A stretch of 54,818 nucleotides of DNA, taken from Verrucomicrobiota bacterium (GTDB taxonomy: Bacteria; Verrucomicrobiota; Verrucomicrobiia; Opitutales; JABDGR01). Below, piece after piece: positions 1 to 54,818 of this stretch. The notes beneath the pieces are model-generated. The model made no database searches and was not told the DNA's origin. It saw nothing but the letters and a program-made list of their open reading frames with translations. Positions within the stretch are counted from its first letter, which is position 1; each line of letters starts with the position of its first letter. The translations under genes and the position numbers were made by a program. Where the stretch lies: positions 1 to 54,818 of the forward strand of contig JABDGR010000003.1 of NCBI GenBank assembly GCA_013285985.1. Direction: 5' to 3'.

Positions 1-430
1 TCGGTCACTCACTGCGTGACCAATCTTTATTTGAGTCATTTTTCTTCGTTCTATTTCAATCACTGTCCCTATTTTCGACCCCATCCCGATTGCGTCAAAA
101 TGCGCCATTACCCAGGCACGTGGGGGGTCTTGGGCTGCGAGGCGCGGAGCCGGGCCGGGAGCCTGAGCGCGCCGCCCGGTGGCGGCAAGCGGGGCGGACG
201 GCGGTGGAAGTGACTCGCGCACGGGTCTCCCCACCGGTGCCTGATCGCCGCCGCGCCATTCACGAGGGCGCGCCGTAACCGAAGGGCATGGCGCGTCTTC
301 GTGAGGGTCGGAAACCGGCGCAACTGCCGGTCAGTGCCCGGCCCCGATTTCAGTGGCAATGGCCTGTGCGGGTGCGTCCGGTTGACTCCGCAGCATGGGT
401 AATGACGAGCGTCACTTACGCGATTTCGAG

Positions 431-523
431 CCTTACATTCCAATGTAAGGGGAACTGCGTCCTCCATGATGAAAACGCGACTGCGTTTTCGTAGGTGATT
501 TTTGCGAAGTCAGATTTATCACC
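431..523. promoter_or_regulatory. Candidate oriT/regulatory inverted repeats upstream of the relaxase
   Basis: Perfect IRs CCTTACATT-cc-AATGTAAGG (431-450) and GAAAACGC-gact-GCGTTTTC (471-490), plus GGTGAT...ATCACC (494-523), directly upstream of the MobF start. nic site not identified. Confidence 0.35.
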
Positions 524-3301
524 ATGTTGACTCCAAAACCACAGTTGAATTTGCAACACGCGAAGGAATACTTTCGCGAGCATTTGAGCATCGGCGATTA
601 CTATGCTGAGAGTGAGACAGTTTCAGGGGAATGGTTCGGTGAGGCTGCGGAAAAGTTGGGTCTCAAAGGCAAGGTAGGTGAGAAAGAATTCTTGGCCCTG
701 TGCGAGGGGTTGAATCCGGGCACGGGCCAGAAATTGACCCTTCGGCAAAATGACAAGCGCCGGGAAGGTCGCAAGATGGTGGCTAATCGCCGGGTGTTTT
801 ATGACTTCACCATCAGCCCGCCTAAATCGGTTTCGGTGGTGGCGCTGATGCAGGATGTCCGTATTTTGGAACTGCACAATCAAGCGGTCAAAACGTCGAT
901 GGTGGAACTGGAAAAGTTCGCTGGAACGCGGGTGCGTAAGTCCGGCCAGAACGGGGAACGGGTGACCGGGAATATCGTGGGCGCGGCGTTTCAGCATGAC
1001 ACCAGCCGGGAACTTGACCCGCACCTGCATACCCATTGCGTTATTTTCAATGCCACCTTTGACCCGGTGGAAAACCATTGGAAGGCATTGGAGGCGTCCG
1101 GCATGTATCGGGCACAAAAGTTTGTGGAGCATTACTACTACCACGAACTGGCGAAGGGGCTGCGGAACTTCGGGTATGAAATCGTGCCTACCGCCCGCGA
1201 CTTTGAAATCAAACAGGTTCCGGCCAGCGTCATTGCCCAATTTTCCAAGCGGCATGAGCAAATCCACGCGGAAGCCAAAAGGCGAATCGAACGCGAGGGA
1301 TTGCGGGGCAATGCAGGCAACCTCCGCAAGCAGATCGCCCATGACGACAGGAAACGGAAAATCAAGGACTCGACCGCCAGCCAATTACGGCCCCATTGGG
1401 TAAAGCAATTGTCGGTCACGGATAAAGCGGCATTGGATTCCCTGTGGATTGCAAAGCAACACGTCCCGGTCAAAGCCGATGTTGCCGGTATCCTCGCTTG
1501 GGCGGATGAACACGTTTTTGAGCGGCGTTCCGTCGTGAATGATTACGAGCTAATGGCGGCGGCACTGGCGCATGGTCGCGGACAGGATTTTGATTTGGCG
1601 GCATTGCGCGAAGCGATTGAAAAACGTGGTTACGTCCGCGAAAAAGGCACGCATAGGCTCACGTCGCGCGAAATGTTGCGCTGCGAATACAGTATTATGA
1701 TGGTGGCTCGTGAGGGTCGTGATATGGAATTGCCCCTTAACCGGGATTACCAGCCGTCTCCGGCCTTGTCGGAAGAACAGGCAGCGGCAGTCAGGCACAT
1801 TCTAAAAAGCCGGGATTTCGTCACGCTGTTTCGCGGTGGCGCGGGCACCGGCAAAAGTTTCACCCTACGAGAAGTGATGAAGGGCATCCAAGCTGCCGGT
1901 CTTCCCGTGGTCGTCCTGGCTCCGCAACGCCAGCAAGTGGCCGATTTGTGCGCCGATGGTCTCGCCGCTACCACGGTGGCGCATTGCCTAGAGACTGGAA
2001 CGATGCCTCGGCGTGCGGTGGTGCTCTTGGATGAAGCGGGCCAAGTTGGCAGTAAGCAACTGAATCACCTCATGGCCTTGGTGAAAGCCCGTGATGGGCG
2101 GTTGATTCTGTCAGGCGACACCCGCCAGCATGGGGCTGTGCAGGCTTCGGATGCGCTCCGGGCCATTGAGAAATACAGCCAATTGAAAGCAGCGGAATTA
2201 AAATACATCCAGCGGCAGAATCCCGCTGCGGCAAAATCGGCCAAGGAGCGTGCATTTGTGCATGGCTACCGTCAGGCCGTCAAAGCGGCGGCGTCCGGGA
2301 ATATCGCCGAGTCATTCGACCGTCTAGAACGGCTGGGGTGCATCCGCGAGGTCGCGCCCGATGCTCGCCGCGAAACGCTGGCGCGGGAATACCTCGCCAG
2401 CCTTGAACGCAATGAAAGTGTCCTGGTCGTCGCGCAGACATGGCGTGAGGTCAATGCGGTGAACGACGCCATCCGCGAACAATTGAAGGCCAGTGGAAAA
2501 TTGAGCGGCGGCACGACGCTCACCGCTTATCAGGCGGTGGATGGCACTGAGGCCCAAAAACGTGAGGCCAGCTTCTACCATGCCGGTCAACGGGTTTATT
2601 TTTTGCAACGGTATGGCCGATTCGCCAAGGGTGAACTCTGTGAAATCGCCGGGGCCAATGAACACGGTGTGGTTCTGATGAAAAATGGCCGTCGCTCCAC
2701 ACTGAGTTACAATTATACAAATCGCATTGCGATTGCGGCCGCCTCTGAGTTGGAAATCGCTCCCGGTGACCGGCTGCAACTCAAATTCAATGGAAAATCG
2801 CTGGAAGGCCTTACGCTCACCAATGGCGAACTCCTGACCGTCCGCCGGGTGCGTAAAAACGGCTCGTTCGTTGTCGAAGATGACAGGGGGACACGAAAGA
2901 CCCTGTCGCCTTCGCAACGGCTCTTTAATCGCGGTTACGCCGTCACGTCCTATGCCTCCCAAGGCAAAACCGTGGACACGGTGCTCTTCGCCGATGCCGC
3001 GAACCGGGCTGCAACCAACTGCAATCAGTGGTATGTGGCGATTTCCCGTGGCCGCAAGCGCGTGGTCGTGTTCACCTCGGACAAAGCCGAATTGCGCGCC
3101 AATATCGAGCAAACTGGCGACCGTGGCCTCGCCTTGGACATCAAGCCATCTGCCCCGGTGGTGGCATTCTCCATCGGCCAGCGGGTCAGCACCCCGGAAT
3201 GGTCGCGCCGGGTTATGCAAGCCGCTGAATACACGCGATTGCATGAGGCCCACAGGCAGTTCGCCACCCGCCATGCGGCAAGCCATAAAATTACCTTGTA
3301 A
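524..3301 (+). CDS. mobF: MobF (TrwC/TraI-like) relaxase fused to an SF1 (RecD-like) helicase
   Basis: N-terminal DYY tyrosines, YDFTISPPKSVS, 3H motif HDTSRELDPHLHTH; helicase GGAGTGKS, LLDEAG, GDTRQH, GYAVTSYASQGKTVD. Confidence 0.95.
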   Translation: MLTPKPQLNLQHAKEYFREHLSIGDYYAESETVSGEWFGEAAEKLGLKGKVGEKEFLALCEGLNPGTGQKLTLRQNDKRREGRKMVANRRVFYDFTISPPKSVSVVALMQDVRILELHNQAVKTSMVELEKFAGTRVRKSGQNGERVTGNIVGAAFQHDTSRELDPHLHTHCVIFNATFDPVENHWKALEASGMYRAQKFVEHYYYHELAKGLRNFGYEIVPTARDFEIKQVPASVIAQFSKRHEQIHAEAKRRIEREGLRGNAGNLRKQIAHDDRKRKIKDSTASQLRPHWVKQLSVTDKAALDSLWIAKQHVPVKADVAGILAWADEHVFERRSVVNDYELMAAALAHGRGQDFDLAALREAIEKRGYVREKGTHRLTSREMLRCEYSIMMVAREGRDMELPLNRDYQPSPALSEEQAAAVRHILKSRDFVTLFRGGAGTGKSFTLREVMKGIQAAGLPVVVLAPQRQQVADLCADGLAATTVAHCLETGTMPRRAVVLLDEAGQVGSKQLNHLMALVKARDGRLILSGDTRQHGAVQASDALRAIEKYSQLKAAELKYIQRQNPAAAKSAKERAFVHGYRQAVKAAASGNIAESFDRLERLGCIREVAPDARRETLAREYLASLERNESVLVVAQTWREVNAVNDAIREQLKASGKLSGGTTLTAYQAVDGTEAQKREASFYHAGQRVYFLQRYGRFAKGELCEIAGANEHGVVLMKNGRRSTLSYNYTNRIAIAAASELEIAPGDRLQLKFNGKSLEGLTLTNGELLTVRRVRKNGSFVVEDDRGTRKTLSPSQRLFNRGYAVTSYASQGKTVDTVLFADAANRAATNCNQWYVAISRGRKRVVVFTSDKAELRANIEQTGDRGLALDIKPSAPVVAFSIGQRVSTPEWSRRVMQAAEYTRLHEAHRQFATRHAASHKITL

Positions 3302-3470
3302 ACGCATTTTTAGAGACTTTTCTCTGCGTCGGTAATAGCTCAAACCCTACTACACTGCCCGACCTTTGACCTCAAATGACTTTTGCTGCCAATTAAACAT
3401 CATTCAAAAGAAAAACCGCATCTTGAATATGCCTAGAAGTTCGGGTAAAAGCTCTGGCTCTTCAACCAAT

Positions 3471-5576
3471 ATGGCAAATAATTTTACATGGATACCTGCT
3501 TATCGTGAGATTGCCCAGCGGTTACTTGATTGGCAAGACCGCCAAGGTGAACTCATCGCCTTTCTTGAGCAGCTTCGCGCACAAGGGCTCACCATCACAC
3601 CGCTTACCGATCAAGATGACAAGGGGGCGCGATTTCTTCTACAGGAAATTGATCCATTTACTTTCTTTGGCGTTTTTAACAGACAAATTCGCAAAGAACA
3701 GCGGATGGCTATTATCGCTGAAGTTATTAAATTACTTGGTGTTCAAAGCGCATTGCCAAAGGATTTCGACGGCATCCCGGTTTTGAGCGCACTAAATTCA
3801 TGGTTCGTTTCTTACCGTCCATTGCGAAAAACCGATGATGTGCCCCGTTTATGGCGAGTATTTCGATTGGCTCTTGGGGAGAACCCACTTGACCAACCTG
3901 ATTTCCTGCGGGCATTTGATGAAGCACTTCAAGTCAGGCATACCAATCTCAATCTAACAATGGGCTTATTTTGGATACGGCCAGAATCTTTTTTAAATCT
4001 AGACCAGACCAATAGGCAATATCTCAAAATCAAACTGCCGCCTAGTGGTTTATCTGGTCAATATTATCGCGACGCAGTTCGGTTGCAATTGGCCAAAGTG
4101 AAGTCCCTTCCCGACTTATCCCATGAAGCCTGGGTTGCCAGCAAAACGAAGCCGGAATTGCAATCGCCAGAAGCGCAGATGACGCCCGAAAATAATTATT
4201 GGCTGCTGGGAGCTTACTGGTCTGACAATGATCCGACTGACCAAACGCAGCGTTTTTTAGACGAGGGCGTCTGGCAAAATGGATATGAAGATCGTTATCT
4301 TGATGAAGTCCGCTCAATGCGAGTCGGCGATAAAGTCGCCATAAAGGCAGCCTCGACTCAACGCCTAAATTTGCCTTTCGATGCGCGTGGCGAAACGGTT
4401 TCGCGGATGAGCATCAAAGCCGTTGGCACAGTTGTATCGAATCGTGGTGACGGTCGCACTGTCGAGGTCGAATGGGATACATCTTTTAAGCCCAAGGACT
4501 GGTATTTCTATACCTACCAGAAAACCGTATGGCAATTGCGCCCAGATGAGCCCAATGCCAAACGACTAATTGAATTCGTGTTCAATAATAAAGCGCAGGA
4601 CTACGAATGGTTCTGCCAAGAATGGTGGGACGTTGCCAAGAAGAAACAAGAGGCGTCTCCTGAGGCTAAGAAAACTAACTTGGTAAAACCCTATAGCGTG
4701 GACGATATGCTTGCTTCGGGCATTTTCCTCACCGAACCAGAAATTAAACAGACGCTAGATCGCCTTCAGTCCAAAAAGAATCTGATTTTACAAGGGCCTC
4801 CAGGAGTAGGAAAAAACTTTATTGCACGTAAACTCGCCTATGCTCTAATGGAAGAGATGGACGATGGCCGCATCGAAATGGTTCAGTTTCATCAGTCATA
4901 TTCCTACGAGGACTTCATCAGGGGATACCGCCCATTGCCTGAGCAAGCGGGAAAATTTGGATTGCAAAACGGAATTTTTTACGACTTTTGCCAACGCGCT
5001 AAAGACGATTCAGACCGCAAATATGTATTCATTATTGATGAGATTAATCGAGGCAACCTGAGCCAGATATTCGGTGAGTTGTTGATGCTCATAGAAGCAG
5101 ATAAGAGAGGCCCCGAAAATGTTTTGCCTCTCGTTTATCACAAAAAGGAAGAGCCGCGTTTTTACGTACCTAAGAACCTATACTTAATCGGCCTGATGAA
5201 TATAGCCGACCGATCTTTGGCGATGGTGGACTATGCTCTGCGGCGGCGTTTTGCTTTCATGTCGCTTAAGCCACAGTATAAGGGTGATCTTTTTCGGAAA
5301 TGGCTGCTTGATCGTGGCATGAGTGAAAAGCTCGCGGGCTTGATTGTAGATAGAATGGCGGCACTAAATCAGGAGATAGCGAATGACACTTTACTCGGAG
5401 AAAATTATCAGATTGGCCACAGTTTCTTTTGTCCCAAGGGCGGCAACTATGAAGGCTTAGATCGCACATGGTATGAAGCAATAGTCCAGACTGAGATTCT
5501 TCCTTTATTGAGGGAATATTGGTTCGATAACGCAAAACGCGCTGAACAGATTGCCGAAAAACTTTTGGCTCCATGA
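3471..5576 (+). CDS. mcrB: McrB-family AAA+ GTPase of a modification-dependent restriction system
   Basis: GPPGVGK Walker A, VQFHQSYSYEDFIRG, IIDEINRGN, MNIADRSLAMVDYALRRRF, IGHSFF. Start chosen at ATG 3471; the ORF is open from 3366. Confidence 0.93.
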   Translation: MANNFTWIPAYREIAQRLLDWQDRQGELIAFLEQLRAQGLTITPLTDQDDKGARFLLQEIDPFTFFGVFNRQIRKEQRMAIIAEVIKLLGVQSALPKDFDGIPVLSALNSWFVSYRPLRKTDDVPRLWRVFRLALGENPLDQPDFLRAFDEALQVRHTNLNLTMGLFWIRPESFLNLDQTNRQYLKIKLPPSGLSGQYYRDAVRLQLAKVKSLPDLSHEAWVASKTKPELQSPEAQMTPENNYWLLGAYWSDNDPTDQTQRFLDEGVWQNGYEDRYLDEVRSMRVGDKVAIKAASTQRLNLPFDARGETVSRMSIKAVGTVVSNRGDGRTVEVEWDTSFKPKDWYFYTYQKTVWQLRPDEPNAKRLIEFVFNNKAQDYEWFCQEWWDVAKKKQEASPEAKKTNLVKPYSVDDMLASGIFLTEPEIKQTLDRLQSKKNLILQGPPGVGKNFIARKLAYALMEEMDDGRIEMVQFHQSYSYEDFIRGYRPLPEQAGKFGLQNGIFYDFCQRAKDDSDRKYVFIIDEINRGNLSQIFGELLMLIEADKRGPENVLPLVYHKKEEPRFYVPKNLYLIGLMNIADRSLAMVDYALRRRFAFMSLKPQYKGDLFRKWLLDRGMSEKLAGLIVDRMAALNQEIANDTLLGENYQIGHSFFCPKGGNYEGLDRTWYEAIVQTEILPLLREYWFDNAKRAEQIAEKLLAP

Positions 5577-6703
5577 ATGCGATTGCCATAGAGAATTCTG
5601 CCGGAGAAGTTTCGGTCACTGAAACCGGAATCCCTATCCGCAATCTATGGTACATGTTGCTTTATGCTTGGAATGAAGTAGCGCTCAAATGCCAGTGGGA
5701 TGCCGAGGCCGATAAGTCTCCCACCCTGGACTCGCTACTTGCCTCAATATTGGCCGGCTTAGTCCAGCAACGTTTGCGCATCGGACTTGGGCGTGGCTAT
5801 ACAAGTGAGGCCAGATTGATTCGCAGCATTCGAGGGAGGATTGATTTTGCTGAAAGTTTGAAACGACTTGCTTTTGAAAACGGTCAGACATTCTGCCGCT
5901 ACCAGACCTATAACCACAATGTCTCTAAAAACCAGATCGTCCGCAGCACTCTGGCTCGCCTAGTACAGATGGGGCAGTTTGGCGTTGATCGGGTACGGGC
6001 GGAAGAGGTCAGGCACAAACTGCGTCGGTTAGTGCGCGACTTGGATGGGATTGATTTGATTGAGCTCAAGTTGGATTTGATTCGTCGTCAGCAATTCGAC
6101 CGGAACGATGCGGATTACCGCCTTATGCTCGCCATTTGTAATCTCCTCCTTCAGAGACAAATGCCCACTGAAACTGAAGGTTCTCACAAACTCCCTGGGC
6201 TGGATCGTGATGCTCTGACAATCTATCGTATTTACGAGCGATTCGTTGCCAATTTCTATAAACAGCATCTTTCCGAATGGTCAGTCACACCGCAAATGCG
6301 ATTAAGTTGGCACACGAAAACGGCATCGAAATACATGCCTATAATGTCGCCGGATTTAATTTTAAAACAAAAGGCTACGGGCCACATGACGGTTTTAGAT
6401 ACCAAGTTCACCGCCAAAAGTTTAATTCCTTCCCGTTGGGGAAATTGCGTCTTCGATTCTTCTCACCTCTATCAGATTTACGCCTACCTTAGATCGCAGG
6501 AACATCTTTCTGATTCCCACCGGGATGCTTCGGCCATTCTGCTTTATCCCACAATTCGGGAAAGCCTTGACGAGACAGTCGAGTTGCAGGGTCATCAAAT
6601 TCGTTTAGCGACCATTGATTTGTCCCTGCCTTGGGATGAAATCGAAAGCAAACTTCTTATGTTAGTTTCTCAACATGTTGAAAGGATAACATCCGAAATT
6701 TAA
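5573..6703 (+). CDS. mcrC: McrC-family PD-(D/E)XK nuclease subunit
   Basis: IPIRNLWYMLLYAW, IRGRIDF, YERFVANFY, PDL...VLDTKF, HLYQIYAYL; ATGA overlap with mcrB. Confidence 0.93.
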   Translation: MNAIAIENSAGEVSVTETGIPIRNLWYMLLYAWNEVALKCQWDAEADKSPTLDSLLASILAGLVQQRLRIGLGRGYTSEARLIRSIRGRIDFAESLKRLAFENGQTFCRYQTYNHNVSKNQIVRSTLARLVQMGQFGVDRVRAEEVRHKLRRLVRDLDGIDLIELKLDLIRRQQFDRNDADYRLMLAICNLLLQRQMPTETEGSHKLPGLDRDALTIYRIYERFVANFYKQHLSEWSVTPQMRLSWHTKTASKYMPIMSPDLILKQKATGHMTVLDTKFTAKSLIPSRWGNCVFDSSHLYQIYAYLRSQEHLSDSHRDASAILLYPTIRESLDETVELQGHQIRLATIDLSLPWDEIESKLLMLVSQHVERITSEI

Positions 6704-6906
6704 CCACCACCGTTTTATGGTGAGAGAGCAAATGCCTATCTTCTCAAAAACAATCGTTGCCCCGGCGATTTGGCCCTCGTTTTGGTGCCTTCGGCGGTAC
6801 ATTCTGGGTTGACGGTCTGGCCTGAGAATCGGGTGGTGGCGCTGCCTCTCCGCCCCCACTAGCGTCATTCTTGACGGGGTGAAAAATCTCTGTTACTGCT
6901 GATGCC

Positions 6907-7122
6907 ATGGTAAAGTTAGCCACACCAAAGCCACCTAAGAAGGCCGATTGGCCTGCTTGGGTGCGCTACCATGAACGCCTGCGCAAGTATGACACGCAGC
7001 GCGTAGCCTTGCGTTTGGCGACGCCGGGGCAAGTCCAGCGGGAAAACAGCATTTTCTCAAAGAAGACTATGCAGACGGTTAAGATTGATTGGGGCAGCGT
7101 TTTTTCTAGTCTGCGTTCGTGA
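6907..7122 (+). CDS. Small basic hypothetical protein, possible antitoxin partner
   Basis: 71-aa ATG ORF overlapping the next gene by GTGA; TTGACG at 6871-6876 upstream. Confidence 0.55.
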   Translation: MVKLATPKPPKKADWPAWVRYHERLRKYDTQRVALRLATPGQVQRENSIFSKKTMQTVKIDWGSVFSSLRS

Positions 7123-7859
7123 GCAATTCGCAGTATCGCCCGGAAGATTTCCTTTCCGCGTTAGCTGTCGCGCCTGATGACAAGGCACGGCCAGTCTTGG
7201 TTGGCGGGCAAGCGGTAAACTTCTGGGCGCAACTTTACGCACAGAAACTGCCGGAATTGAAGCCATGGCAGCCGTTTTTGAGCAAAGATTGTGATGTGTA
7301 TGGCAACCGCGAGGTCGCGCAACGGATGCAGGAAAAATCCGGGTGGACGCTGAGTTTGTTCCCTCCGCGAGAAATGGCCGTGGCCGCATTGGTCGCCAGT
7401 GATGGGCGGACGATGGAGGTGTTAAACGCGGTGCGGGGCCTCACGCCCAAAGATTTTGAGCGCATGTGCGTCCGGGTCCAGGTAGGTGAAAGGTTTCTAT
7501 GGATACTCAACCCGGTGGCTCTGCTGAAAGCCAAATTGGCGAATGTGGCGGAACTTGACCAATCCCAACGCCAAGATCGCCGCCATGTCTCAATTCTGAT
7601 ACCCGTTGTTCGCGAATTTTTAAGTCAGGCGTTAAGCGAAGCGCGAGCGGGAGAGGACAGTGAGAGGGACGTGGTGACACTCATGGAGGCGGCTTTGCTG
7701 GTGGCAATCAGCGTAGATGCGAATTCATGGGCTGATGCCCTTGGCGCGAGGTTTGCAAAACTATTTCCCTTGGCTCAAATGGAGACCACGTCGCTGTTAA
7801 AGGTGCGTAATTTTATTGAAAAGAGGCTACCTCGTGCCTCGCGCAAGTCGCCGAGCTAA
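7119..7859 (+). CDS. Putative Pol-beta-superfamily nucleotidyltransferase (AbiEii/MenT-like)
   Basis: VLVGGQAVNFWA...SKDCDV (GG/DxD signature), later LLKAKL..RQD. Confidence 0.7.
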   Translation: MSNSQYRPEDFLSALAVAPDDKARPVLVGGQAVNFWAQLYAQKLPELKPWQPFLSKDCDVYGNREVAQRMQEKSGWTLSLFPPREMAVAALVASDGRTMEVLNAVRGLTPKDFERMCVRVQVGERFLWILNPVALLKAKLANVAELDQSQRQDRRHVSILIPVVREFLSQALSEARAGEDSERDVVTLMEAALLVAISVDANSWADALGARFAKLFPLAQMETTSLLKVRNFIEKRLPRASRKSPS

Positions 7860-7936
7860 TGATTTCAGCATCATGCATGATTCTGCCGTCAGCAAATTAC
7901 AAACCACCGAATGGTGCCGCGAAAAAATCCTATTTT

Positions 7937-7956
7937 AGGTTGCCAGAAGGTTGCCA
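7937..7956 (+). repeat. Tandem direct repeat AGGTTGCCA x2, candidate integrase arm-type sites
   Basis: Copies at 7937-7945 and 7948-7956, about 120 bp inside the att core. Confidence 0.5.
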
Positions 7957-8074
7957 TTTCTGCTGTTTTTATTTGCTTTTCTGCGAAATTAGCTGCATAC
8001 TGTTTCCAGTTCTAAACCATTCACAATCAACTAAGTCCGCGTTTTCCAGCGACTTAGCTTCGAGGCGGCAGATA

Positions 8075-8099
8075 GGTTCGAATCCCTCCCTCTCCGCCA
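8075..8099 (+). other. att site: duplicated 3' end of a tRNA (Ser-type)
   Basis: GGTTCGAATCCCTCCCTCTCCGCCA = T-loop, 3' T-stem, acceptor strand and CCA. The 5' T-stem is broken (ATAGG instead of GAGGG) and no tRNA 5' half is present. Confidence 0.85.
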
Positions 8100-8129
8100 T
8101 CCTACGCTCCCGATGGAGCTTCGGATGGC
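8096..8129. repeat. REP-like hairpin immediately after the att site
   Basis: GCCATCC...GCTCC-cgat-GGAGC...GGATGGC nested inverted repeat. Confidence 0.55.
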
Positions 8130-8142
8130 AAGCCGGCATGGG

Positions 8143-8249
8143 AAAATCCGCGCGCGTCCCAAGAGTCTTAAAAATATCCATCCGATAATTTCCCCGGTTG
8201 ATCACATCATAGATCGCCCCGGGATATTCCACAGCAGTTTGCGCGGCAT
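8143..8249 (-). pseudogene. 5' remnant of a REP-associated tyrosine transposase (RAYT/Y1_Tnp), frameshifted and truncated
   Basis: ATG 8249 gives MPRKL, then a 1-nt frameshift into VEYPGAIYDVINRGNYRMDIF, the typical RAYT N-terminus. No HUH or catalytic Tyr region follows. Confidence 0.75.
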
Positions 8250-8289
8250 TTCCGGAAAATGCGTCAAGCTCCCTTACCGTCAAGGGAAC

Positions 8290-8309
8290 AAGGGGCAACC
8301 TGACCCCTT
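8290..8309. repeat. Short hairpin (GGGTCAG-type REP-like or terminator) between immunity gene and RAYT remnant
   Basis: AAGGGG-caacctga-CCCCTT. Confidence 0.4.
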
Positions 8310-8316
8310 TTTGGCT

Positions 8317-8799
8317 CTAACTCTTTTTGGGGGTTTGGCCCTTTTGGAGTTCTACTCTTTTGGCTGTTCTCCTGTCCCTTATCTCCTGTTGGAGTTTCCT
8401 CTCATTGCGATCGCGTCGCTCAAAATCTCGCTCCTCCCCCTTAAGTATGCTTGTGCCATATTTTTTAAGAAATTCCGCCAAACGCGCAACTTCAATTTCC
8501 AAATCCTTTTCACTTTTAGGGAATGGGGAACGATATGGCTCCCTTTCACGCCCATCATTAAGCTTTATCAGCACCCCAATACTAATTGGGCGAGTTTTAC
8601 CAGGGTCATCTCTTGACTTTCTTATACTTAAGTCGAGTTCATGACTCCATTGTTTATCATAATAAACTCCAACTTGAATCTTATCTGATTCATAGAAAAC
8701 AAATGGGTGCTTTGCTGTTTTACGTACAAATTTAAAATCGCTTTCCAAAAATGAAAAGTGGTGAATAGTTAATTCGACAAATTTGTCCCACAAGTCCAT
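8317..8799 (-). CDS. Putative cognate immunity protein of the RHS toxin
   Basis: 160 aa from ATG 8799, 1 nt after the RHS stop. AT-rich, no signal peptide; standard immunity position. Confidence 0.75.
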   Translation of the reverse strand: MDLWDKFVELTIHHFSFLESDFKFVRKTAKHPFVFYESDKIQVGVYYDKQWSHELDLSIRKSRDDPGKTRPISIGVLIKLNDGREREPYRSPFPKSEKDLEIEVARLAEFLKKYGTSILKGEERDFERRDRNERKLQQEIRDRRTAKRVELQKGQTPKKS

Positions 8800-8800
8800 A

Positions 8801-11800
8801 TTAGTTTGTTGGTGGTGTCCACTGGCCAGGATCCTGATTCCAACCGGATGAATCCAATAAGCCTCTTTCGGCATTTAGATAAGCCCCTCCTGTGTCATCC
8901 ATGTCGGAAGCATCTCGAATCGACAACCCCAAATCCATAATATCTTGGAGCTTGCCGAGATTTACTTGCAGGTTCGCTTCCATCGGATCGACATCAAACC
9001 AGTTTCTTAATGTAAATTCGCCTGGATTTAATGCCCCAGGTTGATCCAGGGCGCTGCCACGACCGATGACCAATCCAGATTCACCCCGTTCCCACGGTAG
9101 CGACTGGCCAAAATCCAACTCTAACTGCGTCGGCGATGCTGGCGAATTGGTCGTTAACCCACCCGGTGGCGTCGGCGATGCCGGCGCATCAGCAACCGGG
9201 TTTGACACACCTACAGACGGATCCGCTGCGGGAGCCGGGGGAGTGTCTGTGACAGGTGCAGGTCCAAGCGACTCTGTACCTGCTGGTGCCGTCGTCGCCG
9301 GAACATCTGGTGGTGGTTGAGCTGAGGGCTTGGGCGATGCAGCCCCTGGTGCATCCGGGGGAGCATCCGCCGGGGCATCAACATCTGCTCCGGCACCACC
9401 TAAAAGAACGAATCCTCCCACATTGGTCGCAATTCCTTTCGGAGTAGTGAAGGACTGACCAACCTGCTTCATTGTGTCCAACGCCGCGCCCCCGGCAGCC
9501 TTAAGAGCCGTCCCGGGATTTTGCACGATTGCGCCAATACCCGTGTTACCGGTCAAGGCGTCGCCCGCCAGATCGCCGATTTGCTGGTAACCACTGACCA
9601 CACCCTTGCCGATGGTATAGGGCGATTCCGCCAGGCCAACGGCATATTCCCCCGCTCCTTGCGCTGCCCCTGAACCGAACGCGCCAAACCACTCTCCCAT
9701 AGTAAGAGGAGTTCCTAAAAAGAGCCCTTGAGCGTCGAAACAGGTCCAGGGGTTTTGGCGCACGTAGGCGTAGAGGTTGGGGCCGTCGATGAAGCCGGCG
9801 GGGTCCTTGGTGAGGAAGCGGTCGGCGCCCATGAGGAAGTCGCGCATGCCTTCGTTGATGATGCCGGGGGCGTCCTCGCTCTTGGTGTTGGCGAAGAGGT
9901 CGCCCTGGTTGACGCCCTGCCAGTCCACGGCCGCGGGGGTGGCGGGCGACTGCGTCCATTCCTCGGCGCCCCAGGCGCGGGGGGCGAGGCCCTGGCCCGC
10001 GGCTTCGTGCTCGCCGAAGGCGTTGTAGGCCGACTGGCTGACCAACTGGCCGGTGTCGGCCGTTTGCGCGACGACGTCGCCGCGCCCATCATAATGGTAA
10101 TACTTGGCGGTGGGCGGATTGGAGCCGGACACAAACTCCGGATTGACGGCGTAGAGCACGCCGCCGACGCCCCCGCCCCAGTCGGAGCCGCGGACGTATT
10201 CATTTTGCAGGGTGAAGGCGCTCGAAGCGTAACTTTCGCTCCATACATTGGTGAAGTTGGCGGACACATACCGGCGCACGGACTCCCCGCCGGAGAAGGA
10301 AAAGAGCTGGCTGTTGCCGGTGTCCGGCGAATAGGCGTAATATGTACTGGAGACGCGCCGCGAGCGGTAATCGTAGGCGTAATTGCGGGAGCTATCATTA
10401 GCACTGGCGGGGAGGTTGGCGGAATAGTCCGTCACGTTACCGTTCGTGCTTTGACCAATTGCCACGAGCCGATTTTCGGCATCGTAATGAAAGCCGTAGT
10501 CGGTCCCGATCTCGTACGGATTGCCGTTACTGTCGACGGAGATATTGGTGGTTAAAGAGGTGACGGAGTCGTGGTAGCTGGTCAGCGCGTTGTCGCTGCG
10601 GTAAGTGTAGGTGATGTTGGCGAGGGTGGTCGTCGTGTTGCTGATGGTTTGGGCCACCAGCTTGTTCGTGCGGTTGAAGCCGTTGTCATAAGTGTAATTG
10701 CTGGTGTAGGTGGTGGTGCCCACGGCGAGGGCCTCCGAGGTCAAACGGTTGTCGCTGTCGTAGGCGAGCTTGACCGTCCGGTTGCCGAGCTGGCCCTGGG
10801 GATAGGCCTCGTCCTGCTCCTTGAGGTTGGCAAATTCGTCATAGGCCAGATCGTAGTCATAGAGCGTCGAATTGCCGTTGGGGGTATCGTTCTTAATCTC
10901 CGTCTGCCGGCCGAGGGCGTCAAAGGTCGTGTCGATGTAGGCGCTATTGCCCTGGATGAGGCGGACGCGGTTGCCGGCGGCGTCGTAACGGTAGGTCGTC
11001 TGGCGGTCGGCGCCATCCACCAGGGTATCGAGGCGGTTGAGGTTGTCGTAGGTGGAGGTGAGGGTGTGCGCATCGCTGCGCCCGTAGCCGTAGGTGGCAG
11101 TGAGCCGGTTGCTCGCGGCGTCGTAGGTGTAGGTGTTGGTGAAGCCGTTCGAGAGATTGGAGGAGAGGTTCCCCAGCAGGGAGCCAAACGTGTTGGCGCT
11201 GAAGGTGCCGTTGAAAACCGCGCCCTCATTCTCCGCCAGCATGCGCCCGAGGCCATCGTAGGCGTAGGCCACGTTGCTCACCGTTGAATTGTTGGCATAA
11301 TTTTCGGCGACGGCAATGAGTTCGCCGGCGTTGTCGTAATGAAGCGCGCGCCCTTCGGTGCCGTAACTTGTGACGCCCCAGAGATTGATGGACTGAAGGC
11401 TGCCAGTATAAGACACGCCCGTCTGCCGGTTGCGCGAATCGTAGGTGTAGTTGGTGATGTGACCCAGCGCATCCGTCCGGCTGAGTTTGTTCAGGGCGTT
11501 GTAAGTGAAGGTCGTAGTGAGACTGCCCGGGTAAACCGTAGTCAGCAATCGGTCGAGGCCATCGTAGGTGAAGGTGTTGGCGTGGCTTAGCCCGTCCACC
11601 AGCGCCACGCGGTTGCCGGCTTCGTCGTAGAAATTTTTGACGATGATGCCGGCGGCGTCGGTGGTCGTCAGGAGGCGGTTGAGGGCGTCGTAGGTGTTGT
11701 TCGCGGAAATCCGGTCGAAGGTGGCGCTCGAAGCCGCAGCTGACGAGGCCGTGCCCTGATGCACGGAAAGCACGTTGCCGTTTTGGTCGTAGGCCCGGCC

Positions 11801-14800
11801 GGTGACCAGATGGTGCCCGGAGATCATCGTCCCATTGGCAGCCATGTAACTCACTGTGGGCGTGAAGGTGTAGGTCGGGCGATTGGCGTCGTCATAGAGG
11901 GTCACCGTGGTATTCCCGCGCGCGTCGGTGACGGAGGTTGGGTTGCCCGCAGCGTCGTAGGCGGTCAGCACCGTCGGGCTGACAAAGGTTCCGTTGGCGG
12001 AAGTGCTCCAGTCCTCCACCTCCGGCGCAATGGAGGCGATTTTCCGATTCCGCTCATCGTAAACAAACTCCGAAACGTGGCCCAAGGGGTCAATGACCTG
12101 CACGGCGTTGCCATTGGCGTCATATTGCGTCTGCGTGACGGAAGAATTGGAGGTAATGGCGCCCGTCACGGGATCGGGGGAAGTCGCCGCCACGAGGCGA
12201 CCGGCGGCATCGAACTGTTTTTGGCTGACGCGGCCCAATTCGTCGGTGGACTGGTAGGCAAAGCCGGTGGAAGTATAGGCGGTGGAGACGGTGGTGTTGT
12301 CGGTGAAAGTGGTTTGGGTGAGGCGGTTGAGGGCATCGTACTCATACGAGGTTGTTTCCACGTTGCCCCCGAGGCTGCCGATGGTGCCGCTGCCATCCGC
12401 GCTTACGGAGACGGAAAGCAAATTGCCCACCGGGTCATAAGACTTCTTGGACACGGCGTATTTGTTGCCGGAGGTGGCGAACTGCACGCTCTGCGCGACG
12501 GGGAGGTAGCGCTCATCGTAAGCGACGGTCGTGGTGTAGCCGCGCGGGTCCACGGTGCTGGTAGGCTTGAAAGAACTGGAATCGAACGCGTTGCCGCCGG
12601 GATTGGTGCCGTTGTAATAGTAATAGGTGTGCAAGGCGGTGCTCGAAGTCGCATTGCCCCCGGTGGCGTTGAAGCCGATGCCCACCGACGGCGTGGTCAG
12701 CTCGGTGAGGCGGTTGAGGCCGTCGTACGAATAGGTGGCGTTGCCGCCGTTCGGGTCGGTGACGCTCAGGCGCGCGCCGGTGTTGCTGTAGGTGTAGCTC
12801 GTGGTCAGATTGCCCAAGCTGCTGATTTCGTTCGTGCCATCCATGACCCGGGTCACCGACAGCACCCGGTTGAGCGGGTCGTAGGTCTTGGTGGTTTCGT
12901 GGCCCAGCTCATCGGTCTCCGTCAGGACGTTGCCGCGGCCGTCGTAGGTGTAACTGCGGGTCGAATTATCCGGATAAATCACCGAGGTCAGCCGGTGGCG
13001 GTGATCGTAGTTGAAGTAAGTGATATGGCCGTTCGGGTCGGTCTCGCTCAGCTTGTCGCCACCGGTTGAGTAAGTGTAGGAAGTGGTGAGGTTTAAGCCG
13101 GACGGATCCACGTGCTGGGCAGACACCCGACCGAGGGAGTCCAGGTCGTAACTGACCTCCATATCCTGCACCCAACCCGGGTCATCGGGATAGTCGGTAT
13201 AGTATGAGGAAAAGTTGACATCGCGGACAGTTTTATCGGTCACCACCCCCGGGAACGTCGTGTTGCCGTAGGCGTAATCTGTTTCGGAGGTGACGTTGGA
13301 GTAGGAATCCTCAAAATAGCTGTATTCGCCGTCGGCATGGATCTCGGTCAGGCGATTGTCAAACCCATCGAAATCGTAGTGCGTCGCGTGGCCGTTCTCG
13401 TCCATGATATCACTCATCTGGCGCGTATTATAAACGTAGGTGAATGTCTTGGTGATGTTTGTCGCGGTGCCGTTGATGGTAACGGTGCGCGTCTGGGAGG
13501 TCGGGTCATCGAAGTAGCCGAAAAAGCCGTTGCTCGAAGTGTCATATACCCCGGGCAGGGTGTGGACGTAGGCCGCTGGCACATTCCAGCTATCAGCATG
13601 GGTGAACGTCGTCGTGTGTCCGCTGAAATCGGTGGCGGACATGAGCGCCATTCCCGCCGCGGAGTCGAACTCGTAGGACTCGTTGCCGAGGGTCGTATTG
13701 CCATCCTTGTAAGTCAAGGTCAAGTTCCCCCAGGCGACCAATTCGTCCACCGAACCGGGCGACTCGGCGGCGATAACCGATGGAACATCCTGCAGCATCA
13801 CCGAAGGATTCGACCAGTTGTAATCGGTGACGTGGCCGTCGGCGTCGGTCACCACGGTGTGTCGCCGCCAGCCCGAGTTGAGGAGCGCTCCGGTATTGCC
13901 GAAGCCGACTTCAATGTAAGAATCATTCTCGAATTGGCCCAACGGGATGGTCGTATTGCCATTCGTCAGGGAAATATTTGCCACCATGAGTGGTCGTCCC
14001 GGGGTGAAATAATAATTCCCATAATTGTTGAAGCTGACGAAGCCAATGGGATGACTGTCAGACAAGTTACCGGTGTAACTATACTGGTAGTTGAAATGGT
14101 AGGTATTGGCATTCTGATCTTTGATTTGACTCAGATTGAGATGGTAAAAATCGCCGCCGGGATCCCCGCTCGGCCCGGGGGTCGAATCATCTTCGGTGGT
14201 GATGTTATAGGTGTAATTAGAGGTAACGTTCATCGCGTCGGTCACACTCGTCAGTTCATAAAAGTTGCCGGAGCCGACCGGGTCGGCAGTCTTGGTGTAA
14301 TTATATTGCGTGAGGTCTTGGTCGCTGTCCCAGACTTTTCTGACCAGGCCGTTTTCATCCTGCTGGATGTAAATGGTCATATTGCCGGCAGCGGTGGTGT
14401 CATTGCCGCCGGTGCCGGTGATGGTCTCGGGCACTAGCGTGTCATTGGCCGCGTAGGCATAGGTCAGATTTCCGACGCCAGCGAGCCCCGTCGCCGTGGT
14501 GGCGCGGAAATAGGAATAGGAAAACGCACCACTGCCTGGCAGCACCCGATCCATCGGGATGTTGCTGTAAACCCCGTCCAAATCCGCGTGTTCGTAAGTC
14601 ACGGTGGTGCCGAATTTTTTGGTCAAGGTAAGGGTGGCATTCGCAATGGTTTCATTGCCGCTCAACGCCGAAGTCATGGCCAAAGTGGCCAAGTAAGGAT
14701 TTTTCTCGTGCTTGCCCGTCGGGTAAGGGACAAAGGTGCAAAAATTGCCGGTGGCGTTCCAGACCCCGAGGAAGTGGTATTCATTGCCATTTTCATCGCT

Positions 14801-17590
14801 GGCATAAATATTGGGATAGGGGCTGTTGCTGGCCGATTCCCAGCGCAAAGAAGCCACGAGGTTGGATTGCCAGCCCGGGCCAAAAGGCTCGTCCGGACGT
14901 TCGTGGGGCCGCAGCCCGCGGCGGGAAGACCAGGTTTCCTCATTGTAAACGCGGTTCACCGTCAAGGGCAGATCCGTTCCGGGAATTTTTTCATAAACAT
15001 CGGATACACTGTGTCGGAGTCCGAGTGTCAACGCGTCCACAAAGGTCTCCTCGTCCTGCTGGTCGGACTCGCTGGCCGTCTGCGGCTTGCCATCGGGCAG
15101 CGGGCGGCCGTTGAGGGCAACCTTGCGGTATTCCGCGCCGGCAACTTCCTCATTCGCAGAGGAGAATGCGCCTGGAGACACGGCCTTTTGGATGGTGAAG
15201 GTCTTGCTGCCCAAGCTCAGGTTGCCGACCGCGTAGTAATCAACGGTGATATTGAAAGTATCCCCTTCGACCGCCGAGGGGGCATAGGCGTAGATGGTGT
15301 TCTCGGTATAATTGACACCATCTGGAACAGAGAAATCGTATTGCCGATCATCTATTTCCTCCCCATTGGCCAGAGGCCCAAATGTTCCGTCATCGGAATG
15401 CGTGCCCCATAATTGAAGCGCGCCGGCATCCGTTCCATTCCAGGAAACAATCACATGGTCGTAGGGATAGTCCGTGAGAAAATAATATGTCTGTTCGTTC
15501 AAATTCGGAATGAATAGCGGCGACAAAACTCCGCCGCCAAACTGGATGGTTCCGCCCAGCTCGGCTTGGCTGACGGGGCCGTAGGCGTCGAAAACGGTGG
15601 GAAACGGCTCCAGCATTGCGAACGCCGTGCCGTCCTCTCCGAAATTTAAATCGGGATTGAGGGTGCTGTCCGTGGAGTCCAAAGTTAAGCTGTCAGTTAC
15701 ATTACCACCAATAGTTATATTGGACGTCGCGGTCGTAATCGTCATGTTGCTTGGACCAATAATATAGGCGCCCTCATCATACTCCCAGGGGATAAACCCA
15801 ACATACCAATTGACCGTCGTGTTCACATCCGTCGGCAGATAGCTCAGGCGGTATTCATCGACGCTGTAACCAAAATAATAAGGATACCCCCAGAAAGCAT
15901 TGTTAAACCTCGCATCAACATCTCCGAGCTCCGGCGGGTAATAATGATTCCAACCACCATCTACCCAATCATCACTTACATCGGCGTCCCAATCATAGTA
16001 ATCTGGAGGAGCATACCAGGCAAAGGCTGCGTCTCCTTCATCATAAAACCACTCCGCGCAGCGGAAGTCGATGGATTGAATCAACGGCACATTATAGGCC
16101 ACGGCATTGCTCGTGCCGATGAGGGTGGACCCATTATAGGCCTCGACTTGATAGAAATACCGGTATCCTCCATAGGGGATGGTGTCGTTAGCCGTAAAGG
16201 TGGGGTCGAAGACATTGCCGGCAAAACTATCGAGGGCTTCCCAGGTTCCGTCTATCCCGACTTTGCGTTCCAATTGATAGGTGATATTGGCATTATAGCC
16301 GGCGGAGGCCCAGCCCAGGCTGACACTGGTGACATCGTCCGGGTCAAATTGTAATTGAAGATTATACGGCACGGCCCCGTTGGTAAACGGATCGACCTGG
16401 ATGCCGGCCAGGCTGCCCGTTCCGAGATAAGTGCCGTTGGCAGCGTAATTGCCGACTCCTTGTGTAATATTGCCGCTGCTGCCGCTGCTGCCGCTGCCGT
16501 TTTGGGTGAGGAAAAAGCTGGCATCGGCAAACAGGTTGGTGCTGGGGGCGGTGAAGTGGATCCATTGCGTGGCGCTGGTGTTGCCCATGGTGTAATTCAT
16601 GGAGATGTTGCCGTTGGAGTCCGTGACCAACGTCCCCGAGGTGCTGTTGACGCCGCTGATGGAGACGTGGCCGTCGCCGGGGAGGACCACATAGTGGATG
16701 GGAGCGCCAGTCACATTGCTGATGGTGCCTGAAACATTCTTGGCCAGGTGGGCAATGATGGATTGGCTGAGCGTGCTGCCGGCATTGCCGGACTGGGGGC
16801 TGCCCTGGGTGACAGTCAAAGCCAGGTTGGCGGCGATGTTGGCGGCGTAGATGTATTCCGTGGGATTCTCGCCGGCCACAAATTTGGTCCAATAGGTGAC
16901 ATTGTCGCCGAGGGTGCTGTTGGATTCATTGGACAAATTGGCGTCGGTGATGTTTAGCCCGAACGAACCAGCCCAGACGTAAAAGCCCAGCAGGTTATTG
17001 TTAGCGGCGTGATAAGTGGACAGGTCGAAGGAGAAGGCCATCTTGAGCTGGCCGAGGTTGGCGAGGTCAAGCCGTTGATTGAGCCAGTTGTTATAAGTGG
17101 TGGCGTTGTAACCCGTCTGCCCTGGGCCGGGTGGAATCGTATGCCAGGGGTAATAGGGCGGCGTAGTGTCGTTGGTCCAAAAAGCATCCGTATAGCCATT
17201 CGCTTCGAGGCTGGCCTTGGTGTTGAAGCCGAGGAAATTCAACCGGTCGTAAAAGGGCTTGGCGACATACTCAAGCTGGCCGATGGTGGCGGGGGCAAAA
17301 TTGGTGCTGGTGTTGGCAGTGAAGTTGGCCACGAGAGCGGTAACGTTCGACCCGGCGCCGCCGACCGCCGAAAAATACTGGTTTAAATAATTGCCCGCCT
17401 GGGAGGCGGTGTATTTGAGCTGCCCAAGGTTGAGCACCCCATAGTTGTTCGGCGTGGCGCTGGAGTTGATGATGGCGGTGCCATTGGTGGTGTCGCTCCA
17501 CCAAGCCGGGGGCGGGTCAGCCCAGACCCAAGCCGAGGCGCAGAGCAAAGTGACGAGTCCGCCAAGGAGAAGTGGATGGTCGCGGCGCAT
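8801..17590 (-). CDS. Large secreted RHS/YD-repeat polymorphic toxin
   Basis: Signal peptide from ATG 17590 (ORF open to 17656); Ig-like and FN3-like segments; many YD repeats; RHS core YYHYDGRGDV...RFLTKDPAGFIDGPNLYAYVRQNPWTCFDAQGL; ~306-aa C-terminal extension. Confidence 0.95.
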   Translation of the reverse strand: MRRDHPLLLGGLVTLLCASAWVWADPPPAWWSDTTNGTAIINSSATPNNYGVLNLGQLKYTASQAGNYLNQYFSAVGGAGSNVTALVANFTANTSTNFAPATIGQLEYVAKPFYDRLNFLGFNTKASLEANGYTDAFWTNDTTPPYYPWHTIPPGPGQTGYNATTYNNWLNQRLDLANLGQLKMAFSFDLSTYHAANNNLLGFYVWAGSFGLNITDANLSNESNSTLGDNVTYWTKFVAGENPTEYIYAANIAANLALTVTQGSPQSGNAGSTLSQSIIAHLAKNVSGTISNVTGAPIHYVVLPGDGHVSISGVNSTSGTLVTDSNGNISMNYTMGNTSATQWIHFTAPSTNLFADASFFLTQNGSGSSGSSGNITQGVGNYAANGTYLGTGSLAGIQVDPFTNGAVPYNLQLQFDPDDVTSVSLGWASAGYNANITYQLERKVGIDGTWEALDSFAGNVFDPTFTANDTIPYGGYRYFYQVEAYNGSTLIGTSNAVAYNVPLIQSIDFRCAEWFYDEGDAAFAWYAPPDYYDWDADVSDDWVDGGWNHYYPPELGDVDARFNNAFWGYPYYFGYSVDEYRLSYLPTDVNTTVNWYVGFIPWEYDEGAYIIGPSNMTITTATSNITIGGNVTDSLTLDSTDSTLNPDLNFGEDGTAFAMLEPFPTVFDAYGPVSQAELGGTIQFGGGVLSPLFIPNLNEQTYYFLTDYPYDHVIVSWNGTDAGALQLWGTHSDDGTFGPLANGEEIDDRQYDFSVPDGVNYTENTIYAYAPSAVEGDTFNITVDYYAVGNLSLGSKTFTIQKAVSPGAFSSANEEVAGAEYRKVALNGRPLPDGKPQTASESDQQDEETFVDALTLGLRHSVSDVYEKIPGTDLPLTVNRVYNEETWSSRRGLRPHERPDEPFGPGWQSNLVASLRWESASNSPYPNIYASDENGNEYHFLGVWNATGNFCTFVPYPTGKHEKNPYLATLAMTSALSGNETIANATLTLTKKFGTTVTYEHADLDGVYSNIPMDRVLPGSGAFSYSYFRATTATGLAGVGNLTYAYAANDTLVPETITGTGGNDTTAAGNMTIYIQQDENGLVRKVWDSDQDLTQYNYTKTADPVGSGNFYELTSVTDAMNVTSNYTYNITTEDDSTPGPSGDPGGDFYHLNLSQIKDQNANTYHFNYQYSYTGNLSDSHPIGFVSFNNYGNYYFTPGRPLMVANISLTNGNTTIPLGQFENDSYIEVGFGNTGALLNSGWRRHTVVTDADGHVTDYNWSNPSVMLQDVPSVIAAESPGSVDELVAWGNLTLTYKDGNTTLGNESYEFDSAAGMALMSATDFSGHTTTFTHADSWNVPAAYVHTLPGVYDTSSNGFFGYFDDPTSQTRTVTINGTATNITKTFTYVYNTRQMSDIMDENGHATHYDFDGFDNRLTEIHADGEYSYFEDSYSNVTSETDYAYGNTTFPGVVTDKTVRDVNFSSYYTDYPDDPGWVQDMEVSYDLDSLGRVSAQHVDPSGLNLTTSYTYSTGGDKLSETDPNGHITYFNYDHRHRLTSVIYPDNSTRSYTYDGRGNVLTETDELGHETTKTYDPLNRVLSVTRVMDGTNEISSLGNLTTSYTYSNTGARLSVTDPNGGNATYSYDGLNRLTELTTPSVGIGFNATGGNATSSTALHTYYYYNGTNPGGNAFDSSSFKPTSTVDPRGYTTTVAYDERYLPVAQSVQFATSGNKYAVSKKSYDPVGNLLSVSVSADGSGTIGSLGGNVETTSYEYDALNRLTQTTFTDNTTVSTAYTSTGFAYQSTDELGRVSQKQFDAAGRLVAATSPDPVTGAITSNSSVTQTQYDANGNAVQVIDPLGHVSEFVYDERNRKIASIAPEVEDWSTSANGTFVSPTVLTAYDAAGNPTSVTDARGNTTVTLYDDANRPTYTFTPTVSYMAANGTMISGHHLVTGRAYDQNGNVLSVHQGTASSAAASSATFDRISANNTYDALNRLLTTTDAAGIIVKNFYDEAGNRVALVDGLSHANTFTYDGLDRLLTTVYPGSLTTTFTYNALNKLSRTDALGHITNYTYDSRNRQTGVSYTGSLQSINLWGVTSYGTEGRALHYDNAGELIAVAENYANNSTVSNVAYAYDGLGRMLAENEGAVFNGTFSANTFGSLLGNLSSNLSNGFTNTYTYDAASNRLTATYGYGRSDAHTLTSTYDNLNRLDTLVDGADRQTTYRYDAAGNRVRLIQGNSAYIDTTFDALGRQTEIKNDTPNGNSTLYDYDLAYDEFANLKEQDEAYPQGQLGNRTVKLAYDSDNRLTSEALAVGTTTYTSNYTYDNGFNRTNKLVAQTISNTTTTLANITYTYRSDNALTSYHDSVTSLTTNISVDSNGNPYEIGTDYGFHYDAENRLVAIGQSTNGNVTDYSANLPASANDSSRNYAYDYRSRRVSSTYYAYSPDTGNSQLFSFSGGESVRRYVSANFTNVWSESYASSAFTLQNEYVRGSDWGGGVGGVLYAVNPEFVSGSNPPTAKYYHYDGRGDVVAQTADTGQLVSQSAYNAFGEHEAAGQGLAPRAWGAEEWTQSPATPAAVDWQGVNQGDLFANTKSEDAPGIINEGMRDFLMGADRFLTKDPAGFIDGPNLYAYVRQNPWTCFDAQGLFLGTPLTMGEWFGAFGSGAAQGAGEYAVGLAESPYTIGKGVVSGYQQIGDLAGDALTGNTGIGAIVQNPGTALKAAGGAALDTMKQVGQSFTTPKGIATNVGGFVLLGGAGADVDAPADAPPDAPGAASPKPSAQPPPDVPATTAPAGTESLGPAPVTDTPPAPAADPSVGVSNPVADAPASPTPPGGLTTNSPASPTQLELDFGQSLPWERGESGLVIGRGSALDQPGALNPGEFTLRNWFDVDPMEANLQVNLGKLQDIMDLGLSIRDASDMDDTGGAYLNAERGLLDSSGWNQDPGQWTPPTN

Positions 17591-17656
17591 GGGGTTTACG
17601 ATGACGCGAAAAAAGTTGGGGGAAATTGAGCGGGAAAAGCGCGGGCAAAGGGACAA

Positions 17657-18892
17657 TCAGTCGCCGAAGGTGCCCATGAGGATATCGCCTTGAGGTTCCA
17701 CCGACACATTGCCCGTGAAGTTCACGGTGTTGGTAAGGGTGGTGGACGTGCCGTTGAAGGTCGCGTTGCCATTGACAGTCAGGTTGCCGTTGAGCGTGGT
17801 ATTGCCGTTTTTCAGCATGACCAGCGCGTTGGAGAGATTGCCCGAGCTCGTGCCGTTGCCGATAACGAAGAGCGGGTCGGTGGAGACCCAGGTGGTATTG
17901 CCGGAACCTGAACCCGAAATTGCGGCGTTCCACTGGCCCACCACGATGGAATTGAAATAAGCCGCGGTGACATTGCTGCCGATGGCGAAGCTGCCGGCGC
18001 CGGAAGCGACCGTGCCGTTGCCGATGGCCAAGGCGTGGCTGCCGGTGGCGCTGCCACCAATCCCCAACGCCCCTGCGGAATTGTAGGTGCTAAACAAGGC
18101 GGAAGCGGTCACCGGGGTGATGCTGGCTGAACTGTTGGCCGTCGCGTTAAAGAACGTGAGAGACTGGCCGGTGACATTGATCGAAATGGTGCTGGAATTG
18201 CCGTCGCTAACCGTCAGCGTGCCGTTGGTATTATTCAGGGCGATATTGCCATTCTGCGGTTCAAACGTCAGGTTGTGGCCACTGGTGGGATTGTTAATCG
18301 TGAGATTGCCGCTGTTGGCCAGGGTCATCTGGGTTTCCAGCACCGAGGAATTGGACATGGCGGCGAGCCCGTTTTGCTGCCAGACCCAGGTGGTGTTGCC
18401 GTCGTACCCGGTAAAATAAATGGTGGGGTAATAATAGGAGCCGCTCTTGTTCTGGCTGATATTGAAGGCCGGGGTGTCGGTGCTCGTATAGGTCAGGTCG
18501 CCCAGGTCCAGGCTGCTGTGCAGCCAGGAATTGGCCACGCCCCAGGACTCGGACATGCCCGGCGAAAAGCCGGAGGTCAGTTCAAAGTTTCCGGTGATGG
18601 CGAACGAAGTCGCGTAATTGCCATACACATTGTTGGCGTAAACATTTCCGACATTCAAGTTGTTGGTTATATTAACGGAATCGCCGACGGACAGCGTCTG
18701 GCTGACATTCAGATTGTCATCCACCCAGACGTTGCCGTTGACTTCAGCATCGCTTTCAAAATAGGAGGTGCCGGAAAAAACATTGTTGGGATCTGAAATG
18801 AAATCCTGGGCGTTGAGCCGAGGGCTGGCCAAGACGAAGAAGCCCAGCAACAGCAGGCCGAAAAAGCGCGGGAGAAATGTGGTGGTTTTCAT
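17657..18892 (-). CDS. Secreted beta-rich fibre/adhesin-like protein with YadA-head-like repeats
   Basis: Signal peptide; ALAIGNGTVASGAGSFAIG repeats; DPLFVIGNG; GNLTVNGNAT repeats; ends VEPQGDILMGTFGD. Confidence 0.8.
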   Translation of the reverse strand: MKTTTFLPRFFGLLLLGFFVLASPRLNAQDFISDPNNVFSGTSYFESDAEVNGNVWVDDNLNVSQTLSVGDSVNITNNLNVGNVYANNVYGNYATSFAITGNFELTSGFSPGMSESWGVANSWLHSSLDLGDLTYTSTDTPAFNISQNKSGSYYYPTIYFTGYDGNTTWVWQQNGLAAMSNSSVLETQMTLANSGNLTINNPTSGHNLTFEPQNGNIALNNTNGTLTVSDGNSSTISINVTGQSLTFFNATANSSASITPVTASALFSTYNSAGALGIGGSATGSHALAIGNGTVASGAGSFAIGSNVTAAYFNSIVVGQWNAAISGSGSGNTTWVSTDPLFVIGNGTSSGNLSNALVMLKNGNTTLNGNLTVNGNATFNGTSTTLTNTVNFTGNVSVEPQGDILMGTFGD

Positions 18893-18956
18893 GGCGGATT
18901 GGGTAAAAAATGAGTTGGTTAGTTTATGGGAAAGAATTTATGCGTGGAGGAATGGT

Positions 18957-28699: not shown

Positions 28700-29416
28700 T
28701 CATCCAAAGAAGGTGCGCTGTGGAGGCGTGCCGTTAAGCCTGTCTATCTCTGCTACGAGGCCGCTCAACTGGTCAAAGCTCTCAACCTGCATGAGTCCGG
28801 GGTAGGAGTCTTGCCGTTTATCACCGGGCGTGCGCGGAGTTTGAAATGGATGAAATTGGCTAATGATTCCGATGATGTAAACGCTCCCGGTTTCAACTTG
28901 CCTGTAATCCATGCGGAAAGCGGGGCCACCACTAACACCGCAAACTCCAGAGCCGTCCACGAGATAAGCGGGGCGGCTGCTCACGGGTCTAGCACTGATA
29001 TGCCCAGTGAAAAAACAAAGTGTGTTGAAATGAGTGACGGGAAACCCCACCCATCCGATACGGTCGCCAGTTGGAATGATTTGATTCCACCCGAGGACTG
29101 GGAGGTCATTCTTCGGGAAGTCGGCGAGTATTTGAGGCTTAATGCTGATTATCGCAGAGTCTCCCGTTGTCGTTGAATAATTTTTGAGAATTGTTCTTTC
29201 ACTTCTCAACAAAGATATGGGTGGAAGGTGGCGGTCATTGGATAGCGTTATTGGAGTGCCATCAATGTCCGCTCGATTTATGACGTGCGCCGCTGTTGCT
29301 ATCAGTGCAACGCCGTCACGATTGCGATAAACAAAGCCCGTTCCGCAATCTGTTTGTGTCTCAATCCTGATAATAATGCTTCCAAAAAACTCGAACATCG
29401 CCCGCTCTATAAACAT
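28700..29416 (-). CDS. Trypsin-like serine protease (IS passenger)
   Basis: CGTGF, ATAAHVI (His), GDSAII (Asp), GVSGGPAF (Ser). ATG overlaps the transposase stop (TGATG). Confidence 0.85.
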   Translation of the reverse strand: MFIERAMFEFFGSIIIRIETQTDCGTGFVYRNRDGVALIATAAHVINRADIDGTPITLSNDRHLPPISLLRSERTILKNYSTTTGDSAIISIKPQILADFPKNDLPVLGWNQIIPTGDRIGWVGFPVTHFNTLCFFTGHISARPVSSRPAYLVDGSGVCGVSGGPAFRMDYRQVETGSVYIIGIISQFHPFQTPRTPGDKRQDSYPGLMQVESFDQLSGLVAEIDRLNGTPPQRTFFG

Positions 29417-30264
29417 CACGCAGCTTTATTCTCGGATTCGGAGTCGAGCAAGCTGATTATATCCTCTAATTCCCAAACGTGGTCTGTGACCCCGGCCTCC
29501 ATCGCTGGCGTGCATCGCAACGTCTGGTGAATTTTGCAAAAATTATAGGTCATGTAAAAGATTGCTAGGCTGTGCTTGTGGTTAGACAGCTTCTTTGAGT
29601 GAGCGTTAGTGAGGCGCGTGAATCGACGGTTGTGCATCCGTAGCGTGAGATTCAACCGCTCCGCATAACTGGTGGAAACTTTTTTCAAATCAGGATTGCC
29701 GCTTATGCGGGATTTCTTTGCGCTTAGGAAAACGGGGGGACTGTAACGCACTTGCTCGTTGATAGGAGCTTGACCGTAATTTTTGACGAGCATCGCATAA
29801 TCCACATTCGCCCCAAACACTTGCTCCATTGCGCCAAGGTAGGCTGAGTGCCCATCGGTTGTGATTTGCGGCCTGACGGCCAAGCGGGAGCGCAATTCCT
29901 CCAAGAAGCGATAAGCCTCCATGCCGTCGCGTTCGCCAACGTGCCAGTGTATCGCAAGGCGTGAATCCGCGCACGTTGCTACCCATGTCCAGACATTCCC
30001 CCATTGATTACGCCGGGCGGTTTCGCTGACGTTCTTTTCCTTGGCTCCGATGAAACTCCATATCTCATCGGCCTCAATGCGAGCGCATTTCAAGCCGCGC
30101 AGGGCCTTGTCCTGATAGGCTTGGCAGGCTTCGCCAAGCTCAACAAAGAGCTTCATTACCGTGGTAATAGAAACGTCGCATAGGCGGCTCGTGGCACGCA
30201 TCCCCATCCCCTCGGAGATACAGGCGAGGATTTGCTTTCTGGTGTTGGCGGGTAGTTGGTTCAT
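29416..30264 (-). CDS. IS1-family transposase (HTH + DDE, single ORF)
   Basis: EGMGMRATSRL HTH; ADEIWSFIGAK, WTWVA, ITTDG, STSYAERLNLTLR, RFTRLTNAHSKK. Confidence 0.92.
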   Translation of the reverse strand: MNQLPANTRKQILACISEGMGMRATSRLCDVSITTVMKLFVELGEACQAYQDKALRGLKCARIEADEIWSFIGAKEKNVSETARRNQWGNVWTWVATCADSRLAIHWHVGERDGMEAYRFLEELRSRLAVRPQITTDGHSAYLGAMEQVFGANVDYAMLVKNYGQAPINEQVRYSPPVFLSAKKSRISGNPDLKKVSTSYAERLNLTLRMHNRRFTRLTNAHSKKLSNHKHSLAIFYMTYNFCKIHQTLRCTPAMEAGVTDHVWELEDIISLLDSESENKAA

Positions 30265-30378
30265 ACCCCTAACATAGCACATTTAGCTTGCTCGTGCAAG
30301 TTAAATTATTGTTGAGTTATTCACAATGTCCCATTGATTGAGCTTGAGCATTAGCCTAAGTGCTAGTATGTTCACTCC

Positions 30379-30873
30379 ATGGGTTTCTTGAGACAAGAGG
30401 TGGATTCTATCCAACTGGCCAATTACATTTTGGCCAAGGTTGGCCCGATGTCTCATTTGAAGCTCCAAAAGCTGATTTATTATACTCAGGCTTGGCATCT
30501 TGCCTATTTTAAAGAACGTTTGATTAAAGATGATTTTCAAGCATGGTTGCATGGGCCTGTTTCGCTGAAAGTTTGGAAAAATTTTAAAAGTAATGAAAAT
30601 CCACTTCTAAATAAAATTGAAGTTGAGCCGCTTGCAGCTCAAAGCGCAAAAGCGCACTTGGCCCATAATCTGACCAAAGACCAACATCAACTAATTGATG
30701 ACGTTCTTAAAGAGTATGGCAACCGCACTTCCTACCATTTGGAGTGCCTTACTCACGCGGAAAAGCCTTGGATGGACGCTAGAAAAGGAGTCGGCATAGC
30801 TGATAAATGCTCGAATGTTATTTCTACTGAAACAATGGCTACGTTCTACCGCACCAAGGCCGTTAAGCAATGA
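30379..30873 (+). CDS. Panacea-domain (DUF4065/SocA-like) antitoxin
   Basis: HLKLQKLIYYTQAW, FQAWLHGPV, LECLTHAEKPW. Confidence 0.92.
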   Translation: MGFLRQEVDSIQLANYILAKVGPMSHLKLQKLIYYTQAWHLAYFKERLIKDDFQAWLHGPVSLKVWKNFKSNENPLLNKIEVEPLAAQSAKAHLAHNLTKDQHQLIDDVLKEYGNRTSYHLECLTHAEKPWMDARKGVGIADKCSNVISTETMATFYRTKAVKQ

Positions 30874-31286
30874 GGTGGGTAAAGTCAGGAGCGCAGCAGA
30901 ATCCGCTTAAAGGGCAGTCGGAAATTCCGGCAACTGTAAGGAAAAAGCCCATATCATTCAATTTTGGGCAATTAGACACTAGGCAGGGTCAAACCCTGGA
31001 TAATTGGAGCAATTCCGGATTGCTTTTGAAAATGGTGACGCGATTCAAAGACCATGGACTAAAACCGATTTACGATTGCTATAACGACAAATTCAAATGC
31101 TACGATAGTTTTCCCGAAACTAAAAAAACTGATTTTAAGCGTCCGTCGCACATCCCCGAAGATGCTATTTGGGCTTCCATGCATTTACAGGGCAAAGAGT
31201 GTGTTATTGGTCATGTTTCACTAGATATATTTTTTGTTGTCTTTTTGGATGCCGAGCATCGGTTTTATATATCCGAAAAGAAATGA
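30870..31286 (+). CDS. Putative toxin partner (RelE-like fold suspected)
   Basis: ATGA overlap with the antitoxin; C-terminal beta-strands VIGHV..IFFVVFLDAEHRF. Confidence 0.7.
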   Translation: MRWVKSGAQQNPLKGQSEIPATVRKKPISFNFGQLDTRQGQTLDNWSNSGLLLKMVTRFKDHGLKPIYDCYNDKFKCYDSFPETKKTDFKRPSHIPEDAIWASMHLQGKECVIGHVSLDIFFVVFLDAEHRFYISEKK

Positions 31287-31289
31287 GAT

Positions 31290-31553
31290 TCATCCCTTCT
31301 TCCCCTTCCACCGATTCTTGCCACCCATCCGCGCAATCTCGCTCCTACGCTTGGCCGATAGACTGGTTGCCCTAGCCTTACCGCCTTTAGCGGCTCCTAG
31401 ACTCGACAGATAGACCGCGCCGGGATTCTTACTCTCGGCAATAGCCTTTTGGAATATCTCGTCTCGTGTTGGCGGCGGCGATGGGTGGCGCGCCTCCATG
31501 CGCTTCATGTGCTCTTGAAACACGCCGTGGGCTGTCTTAATGGGGTCTGGCAT
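31290..31553 (-). CDS. Small basic KGG-motif helical protein, commonly IS1-associated
   Basis: KNPGAV...GAAKGGKARATSLSAKRRSEIARMGGKNRW. Confidence 0.8.
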   Translation of the reverse strand: MPDPIKTAHGVFQEHMKRMEARHPSPPPTRDEIFQKAIAESKNPGAVYLSSLGAAKGGKARATSLSAKRRSEIARMGGKNRWKGKKG

Positions 31554-31682
31554 AATACCGGAAGCCTAGCACAGCTAACCCGAGCAAGCAAGGCTTGACC
31601 TGCCGAGGGTTGTTTTCAAACTGATACAGTACCTGGACTTCCCCCCGTTTGACTTTCCCCTGCTTCGCGCGCATGGTGAGGG

Positions 31683-32342
31683 ATGATGTTGCGGCGCGTC
31701 CAACCGGAATTGCTCGATGGGTTGCCGCCGGACCACCCCGACGCGTTGCACAACCGGCGCGACTTGCGGTTCTTCAACGCCGTCATGGGGAACTTCCGCT
31801 GGTTCGCCCGCACTTTGCGCCAGCACCTGTGCACGGGTGACCGGTTGCTCGAACTCGGCGCGGGCGAAGGCGATCTGGGGCTTTATTTGCGCAAGGCGCT
31901 GTCCGATTACGATTTTTCCTACACGGGATTGGATTTGTGGCCACGGCCCGCGAACTGGCCGGAGCCTTGGGGCTGGCGGCGCGAGGACCTGACCCAATTC
32001 CCCGACTACAGCCAATCCAACATCATCGTCGGCAATCTGATTTTGCACCAGTTTGAAGACGACGTGCTGGCCGAACTCGGCCGCCAGTGGCGCCGAACGG
32101 CGCGTTTGCTCGTTTTCTGCGAACCGTCGCGGCGGCCGCTGCACCTGCGCCAAATGCCGCTCGCGCGCCTCGCGGGCATCAACTACGTCAGCCGGCACGA
32201 TGCGCGCGTCAGCATCGAGGGCGGCTTCCTGAATGCCGACCTGCCGGGCATGCTCGGCGTGGACCTGCTGCCGTGGCGCGTGGAACTCCAGCAGACATTT
32301 TTTGGCGCGTATCGCATGGTGGCGGTGCGAAACGACGCCTGA
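31683..32342 (+). CDS. SAM-dependent methyltransferase-domain protein of the PKS cluster
   Basis: ELLD..., LLELGAGEGDL motif I, NLILHQF, RHDARVSIEGGF. Confidence 0.85.
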   Translation: MMLRRVQPELLDGLPPDHPDALHNRRDLRFFNAVMGNFRWFARTLRQHLCTGDRLLELGAGEGDLGLYLRKALSDYDFSYTGLDLWPRPANWPEPWGWRREDLTQFPDYSQSNIIVGNLILHQFEDDVLAELGRQWRRTARLLVFCEPSRRPLHLRQMPLARLAGINYVSRHDARVSIEGGFLNADLPGMLGVDLLPWRVELQQTFFGAYRMVAVRNDA

Positions 32343-32355
32343 TTGTGATAAGAAG

Positions 32356-32429
32356 TTCACCGCAAAGACGCCAAAGATCCGAAGGAAATAATTTTAAAGT
32401 CTTTGCGCACTTTGCCTCTTTGCGGTGAA
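32356..32429. repeat. REP-like intergenic palindrome
   Basis: TTCACCGCAAAGACGCCAAAG ... CTTTGCCTCTTTGCGGTGAA imperfect IR around an AT-rich loop. Confidence 0.7.
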
Positions 32430-32440
32430 ATCCCCTCCTC

Positions 32441-33487
32441 ATGTCCTCCACCCATCCCATTTCCATCGTCGGCGGCGGCCTGGCCGGTTTGGCCCTGGGG
32501 GCGGCATTGGCGCGCGCGGGAGTCGCGGTTACCTTGTGCGAAGCCGGGCGTCTCCCGCGCCCGCGGGTGTGTGGTGAATTCATCAGCGGACTCAAACCCG
32601 CCACCCTCGCCCGCCTCGGGCTCGCGCCGCATTTGCGCGGCGCGGCGATGAATCGCTCCACGGGCTGGCATGCGGGTGGGCGCCTGCGCTGGGCGGCGGA
32701 ATTGCCCGAAGCTGCGCCGGGGCTTTCGCGCATGACGCTCGAAGCGCGGTTGCTGGAAGACTTCGTGGTCGCGGGCGGTGAACTGCGCCTGAACTTTCGC
32801 GCACCCGACAGTGGCGATGTACCCGGACAGGTTTGGGCCGCCGGACGCCGGGCCGATGCGTCCAGCCCGTGGCTCGGCCTGAAAATCCATTGCCGCAACC
32901 TCGCCCTCGACCATGATTTGGAATTGCACCTTGGCCGCGGCGGCTACGTCGGCGCGGCGCGCATTGAAGACGGCCGCGTGAACATCTGCGGCCTGTTTCG
33001 CGTCCGCCCGGAATTGCGCGGCCCGCGCGAGGAACTGCTGCCCGCCTACATCGCCGCCTGCGGGCTGGACAAATTCGCCGCCCGCATCGCGCAGGGCGAC
33101 CCCGACCCCGCCAGCGCCGCCGCTGTTTCCGGGCTTGATTTCACGCGCACCGGATTCAATGACGACCGCGTTTCGCTCGGCGATCACCTGGCCGCCACCC
33201 CACCCTACACCGGCCACGGCATGGCGCTGGCACTGGAACACGCCGCGGCGGCGCTCAGCCCGCTGGTTGCTTATGCCTCGGGTGGGAAAAATTGGCCGGA
33301 AACAACCCGGGAAATTCGTGCCGCCGTTGCCACACAATCTGGCACCCGCCTGCGCTGGGCGCGGACGTTGCATCCGTGGCTGCTGCATCCGGTCAAGCAA
33401 TCGCTCCTGCTCGCCCTGGCCGACACACGCCTGCTGCCATTTAAATTTCTTTATCAGGCGACTCATGGCGAATCCGTGGCCGCCTGA
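32441..33487 (+). CDS. FAD-dependent oxidoreductase/monooxygenase
   Basis: IVGGGLAG, RVCGEFIS, LGD...PPYTGHGMALAL. Confidence 0.88.
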   Translation: MSSTHPISIVGGGLAGLALGAALARAGVAVTLCEAGRLPRPRVCGEFISGLKPATLARLGLAPHLRGAAMNRSTGWHAGGRLRWAAELPEAAPGLSRMTLEARLLEDFVVAGGELRLNFRAPDSGDVPGQVWAAGRRADASSPWLGLKIHCRNLALDHDLELHLGRGGYVGAARIEDGRVNICGLFRVRPELRGPREELLPAYIAACGLDKFAARIAQGDPDPASAAAVSGLDFTRTGFNDDRVSLGDHLAATPPYTGHGMALALEHAAAALSPLVAYASGGKNWPETTREIRAAVATQSGTRLRWARTLHPWLLHPVKQSLLLALADTRLLPFKFLYQATHGESVAA

Positions 33488-33517
33488 AGAATTTTTTTCT
33501 TTTACTTTTCCCTCACG

Positions 33518-34570
33518 ATGTTTCTCCACGCCCTCGCCAATGTCGTGCCCGACCAACGCCTGACGCAACGCGAGAGTTGGGAAATTTTACGCCGTTCGCC
33601 CGCCGCCCGCCACCTGCGGGCGTCCTCGCACAAGCTCCTCGAAAAAATCCTCACCGGCGACAGCGGCATCGAAACGCGCCACTTCGCGGTGGGCGACCTG
33701 GACCGCATCTTCGACCTCGACGCTGAATCGCTGAACCAAGCTTTTGAACGCGAAGCTCCCGCGCTCGGCGAACGCGCCCTGCGCGCCGCATTGGCCGAAG
33801 CCCGGCTGGCGCCCGGTGATTTGGACGCCTTGGTGATGTGCACCTGCACCGGCTATCTGTGTCCCGGCCTTTCGAGTTTTGTCGCTGAGCGGGCGGGCGT
33901 GCGCCCAGACGCGTTTTTACAGGACATTGTCGGCCAGGGTTGCGGCGCGGCCATACCCTCGCTGCGGAGCATCAGCCACCTGCTGGCGGCGCGGCCGGGC
34001 GCGCGCGTTGCGTTTGTCGCGGTCGAGATTTGTTCGGCGGCATTTTACCTGGATGACGACCCTGGCGTGCTCGTGTCACTGTGCCTGTTTGCCGACGGCG
34101 CCTCGGCCAGCATCTGGAATGGCCACCCCGGCCCGACAAAGTTGCGCTGCGACAACTTTGACACGCTCCACATCCCCGCCGACCGCGAATACATTCGCTT
34201 TGAAAACCGCGGCGGCAAACTGCGCAACAAGCTCGACAAGACCGTACCCGAACGCGCCGCCGCCGCCGTGCGTGCGCTCTTCGACCGCCAAAACGGGACG
34301 GAGGAAAAAATCGGCCACGTCCTCGCCCATGCCGGCGGCAAAAAAGTGCTGGAAGCCGTGGGCACCGCGCTCGACGACCGCTTTGCGCTGGCGGAAAGCG
34401 CGGCGGTGTTGCGCCGCTGCGGCAACATGAGCAGCCCGTCCGTGCTTTTTGCCCTGGGCGAGCATTTGAAAAATAATCCGCCGGTGAAAAAAAACGGCGC
34501 GGAAGATTTGTGGCTCACCTCCTTCGGCGCGGGCTTTTCCGCGCATGCCTGCCGCCTCACGCGCGAATAA
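33518..34570 (+). CDS. Type III polyketide synthase
   Basis: GQGCGAA (Cys), HAGG (His), GNMSSPSVLF (Asn), LFADGA, FGAGF. Confidence 0.93.
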   Translation: MFLHALANVVPDQRLTQRESWEILRRSPAARHLRASSHKLLEKILTGDSGIETRHFAVGDLDRIFDLDAESLNQAFEREAPALGERALRAALAEARLAPGDLDALVMCTCTGYLCPGLSSFVAERAGVRPDAFLQDIVGQGCGAAIPSLRSISHLLAARPGARVAFVAVEICSAAFYLDDDPGVLVSLCLFADGASASIWNGHPGPTKLRCDNFDTLHIPADREYIRFENRGGKLRNKLDKTVPERAAAAVRALFDRQNGTEEKIGHVLAHAGGKKVLEAVGTALDDRFALAESAAVLRRCGNMSSPSVLFALGEHLKNNPPVKKNGAEDLWLTSFGAGFSAHACRLTRE

Positions 34571-34586
34571 AACCGCCCGCGCGCAT

Positions 34587-35762
34587 TTACTGTACTTCCA
34601 GAAACAGCGCGTCCTGCAGGTTTTTCTGCATATAGCGGAAGCTGGCGAGGCCGTAGCCGCGCTCGCCCCATTTTTCGCCGTAGGAGTTTTTGAACAAAAA
34701 CTCGAGGTCATCGAGCTTGCCGGTCTTGGTGCGGTAGCCCACCAGCAGGATCGCGTGGCCGCCATTTTCCTGGCTGGGCTGGGTGTCGAGCAGGACATTA
34801 TCGTCAAAGGCTTTTTGCTCCGGCCATTTTACCCCGGCCACGACCGGCACACCCGCGTCGAGCACCTGGATGATGTTGGCTAGCTGCGCCGCCGGCTCGC
34901 GGCCCGTGATAAAATACCCGTTGGTGGGAATGCGTTTTTTGGCGCGTTCGATAATATCCGGCGCCGGCTCAACGATATGCGGATCGGACATTTTGAACTG
35001 ATAAGGAAGCTCCCCCGCCAGAGCGATGCCGTAGGCCCTGATCGCCTCGGCGACTTCCTCCAGTGCAAACCCAATGTCGAGTGTGGCGTCCTGGTCCTTG
35101 GGTACGGACATACCGGCTTTGCCGAGGACCTTGAGCGTGGCCCAAATCAAGTATTCCTCCGAATACTCCGGCGCCGTGCCGTCGGGCGGGGCGCTCTGGT
35201 ATTCGAGCGCGCTGACCATGGCAAAGATCGCGCAACTCGGGCGCGCGCCCTGGTTTTTCGCGCCGATGCCGAGCTGGTCAAAACGCGGCTGCATGTTGAC
35301 CTCGGCGTAAATTTTCGGCGGCTGGCCAAAGCGTTCCAGAATCTGCTGGGCCGTCAACTGGGGCGGCCGCTTGTCGCCGGGAGCTTCATTGGCTTGAATT
35401 TTTCTTGCGTCGTTGACCGCCTGGCGGCGGGCGTTCTCGGCGGCGGCTCGCGCAGGGCTGTAACCAAGCTTCTTTTGCAAGTCCGCCGGCAAATCGGCCA
35501 GTGGAATGGAGCCAATGCCATCGCGATGCGTGATGACGACCGACACGGGCGTCACCTTCACAATGTGCACGTTGTAGTAAACATCCTTGCCCACGCGCAG
35601 TTCGGCAATCACATCTGACGAAGAACTTTTATCTGTTGCGGCCGGCACGGGCGAAGCCGGCGCGGGCGCGGGCGCCGTCTGGCCAAAAACCATCACGCCC
35701 AACCCCAACGACCAACCATAAACCCATGCAGTCAGGCGCGATGTTTTCCACAATGAATTCAT
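34587..35762 (-). CDS. Secreted C1 (papain-like) cysteine peptidase
   Basis: NQGARPSCAIFA, GGHAILLVGY, KNSYGEKWGERGYG; N-terminal signal-like segment. Confidence 0.9.
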   Translation of the reverse strand: MNSLWKTSRLTAWVYGWSLGLGVMVFGQTAPAPAPASPVPAATDKSSSSDVIAELRVGKDVYYNVHIVKVTPVSVVITHRDGIGSIPLADLPADLQKKLGYSPARAAAENARRQAVNDARKIQANEAPGDKRPPQLTAQQILERFGQPPKIYAEVNMQPRFDQLGIGAKNQGARPSCAIFAMVSALEYQSAPPDGTAPEYSEEYLIWATLKVLGKAGMSVPKDQDATLDIGFALEEVAEAIRAYGIALAGELPYQFKMSDPHIVEPAPDIIERAKKRIPTNGYFITGREPAAQLANIIQVLDAGVPVVAGVKWPEQKAFDDNVLLDTQPSQENGGHAILLVGYRTKTGKLDDLEFLFKNSYGEKWGERGYGLASFRYMQKNLQDALFLEVQ

Positions 35763-35859
35763 GGCTGGGGAAGGGGTAAGGAAAATTCTAGCAGATAATC
35801 CCTGTCGGGAAAACCATTATCCCTACGCCTGATCGGACTCCGAATCGAACCATTAAACA

Positions 35860-36996
35860 TCAGTCCAACGTGCGCCGGAAGCGCTTCACCGCGATCGTCA
35901 TCACCACCAGGAAGAACACGCCGATGGGCCATAATTGCGGCCAGACCTCGGCAAAATCGTTCCCCTTGAGCACAATCCCGCGCAAGATGATCAAAAAGTG
36001 AGACAGCGGCAGTATCGACCCCAAAAATTGCGCCCACTGCGGCATCCCGCGAAACGGGAAAAAGAACCCGGAGAGCAGCATCGAGGGCAAAAAGAAAAAG
36101 AACGCCATTTGCATCGCCTGCAACTGGCTCGTTGCCAGCGTGGAAAACAAAATGCCCATGCCCAGGTTGGCCACGATGAACAGCAGCATGCAAACACCCA
36201 ACAGCGCGTAGCTCCCCACTTCCGGCACCTGAAAGAGGAACCGCGCGGCGGCCAAAATCACGCACGCCTGCACATAGCCCACGGCGATGTAGGGCAGAAT
36301 TTTCCCCAGCATCACCTCCGCCGGGCGCGCGGGCGTCGAGAGCAGGTTTTCCATCGTGCCCCGCTCCTTCTCGCGCACGATGGCCATCGCGGTGATATTG
36401 ACCATGGTCATCGTCAACACAATGCCGAGCAGCGCCGGCACGATGTTTACCTGCGAGCGGCGCTCGGGGTTATACATCAAGTGCAGGCGGAAATCCACGG
36501 GCGGCGCGGGCCCCGACACCGCGGCCAACGGCCCCTGCAATTCGCGCGTCGCCGCCTGTTCGATGAAGTTTTGAATCGCCCCGACGGCGTTGCCCACCGC
36601 GACCGGGTCGGTGGCATCCGCCTGCAACAACACCTGCGGGTGCTGGTTGCGCAGCAGGTCGCGCGTGAAATTTGGCGGAAACGTGATGACAAACTGTGCG
36701 TCGCCCGTCGCCAGCGCCTCCTGCGCTTCCGTCTCGTTCGCCGGCGCGGATGAAATGTCAAAATAGTCCGTGTTGCGCAGCCCCTGGATCACCGCCTGCG
36801 GCACCGGCCCGGTGTCGCCAAACACCACGACCGTCGGCAAATGCTTCGGGTCGGTGTTAATGGCGTAACCGAACATCATGAGCTGCACCAGCGGGATGCC
36901 AAACATCATCCCAAACGTCAACCGGTCGCGGCGCATCTGGATGAACTCCTTGCGCGCCATCGCCCAAAACCGATGGAAGGAAAATCCGTTGAGCAT
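35860..36996 (-). CDS. ABC-2 exporter permease (YbhS/YbhR-like)
   Basis: KEFIQMRRD, REKERGTMENLLSTP, LLSGFFFP. Confidence 0.92.
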   Translation of the reverse strand: MLNGFSFHRFWAMARKEFIQMRRDRLTFGMMFGIPLVQLMMFGYAINTDPKHLPTVVVFGDTGPVPQAVIQGLRNTDYFDISSAPANETEAQEALATGDAQFVITFPPNFTRDLLRNQHPQVLLQADATDPVAVGNAVGAIQNFIEQAATRELQGPLAAVSGPAPPVDFRLHLMYNPERRSQVNIVPALLGIVLTMTMVNITAMAIVREKERGTMENLLSTPARPAEVMLGKILPYIAVGYVQACVILAAARFLFQVPEVGSYALLGVCMLLFIVANLGMGILFSTLATSQLQAMQMAFFFFLPSMLLSGFFFPFRGMPQWAQFLGSILPLSHFLIILRGIVLKGNDFAEVWPQLWPIGVFFLVVMTIAVKRFRRTLD

Positions 36997-37002
36997 GATG
37001 GT

Positions 37003-37974
37003 TCAGGTAAAATTGTCGCGGGACCCGCCCTGGAGATGGATGAAGACGTCTTCGAGCGACGGCTTCGTCGGCGTGGCGGTCACGCCCGGGCCGGCCACCG
37101 CGGCAACGGCGGCTTTTACGGCCTCGGCATCGGATCCGCAGATGTGCAGCGAGCTGCCAAAGGGCACAACCGAGACTTTCGGCCAGCCGTGCAGCGTCAC
37201 CACCAGCTTGCTCGGGTTGTCGGTCTCCAGCCGCCACACGGTCAGCCCGGCGCGATCAATTACTTCGCGCACGGTGCCGCGCGTGAGCAACTTGCCAAAA
37301 GACAAATAGGCGACGCGGTGGCAACGCTCCGCCTCATCCATATAATGCGTGGCAATCAAAATACTGATGCCTTCGGCGGCCAGTTCGTGGATTTGCTCCC
37401 AAAAATCTCGGCGCGCCTTGGGATCCACGCCTGCGGTTGGCTCGTCGAGGAGCAAAAGCCGCGGCTTGTGAATCAGGCTCGCCGCGAGCGCGAGCCGTTG
37501 CTTCCAGCCGCCCGAAAGCGTGCCCGCGAGTTGCTTGCGCCGGGCGGTGAGCCCGAGTTGATCCAGCGACGCCGTCACCGCAGCCCGGCGGTTGGGCAGC
37601 GCGTAAATGCGCGCGACGAAATCCAGGTTCTCCTCGAGGGAAAGGTCCTCATAGTAACTGAATCTCTGCGTCATGTAGCCGACTTCAAGGCGGATACGGT
37701 CAGCCTCCCGCTTTAAATTATAACCCAGGCACGTGCCGTCGCCTTCGTCCGGCGTGAGCAGGCCGCACAGCATGCGCATGAACGTCGTCTTGCCACTGCC
37801 GTTGGGCCCCAGAAAACCACAGACCTCACCGCGCTGCACCTGAAAGTCAATATGATCCACTACGGGCTTGCCACTGTAGCACTTCGTCAACCCATGCACA
37901 TCCACGGCCAGCGCCGCCCCGTTCCCGTTGGGCGCGCGCGGCGGAGACTCGGCGACAGGGGGCGCGGCGGTCAT
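37003..37974 (-). CDS. ABC transporter ATP-binding protein
   Basis: GPNGSGKTT, LSGGWKQR, LLLDEPT, THYMDEA. Confidence 0.95.
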   Translation of the reverse strand: MTAAPPVAESPPRAPNGNGAALAVDVHGLTKCYSGKPVVDHIDFQVQRGEVCGFLGPNGSGKTTFMRMLCGLLTPDEGDGTCLGYNLKREADRIRLEVGYMTQRFSYYEDLSLEENLDFVARIYALPNRRAAVTASLDQLGLTARRKQLAGTLSGGWKQRLALAASLIHKPRLLLLDEPTAGVDPKARRDFWEQIHELAAEGISILIATHYMDEAERCHRVAYLSFGKLLTRGTVREVIDRAGLTVWRLETDNPSKLVVTLHGWPKVSVVPFGSSLHICGSDAEAVKAAVAAVAGPGVTATPTKPSLEDVFIHLQGGSRDNFT

Positions 37975-38942
37975 GGCTGCAGGCTCACTTCGGCGGGCTG
38001 GCCGGTGTGGAGCTCGCGCGCCACCGCCGGGTCGAAATCCGCCTCGACCAGGAAAACGTATTTGTAGTTCTGGCTGTCGCTATAAATCACCGGGGGAGTA
38101 AACTCCACTTGCGTGGAAATAAAACTGACCTTCGCCTTGAGCGGCTCGCGCCCGTCGAGCCTGACGGTGACTTCCTGCCCAAGTTTCAGGCGGTTGATTT
38201 CCGCCTGGGGCACATAAAAGCGGGCGCGCAGTTCCGCCGCCGGCAGCATCACTACCACCGGTTGCGCCGGCGCCACGCGCTCACCCACGCGGTAAAGCGT
38301 GTCCTGAATCCAACCCGCTTGCGGCGCGTTCTGTGTTTTCTGATCGAGCAGCCACTTCGTGTTGTCGCGCAAGGCCTGCGCCGCGTTCCAATCGGCCAGC
38401 GCCTGCTTGATTTGGTCCTCGCGGGCGCCGAGTTTGCCCGTGGCGAGCTGGTTGGCGTCGCGTTCCGCCTCGGCGGCGTGCTGGTCGGTCAAAAGGCGCA
38501 AGCGGTCGAGGTCGTTTTGTGAAACATAATTGCCCTCCCGCAATTGCTCGTTGCGCTTCCATTCGGCCTCGGATTGCGCGAGCGTCGCCTGGTCGGCCTT
38601 CACCTGCGCTTCGAGCGCGGCCAGCTCGGTGTCACGCAGACCTTTGCTTAAATCGTCCAGCTTGGCCTTGGCTGATTTCACGAGCTCTTCCTGTTGGCTC
38701 AATTGATCCTGCTCGGGTTGGGGGTCGAGCACGAAAAGTGGCGCCCCGGCCTCGACCCAGTCGCCGCGCCGCACTTTCAATTCCTTCAATTGCCCTTCCT
38801 GGGGAGACGCCACACTGAGGAAACGCCCGTCCAGATAGCCCTGATAGACACCATCCTTGTGCGCATTTTTATCGGTGCAGCCCGCTGACAGCAGTGCCGC
38901 GGCGGCAGCCACACCCACCCCGGCTCGTCGGAAGAGATTCAT
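37971..38942 (-). CDS. HlyD-family membrane fusion lipoprotein (YbhG-like)
   Basis: LSAGC lipobox, lipoyl half-motifs, coiled coil, EFTPPVIYS. Confidence 0.9.
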   Translation of the reverse strand: MNLFRRAGVGVAAAAALLSAGCTDKNAHKDGVYQGYLDGRFLSVASPQEGQLKELKVRRGDWVEAGAPLFVLDPQPEQDQLSQQEELVKSAKAKLDDLSKGLRDTELAALEAQVKADQATLAQSEAEWKRNEQLREGNYVSQNDLDRLRLLTDQHAAEAERDANQLATGKLGAREDQIKQALADWNAAQALRDNTKWLLDQKTQNAPQAGWIQDTLYRVGERVAPAQPVVVMLPAAELRARFYVPQAEINRLKLGQEVTVRLDGREPLKAKVSFISTQVEFTPPVIYSDSQNYKYVFLVEADFDPAVARELHTGQPAEVSLQP

Positions 38943-39056
38943 ACGCTCGTTTATCTATCCACTTGCCCCGGAAAGGCAAGCATACGCTCCCTTCCCACGC
39001 TTGCCGCGCCGCTCATTTGCGTCTATCAGTCAAAATTCCGTCTGCCTTGTTTTACC

Positions 39057-41153
39057 ATGTCGCTGTTCCGTAATTCCTCGCCCGAGCGCGGCCCGGCCGC
39101 CTCCACGGGCCTGCTGGTGGATGGCTCCACGCAATTTCTCGCCGTCACTTTACCGGGACGCGAAAGCGCCGTTTATGCCGAGTTGCTTGAAGTGGTCAAA
39201 GGCGCGGGCTTTCAATTGGAACCTTCGAACCGCAAGTGGTGGTTGCGCGACCGACACCGCGTGCTGGAATTTCTCGCGCGGCATCTGCCGGATTTTCGGG
39301 AAAAATATCACGCGCAATTCACGCCGGGCTTCGAGCAGCGCACGGCGCAATTGCAATTTGCCAAAGTCACAGCCGCAGCCCGGAGTGACGCCGGCAAATT
39401 CGAAGTCACCTTGGAATTGAGCGCGCCCGCCGCGGATGAGTCCGCGTTGCGCGCCGCCCTGGCGCGCGGCCATTCTTATATTGAAACACCACGCGGCCTC
39501 GTGCTGGTAAACCCCGATACCGCGGGCAAGCTCGCCGCAGCCCAGCAGGCGCTCGGCGGCCCCACCGCCGGCAACTCTCCGCTGGCGCGGTTTCGACGCA
39601 CGGTGTCCGCGGCAGAATTGCCTGCGACCGAGTCGCTGCTGGAATCGCTGGCCGTGCCGTTTGAAACGCCCGCCACCTGGAAATCCCGCAGTGAGTCGCT
39701 GCGCCATCTCGACCAGCTCACGCCCGCGCCGTTGTCTGCAGAACTGGCGAAGCGCCTGCGCGAATACCAACGCGTCGGTGTGGCGTGGTTGTGGCATCTT
39801 TGGTCGAGCAAACTCGGTGGTGTGCTGGCTGACGAAATGGGCCTGGGTAAAACGGCCCAGGCGCTGGCCCTGCTCAACTGTCTGCACCGGCCCAACACTC
39901 TGGGTGGATTAATCAAGACGCCTTCGCTTGTCGTGGCCCCAGCCGGATTGCTCGGCAATTGGCATCGCGAAGCCACGGGTTGGACGCCTTCGCTCAAAGT
40001 ATTCACCCATCACGGCGCGGAGCGGCTGGCCACTGCCGAACAGGCGGCTGGGTATGACCTCGTTCTCACCTCCTATGCCACGCTCGCGCGGGATGCGGAA
40101 TTGCTGACGGCCATCGAATGGGCAGCGGTCATTGCCGACGAGGCGCAACACGCCAAAAACCGCCGCACGAACGCGGCGCGGGCCTTGCGGGCTTTGCGGG
40201 CCCATTCGCGTTTCGCACTCACGGGCACACCACTCGAAAACAGTTTTGACGACCTGCGTTCGCTCTTTGATTTCATCCTGCCCGGCTACCTGGCACAACC
40301 GAGCGGCGCGCGCGAAGCTTCCGCCGCCGCCCAACGGGCCGCGGACGATGCCACCCTGCGCCGCCGCGCCGCGCCGTATGTGCTGCGCCGCACCAAGGCG
40401 ATGGTCGCGCCGGAATTGCCGCCGAAACTCGAGCAGACCGTCTATTGTGAATTCGAGCCGCGCCAGGCCGCGCTTTACGCAAAAGTGCGGGAACGGGCGC
40501 GCGCAGCGTTTTTTCAACTGGCCATGGGCAACGCGAGCGACGGCCGCCTGCGGCTGGCTGCGTTCGAAGAATTGCTGCGTCTGCGGCAAGTCTGCGCGGA
40601 CCCGCGCCTGCTCGACCCTGACCTGACGGGAGACGATTCGACCAAATTGCGGGCATTGCGCGAATTGCTCGACGAAGCGGTGGACGGCGGCCACCGCACC
40701 CTCGTTTTTTCCCAGTTCACTTCAGTGCTCGACCTCATCGAGCCGGCACTCGCCGAGGCCGGGTTGCCCAGCCTGCGGCTCGATGGCTCAACGCCACCGC
40801 GCGACCGCCTGGAAATCTGCGATCGTTTTAACGCCGACCCAACGCTGCCCGTTTTGTTAATTTCGCTCAAAGCCGGCGGCACGGGCTTAAATCTCACCGG
40901 CGCCGACACGGTGGTGCACTTCGACCCGTGGTGGAACCCGGCCGTCGAAGCCCAGGCCACCGACCGCGCCCATCGCCTCGGCCAGACGCGCACCGTGACC
41001 AGTTACAAGCTCATCGCCGCCAACACCGTCGAAGAACGCGTGCTCGCCTTGCAACAATCGAAGGCCGGACTGCTGGCGGACTTTTTTGCCGAAAACGCCG
41101 CCGCGCTCGAAAAAATCTCCCTGGCCGATGTGCAAAAACTTTTGGAGGAGTAA
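39057..41153 (+). CDS. SNF2-family helicase
   Basis: LADEMGLGKT, ADEAQ, LTGTPLEN, LISLKAGGTGLNLTGAD, QATDRAHRLGQ. Confidence 0.95.
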   Translation: MSLFRNSSPERGPAASTGLLVDGSTQFLAVTLPGRESAVYAELLEVVKGAGFQLEPSNRKWWLRDRHRVLEFLARHLPDFREKYHAQFTPGFEQRTAQLQFAKVTAAARSDAGKFEVTLELSAPAADESALRAALARGHSYIETPRGLVLVNPDTAGKLAAAQQALGGPTAGNSPLARFRRTVSAAELPATESLLESLAVPFETPATWKSRSESLRHLDQLTPAPLSAELAKRLREYQRVGVAWLWHLWSSKLGGVLADEMGLGKTAQALALLNCLHRPNTLGGLIKTPSLVVAPAGLLGNWHREATGWTPSLKVFTHHGAERLATAEQAAGYDLVLTSYATLARDAELLTAIEWAAVIADEAQHAKNRRTNAARALRALRAHSRFALTGTPLENSFDDLRSLFDFILPGYLAQPSGAREASAAAQRAADDATLRRRAAPYVLRRTKAMVAPELPPKLEQTVYCEFEPRQAALYAKVRERARAAFFQLAMGNASDGRLRLAAFEELLRLRQVCADPRLLDPDLTGDDSTKLRALRELLDEAVDGGHRTLVFSQFTSVLDLIEPALAEAGLPSLRLDGSTPPRDRLEICDRFNADPTLPVLLISLKAGGTGLNLTGADTVVHFDPWWNPAVEAQATDRAHRLGQTRTVTSYKLIAANTVEERVLALQQSKAGLLADFFAENAAALEKISLADVQKLLEE

Positions 41154-41157
41154 CTCT

Positions 41158-42147
41158 TCACTCCCCGTGCGCCGCGCGCAGTTGTTCCCATAATTTTTTC
41201 TGCGAGGAAGTTTCCGCCGGCGGCACGCGCACCGTGAGCACGGCGTATAAATCCCCGCGCCCGCCGCCACGCTTGGGCAGGCCCAGCGCCTTCAACCGCA
41301 GTTGTTGCCCCGTGGCCGCACCCGCCGCCACTTTCACGGCGACGGACTGCGCGAGCGTCGGCACTGTTTTTTTCGCGCCGAGCGCCGCCTCCCACGGGGC
41401 GAGTTCCAACTCATAATACAAATCCGCGCCTTCGACGCGAAAGTCCGGGTGCTTTTGCAGGCGCACATTCAAATATAAATCCCCCGGTTCGCCGTGCGCC
41501 GTTGCCGGCTCGCCCTTGCCCGCCACACGGATGCGCTGGCCATCGCTCACCCCCGACGGAATACGCACCTTGAGCGTTTCCACCGCGCCCCGGCCTTCGC
41601 CGCGGCGGCGCAGGCTGAGGATTCTTTCCGAGCCGTTGTTCGCTTCCTCCAGTGTGACGAGCAGATCCGACTCCAAATCCTGTCCCCGCTCTGGACCGGC
41701 TGCCTCCTGCTCACCACCCCATTGCCCAGCACCAGGAAATCCGCCACTCGCGCCGCCGAATCCGCGCCGGCCTTGCGCCCCGCCGAAAAAGTGCTCGAAG
41801 AAATCGCTGAAACCCGTGCCGCCAAATTCGAATTCCACGCCATCCCCGCCAGGGCCACCCGCGCGCCGCCAGGTGCCTCCGCCACCTGCTCCGGGCGGCG
41901 GGCGGAACTGCGCGCCGTGCTCCCAGTTGGGGCCCAGTTCGTCGTAGCGCTTGCGCTTGTCCTTGTCGCTCAGGACTTCGTAGGCCTCATTGATTTCCTT
42001 GAACTTTTCCTCCGCGCGCTTTTTGTCCGTCGCCGTGTCCGGGTGAAACTGCCGCGCGAGCTTGCGGAAGGCCTTTTTCAGGTCCTCCTCGCTCGCATCC
42101 CGGGGAACCCCGAGTGTCTTGTAATAGTCTTTAAATTCCATTGCCAT
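41158..42147 (-). CDS. cbpA: CbpA-like class B J-domain protein
   Basis: [13 protein letters not shown]-rich region, GFSDFF, C-terminal DnaJ domain; no Zn finger. Confidence 0.88.
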
Positions 42148-42290
42148 GGGCAAAATATGCAGAAACCGCCCCACTCTGGCAAGATGTGGGAATCAATCCC
42201 GCCCTGATTATTGAGTTTCCATTCCTTCCGGTCTTACTATCCTAAAACCGGGCCAGTCGCCTCAACTCCTTTTCCCTTACACCTCTGCCC

Positions 42291-42974
42291 ATGCGCGCCG
42301 ACGAACTTTTCACCCTGCCGCCATCGCTCGCGCGTTTTGCGTCGTTCTTCGCGCCCGACGCCCCGCCCTGGACCTGGGTCGAACGCATTGCGGCCGCGCT
42401 GGAATCCGTGCCCGCGAAAGAATTTGCGCCGCGCGCGGATTTGCCCCCCGGTCTGCAAATTGAAGGGAAAGTTTATTTGCACCCGTCGGCCAAATTGCCG
42501 CCCTACGGGGTTATCCAGGGCCCCACCTGGATTGGCGCCAAAACAGATTTGCGCCCGGGAGTCTTCATCCGCGGCCTCGTCATCGCGGGCGAAGGCTGTG
42601 TGCTCGGAAACAGCTGCGAATACAAAAACTGCTTGTTGCTCGATGGCGTGCAGACGCCGCATTACAATTACGTCGGCGATTCCGTGCTGGGCAACCGCTC
42701 ACACCTCGGCGCCGGCGCAATTTGCGCCAACCTGCGACTCGACAAGAAATCGATTTCCGTGCAAACCCCCACCGGGCGGGTCGTGACAAGCTTACGCAAA
42801 CTTGGCGCCATGATGGGTGACGACGCCGAAGCCGGCTGCAACGCCGTACTTCAACCTGGGACGATTTTAGGCAAACGAGCGGCCGTGCTGCCCGCGATCG
42901 CCTTTGCCGGCTACCTGTCACCCAATACCCTTGCGAGCGTGCGCACCGAAGTCCGACACTTGCCGCGACCATAA
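42291..42974 (+). CDS. Left-handed beta-helix acyltransferase (GlmU C-terminal-like)
   Basis: Hexapeptide repeats, HYNYVGDSVLG, GAGAICAN, KLGAMMGD. Confidence 0.85.
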   Translation: MRADELFTLPPSLARFASFFAPDAPPWTWVERIAAALESVPAKEFAPRADLPPGLQIEGKVYLHPSAKLPPYGVIQGPTWIGAKTDLRPGVFIRGLVIAGEGCVLGNSCEYKNCLLLDGVQTPHYNYVGDSVLGNRSHLGAGAICANLRLDKKSISVQTPTGRVVTSLRKLGAMMGDDAEAGCNAVLQPGTILGKRAAVLPAIAFAGYLSPNTLASVRTEVRHLPRP

Positions 42975-43501
42975 AATTCCGCCCTCCGGCTGGGGTGAAG
43001 TTATTCGAGCAATCGAATCGGGTTTTGCTCAAAATTGGCCACGTTTTCCGTCTGGCCGGTCCATTTTGCTTTTATTCGGGATTTTTTCACTTTGTTTTGA
43101 CAAAATATGGGGTAATTACCCTACATGAAACTTTCTTCTTTAGGAAAGTCCCTGAAAAAATGGTCAAAATTTAGCGTGAATGTGGTTCAAGACCCCGAAA
43201 ACAAAACTTCGTAATATTTTACTATTCAATCATTTATGTGAGATATTCACCGTTGGTCAAAATCGTCATGACAGCAATCCTCATTCGTCTCCTAGTGCCG
43301 TTCAGAAGTTGGCCGTCTATCTATTAAAAAATTTAATTGCAATCATAAGTAGGGTATTTTCCCGAGTCATTCCCGGTTTTTTTCACAGATTTTTAACAGT
43401 CCTAACCGTCCCATGATACAACTAAGGAGGCGTTCCGTGGTTGATACTGCTCCTGATAGGTATAGTCTCTGCTCCCCCGCTAGTTGCAACTACCCACCGC
43501 C

Positions 43502-45157
43502 ATGTCCATCCAAGCCAATACCACCGCCTTCCCTTGGAAAGGCCCCGAACAGCCGGAAACTAGCCGTCTGCTTCTTGCCCGGCCTGCGCGCAACCGTCTG
43601 CCCAAAAAGCCGGACGAGCCCTCGACGGCCGTATGCGTGATGGTTGTGGATATGGCGCACTTCGCGCAAATCCAGCATCACCTCCAATTGCTGGCGGGCG
43701 ACAAGGCCATGAAGGATCTGGCCGACCAGATTCACCGCATCATGGCGGAAGGCTGCGCGAAGGCCGGCCAGGTGTACGAAAAGGTTTGTGCCTCCTTTGG
43801 CGGCGACGGCGGTATCTTTGTCTTTAACCGGCCGGCCGAGGCCCATGAGGTCGCCGTCAACATGCTCAAGCTGGCGGAGGACGAAAGCGTCCGCGGCCGT
43901 GAAGCCAAGTTGAACGAAGCCATGCGCTGCTTCCGCATCGGCATCGCGTATGGCGAACTTTCGACGGACGCCCACGGCAAGCTCGCCGGGCCCATCATTT
44001 CCAACGCCACGCGCCTCGAAAGTGGCGGCGTGACCGGCGAAATCCGCATCAGCACGGCCGCGTACAAGGTGCTCCCACGCAGCATCCAGCGCCTTTACGG
44101 CGGCGAAGAGCAGATTCGCGGCAAAGCCCACGAGAAGCCGCAAAACGGCCACCGCTGCGTCGTCGTCCCACGCGCGCCGTGGGACGCGCCGATGAAGCCG
44201 CCGGTGCGCAACCCCGATTTCAACACCCACGCCATCTTCGCGCACGAATTGGTGGAGTGCTTCATTATCTCGGAAATTGACGAACGCAACCCGCGCATCG
44301 CCGAGGTGATGGAGAAAATGATTGTGCCCGCGTGCAAACGCACCAACTTCCTCCCGCGCCGCGCCGACCGCATCCCGGGCCCCGACCGCATCGCCGTCAT
44401 CAAGGAGCAATTGGCCGAGGCCCCGCTCGTGATTGCCTACCTGGGCCAGCCGAAGCCGCACTGGAACGCCGATGTGATTCTCGAAGTTGGCTTCCGCCTT
44501 GCCACGGGAAAACCGATGGTGATGATCCACGAGGCGCCGCCCGCATCGCCCGACGGCAGTGTCGCGTCGCTCAAAGCTTTGCTTCCGTTCTACCTGCTGC
44601 ACCGCACGACCGTCGAGATCGCGCAGCAGCCGCAGCAATCGCTTGACCGCCTCATCGCGGAAATCAACCTCGCGAAACACGACCGGCCTGAGGGCAAATG
44701 GAGCTCGACCCATCCGAAGCTCGAATTGCAATTCACCAACCTGCGCACCGACTTGCAGATCAACGAAGTCTCGCCCGAGGCCAAGGAATTGTTCGGCCTG
44801 GACAACCACATGGAGACGCACCAGCTCGTCGGCGTGATGGACCGGATTCGCGAGCGGATGGAAGACGTCCAATTCAAGGCCTACCTGCGCGAACAGTCTG
44901 AAATTCTCGCCAAGATTCAGGCGGAAGGCGCCGGCTTCTCCTCGATGGACGAACCCCGCGCCCTGCCACTCGCGCGCGTGCCCATCATCTTCAAGAACAC
45001 CACCGCCCTCGAACCGGACCGCAAGCCACTCGGTCATTTGCCCGTGCTGGAACGCTATTCGTTCGACCGCGGCCTCTTCAAATTGCGCACGCTGTTTATT
45101 CCGGTGTCAGAATCCTTGCACCGCGACCCGGCAGGTTTTTGGGTTTGCGACGTGTGA
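43502..45157 (+). CDS. Class III nucleotidyl cyclase domain fused to an NDT/TIR-like Rossmannoid domain and a PAS-like C-terminus
   Basis: VVDMAHF, GGDGGIFVF, FRIGIAYGE, NATRLES, GEIRIS; then CFIIS...RRAD...LVIAYL...NADVILEVGFRLATGKPMVMI. Confidence 0.8.
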   Translation: MSIQANTTAFPWKGPEQPETSRLLLARPARNRLPKKPDEPSTAVCVMVVDMAHFAQIQHHLQLLAGDKAMKDLADQIHRIMAEGCAKAGQVYEKVCASFGGDGGIFVFNRPAEAHEVAVNMLKLAEDESVRGREAKLNEAMRCFRIGIAYGELSTDAHGKLAGPIISNATRLESGGVTGEIRISTAAYKVLPRSIQRLYGGEEQIRGKAHEKPQNGHRCVVVPRAPWDAPMKPPVRNPDFNTHAIFAHELVECFIISEIDERNPRIAEVMEKMIVPACKRTNFLPRRADRIPGPDRIAVIKEQLAEAPLVIAYLGQPKPHWNADVILEVGFRLATGKPMVMIHEAPPASPDGSVASLKALLPFYLLHRTTVEIAQQPQQSLDRLIAEINLAKHDRPEGKWSSTHPKLELQFTNLRTDLQINEVSPEAKELFGLDNHMETHQLVGVMDRIRERMEDVQFKAYLREQSEILAKIQAEGAGFSSMDEPRALPLARVPIIFKNTTALEPDRKPLGHLPVLERYSFDRGLFKLRTLFIPVSESLHRDPAGFWVCDV

Positions 45158-45176
45158 AGGAATCCGTGGCTGACGA

Positions 45177-45953
45177 CTACGTCAGCAGCAAATCCAGGGC
45201 GAGCCGGTGCAACCGCGGGCTGGCGGCGAGGCAGGATTTCTGGTCGCCGATTTCCCCGCCCGACCAATCGGTAATCAACCCGCCCGCACCACGAATGATG
45301 GGCACCAGCGGCAGTACGTCCCACAAATTCATCACGGCGTCGCACATCACGTCGGCCCGGCCGGTGGCCACGAGGAAGTAGCCGTAGCAATCGCCCCAGG
45401 TGCGCACCATCCCGGCCGCTTTTTGCAAACGTTGCCATGCCGCGGGGTCGTGCCGCATCGCCGAGTCCACGAGACAGGTCGTCAGCAGCGTCGCCTCGGC
45501 CATCGAGCGGGTGTCGCGCACGCGCACGGGCTGGCCATTGAGTGTAGTAACCGCGCCATCGCCCAGGCAGAGCCAGTCGAGCACCGGCTGGTGAATCGCG
45601 CCGAGCACCGGCTTCCCCTGATACAGCAGCCCAATCAGGGTCCCAAACAAGGGAACCCCGTGGATAAAAGATTTCGTGCCGTCAATCGGATCGAGCACCC
45701 ACGTCCACTCGGCCTCGGTGCGTTCGGGGCCGTATTCCTCCGCCAGGATGCCGTGCTCAGGGAAACGTGAGTTAATCAACTGGCGCATCGCGGCTTCGGC
45801 GGCCCGGTCAGCCTCGGTGACAGGCGTCAAATCGCCCTTTTGTTCAACGGCCAGTGCCGGATTCCCAAAATGCTTGCGTACGATTGGCCCGCTGGCCGCT
45901 GTCAGCTCAGTAATGAATGTGCGATAGGGATCAAGATTCAGTCCGGAACTCAT
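45177..45953 (-). CDS. hisN: Histidinol-phosphatase, inositol monophosphatase family
   Basis: PVTEADR, WVLDPIDGTKSFIHGVPLFGTLI, WGDCYGY, WD..LVPIIRGAGG. Confidence 0.85.
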   Translation of the reverse strand: MSSGLNLDPYRTFITELTAASGPIVRKHFGNPALAVEQKGDLTPVTEADRAAEAAMRQLINSRFPEHGILAEEYGPERTEAEWTWVLDPIDGTKSFIHGVPLFGTLIGLLYQGKPVLGAIHQPVLDWLCLGDGAVTTLNGQPVRVRDTRSMAEATLLTTCLVDSAMRHDPAAWQRLQKAAGMVRTWGDCYGYFLVATGRADVMCDAVMNLWDVLPLVPIIRGAGGLITDWSGGEIGDQKSCLAASPRLHRLALDLLLT

Positions 45954-46046
45954 GGGTTCAAGTTACTCTTTGCGGTCGGGGATGGGAAGGCTGAAGCATG
46001 AAATTTCTAGCTTCATCCGGCATCCGACATCCTTCATTCTTTTTTC

Positions 46047-46730
46047 ATGCCCTGGCCCGCCACCGTCATTCATGTGCTCGACTTTGAGGGCGGCCGGCGC
46101 AGCGGAGTCGTCGAATACGGCGTGGCTACGCTAACCGACGGGAAAATCATCACCGCGCACACACGCGTCTGCGCGCCCTCCGGCCCGGTTGCCGCCGCGG
46201 AAAGCGCGCTGCACGGGATTTCAGAAAGCGAGGCGGCCCGCACCGAGCCTTTTTCCGCCGAGCAAGCGCTCTTCGCCGGCCTGCGCCAGACGGGGTTCTT
46301 CGCCGCGCACCATGCGCCCATCGAGCGCGCCTTGCTGCGCCGTGCCTGGCCGGTGCCTCCGGCCTCGCCTGACTATGCCGCCCCCGACCCTGGCAGTGCA
46401 CCGCGCCTGGCCGATTGGGGGCCCTGGATCGACACCCGGCGCATTTATGAACATGTCCATCCCGCGCTGCCAGGCTATCAATTAATGGAGCTCGTCCAGG
46501 CCTTTGCGCTTACGGAAGAATTGGCCACTCTCGCCATGCAGCATTGCCCCGCCCACCGCCGCCGGCCGCATTGCGCGCTTTACGACGCCCTCGCCGCCGC
46601 CCTATTGCTTACCCGCCTAGCCCACGAACCAAAAATCGCCGCAGCCCCGCTCGGCTGGTTGCTCGTCAATTCTGTCTCGCCCGACGAGGGCGAGCCGTTC
46701 CGCCAGGGCGAGTTCATGCTGGCGGATTGA
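46047..46730 (+). CDS. DEDDh 3'-5' exonuclease domain protein
   Basis: LDFEG, LHGIS, AHHAPIE, WIDT, HCALYDA. Confidence 0.85.
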   Translation: MPWPATVIHVLDFEGGRRSGVVEYGVATLTDGKIITAHTRVCAPSGPVAAAESALHGISESEAARTEPFSAEQALFAGLRQTGFFAAHHAPIERALLRRAWPVPPASPDYAAPDPGSAPRLADWGPWIDTRRIYEHVHPALPGYQLMELVQAFALTEELATLAMQHCPAHRRRPHCALYDALAAALLLTRLAHEPKIAAAPLGWLLVNSVSPDEGEPFRQGEFMLAD

Positions 46731-46731
46731 A

Positions 46732-49700
46732 TTACGCCCCGCCGCCCGTCACGCAATTAAACAGCGCCTCAAGCAATTCCTGGTTGCGGTAGGGCTTGAG
46801 CAGGAAATGCTGCACCCCCATCCGCCGCAGAGCCTCGACCCGGGTGTCATGGTTTACGCCGGAGGTGGCAATCACGCGTAAATCCGGGCGCAACTCGCGC
46901 AAGGCCTTCATGGTCGCGACCCCGTCCAGCCGCGGCATCATCACGTCCAACAAAACGACATCAACCTTGCGGTGACTTTTCACCATTTCAATGGCCTGGT
47001 ACCCATCGGAAGCTTCGAGCACTTCGTAACCGCTCTGCCCAAGGATGAACGACACCGCCTGGCGCAGCGGCACCTCGTCATCCACCACCAGCACGGTGCG
47101 GCCGGCGCCGGGCAGGTTTGTGCCGTTGTTCGCGCCGGCTTTTTTGGCCGGAGTCGAAGCCGACTTTTCGGTATTCGTCGGCGCCGGCAGCTCTGGCGAC
47201 GCGGGCAAGTAAACTACAAACGTCGTTCCCTGCGGCCCGGTGGATTCCAATTCGATGATGCCGCTGTGGTCCTGTACGATGCCCAAGGCGGTGGACAAGC
47301 CCAGCCCCGTCCCCTTGCCCACATCTTTGGTGGTGAAAAAAGGCTCAAAAATCTTTTCGCGCACCGGCCCGGGGATGCCCGTGCCCGTGTCACGCACGCG
47401 AATGCGCACATGCTTGCCTGGCTGCGCCCCGGGGAAGCTCGCCGTCTGCGCGCTGCCGAGCGTCACGTTGTCCGCCACCAGCGCAATCACCCCGCCCTCG
47501 GGCATGGCGTCCCGCGCATTGACACATAAATTCATCAGTACTTGCAGAATTTGCGTGGAATCGGCCTGGACCGGGGCGAGATCCGGCACCAAGCGCACTT
47601 CGAGGCGCACATCACGCGGGAAACTCTCGCGCACCAGGCGCTCAAGCTCGCCGATCAAGGGCACCAGCCACATCGCCTCGCGCTTGCTGCGCCGCCCACG
47701 CGAAAACGCCAGCACCTGCTGCACCAATTCTGTAGCGCGGTGGACGGAAATGTCCATCACCTCAATGATTTCCCGCTCCTTGCCGGAGAACGGCAGCGTA
47801 TTCAGGAATTCCGCCCCCATGCGCACGGGAGCGAGAATATTGTTCAAGTCATGGGCGATACCGCCGGCCAGGTTGCCGATGCTTTCCAGGCGCTGCGCCC
47901 GCGCGAGGCGCTCCTCTAACGCCCGCTGGTTGGTGATGTCCTCCATAATTTTAACGCAATGCGTGACGGATCCGCTCTCATCAAAAATCGGGAAGAGCAC
48001 GGAACGCGCCATGAACTGCCGGGCATCCTTCGCGCGGATGAGGTGCTCGCCCTCCCATTTTTTGCCCTGCCGCAGCCGCGCCCACAAATCCGTGTAAAAT
48101 TCCGCCGGAATGGAATTCGGCCGGAGCAAAAGCGGGGTCTGGCCCAGCAATTCCTCCTGCGCGTAGCCGGATACTTCGCAAAATTTCCGGTTCGCGTATT
48201 CGACCACGCCCTGCGGATCCGTGATCAAAATTGCCACCGGGCTTTGCTCGACCACTTGCGACAAGCGCCGCGAAGTCTGCTCCTGCGCGAAGCGGTGCGA
48301 CACATCCATCACCAACCCGAGAATGGCCGGCTCGCCTTCGTGCTCCGATGCGATGCCGTGCCCCTGCACCGCCACGGTGGCGCCTTGCGGCCCGGACAGG
48401 CGGAACAACAGCGCCGCCTCCTGGGCCGTCTCGGCATAGACCGGGCGCAACCGCTCCGCCGTCATCGTGCGATCGTCCGGGTGCACCAACTCCATGAACT
48501 CCGGCCGCAGCGGCGGGCGGGCGCCGCCGGCCCGCACAATCGCCCAGAATTTCGGGTTCGCGTAAACCACGCGGTTTTCCTGCAAAATGAAAATTCCCGC
48601 CAGCGATTGTTCCACGAGCCCGCGGAATTTTTCCTCCGCCAGCTTGACGCGGGCCAGATCCGTCGCCGTACCGGTGATAAAGCCATCCGCCGCCGGTTCG
48701 GTGGAGAAGCCCAAACGCAGCCAGCGATATGCGCCACTGCGGTGGCGCAACCGCACTTCCAATACTTGCTGCACACCCGGCTCCTGCGCACACGCCGCCA
48801 GTGCCTCCGTAAAATGGAGCCGGTCCTCCGGATGGAGCAATTCCTGCCAATGCGGCAGGCGGTTCGGAAATTCCTTGGCTTCATATCCCAACAATTCGGC
48901 CATCCGGGCCTCCCAGGTCAAACTCCCCTCCTTCGGGTTGAGGGTCCACATCCCCACGGCGCCGGCCTGCGTGGCCAGGGCATAACGACGACGTTCGTCG
49001 CGTAATTCCGCCGCCATCGTCTCGCTCCCGGTCACATCCAGCCCCAGCGCGAGCACGCTCTCCGGCTGGCCGTCCTCACCCGGCAATACCGACACGTGCC
49101 ACTCCACCAGACAGGTGTCACCCGCTTGGGTTAAATGGCGCATGGAGACAATGCGCCCGGCCTTTTCCTTGCCCGTGGCCTCGGCAAACGCCGTCCGCAA
49201 GGCCTGCGCGCCACCGGCGTCCACCCAGCCCAATTCCTCGGCTGGTTTGCCCAGCACCTCCATCGCGCGCCAGCCAAAAACCGTTTCGGCGCGTCCGGTC
49301 CATTCCTTGATGCGTCGCTGGGCGTCCAGCTCAACGACCACCAGCGGTGTGTTTTCAAAATGCAGATGCTGGCGCCGGAAAAATTCCCGTTCGTGCTTCT
49401 TGGCGTCGAACAGCAAATTTTTGGCCTGTTTCTGCAATTGCTTCACATGCTTGTTCTGCTGACGCGAGTTCCACAGCAACCCCACCAACACCGAAAACAT
49501 AAAGGCCAGCGACACCCCGCGGTAGAACGCCTGAGCATGGTCGCCCTCGGACAAATCAGGCACGTAATCCGTCAGTTCCGGCTTATTCGCAGCTAAGCTC
49601 GCGGTGCTTAGAGCCGCCGCCAGCCGGGCGGTGCCCGTCGGCGTCTTGGGCGCGGAGGCGGCGGGCGGGGCGGGCTGGCCCCATGCAGGCGATGCCAAGG

Positions 49701-49767
49701 CGGCGGCAAGAACCAAAAAAGTTCCTCGCACACACCATGTATTTCGTAATGATTTGAAGACAAACAT
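46732..49767 (-). CDS. Multi-PAS hybrid sensor histidine kinase/response regulator (start uncertain)
   Basis: About four PAS domains, GIAHDLNNIL, NLCVNARDAM, FTTKDVGKGTGLGL, receiver LVVDDE/LDVMMP/KP. Confidence 0.92.
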   Translation of the reverse strand: MFVFKSLRNTWCVRGTFLVLAAALASPAWGQPAPPAASAPKTPTGTARLAAALSTASLAANKPELTDYVPDLSEGDHAQAFYRGVSLAFMFSVLVGLLWNSRQQNKHVKQLQKQAKNLLFDAKKHEREFFRRQHLHFENTPLVVVELDAQRRIKEWTGRAETVFGWRAMEVLGKPAEELGWVDAGGAQALRTAFAEATGKEKAGRIVSMRHLTQAGDTCLVEWHVSVLPGEDGQPESVLALGLDVTGSETMAAELRDERRRYALATQAGAVGMWTLNPKEGSLTWEARMAELLGYEAKEFPNRLPHWQELLHPEDRLHFTEALAACAQEPGVQQVLEVRLRHRSGAYRWLRLGFSTEPAADGFITGTATDLARVKLAEEKFRGLVEQSLAGIFILQENRVVYANPKFWAIVRAGGARPPLRPEFMELVHPDDRTMTAERLRPVYAETAQEAALLFRLSGPQGATVAVQGHGIASEHEGEPAILGLVMDVSHRFAQEQTSRRLSQVVEQSPVAILITDPQGVVEYANRKFCEVSGYAQEELLGQTPLLLRPNSIPAEFYTDLWARLRQGKKWEGEHLIRAKDARQFMARSVLFPIFDESGSVTHCVKIMEDITNQRALEERLARAQRLESIGNLAGGIAHDLNNILAPVRMGAEFLNTLPFSGKEREIIEVMDISVHRATELVQQVLAFSRGRRSKREAMWLVPLIGELERLVRESFPRDVRLEVRLVPDLAPVQADSTQILQVLMNLCVNARDAMPEGGVIALVADNVTLGSAQTASFPGAQPGKHVRIRVRDTGTGIPGPVREKIFEPFFTTKDVGKGTGLGLSTALGIVQDHSGIIELESTGPQGTTFVVYLPASPELPAPTNTEKSASTPAKKAGANNGTNLPGAGRTVLVVDDEVPLRQAVSFILGQSGYEVLEASDGYQAIEMVKSHRKVDVVLLDVMMPRLDGVATMKALRELRPDLRVIATSGVNHDTRVEALRRMGVQHFLLKPYRNQELLEALFNCVTGGGA

Positions 49768-49867
49768 CCAGTTGTTAAGCATATCGCAGCGACATTCCCG
49801 CGAGAAGCATAATCCTAGCCCTTTCCGGAGGAAAACCGAAGCGTAAATAGGGTAAAACATTTGTAAA

Positions 49868-51031
49868 ATGAGCACTTGCCTTCAGCCGACGGGGGGCGAA
49901 CTGTATTTTGTGGCCACGCCTACATCCACTGACAAGTGCCTTCCAGCCCGTATCCCGGCGCTTGATGGCATCCGCGGGCTGGCCATCGCTTTGGTCCTCG
50001 CCCGGCACTTGATCAGCGTGTCACTCGAGCAAGCGGACCAGCTCGACGGCTGGAAGTATACCTTATGGTACTGGATCAAACTCGGTGGTTTCGGCGTGGA
50101 CTTGTTTTTTGTGCTCAGCGGGTTTCTCATTACCCGCATCCTGCTCGAAAACCAAAATTCGCCCCGGCTTTTTCGCGCGTTTTACCTGCGCCGCTGCTGC
50201 CGCATCCTGCCGCTTTATTTTTCCCTCCTTTTCGGAGTATTTCTCCTTCACCATTTCGTCCACGCGGACCCGCTGAGGAGCTTGCTGTTTGGGGACCAAT
50301 ATCCGTGGGCCAGCTATCTCACCTTCACGCAAAATTTCGCCATGGCCGTAGGCGCCACCACCGGCGGGCTGGCGCTGGCCGTCACCTGGTCGCTGGCCGT
50401 CGAGGAACAATTCTACCTCGGGTTGCCGTGGGTCATCCGCTGGGTTCCGGCCCGGTATCTGCCCTGGCTGTTTGCCAGCGGCATCCCCTGGGCCTTGCTC
50501 GTGCGCTTCCACTGGAACGACTGGCGCAGCCGCGTCTGGCTGCCGGGGCATACGGACTCCCTGCTCACCGGCTGCCTGCTGGCGTGGGTTTGCTTGCAAC
50601 CCGGCGCACTCGCCTGGCTGCAACGTCAAGGCCGCGGCTTGACGGCCCTGCTGGTCATTCTCGGTGGCGGCATTTTCGTCATCAACCAAATGCCGGAATA
50701 CTATGTGTGGATCACCGACACCTGGATGACGCTGTTTTTTGGCGTGCTCGTGCTCATCGGCATTTCCCAACGCGGCCACGTCATCACAAAATTTCTCGAA
50801 CTGCGCTGGCTCGGGTTTCTCGGAATGATTTCCTACGGAGTTTATCTCCTCCATTTCCCCGTCAACAGCATCGTCTTCTGGCTTCTGCACAAAACTACGC
50901 CCGTGATTAACAACGCCAGCGACCTCATGCTGACCTTCCTCGGCTTCGCGCTCACCCTCGCCCTCGCCACACTCTCGTGGTTTTTCTTTGAGAAACGCTG
51001 GGTAAAACTCGGCCATCAGGCAAAGTATTGA
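49868..51031 (+). CDS. Acyltransferase-3 (OafA-like) membrane protein
   Basis: LDGIRGLAI, GVDLFFVLSGFLI, TWSLAVEEQFY, GMISYGVYLLH. Confidence 0.92.
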   Translation: MSTCLQPTGGELYFVATPTSTDKCLPARIPALDGIRGLAIALVLARHLISVSLEQADQLDGWKYTLWYWIKLGGFGVDLFFVLSGFLITRILLENQNSPRLFRAFYLRRCCRILPLYFSLLFGVFLLHHFVHADPLRSLLFGDQYPWASYLTFTQNFAMAVGATTGGLALAVTWSLAVEEQFYLGLPWVIRWVPARYLPWLFASGIPWALLVRFHWNDWRSRVWLPGHTDSLLTGCLLAWVCLQPGALAWLQRQGRGLTALLVILGGGIFVINQMPEYYVWITDTWMTLFFGVLVLIGISQRGHVITKFLELRWLGFLGMISYGVYLLHFPVNSIVFWLLHKTTPVINNASDLMLTFLGFALTLALATLSWFFFEKRWVKLGHQAKY

Positions 51032-51037
51032 TACTTT

Positions 51038-52057
51038 TTATGGCTTCCACTCGCCGGTAAACACGACCTTGCCGCCTTTGCCCGCGCGGAAGGCGTGCTC
51101 CAGGGCTCCATGCCATTGCGCCAACGGGTATCGCGCGACAATGGGCTGGGCAATGACTCTGTCACGCAACAATCCTAAAAGTTTTTCGAGCGTCGCCCGC
51201 GTTTCCGCAGCCGGATGGGAACGAACCCAGCCATCGAGCCAAAATCCGCGAAGTTGTATATCGTTGAATATCAAAGATCTGGTCGGGAAGCGCACCGGCT
51301 CGGCCGTCACGCCGCCATAAGTCACCACCACGCCGCCAGATGAAAGCGCCCGGCATAATCGCCCGACGCTTTCGCCGCCGACGGCGTTTAGTGCTAGTTT
51401 TATCGGCGCCCCGCCCGTCAGTTTCAGTGGCTCTTTTTCATAACCCGAATCCTCCGCGACAACCACGGTGGCGCCGTTTTCTTTCAAACGTTTCGCCACG
51501 GCAACATCGCGCACCACGCTCAAGCAATTCAGCCCCAGATGCCGCGACAGTTGCGCCACCAATACGCCGACCGCCGAGGTTCCGGCGTTTTGAATGAGCC
51601 AATCACCTCGCTCCAGTCGGACAAAATCGTGCAGCATCCGCCACGCCGTCGGCGGGTTGATGAAAGCCATCGCCGCCTGCTCATCGGGAATGCCCGCGGG
51701 AATGGGAAAAAATTCGGCAGCCTTCGCCACCACGGCCTCGCGCCACACGCCTGCGTCCTCGGGCATTCGCACTCGCGCACCGATTTTCAACCCGGAAACT
51801 CCGGCGCCCAGCGCCACGACCTCGCCTACTCCTTCGCGTCCAGCCACCGACGGCAACGCCTTCAAGTTTCCATAGGTTCCGTTGACTAACCCCAAGTCCG
51901 AATAATGAATCGCCGCACAACGCATCGCGACCAGGGCTTCGCCTTGGCCAAGCGCAGGCAATTCAAGCGTGGTCGCCTCCAGCACCTCCGCCGGTAGCCC
52001 GTGCCGCTCGTAATGCAGGGCCTGGATATGCAAAGGACCACCCGGGATATTCGTCAT
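51038..52057 (-). CDS. MDR-family 2-enoyl thioester reductase-like oxidoreductase
   Basis: GREGVGEV, INPPTAWRML, QNAGTSAVG, LNAVGG, VTYGG. Start at ATG 52057. Confidence 0.88.
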   Translation of the reverse strand: MTNIPGGPLHIQALHYERHGLPAEVLEATTLELPALGQGEALVAMRCAAIHYSDLGLVNGTYGNLKALPSVAGREGVGEVVALGAGVSGLKIGARVRMPEDAGVWREAVVAKAAEFFPIPAGIPDEQAAMAFINPPTAWRMLHDFVRLERGDWLIQNAGTSAVGVLVAQLSRHLGLNCLSVVRDVAVAKRLKENGATVVVAEDSGYEKEPLKLTGGAPIKLALNAVGGESVGRLCRALSSGGVVVTYGGVTAEPVRFPTRSLIFNDIQLRGFWLDGWVRSHPAAETRATLEKLLGLLRDRVIAQPIVARYPLAQWHGALEHAFRAGKGGKVVFTGEWKP

Positions 52058-52108
52058 AACCTTAATTCTTTGCTTTCCGCGGGCGCGGGGGAAGCGTAAA
52101 ACAAAGAA

Positions 52109-53560
52109 ATGGCCAAACCTTCCAAGAAGGCCCCCTCTACCCCGGCGGCGAAAGCTTCCGGGGCACCGGCGCAGGTGACGTGGGGCGGGCGCTTCGCCAG
52201 CGGCCCGGCGGCGCTCATGCTTAAGTTCAGCGAATCCGTGTCCTTTGACCGCCGGCTCGCGCCATTCGACATCATGGGCTCGCAGGCCCAAGCCAACATG
52301 CTCGCAAAGGTCGGCTTGCTGACCAACGCCGAGCGCGATGCCCTCATTCACGGCCTTGACAATATTTTGGGCGAAATCAAAAGCGGCGCCTTCGTATGGG
52401 AAACTTCCCTGGAAGACGTGCACATGAATATTGAGCACGCCCTGCGCAAGCTCACGCCTGCCGCCGCGAAGCTCCACGCCGGCCGCAGCCGTAACGACCA
52501 GGTCGCCACCGCCATGCGGCTGTGGTTCAAGTGGTCCTGCTCGCATCTTTACCACGCACTCGGCGAAGTCCTGCGCGTCCTCGTCGAGCAGGCGGAGGCC
52601 AATCAGAAAGTCGTCCTGCCCGGTTACACGCATCTCCAGCGCGCCCAGCCCGTCACGCTGGCGCATCACCTACTCGCCTACGCCGAGATGTTCGGGCGCG
52701 ACCGGGCGCGCTTCCTCGAGGTCGCCGAGCATGCCAACTGGTGCCCGCTCGGCTCCGGCGCGCTCGCCGGCACCACCCTGCCCATTGACCGCGAAGCCAC
52801 CGCCCGGGAACTGGGCTTCGTGGACTCGCAGGGACGCGTGCGCCTGACCCAAAATAGCATGGACGCCGTCGCCGACCGCGACGTGTTTGTCGAATTTCTC
52901 GCCGCTGCCGCGCTCTGCGGCGTGCATGCCTCGCGCGTCGCCGAAGACTTGATTCTCTGGAGCAGCGCCGAGTTCCGTTTTGTTACGCTGCCCGAGGCAT
53001 TCACCACCGGCTCGAGCCTGATGCCGCAGAAAAAGAATCCCGACGCGCTGGAACTCCTGCGCGGGAAGTCCGCGCGGCTACAAGGACATCTGCAAACCAT
53101 GCTCAGCCTCATCAAGGGCCTGCCGCTGACCTACAACCGCGATTTGCAGGAGGATAAGCCACCGGTGTTCGACGCCTTTGACCAGCTCTCACTCGGGCTG
53201 GAAATACTCGCCCGCGTCGTCGAGGGGTTGGAACCCAACGCCGACGCGTGCGCCGCCGCCGCGAGTGACCCGCTGCTCCTCGCCACTGACCTCGCCGATC
53301 ACCTGGTGCTGCAAGGCCTGCCATTCCGTGACGCTCACCACGCCGTTGGCGCGCTCGTCGCGCTCGCGGAAAAATTGGAAACGCCGCTGAATAAACTCTC
53401 CGACGCCGACGCTCGCAAAATCGCGCCGAAGCTCGGCGCCAACTGGCGGGACGTATTTAATACCACCCGGGCGCTCGCCGCGCGGGAAAAGCCCGGCATG
53501 CCCGGGCCCAAGCAAATCGCCGCGCAAATCACCCGGTGGAAAAATGCGCTCAAGGGCTAG
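52109..53560 (+). CDS. argH: Argininosuccinate lyase
   Basis: [55 protein letters not shown]. Confidence 0.97.
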
Positions 53561-53584
53561 ACGGCGGTTTGATTCGGCCCGTGA

Positions 53585-53614
53585 TTGACAAACAGCTTTC
53601 GGCAACTTTAGAGT
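53585..53614 (+). promoter_or_regulatory. Sigma70-type promoter
   Basis: TTGACA (53585-53590), 18-nt spacer, TAGAGT (53609-53614). Confidence 0.6.
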
Positions 53615-53623
53615 TCCGCCCTC

Positions 53624-53728
53624 ATGAACCGCTTGCGCGCCCGCCATCCGTTCGCCGCCCCGGCCAGCTTCGTCGCCCTGACGAAGAAGGCGTGGGTTAC
53701 GCACATCCCCGGCTCGACGCGGTTCTGA
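53624..53728 (+). CDS. Putative 34-aa leader peptide
   Basis: MNRLRARHPFAAPASFVALTKKAWVTHIPGSTRF*, between the promoter and a terminator. Confidence 0.5.
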   Translation: MNRLRARHPFAAPASFVALTKKAWVTHIPGSTRF

Positions 53729-53752
53729 GGCTGATTCAATAATTTTCCCTCC

Positions 53753-53784
53753 AACCCGCCGAGCACCTGCCGGCGGGTTTTTTT
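53753..53784 (+). terminator. Intrinsic terminator (attenuator) upstream of the EamA gene
   Basis: AACCCGCCG-loop-CGGCGGGTT continuing into a T run. Confidence 0.75.
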
Positions 53785-53824
53785 GCCCACGCTCGCCGGT
53801 GTTCTCGGTTCTCCCGTTCCCACC

Positions 53825-54796
53825 ATGAACATCACCTCCGCCATTCCCGCGCCGCCCTCGCGCGCCAAGCTCATCACGGCGTTTGCCGTGTTGTACCTCG
53901 TGTGGGGTTCGACCTACCTCGCCATCCGGGTGGGCGTTGCGGCGTTTCCGCCGTTCCTCATGGCGGGTATTCGTTACCTGATTGCCGGAGGGTTGATGTT
54001 CGGCTGGCTCGCCTTTCGCGGTATGCGCCTGCCCAACGCCCGGCAATGGAAGGAAGCAGCCATCACCGGCTCGCTGCTCCTGCTCGGTGGCAACGGGGTC
54101 GTCTGCTGGGCGGAACAAACCGTCAACTCGAGCCTCGCAGCGCTCATCCTCGCCTCGTCGCCGATTTGGTTTGCCGTGTTCGACACCATTCGGCCGAACG
54201 GCCGCCGCCAGCAGCTTAATACCATACTGGGGATTCTCGTGGGCACGGGCGGCGTCCTGCTGCTCGTCTTCGGCGCGCCGGCGCATGATGTAAAGACGAA
54301 TGCCACCTCGTGGGTCGGGGCGGGGGCGCTCGTAGCGGCCTGCGGATTCTGGGCCGGTGGTTCACTCTATAATAAGTACCATACGTCGCCGGTCTCGCCC
54401 TGGATGTCCACCGCGGCACAGATGTTGTGCGGCGGCGTGGCGAATTGCCTGATGGGCACAGTATGCGGCGAATGGAGTTCGTTCCACCCGGCGCAGGCCA
54501 CCGCAATGCCGCTGCTGGCCTTTGTCTATCTGATATTTTTCGGTTCCATCGCGGGCTTTAGCGCCTACGTCTGGCTGCTCGGCCATTGCGCGCCCGCCAA
54601 GGTGGCCACGTATGCGTATGTCAACCCCGTCATCGCCACTTTTCTCGGCTGGTTGATTTTGCATGAGCCGATCACTCCCGTGATTTGCTTTGCCGCGTTC
54701 ATCATCCTCGGCGGCGTGCTCGTCGTGCAATGGCCCGCCAAAAAAACCCGCCAAATCCCGCCCCTGAGCGGAACGCGTGCACCCTTCAGGAACTGA
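53825..54796 (+). CDS. EamA/DMT-family transporter (YedA-like)
   Basis: YLVWGSTYLAIR, RYLIAG, YLIFFGS, YAYVNPVIA; about 10 TM helices. Confidence 0.92.
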   Translation: MNITSAIPAPPSRAKLITAFAVLYLVWGSTYLAIRVGVAAFPPFLMAGIRYLIAGGLMFGWLAFRGMRLPNARQWKEAAITGSLLLLGGNGVVCWAEQTVNSSLAALILASSPIWFAVFDTIRPNGRRQQLNTILGILVGTGGVLLLVFGAPAHDVKTNATSWVGAGALVAACGFWAGGSLYNKYHTSPVSPWMSTAAQMLCGGVANCLMGTVCGEWSSFHPAQATAMPLLAFVYLIFFGSIAGFSAYVWLLGHCAPAKVATYAYVNPVIATFLGWLILHEPITPVICFAAFIILGGVLVVQWPAKKTRQIPPLSGTRAPFRN

Positions 54797-54818
54797 GATA
54801 CTTCCAGTTGAGCGGCTT

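Follow-up and report, generated by a model that had tools for sequence, protein, structure and literature searches.

The RHS-type gene of the 54,818-nt stretch analysed here (the window) raises the question of why a putative toxin should carry, directly behind its signal peptide, three copies of a motif resembling that of an adhesin neck, and what such a region might hold. In trimeric adhesins, the neck is the connector from head to stalk and is marked by a DAVNxxQL motif, which Pfam covers with YadA_stalk (PF05662). All features described below lie on the reverse strand. The RHS gene (8801..17590, 2929 aa, stop codon at 8801-8803) belongs to an open reading frame of 8801..17656, of which the ATG at 17590 is the most likely start based on the ORF list and the translation. 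As judged by eye, the translation begins with a Sec-type signal peptide (17519..17590) with a basic start, a hydrophobic core and a VWA end, and homologues show a similar N-terminal stretch ahead of a PxWW sequence. The following domain of about 170 aa (17009..17521), which we propose to be a three-fold socket, consists of PxWW and three neck-like units. As the earlier note had claimed, the translation contains PPAWW (17498..17512) and then three spaced motifs, NLGQLK (17414..17431), TIGQLE (17270..17287) and NLGQLK (17042..17059), the last of which continues into MAFSFDL. The family consensus of motif 2 is NLGQLKAVAKPFYDRL; the RHS protein has a final E in place of K at this motif, and its motif 3 comes without the usual NYAP prefix. 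In the alignments A1 and A4, P5 and W7 of PPAWW are invariant and W8 is conserved at 90% or more, while G33 and Q34 of motif 1 are invariant in A1.

When the 240-aa domain was shuffled 100,000 times, at least three GQL tripeptides arose in 2 cases, and in 3000 shuffles of the whole RHS protein three within 150 aa never arose. When the three units were aligned pairwise, profile against profile, the probabilities were 97.8, 96.8 and 96.6% over 27, 18 and 17 columns, respectively. Given these values, the units are true repeats, each of about 17-27 residues, with a consensus of roughly [ND][YF]APxN[LI]GQLKxV. A six-frame scan of the remaining genome (50%-complete) with a relaxed motif returned 10 other ORFs with a single match each, and the RHS protein was the sole ORF with three.

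Pfam RHS_repeat matched 13 stretches of the RHS protein (E 1.5e-62), NCBIfam YD_repeat_2x (TIGR01643) matched at 2.5e-32, and Rhs_assc_core (TIGR03696), which marks the end of the RHS shell, passed its cut-off of 32.5 bits with a score of 35.9 over residues 2582-2645 (9722..9913). The C-terminal toxin part follows at 8804-9721, and the last 299 residues matched no Pfam family at E<=0.01. With a repeat shell and a core before a variable C-terminus, the protein is, judged by its sequence, an RHS/YD-repeat polymorphic toxin. An identical 2929-aa representative is present in the database (P0004).

The triple-motif domain is proposed as a new family, with 1416 representatives at E<=1e-3, of which 357 also reach E<=1e-10, almost restricted to Verrucomicrobiota and relatives. 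The RHS protein is the top match (2.3e-65 when the profile was run against its own genome), and no Pfam or NCBIfam model corresponded to the domain when the RHS protein was searched against both libraries and 69 members against Pfam. Among the best 150 of the 1416 representatives, PxWW was found by hand counting within the first 120 residues in 136. The earlier note had expected homologues to keep exactly three motif copies, and 118 of these 150 did so, the others having two (23), one (5), none (3) or four (1). Many of the representatives with short counts resemble fragments. The cargo downstream of the domain differs among RHS, RCC1, LamG, FG-GAP, Big_1 and DUF900, and there are stand-alone proteins of 229-315 aa with little beyond the domain itself.

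A candidate partner is encoded directly upstream. The gene P0002 (17657..18892, 411 aa) has a stop codon 66 nt ahead of the RHS start codon, and its translation consists of a signal peptide and YadA-head-like repeats that lead to a conserved C-terminal tail, QGDILMGTFGD (17660..17692), which we propose to be a plug; the protein ends 11 residues past the start of the tail motif. P0002 alone scored 22.3 bits against Pfam YadA_head, under the cut-off of 25, and a homologue at another locus (L007) scored 56 bits. A profile of 44 upstream-gene C-termini (A3) matched the solved adhesin heads of BpaC (6e-26, although HMMER flagged high composition bias for this top match), CbpF (8.9e-15), UspA1, YadA and EibD, with E-values ranging to 7.7e-7. 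Based on these matches, P0002 has YadA-type head repeats. Neither Pfam nor NCBIfam gave a YadA_anchor match at E<=0.1 in P0002, in the neighbouring fibre protein P0003 or in the RHS protein, and none of the upstream fibre proteins tested had a neck, stalk or membrane anchor. Identity as a trimeric autotransporter (type Vc) was rejected, because there is no YadA_anchor C-terminus and the neck motif occurs three times in a separate protein, not once per chain. At other loci the upstream partner carries a collagen triple helix with CBM96, Kelch, Gly_rich_2 or YadA_head. Only the tail is conserved, while the bodies switch between YadA head, collagen-CBM96 and Kelch.

The gene pair recurs across loci. 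Of 80 related loci, 74 had 900 bp or more of sequence upstream of the domain, and in 51 of these the upstream same-strand gene ends in GD[ILV]xMGx[FY]. The strict tail was missing upstream in the remaining 23, and a relaxed tail motif raised the number of pairs to 58. In six-frame translations of the 80 loci, 55 of 4698 ORFs end in the tail, and 52 of the 55 lie on the same strand and no more than 1.6 kb upstream of the domain. A reciprocal test, in which the tail was sought as a degenerate DNA pattern in five near-complete genomes (about 23.5 Mb), gave 7 matches against 0 for the reversed control, and 5 of the 7 lay on the same strand about 150-1350 nt upstream of one of the 11 domain matches. 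A domain and a tail that stay constant while the cargo varies are what would be expected of a generic connector.

The domain might instead act in export. It could be a sorting module for a dedicated outer-membrane or secretion machine, in the manner of the TPS domain of two-partner secretion, and the fibre an accessory or assembly factor that is exported along with the cargo and binds only transiently. Such a role would suit the position of the domain directly behind the signal peptide in 146 of the 150 homologues (it is internal in 4), the very large and diverse passengers attached to it, and its confinement to one superphylum, which is often seen in lineage-specific sorting signals. We regard this as unlikely, since no gene family, transporters included, is kept beside the pair in the 80 loci; the next commonest cluster occurs at 9 of them and resembles a passenger domain, and no secretion gene is conserved nearby. 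Furthermore, the stand-alone domain proteins suit a structural role better than that of a leader, and the partner is fibre-like rather than chaperone-like.

To describe the fold, we turn to the AlphaFold2 model of the domain, which was built from a 69-row alignment (pLDDT 87.4, pTM 0.78) and is helical with short beta-bridges. A helix begins at each GQL (residues 32-49, 80-96 and a short one at 156-162, for motifs 1, 2 and 3), with beta-bridge residues at -2 and 0. The earlier note had described an amphipathic segment after each motif; this is confirmed in part, in that the model places a helix at each of the three. From the contact lists and secondary structure alone, we infer that the domain may have pseudo-C3 symmetry. 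In a structure scan of 48,161 chains, which is independent of Foldseek, just two reached Z>=5, and both are triple SLH domains, which are pseudo-trimeric. The first, 6bt4_A, had Z 5.8 and rmsd 4.8 over 106 aligned residues, the second, 6cwc_A, Z 5.3 and rmsd 4.7 over 104, and the matches extend over residues 1-168 of the model. Both values fall below what the tool calls safe, which is Z 8 in general and about 13 where folds are helical, and in the range that it calls common among helical folds. SLH entries also ranked first by Foldseek probability among the PDB and the BFVD results, though the values were just 0.08-0.09, and 0 of the 105 rows of the BFVD search reached E<=1e-3. No characterised domain of other function, which the earlier note had anticipated as an objection, was matched in the Pfam, NCBIfam, Foldseek or structure-scan searches.

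The triple SLH domains of the S-layer proteins Sap (6bt4) and SpaA (6cwc) share with our domain three repeats of ~50 residues in one chain and a placement behind the signal peptide of diverse extracellular proteins. As such, the domain could be a cell-envelope anchor, a pseudo-trimer that binds a cell-wall or outer-membrane glycan and holds large secreted proteins, in which case the fibre gene would be linked for some other reason or both functions would coexist. We consider this improbable, for although triple SLH is the best structural match, the identity in the structural alignment is 6-7%, Z values of this size are common for helical folds, and Pfam SLH (PF00395) matched 0 of the 69 family members at E<=0.01. 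SLH binds a pyruvylated cell-wall polymer according to the PDB entry titles, whereas the predicted ligand of our domain is a protein tail. Moreover, an anchor would leave the conserved tail of the upstream gene and the interface around the motifs unexplained.

This interface was predicted in a 3:1 model of three P0002 C-termini and one domain, which scored 0.74 (runs 0.75, 0.73 and 0.74) against 0.00 for the best of three controls. Among solved complexes 58 of 80 reach this mark, and among mismatched pairs 2 of 110; the job departed from the predictor's calibration in its four chains and custom alignments. The runs share at least 93% of contacts, and the partner pLDDT is at least 78. In the model, residues 144-160 of all three fibre copies contact the segments around motifs 1, 2 and 3, and the interface on the domain comprises residues 1-2, 16-20, 22-38, 66-86, 108-115, 125-132, 147-162 and 164. 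The tail of fibre copy 2 contacts residues 31, 34, 37 and 38 of motif 1, that of copy 1 contacts residues 79 and 82 of motif 2, and residues 156, 159 and 160 of motif 3 are also contacted. The predictor may be reproducing solved structures of adhesin heads with their necks, in which case the pass would show likeness rather than binding.

Tail and socket also vary together. The tail type agreed with the socket type in 42 of 43 pairs, where an F-G tail goes with N at motif position -7 and an F/Y-T tail with D, and the two types coexist, correctly paired, in one genome (L012 against L049 and L058). This co-variation is explicable by 1-2 changes on the tree, and a test on independent pairs gave p = 1 and was without power. 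In a further alternative, the motifs would be no more than a helix-capping sequence specific to the lineage, within a helical domain of the ordinary kind that is co-inherited with the fibre gene in a mobile cassette without any contact. This would accommodate these few tree changes and the TrwC relaxase and McrBC beside the operon, RHS loci being known as mobile, but it is very improbable given the 0.74 against 0.00 of the complex model and the upstream proteins that conserve their tail only while their bodies change, which is hard to explain without a tail function tied to the downstream gene.

Taken all together, we favour as probable a single-chain neck socket that would receive the tails of the upstream fibre in a 3:1 complex and so mount fibres on cargo. 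The first ~170 residues of the mature toxin would be a single-chain, pseudo-trimeric copy of the adhesin neck, with three units ([ND][YF]APxN[LI]GQLK and a helix) packed as a three-fold socket. The upstream gene would provide a Sec-exported trimeric fibre that has a YadA-type head, ends in QGD[IL]xMGxF and is without neck, stalk or membrane anchor, and the three tails of one trimer would enter the three grooves of the socket. In this way the adhesin head-neck junction would be rebuilt out of two genes, and swappable trimeric ligand-binding fibres would be mounted on a monomeric cargo, here the RHS toxin, which the fibre probably targets or tethers. What computation shows is the family with its three copies, the gene pair, the homology of the fibre to solved heads and a predicted interface, while actual binding, the 3:1 stoichiometry and the targeting role are inferred. 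The suggestion in the earlier note that three copies in one chain serve the adjacent trimeric fibre is supported computationally, by the kept copy number, the likeness to the neck, the gene pair, the A3 head matches and the 3:1 model. Those checks proposed in the note that were run gave the expected outcome, none of its refuting conditions materialised, and 'socket' or 'split neck' describes the domain better than the 'cap' proposed there.

The likeness to the trimeric-autotransporter neck, which the earlier note had pointed out, is real but weak. When the family profile was compared with all PDB sequences, the best match was the SadA neck (2yo3_A) at a marginal E of 0.04 over 41 residues, which align with the first unit, and YadA_stalk gave weak matches in 9 of the 69 members, with a best E of 2.1e-4. 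As in the YadA and SadA necks, an [A][PV]xN[LV]GQLK motif runs into a helix, the motif comes after a YadA-type head, which here is on the preceding gene, and in the complex model three motifs meet three chains. In adhesins, however, each of three identical chains contributes one motif, whereas here all three are in one chain of another protein. Likewise, head, neck, stalk and anchor form one polypeptide in adhesins, while here the head protein stops ahead of the neck and the continuation is a monomeric cargo.

On the VgrG spike of type VI systems, PAAR is a single chain with internal three-fold pseudo-symmetry that adapts a monomeric toxin, often RHS, to the end of a trimer. The PAAR analogue of the earlier note stood as an analogy only: a single pseudo-three-fold chain would link a monomeric toxin to a trimer end here as well. 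Identity with PAAR (PF05488) was rejected, as there was no PAAR match at E<=0.1 in Pfam and both partners have Sec-type signal peptides, whereas PAAR/VgrG is a cytoplasmically loaded spike. In addition, PAAR is a beta cone while our domain is helical, and VgrG offers a blunt beta-helix tip whereas the fibre trimer would offer flexible C-terminal tails. Phage tail-fibre and tailspike adaptors and Tc toxins also join a modular receptor-binding oligomer non-covalently to a separate payload, which in Tc toxins (TcA and TcB-TcC) is an RHS cocoon. Stoichiometry and interface type differ from those of the present pair, families of the TcA or TcB type were absent from the Pfam matches of the window proteins, and the BFVD search gave no structural match at E<=1e-3.

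Should the pairing prove real, it would be a new joint between trimer and monomer, an adhesin neck formed by three chains plus one, and would explain a targeting device for Sec-exported RHS toxins without type VI, Tc or two-partner partners. A domain found in more than 1000 protein clusters, and likewise the conserved tail of its partner, would gain a name and a role open to testing; Pfam and NCBIfam have a model for neither. With some 15 residues in the tail and some 170 in the socket, the connector is small, and it appears modular across widely differing heads and cargos. It could therefore serve to build defined 3:1 protein assemblies. Experiments are feasible in a cultured carrier, the strain behind L072. 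More tentatively, and with somewhat less than even confidence, we suggest that Verrucomicrobiota and relatives may have an undescribed plug-and-socket system, a neck split over two genes, in which trimeric fibres that are Sec-exported and swappable, be they YadA heads, collagen-CBM96 lectins or Kelch propellers, dock 3:1 through one conserved tail in the single-chain socket of a cargo. Fibre-guided toxins and giant surface proteins would result, and the pairs in one cell would be separated by specificity classes, of which there would be two or more, F-G tails going with N-type sockets and F-T tails with D-type sockets. In the window, a second fibre gene, P0003 (18957..20678, 573 aa), is by translation and tblastn a P0002 paralogue with 44% identity. 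It ends in a variant tail, KGDIPLISN (18960-18986), and similar GDIPM[IL] tails occur at three other loci (L043, L064 and L076).

The minus-strand RHS/YD-repeat toxin ORF covers positions 8801..17656, and its likely start, the ATG at 17590, gives a protein of 2929 aa, the same length as the database representative P0004. The Pfam family RHS_repeat matched the toxin in 13 stretches (E = 1.5e-62), and the RHS-associated core at residues 2582-2645 is followed by approximately 300 C-terminal residues that match no family. At the N-terminus, a signal-peptide-like start and PPAWW precede three motifs, and the positions claimed for them in the earlier note, NLGQLK at 17414-17431, TIGQLE at 17270-17287 and NLGQLK at 17042-17059 (all minus strand), were exact in translation. 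Shuffling the 240-residue stretch 100,000 times gave three or more GQL in 2 cases, three GQL inside 150 residues appeared in none of 3000 shuffles of the whole RHS protein, and no second ORF with more than one such motif was found in the rest of the genome (1.5 Mb, 50%-complete). Beyond the toxin, a 185-aa ORF at 8317-8874 on the minus strand shares 74 nt with the RHS 3' end, the expected position of an immunity gene; it matched no Pfam family at E ≤ 0.01.

When residues 46-285 of the translated ORF were searched against 1.84 billion cluster representatives, 1416 relatives passed E ≤ 1e-3; the stricter limits of 1e-10 and 1e-30 left 357 and 9, respectively. Among the best 150 of the 1416, protein lengths run from 103 to 5532 aa, and PxWW lies within the first 120 residues in 136 (counted from printed rows). 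Counting xxGQ[LVIAM][KRQEN] in the first 350 residues of these 150 proteins, we found exactly three motifs in 118, two in 23, one in 5, none in 3 and four in 1. In a 69-row alignment of the domain (A1), chosen mostly among short proteins, the consensus order is a signal peptide with PxWW, NYAPxNLGQLKxVAxQAKxxLD, GGAG, NYAPxNLGQLKAVAKPFYDRL, YPW and NYAPANLGQLKxVFSFDL, and calcium-binding TSP3 repeats often follow the third unit. Compared with each other by profile-profile alignment, the three units matched with probabilities of 97.8, 96.8 and 96.6% over 27, 18 and 17 columns. No Pfam or NCBIfam family matched the window's copy of the domain, and the families found in the 69 A1 members were TSP3_bac (26), YadA_stalk (9, weak, best E 2.1e-4), RHS_repeat (1) and EF-hand_6 (1). 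The domain is thus a large unnamed family without a covering Pfam or NCBIfam model.

We recovered 80 related loci with a 6-row alignment, taking one genome per species. Nearly all are from Verrucomicrobiota (Opitutales, Chthoniobacterales, Verrucomicrobiales, Puniceicoccales and Methylacidiphilaceae), with a few from Kiritimatiellia and Victivallales. Three loci with typical pairs of a fibre gene and the triple-motif domain, hereafter the socket, came from bins labelled WWE3, Pseudomonadota and Sphingobacterium (L002, L006 and L046), and mis-binning is likely because the tree groups them with verrucomicrobial sequences. A phylum-wide tally of 129 of 201 genomes was rejected as a census, as the calcium-binding TSP3 repeats in the A1 profile are enough on their own to give a match; among the matches listed, the motif part was covered in at least 22 genomes. 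In 12 long homologues, the cargo following the domain is very diverse and comprises RHS, RCC1 propellers, Laminin_G_3, FG-GAP, Big_1 and DUF900, and small stand-alone sockets were also present as frames of 229-315 aa inside large contigs. We sought a common C-terminal anchor in the cargo proteins and found none. Many small stand-alone sockets and some larger ones end in a similar hydrophobic strand of the LxVFTPL or LxVxxxLR type, which follows the TSP3 repeats and may act as an additional signal for docking or sorting; examples in A1 are P0015, P0016, P0022, P0074, P0077, P0082 and P0087.

Directly upstream of the RHS gene, the fibre gene P0002 (17657-18892, minus strand, 411 aa) encodes a protein ending in QGDILMGTFGD, and its stop codon lies 66 nt before the RHS start. 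It is preceded by a paralogue of 44% identity, P0003 (18957-20678, minus strand, 573 aa), whose N-terminus carries about 200 extra residues with a Gly8-Pro4 run. P0002 alone scored 22.3 bits against Pfam YadA_head (cut-off 25), and its homologue at locus L007 scored 56 bits. A profile of 44 fibre C-termini (A3) matched the solved YadA-type heads of BpaC (6e-26, a top match for which HMMER flags high composition bias), CbpF (8.9e-15), a Hep_Hag protein (2.1e-10), UspA1 (1.4e-8) and YadA (1.6e-8), together with those of EibD and SadA. Different bodies are found on other partners that share the tail GD[ILV]xMGx[FY], namely a CBM96 carbohydrate-binding module followed by a collagen triple helix (L042, L059), Kelch repeats (L037) and Gly_rich_2 (L025, L047). 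A crude hydropathy rule gave a signal-peptide-like start in 36 upstream proteins; beyond it their N-terminal parts vary with no conserved anchor, and no upstream protein tested matched an adhesin anchor. Considering the head matches, the range of bodies, the signal-peptide starts and the shared tail, the upstream proteins read from their sequences as exported, trimer-forming or fibre-like proteins with variable bodies, which probably bind ligands, and one constant C-terminal tail.

The association of the two genes was conserved across loci. Plain tblastn with P0002 and P0003 placed a relative just upstream in 29 of the 70 loci with at least 1500 bp upstream, and an iterated profile did so in 46 loci, on the same strand in all but one. 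The conserved part of these upstream ORFs is their very end. The six-frame ORFs of 70 aa or more in the 80 loci number 4698; scanning their last 30 residues for GD[ILV]xMGx[FY], we found the tail in 55, of which 52 share the strand of the domain and lie no more than 1.6 kb upstream of it. The remaining three are a second tandem fibre (L003), an ORF at a contig end (L017) and a further copy (L074). A tail-ending gene thus precedes the domain in 51 of the 74 loci with at least 900 bp upstream, and 58 pairs result when variants such as GGIxMG or GDIPM[IL] are admitted. In five near-complete genomes (about 23.5 Mb), a degenerate DNA pattern of the tail matched 7 times versus 0 in the reversed control, and 5 of the 7 share the strand of one of the 11 domain matches in these genomes and lie approximately 150-1350 nt upstream of it; with a narrower pattern, this was the case for 2 of 2. 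The domain is internal in 4 of the best 150 relatives, where other N-terminal parts are present and the tail motif is absent, and none of the 150 is a fibre-socket fusion. No further conserved neighbour such as a secretion machine was found among the 80 loci, the next cluster occurring in 9 with a weak CarboxypepD_reg match only. The fibre-socket pairing is widespread, sharply defined and directly testable. Two successive fibres sharing one tail (L003, L006) and a tandem pair of small socket genes in another genome (G081:C4:243716-244902) suggest that heteromeric or alternative assemblies are possible.

The best match of the family profile among PDB sequences was the neck of SadA, a Salmonella adhesin (2yo3_A; E = 0.04, 16.6 bits), in an alignment of 41 residues that passes from the motif to the helix, which gives weak but specific support to the likeness to adhesin necks proposed in the earlier note. 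Trimeric autotransporters carry head, neck, stalk and anchor on a single chain that is present three times, whereas here the head protein ends before the neck and the next gene holds three neck-like units in one chain; with neck and head on different chains and no anchor match, the pair is not a trimeric autotransporter. Joined end to end, a fibre tail and one socket unit resemble a canonical neck in length and character, a comparison with the SadA stretch that is not in itself a test. We lean, with moderate confidence, towards reading the domain as a single-chain pseudo-trimeric adhesin neck in which all three chains of the upstream fibre trimer dock by their C-terminal tails. The fibre head protein would stop short of its neck, the next gene would supply three neck-like units in one chain to receive the tails, and the socket chain would continue as monomeric cargo. 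The likely use would be exchangeable targeting or tethering fibres mounted on large secreted proteins, here an RHS toxin. The suggested functional PAAR analogy survives in its logic, but the domain is not PAAR itself, given the lack of a PAAR match and the Sec signal peptides; in form it resembles a neck, in logic PAAR. Searches with the motif strings and for trimeric autotransporter necks in Verrucomicrobia found no published description of the domain. A 2012 survey of polymorphic toxins (Zhang et al., PMC3482391) gives other N-terminal modules for Sec-dependent toxins, and the text searched, to which supplements may add modules, contains no occurrence of 'YadA', 'Hep_Hag' or 'trimeric'.

From a single sequence, without an alignment, AlphaFold2 returned a useless model (pLDDT 32.9), whereas with A1 the model was confident (pLDDT 87.4, pTM 0.78). 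Each motif adopts the same local structure in the latter, a beta-bridge at -2 and 0 and a helix from GQ, and the motif helices span residues 32-49, 80-96 and 156-162. Foldseek found no match to this model at E ≤ 1e-3 in PDB or BFVD, and the ESM Atlas yielded no usable match. In a Foldseek-independent scan of 48,161 chains, two reached Z ≥ 5, both pseudo-trimeric triple SLH domains spanning residues 1-168 of the model (6bt4_A, Z 5.8, rmsd 4.8, 106 aligned; 6cwc_A, Z 5.3, rmsd 4.7, 104 aligned). As Z below 8, or below about 13 for helical folds, may mean a common arrangement only, these matches are a hint of a three-fold architecture in the model and not a classification. They also raise the less likely alternative of an SLH-like envelope anchor; no SLH profile matched, so the domain is not SLH itself, and such a role would be compatible with fibre binding. 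The same compatibility applies to a second, likewise less likely alternative, that the domain is an export module.

We modeled the complex with the C-terminal 160 residues of P0002 in triplicate, aligned with A3; the scored partner was the 240-residue domain, aligned with A1. The complex scored 0.75, 0.73 and 0.74, and the best of three controls scored 0.00; in the calibration, 58 of 80 solved complexes reach the pass mark, as do 2 of 110 mismatched pairs, and this job differs from it in its four chains and custom alignments. Contact agreement between runs was at least 93% and partner pLDDT at least 78. The predicted interface comprises fibre residues 144-160, which are the tail, in all three copies, and domain residues 1-2, 16-20, 22-38, 66-86, 108-115, 125-132, 147-162 and 164, the stretches around motifs 1, 2 and 3. 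Among the tightest pairs listed, one tail contacts residues of motifs 1 and 3 and a second tail contacts motif 2, the pattern expected if each groove of a three-helix arrangement took up one tail. Since a pass can stem from the predictor's memory of solved adhesin head-neck structures, the model supports fibre-socket binding but does not show it.

Tail and socket also vary together, and the tails fall into two main types. MGxF-G tails pair with N at motif position -7 (NYAP) in 16 of 16 cases, and MGx[FY]-T tails pair with D at -7 (DYA or DFA), with at least two D in 31 of 33 and one D in 2 of 33. Both types occur in the same taxa and, correctly paired, within one genome (L012 vs L049 and L058). 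When the -7 columns are masked, a tree of 43 sockets needs no more than two changes of tail type and one of socket type, leaving an independent-pairs test (1-2 pairs, p = 1) without power. The pattern shows tail and socket travelling together as a unit in two classes and is not independent statistical proof of contact; mere co-inheritance of the two genes is a third, less likely alternative. The tail of P0003 is a variant, KGDIPLISN, like the tails of L043, L064 and L076, whose partners are D-type sockets; as the RHS socket is N-type, P0003 could have a different partner or have degenerated.

In the RHS shell and in both fibres (window 8801-20678), N-x-S/T sequons occur at roughly double the expected frequency. 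RHS residues 23-2650 contain 87 versus 42.3 ± 5.5 in 2000 shuffles (maximum 61), P0002 contains 25 versus 13.2 (maximum 23) and P0003 contains 22 versus 9.1 (maximum 19), while in the C-terminal toxin part none of the 12 Asn belongs to a sequon. Across the genome the background is 0.52 sequons per 100 aa versus 3-6 in these three proteins, and a 6622-aa ORF on contig C1 holds 318 sequons. The excess could reflect N-glycosylation of secreted giants. The sole STT3/PglB-family match in the genome is weak (G000:C62:208-522, minus strand; 26 bits, cut-off 24.5), and among 14 control genomes the family matched only in 4 archaea. At 524-6703 on the plus strand, a TrwC-type relaxase/helicase gene (E = 1.8e-80) is followed by McrB-like AAA_5 and McrC genes (McrC, E = 2.2e-32), and their position beside the toxin operon suggests a mobile or integrative element context. 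Divergent from the fibre genes and upstream of them, a plus-strand gene at 20878-22587 encodes a lipase maturation factor homologue (LMF1, E = 3.1e-61; LMF1_C, E = 1.7e-39).
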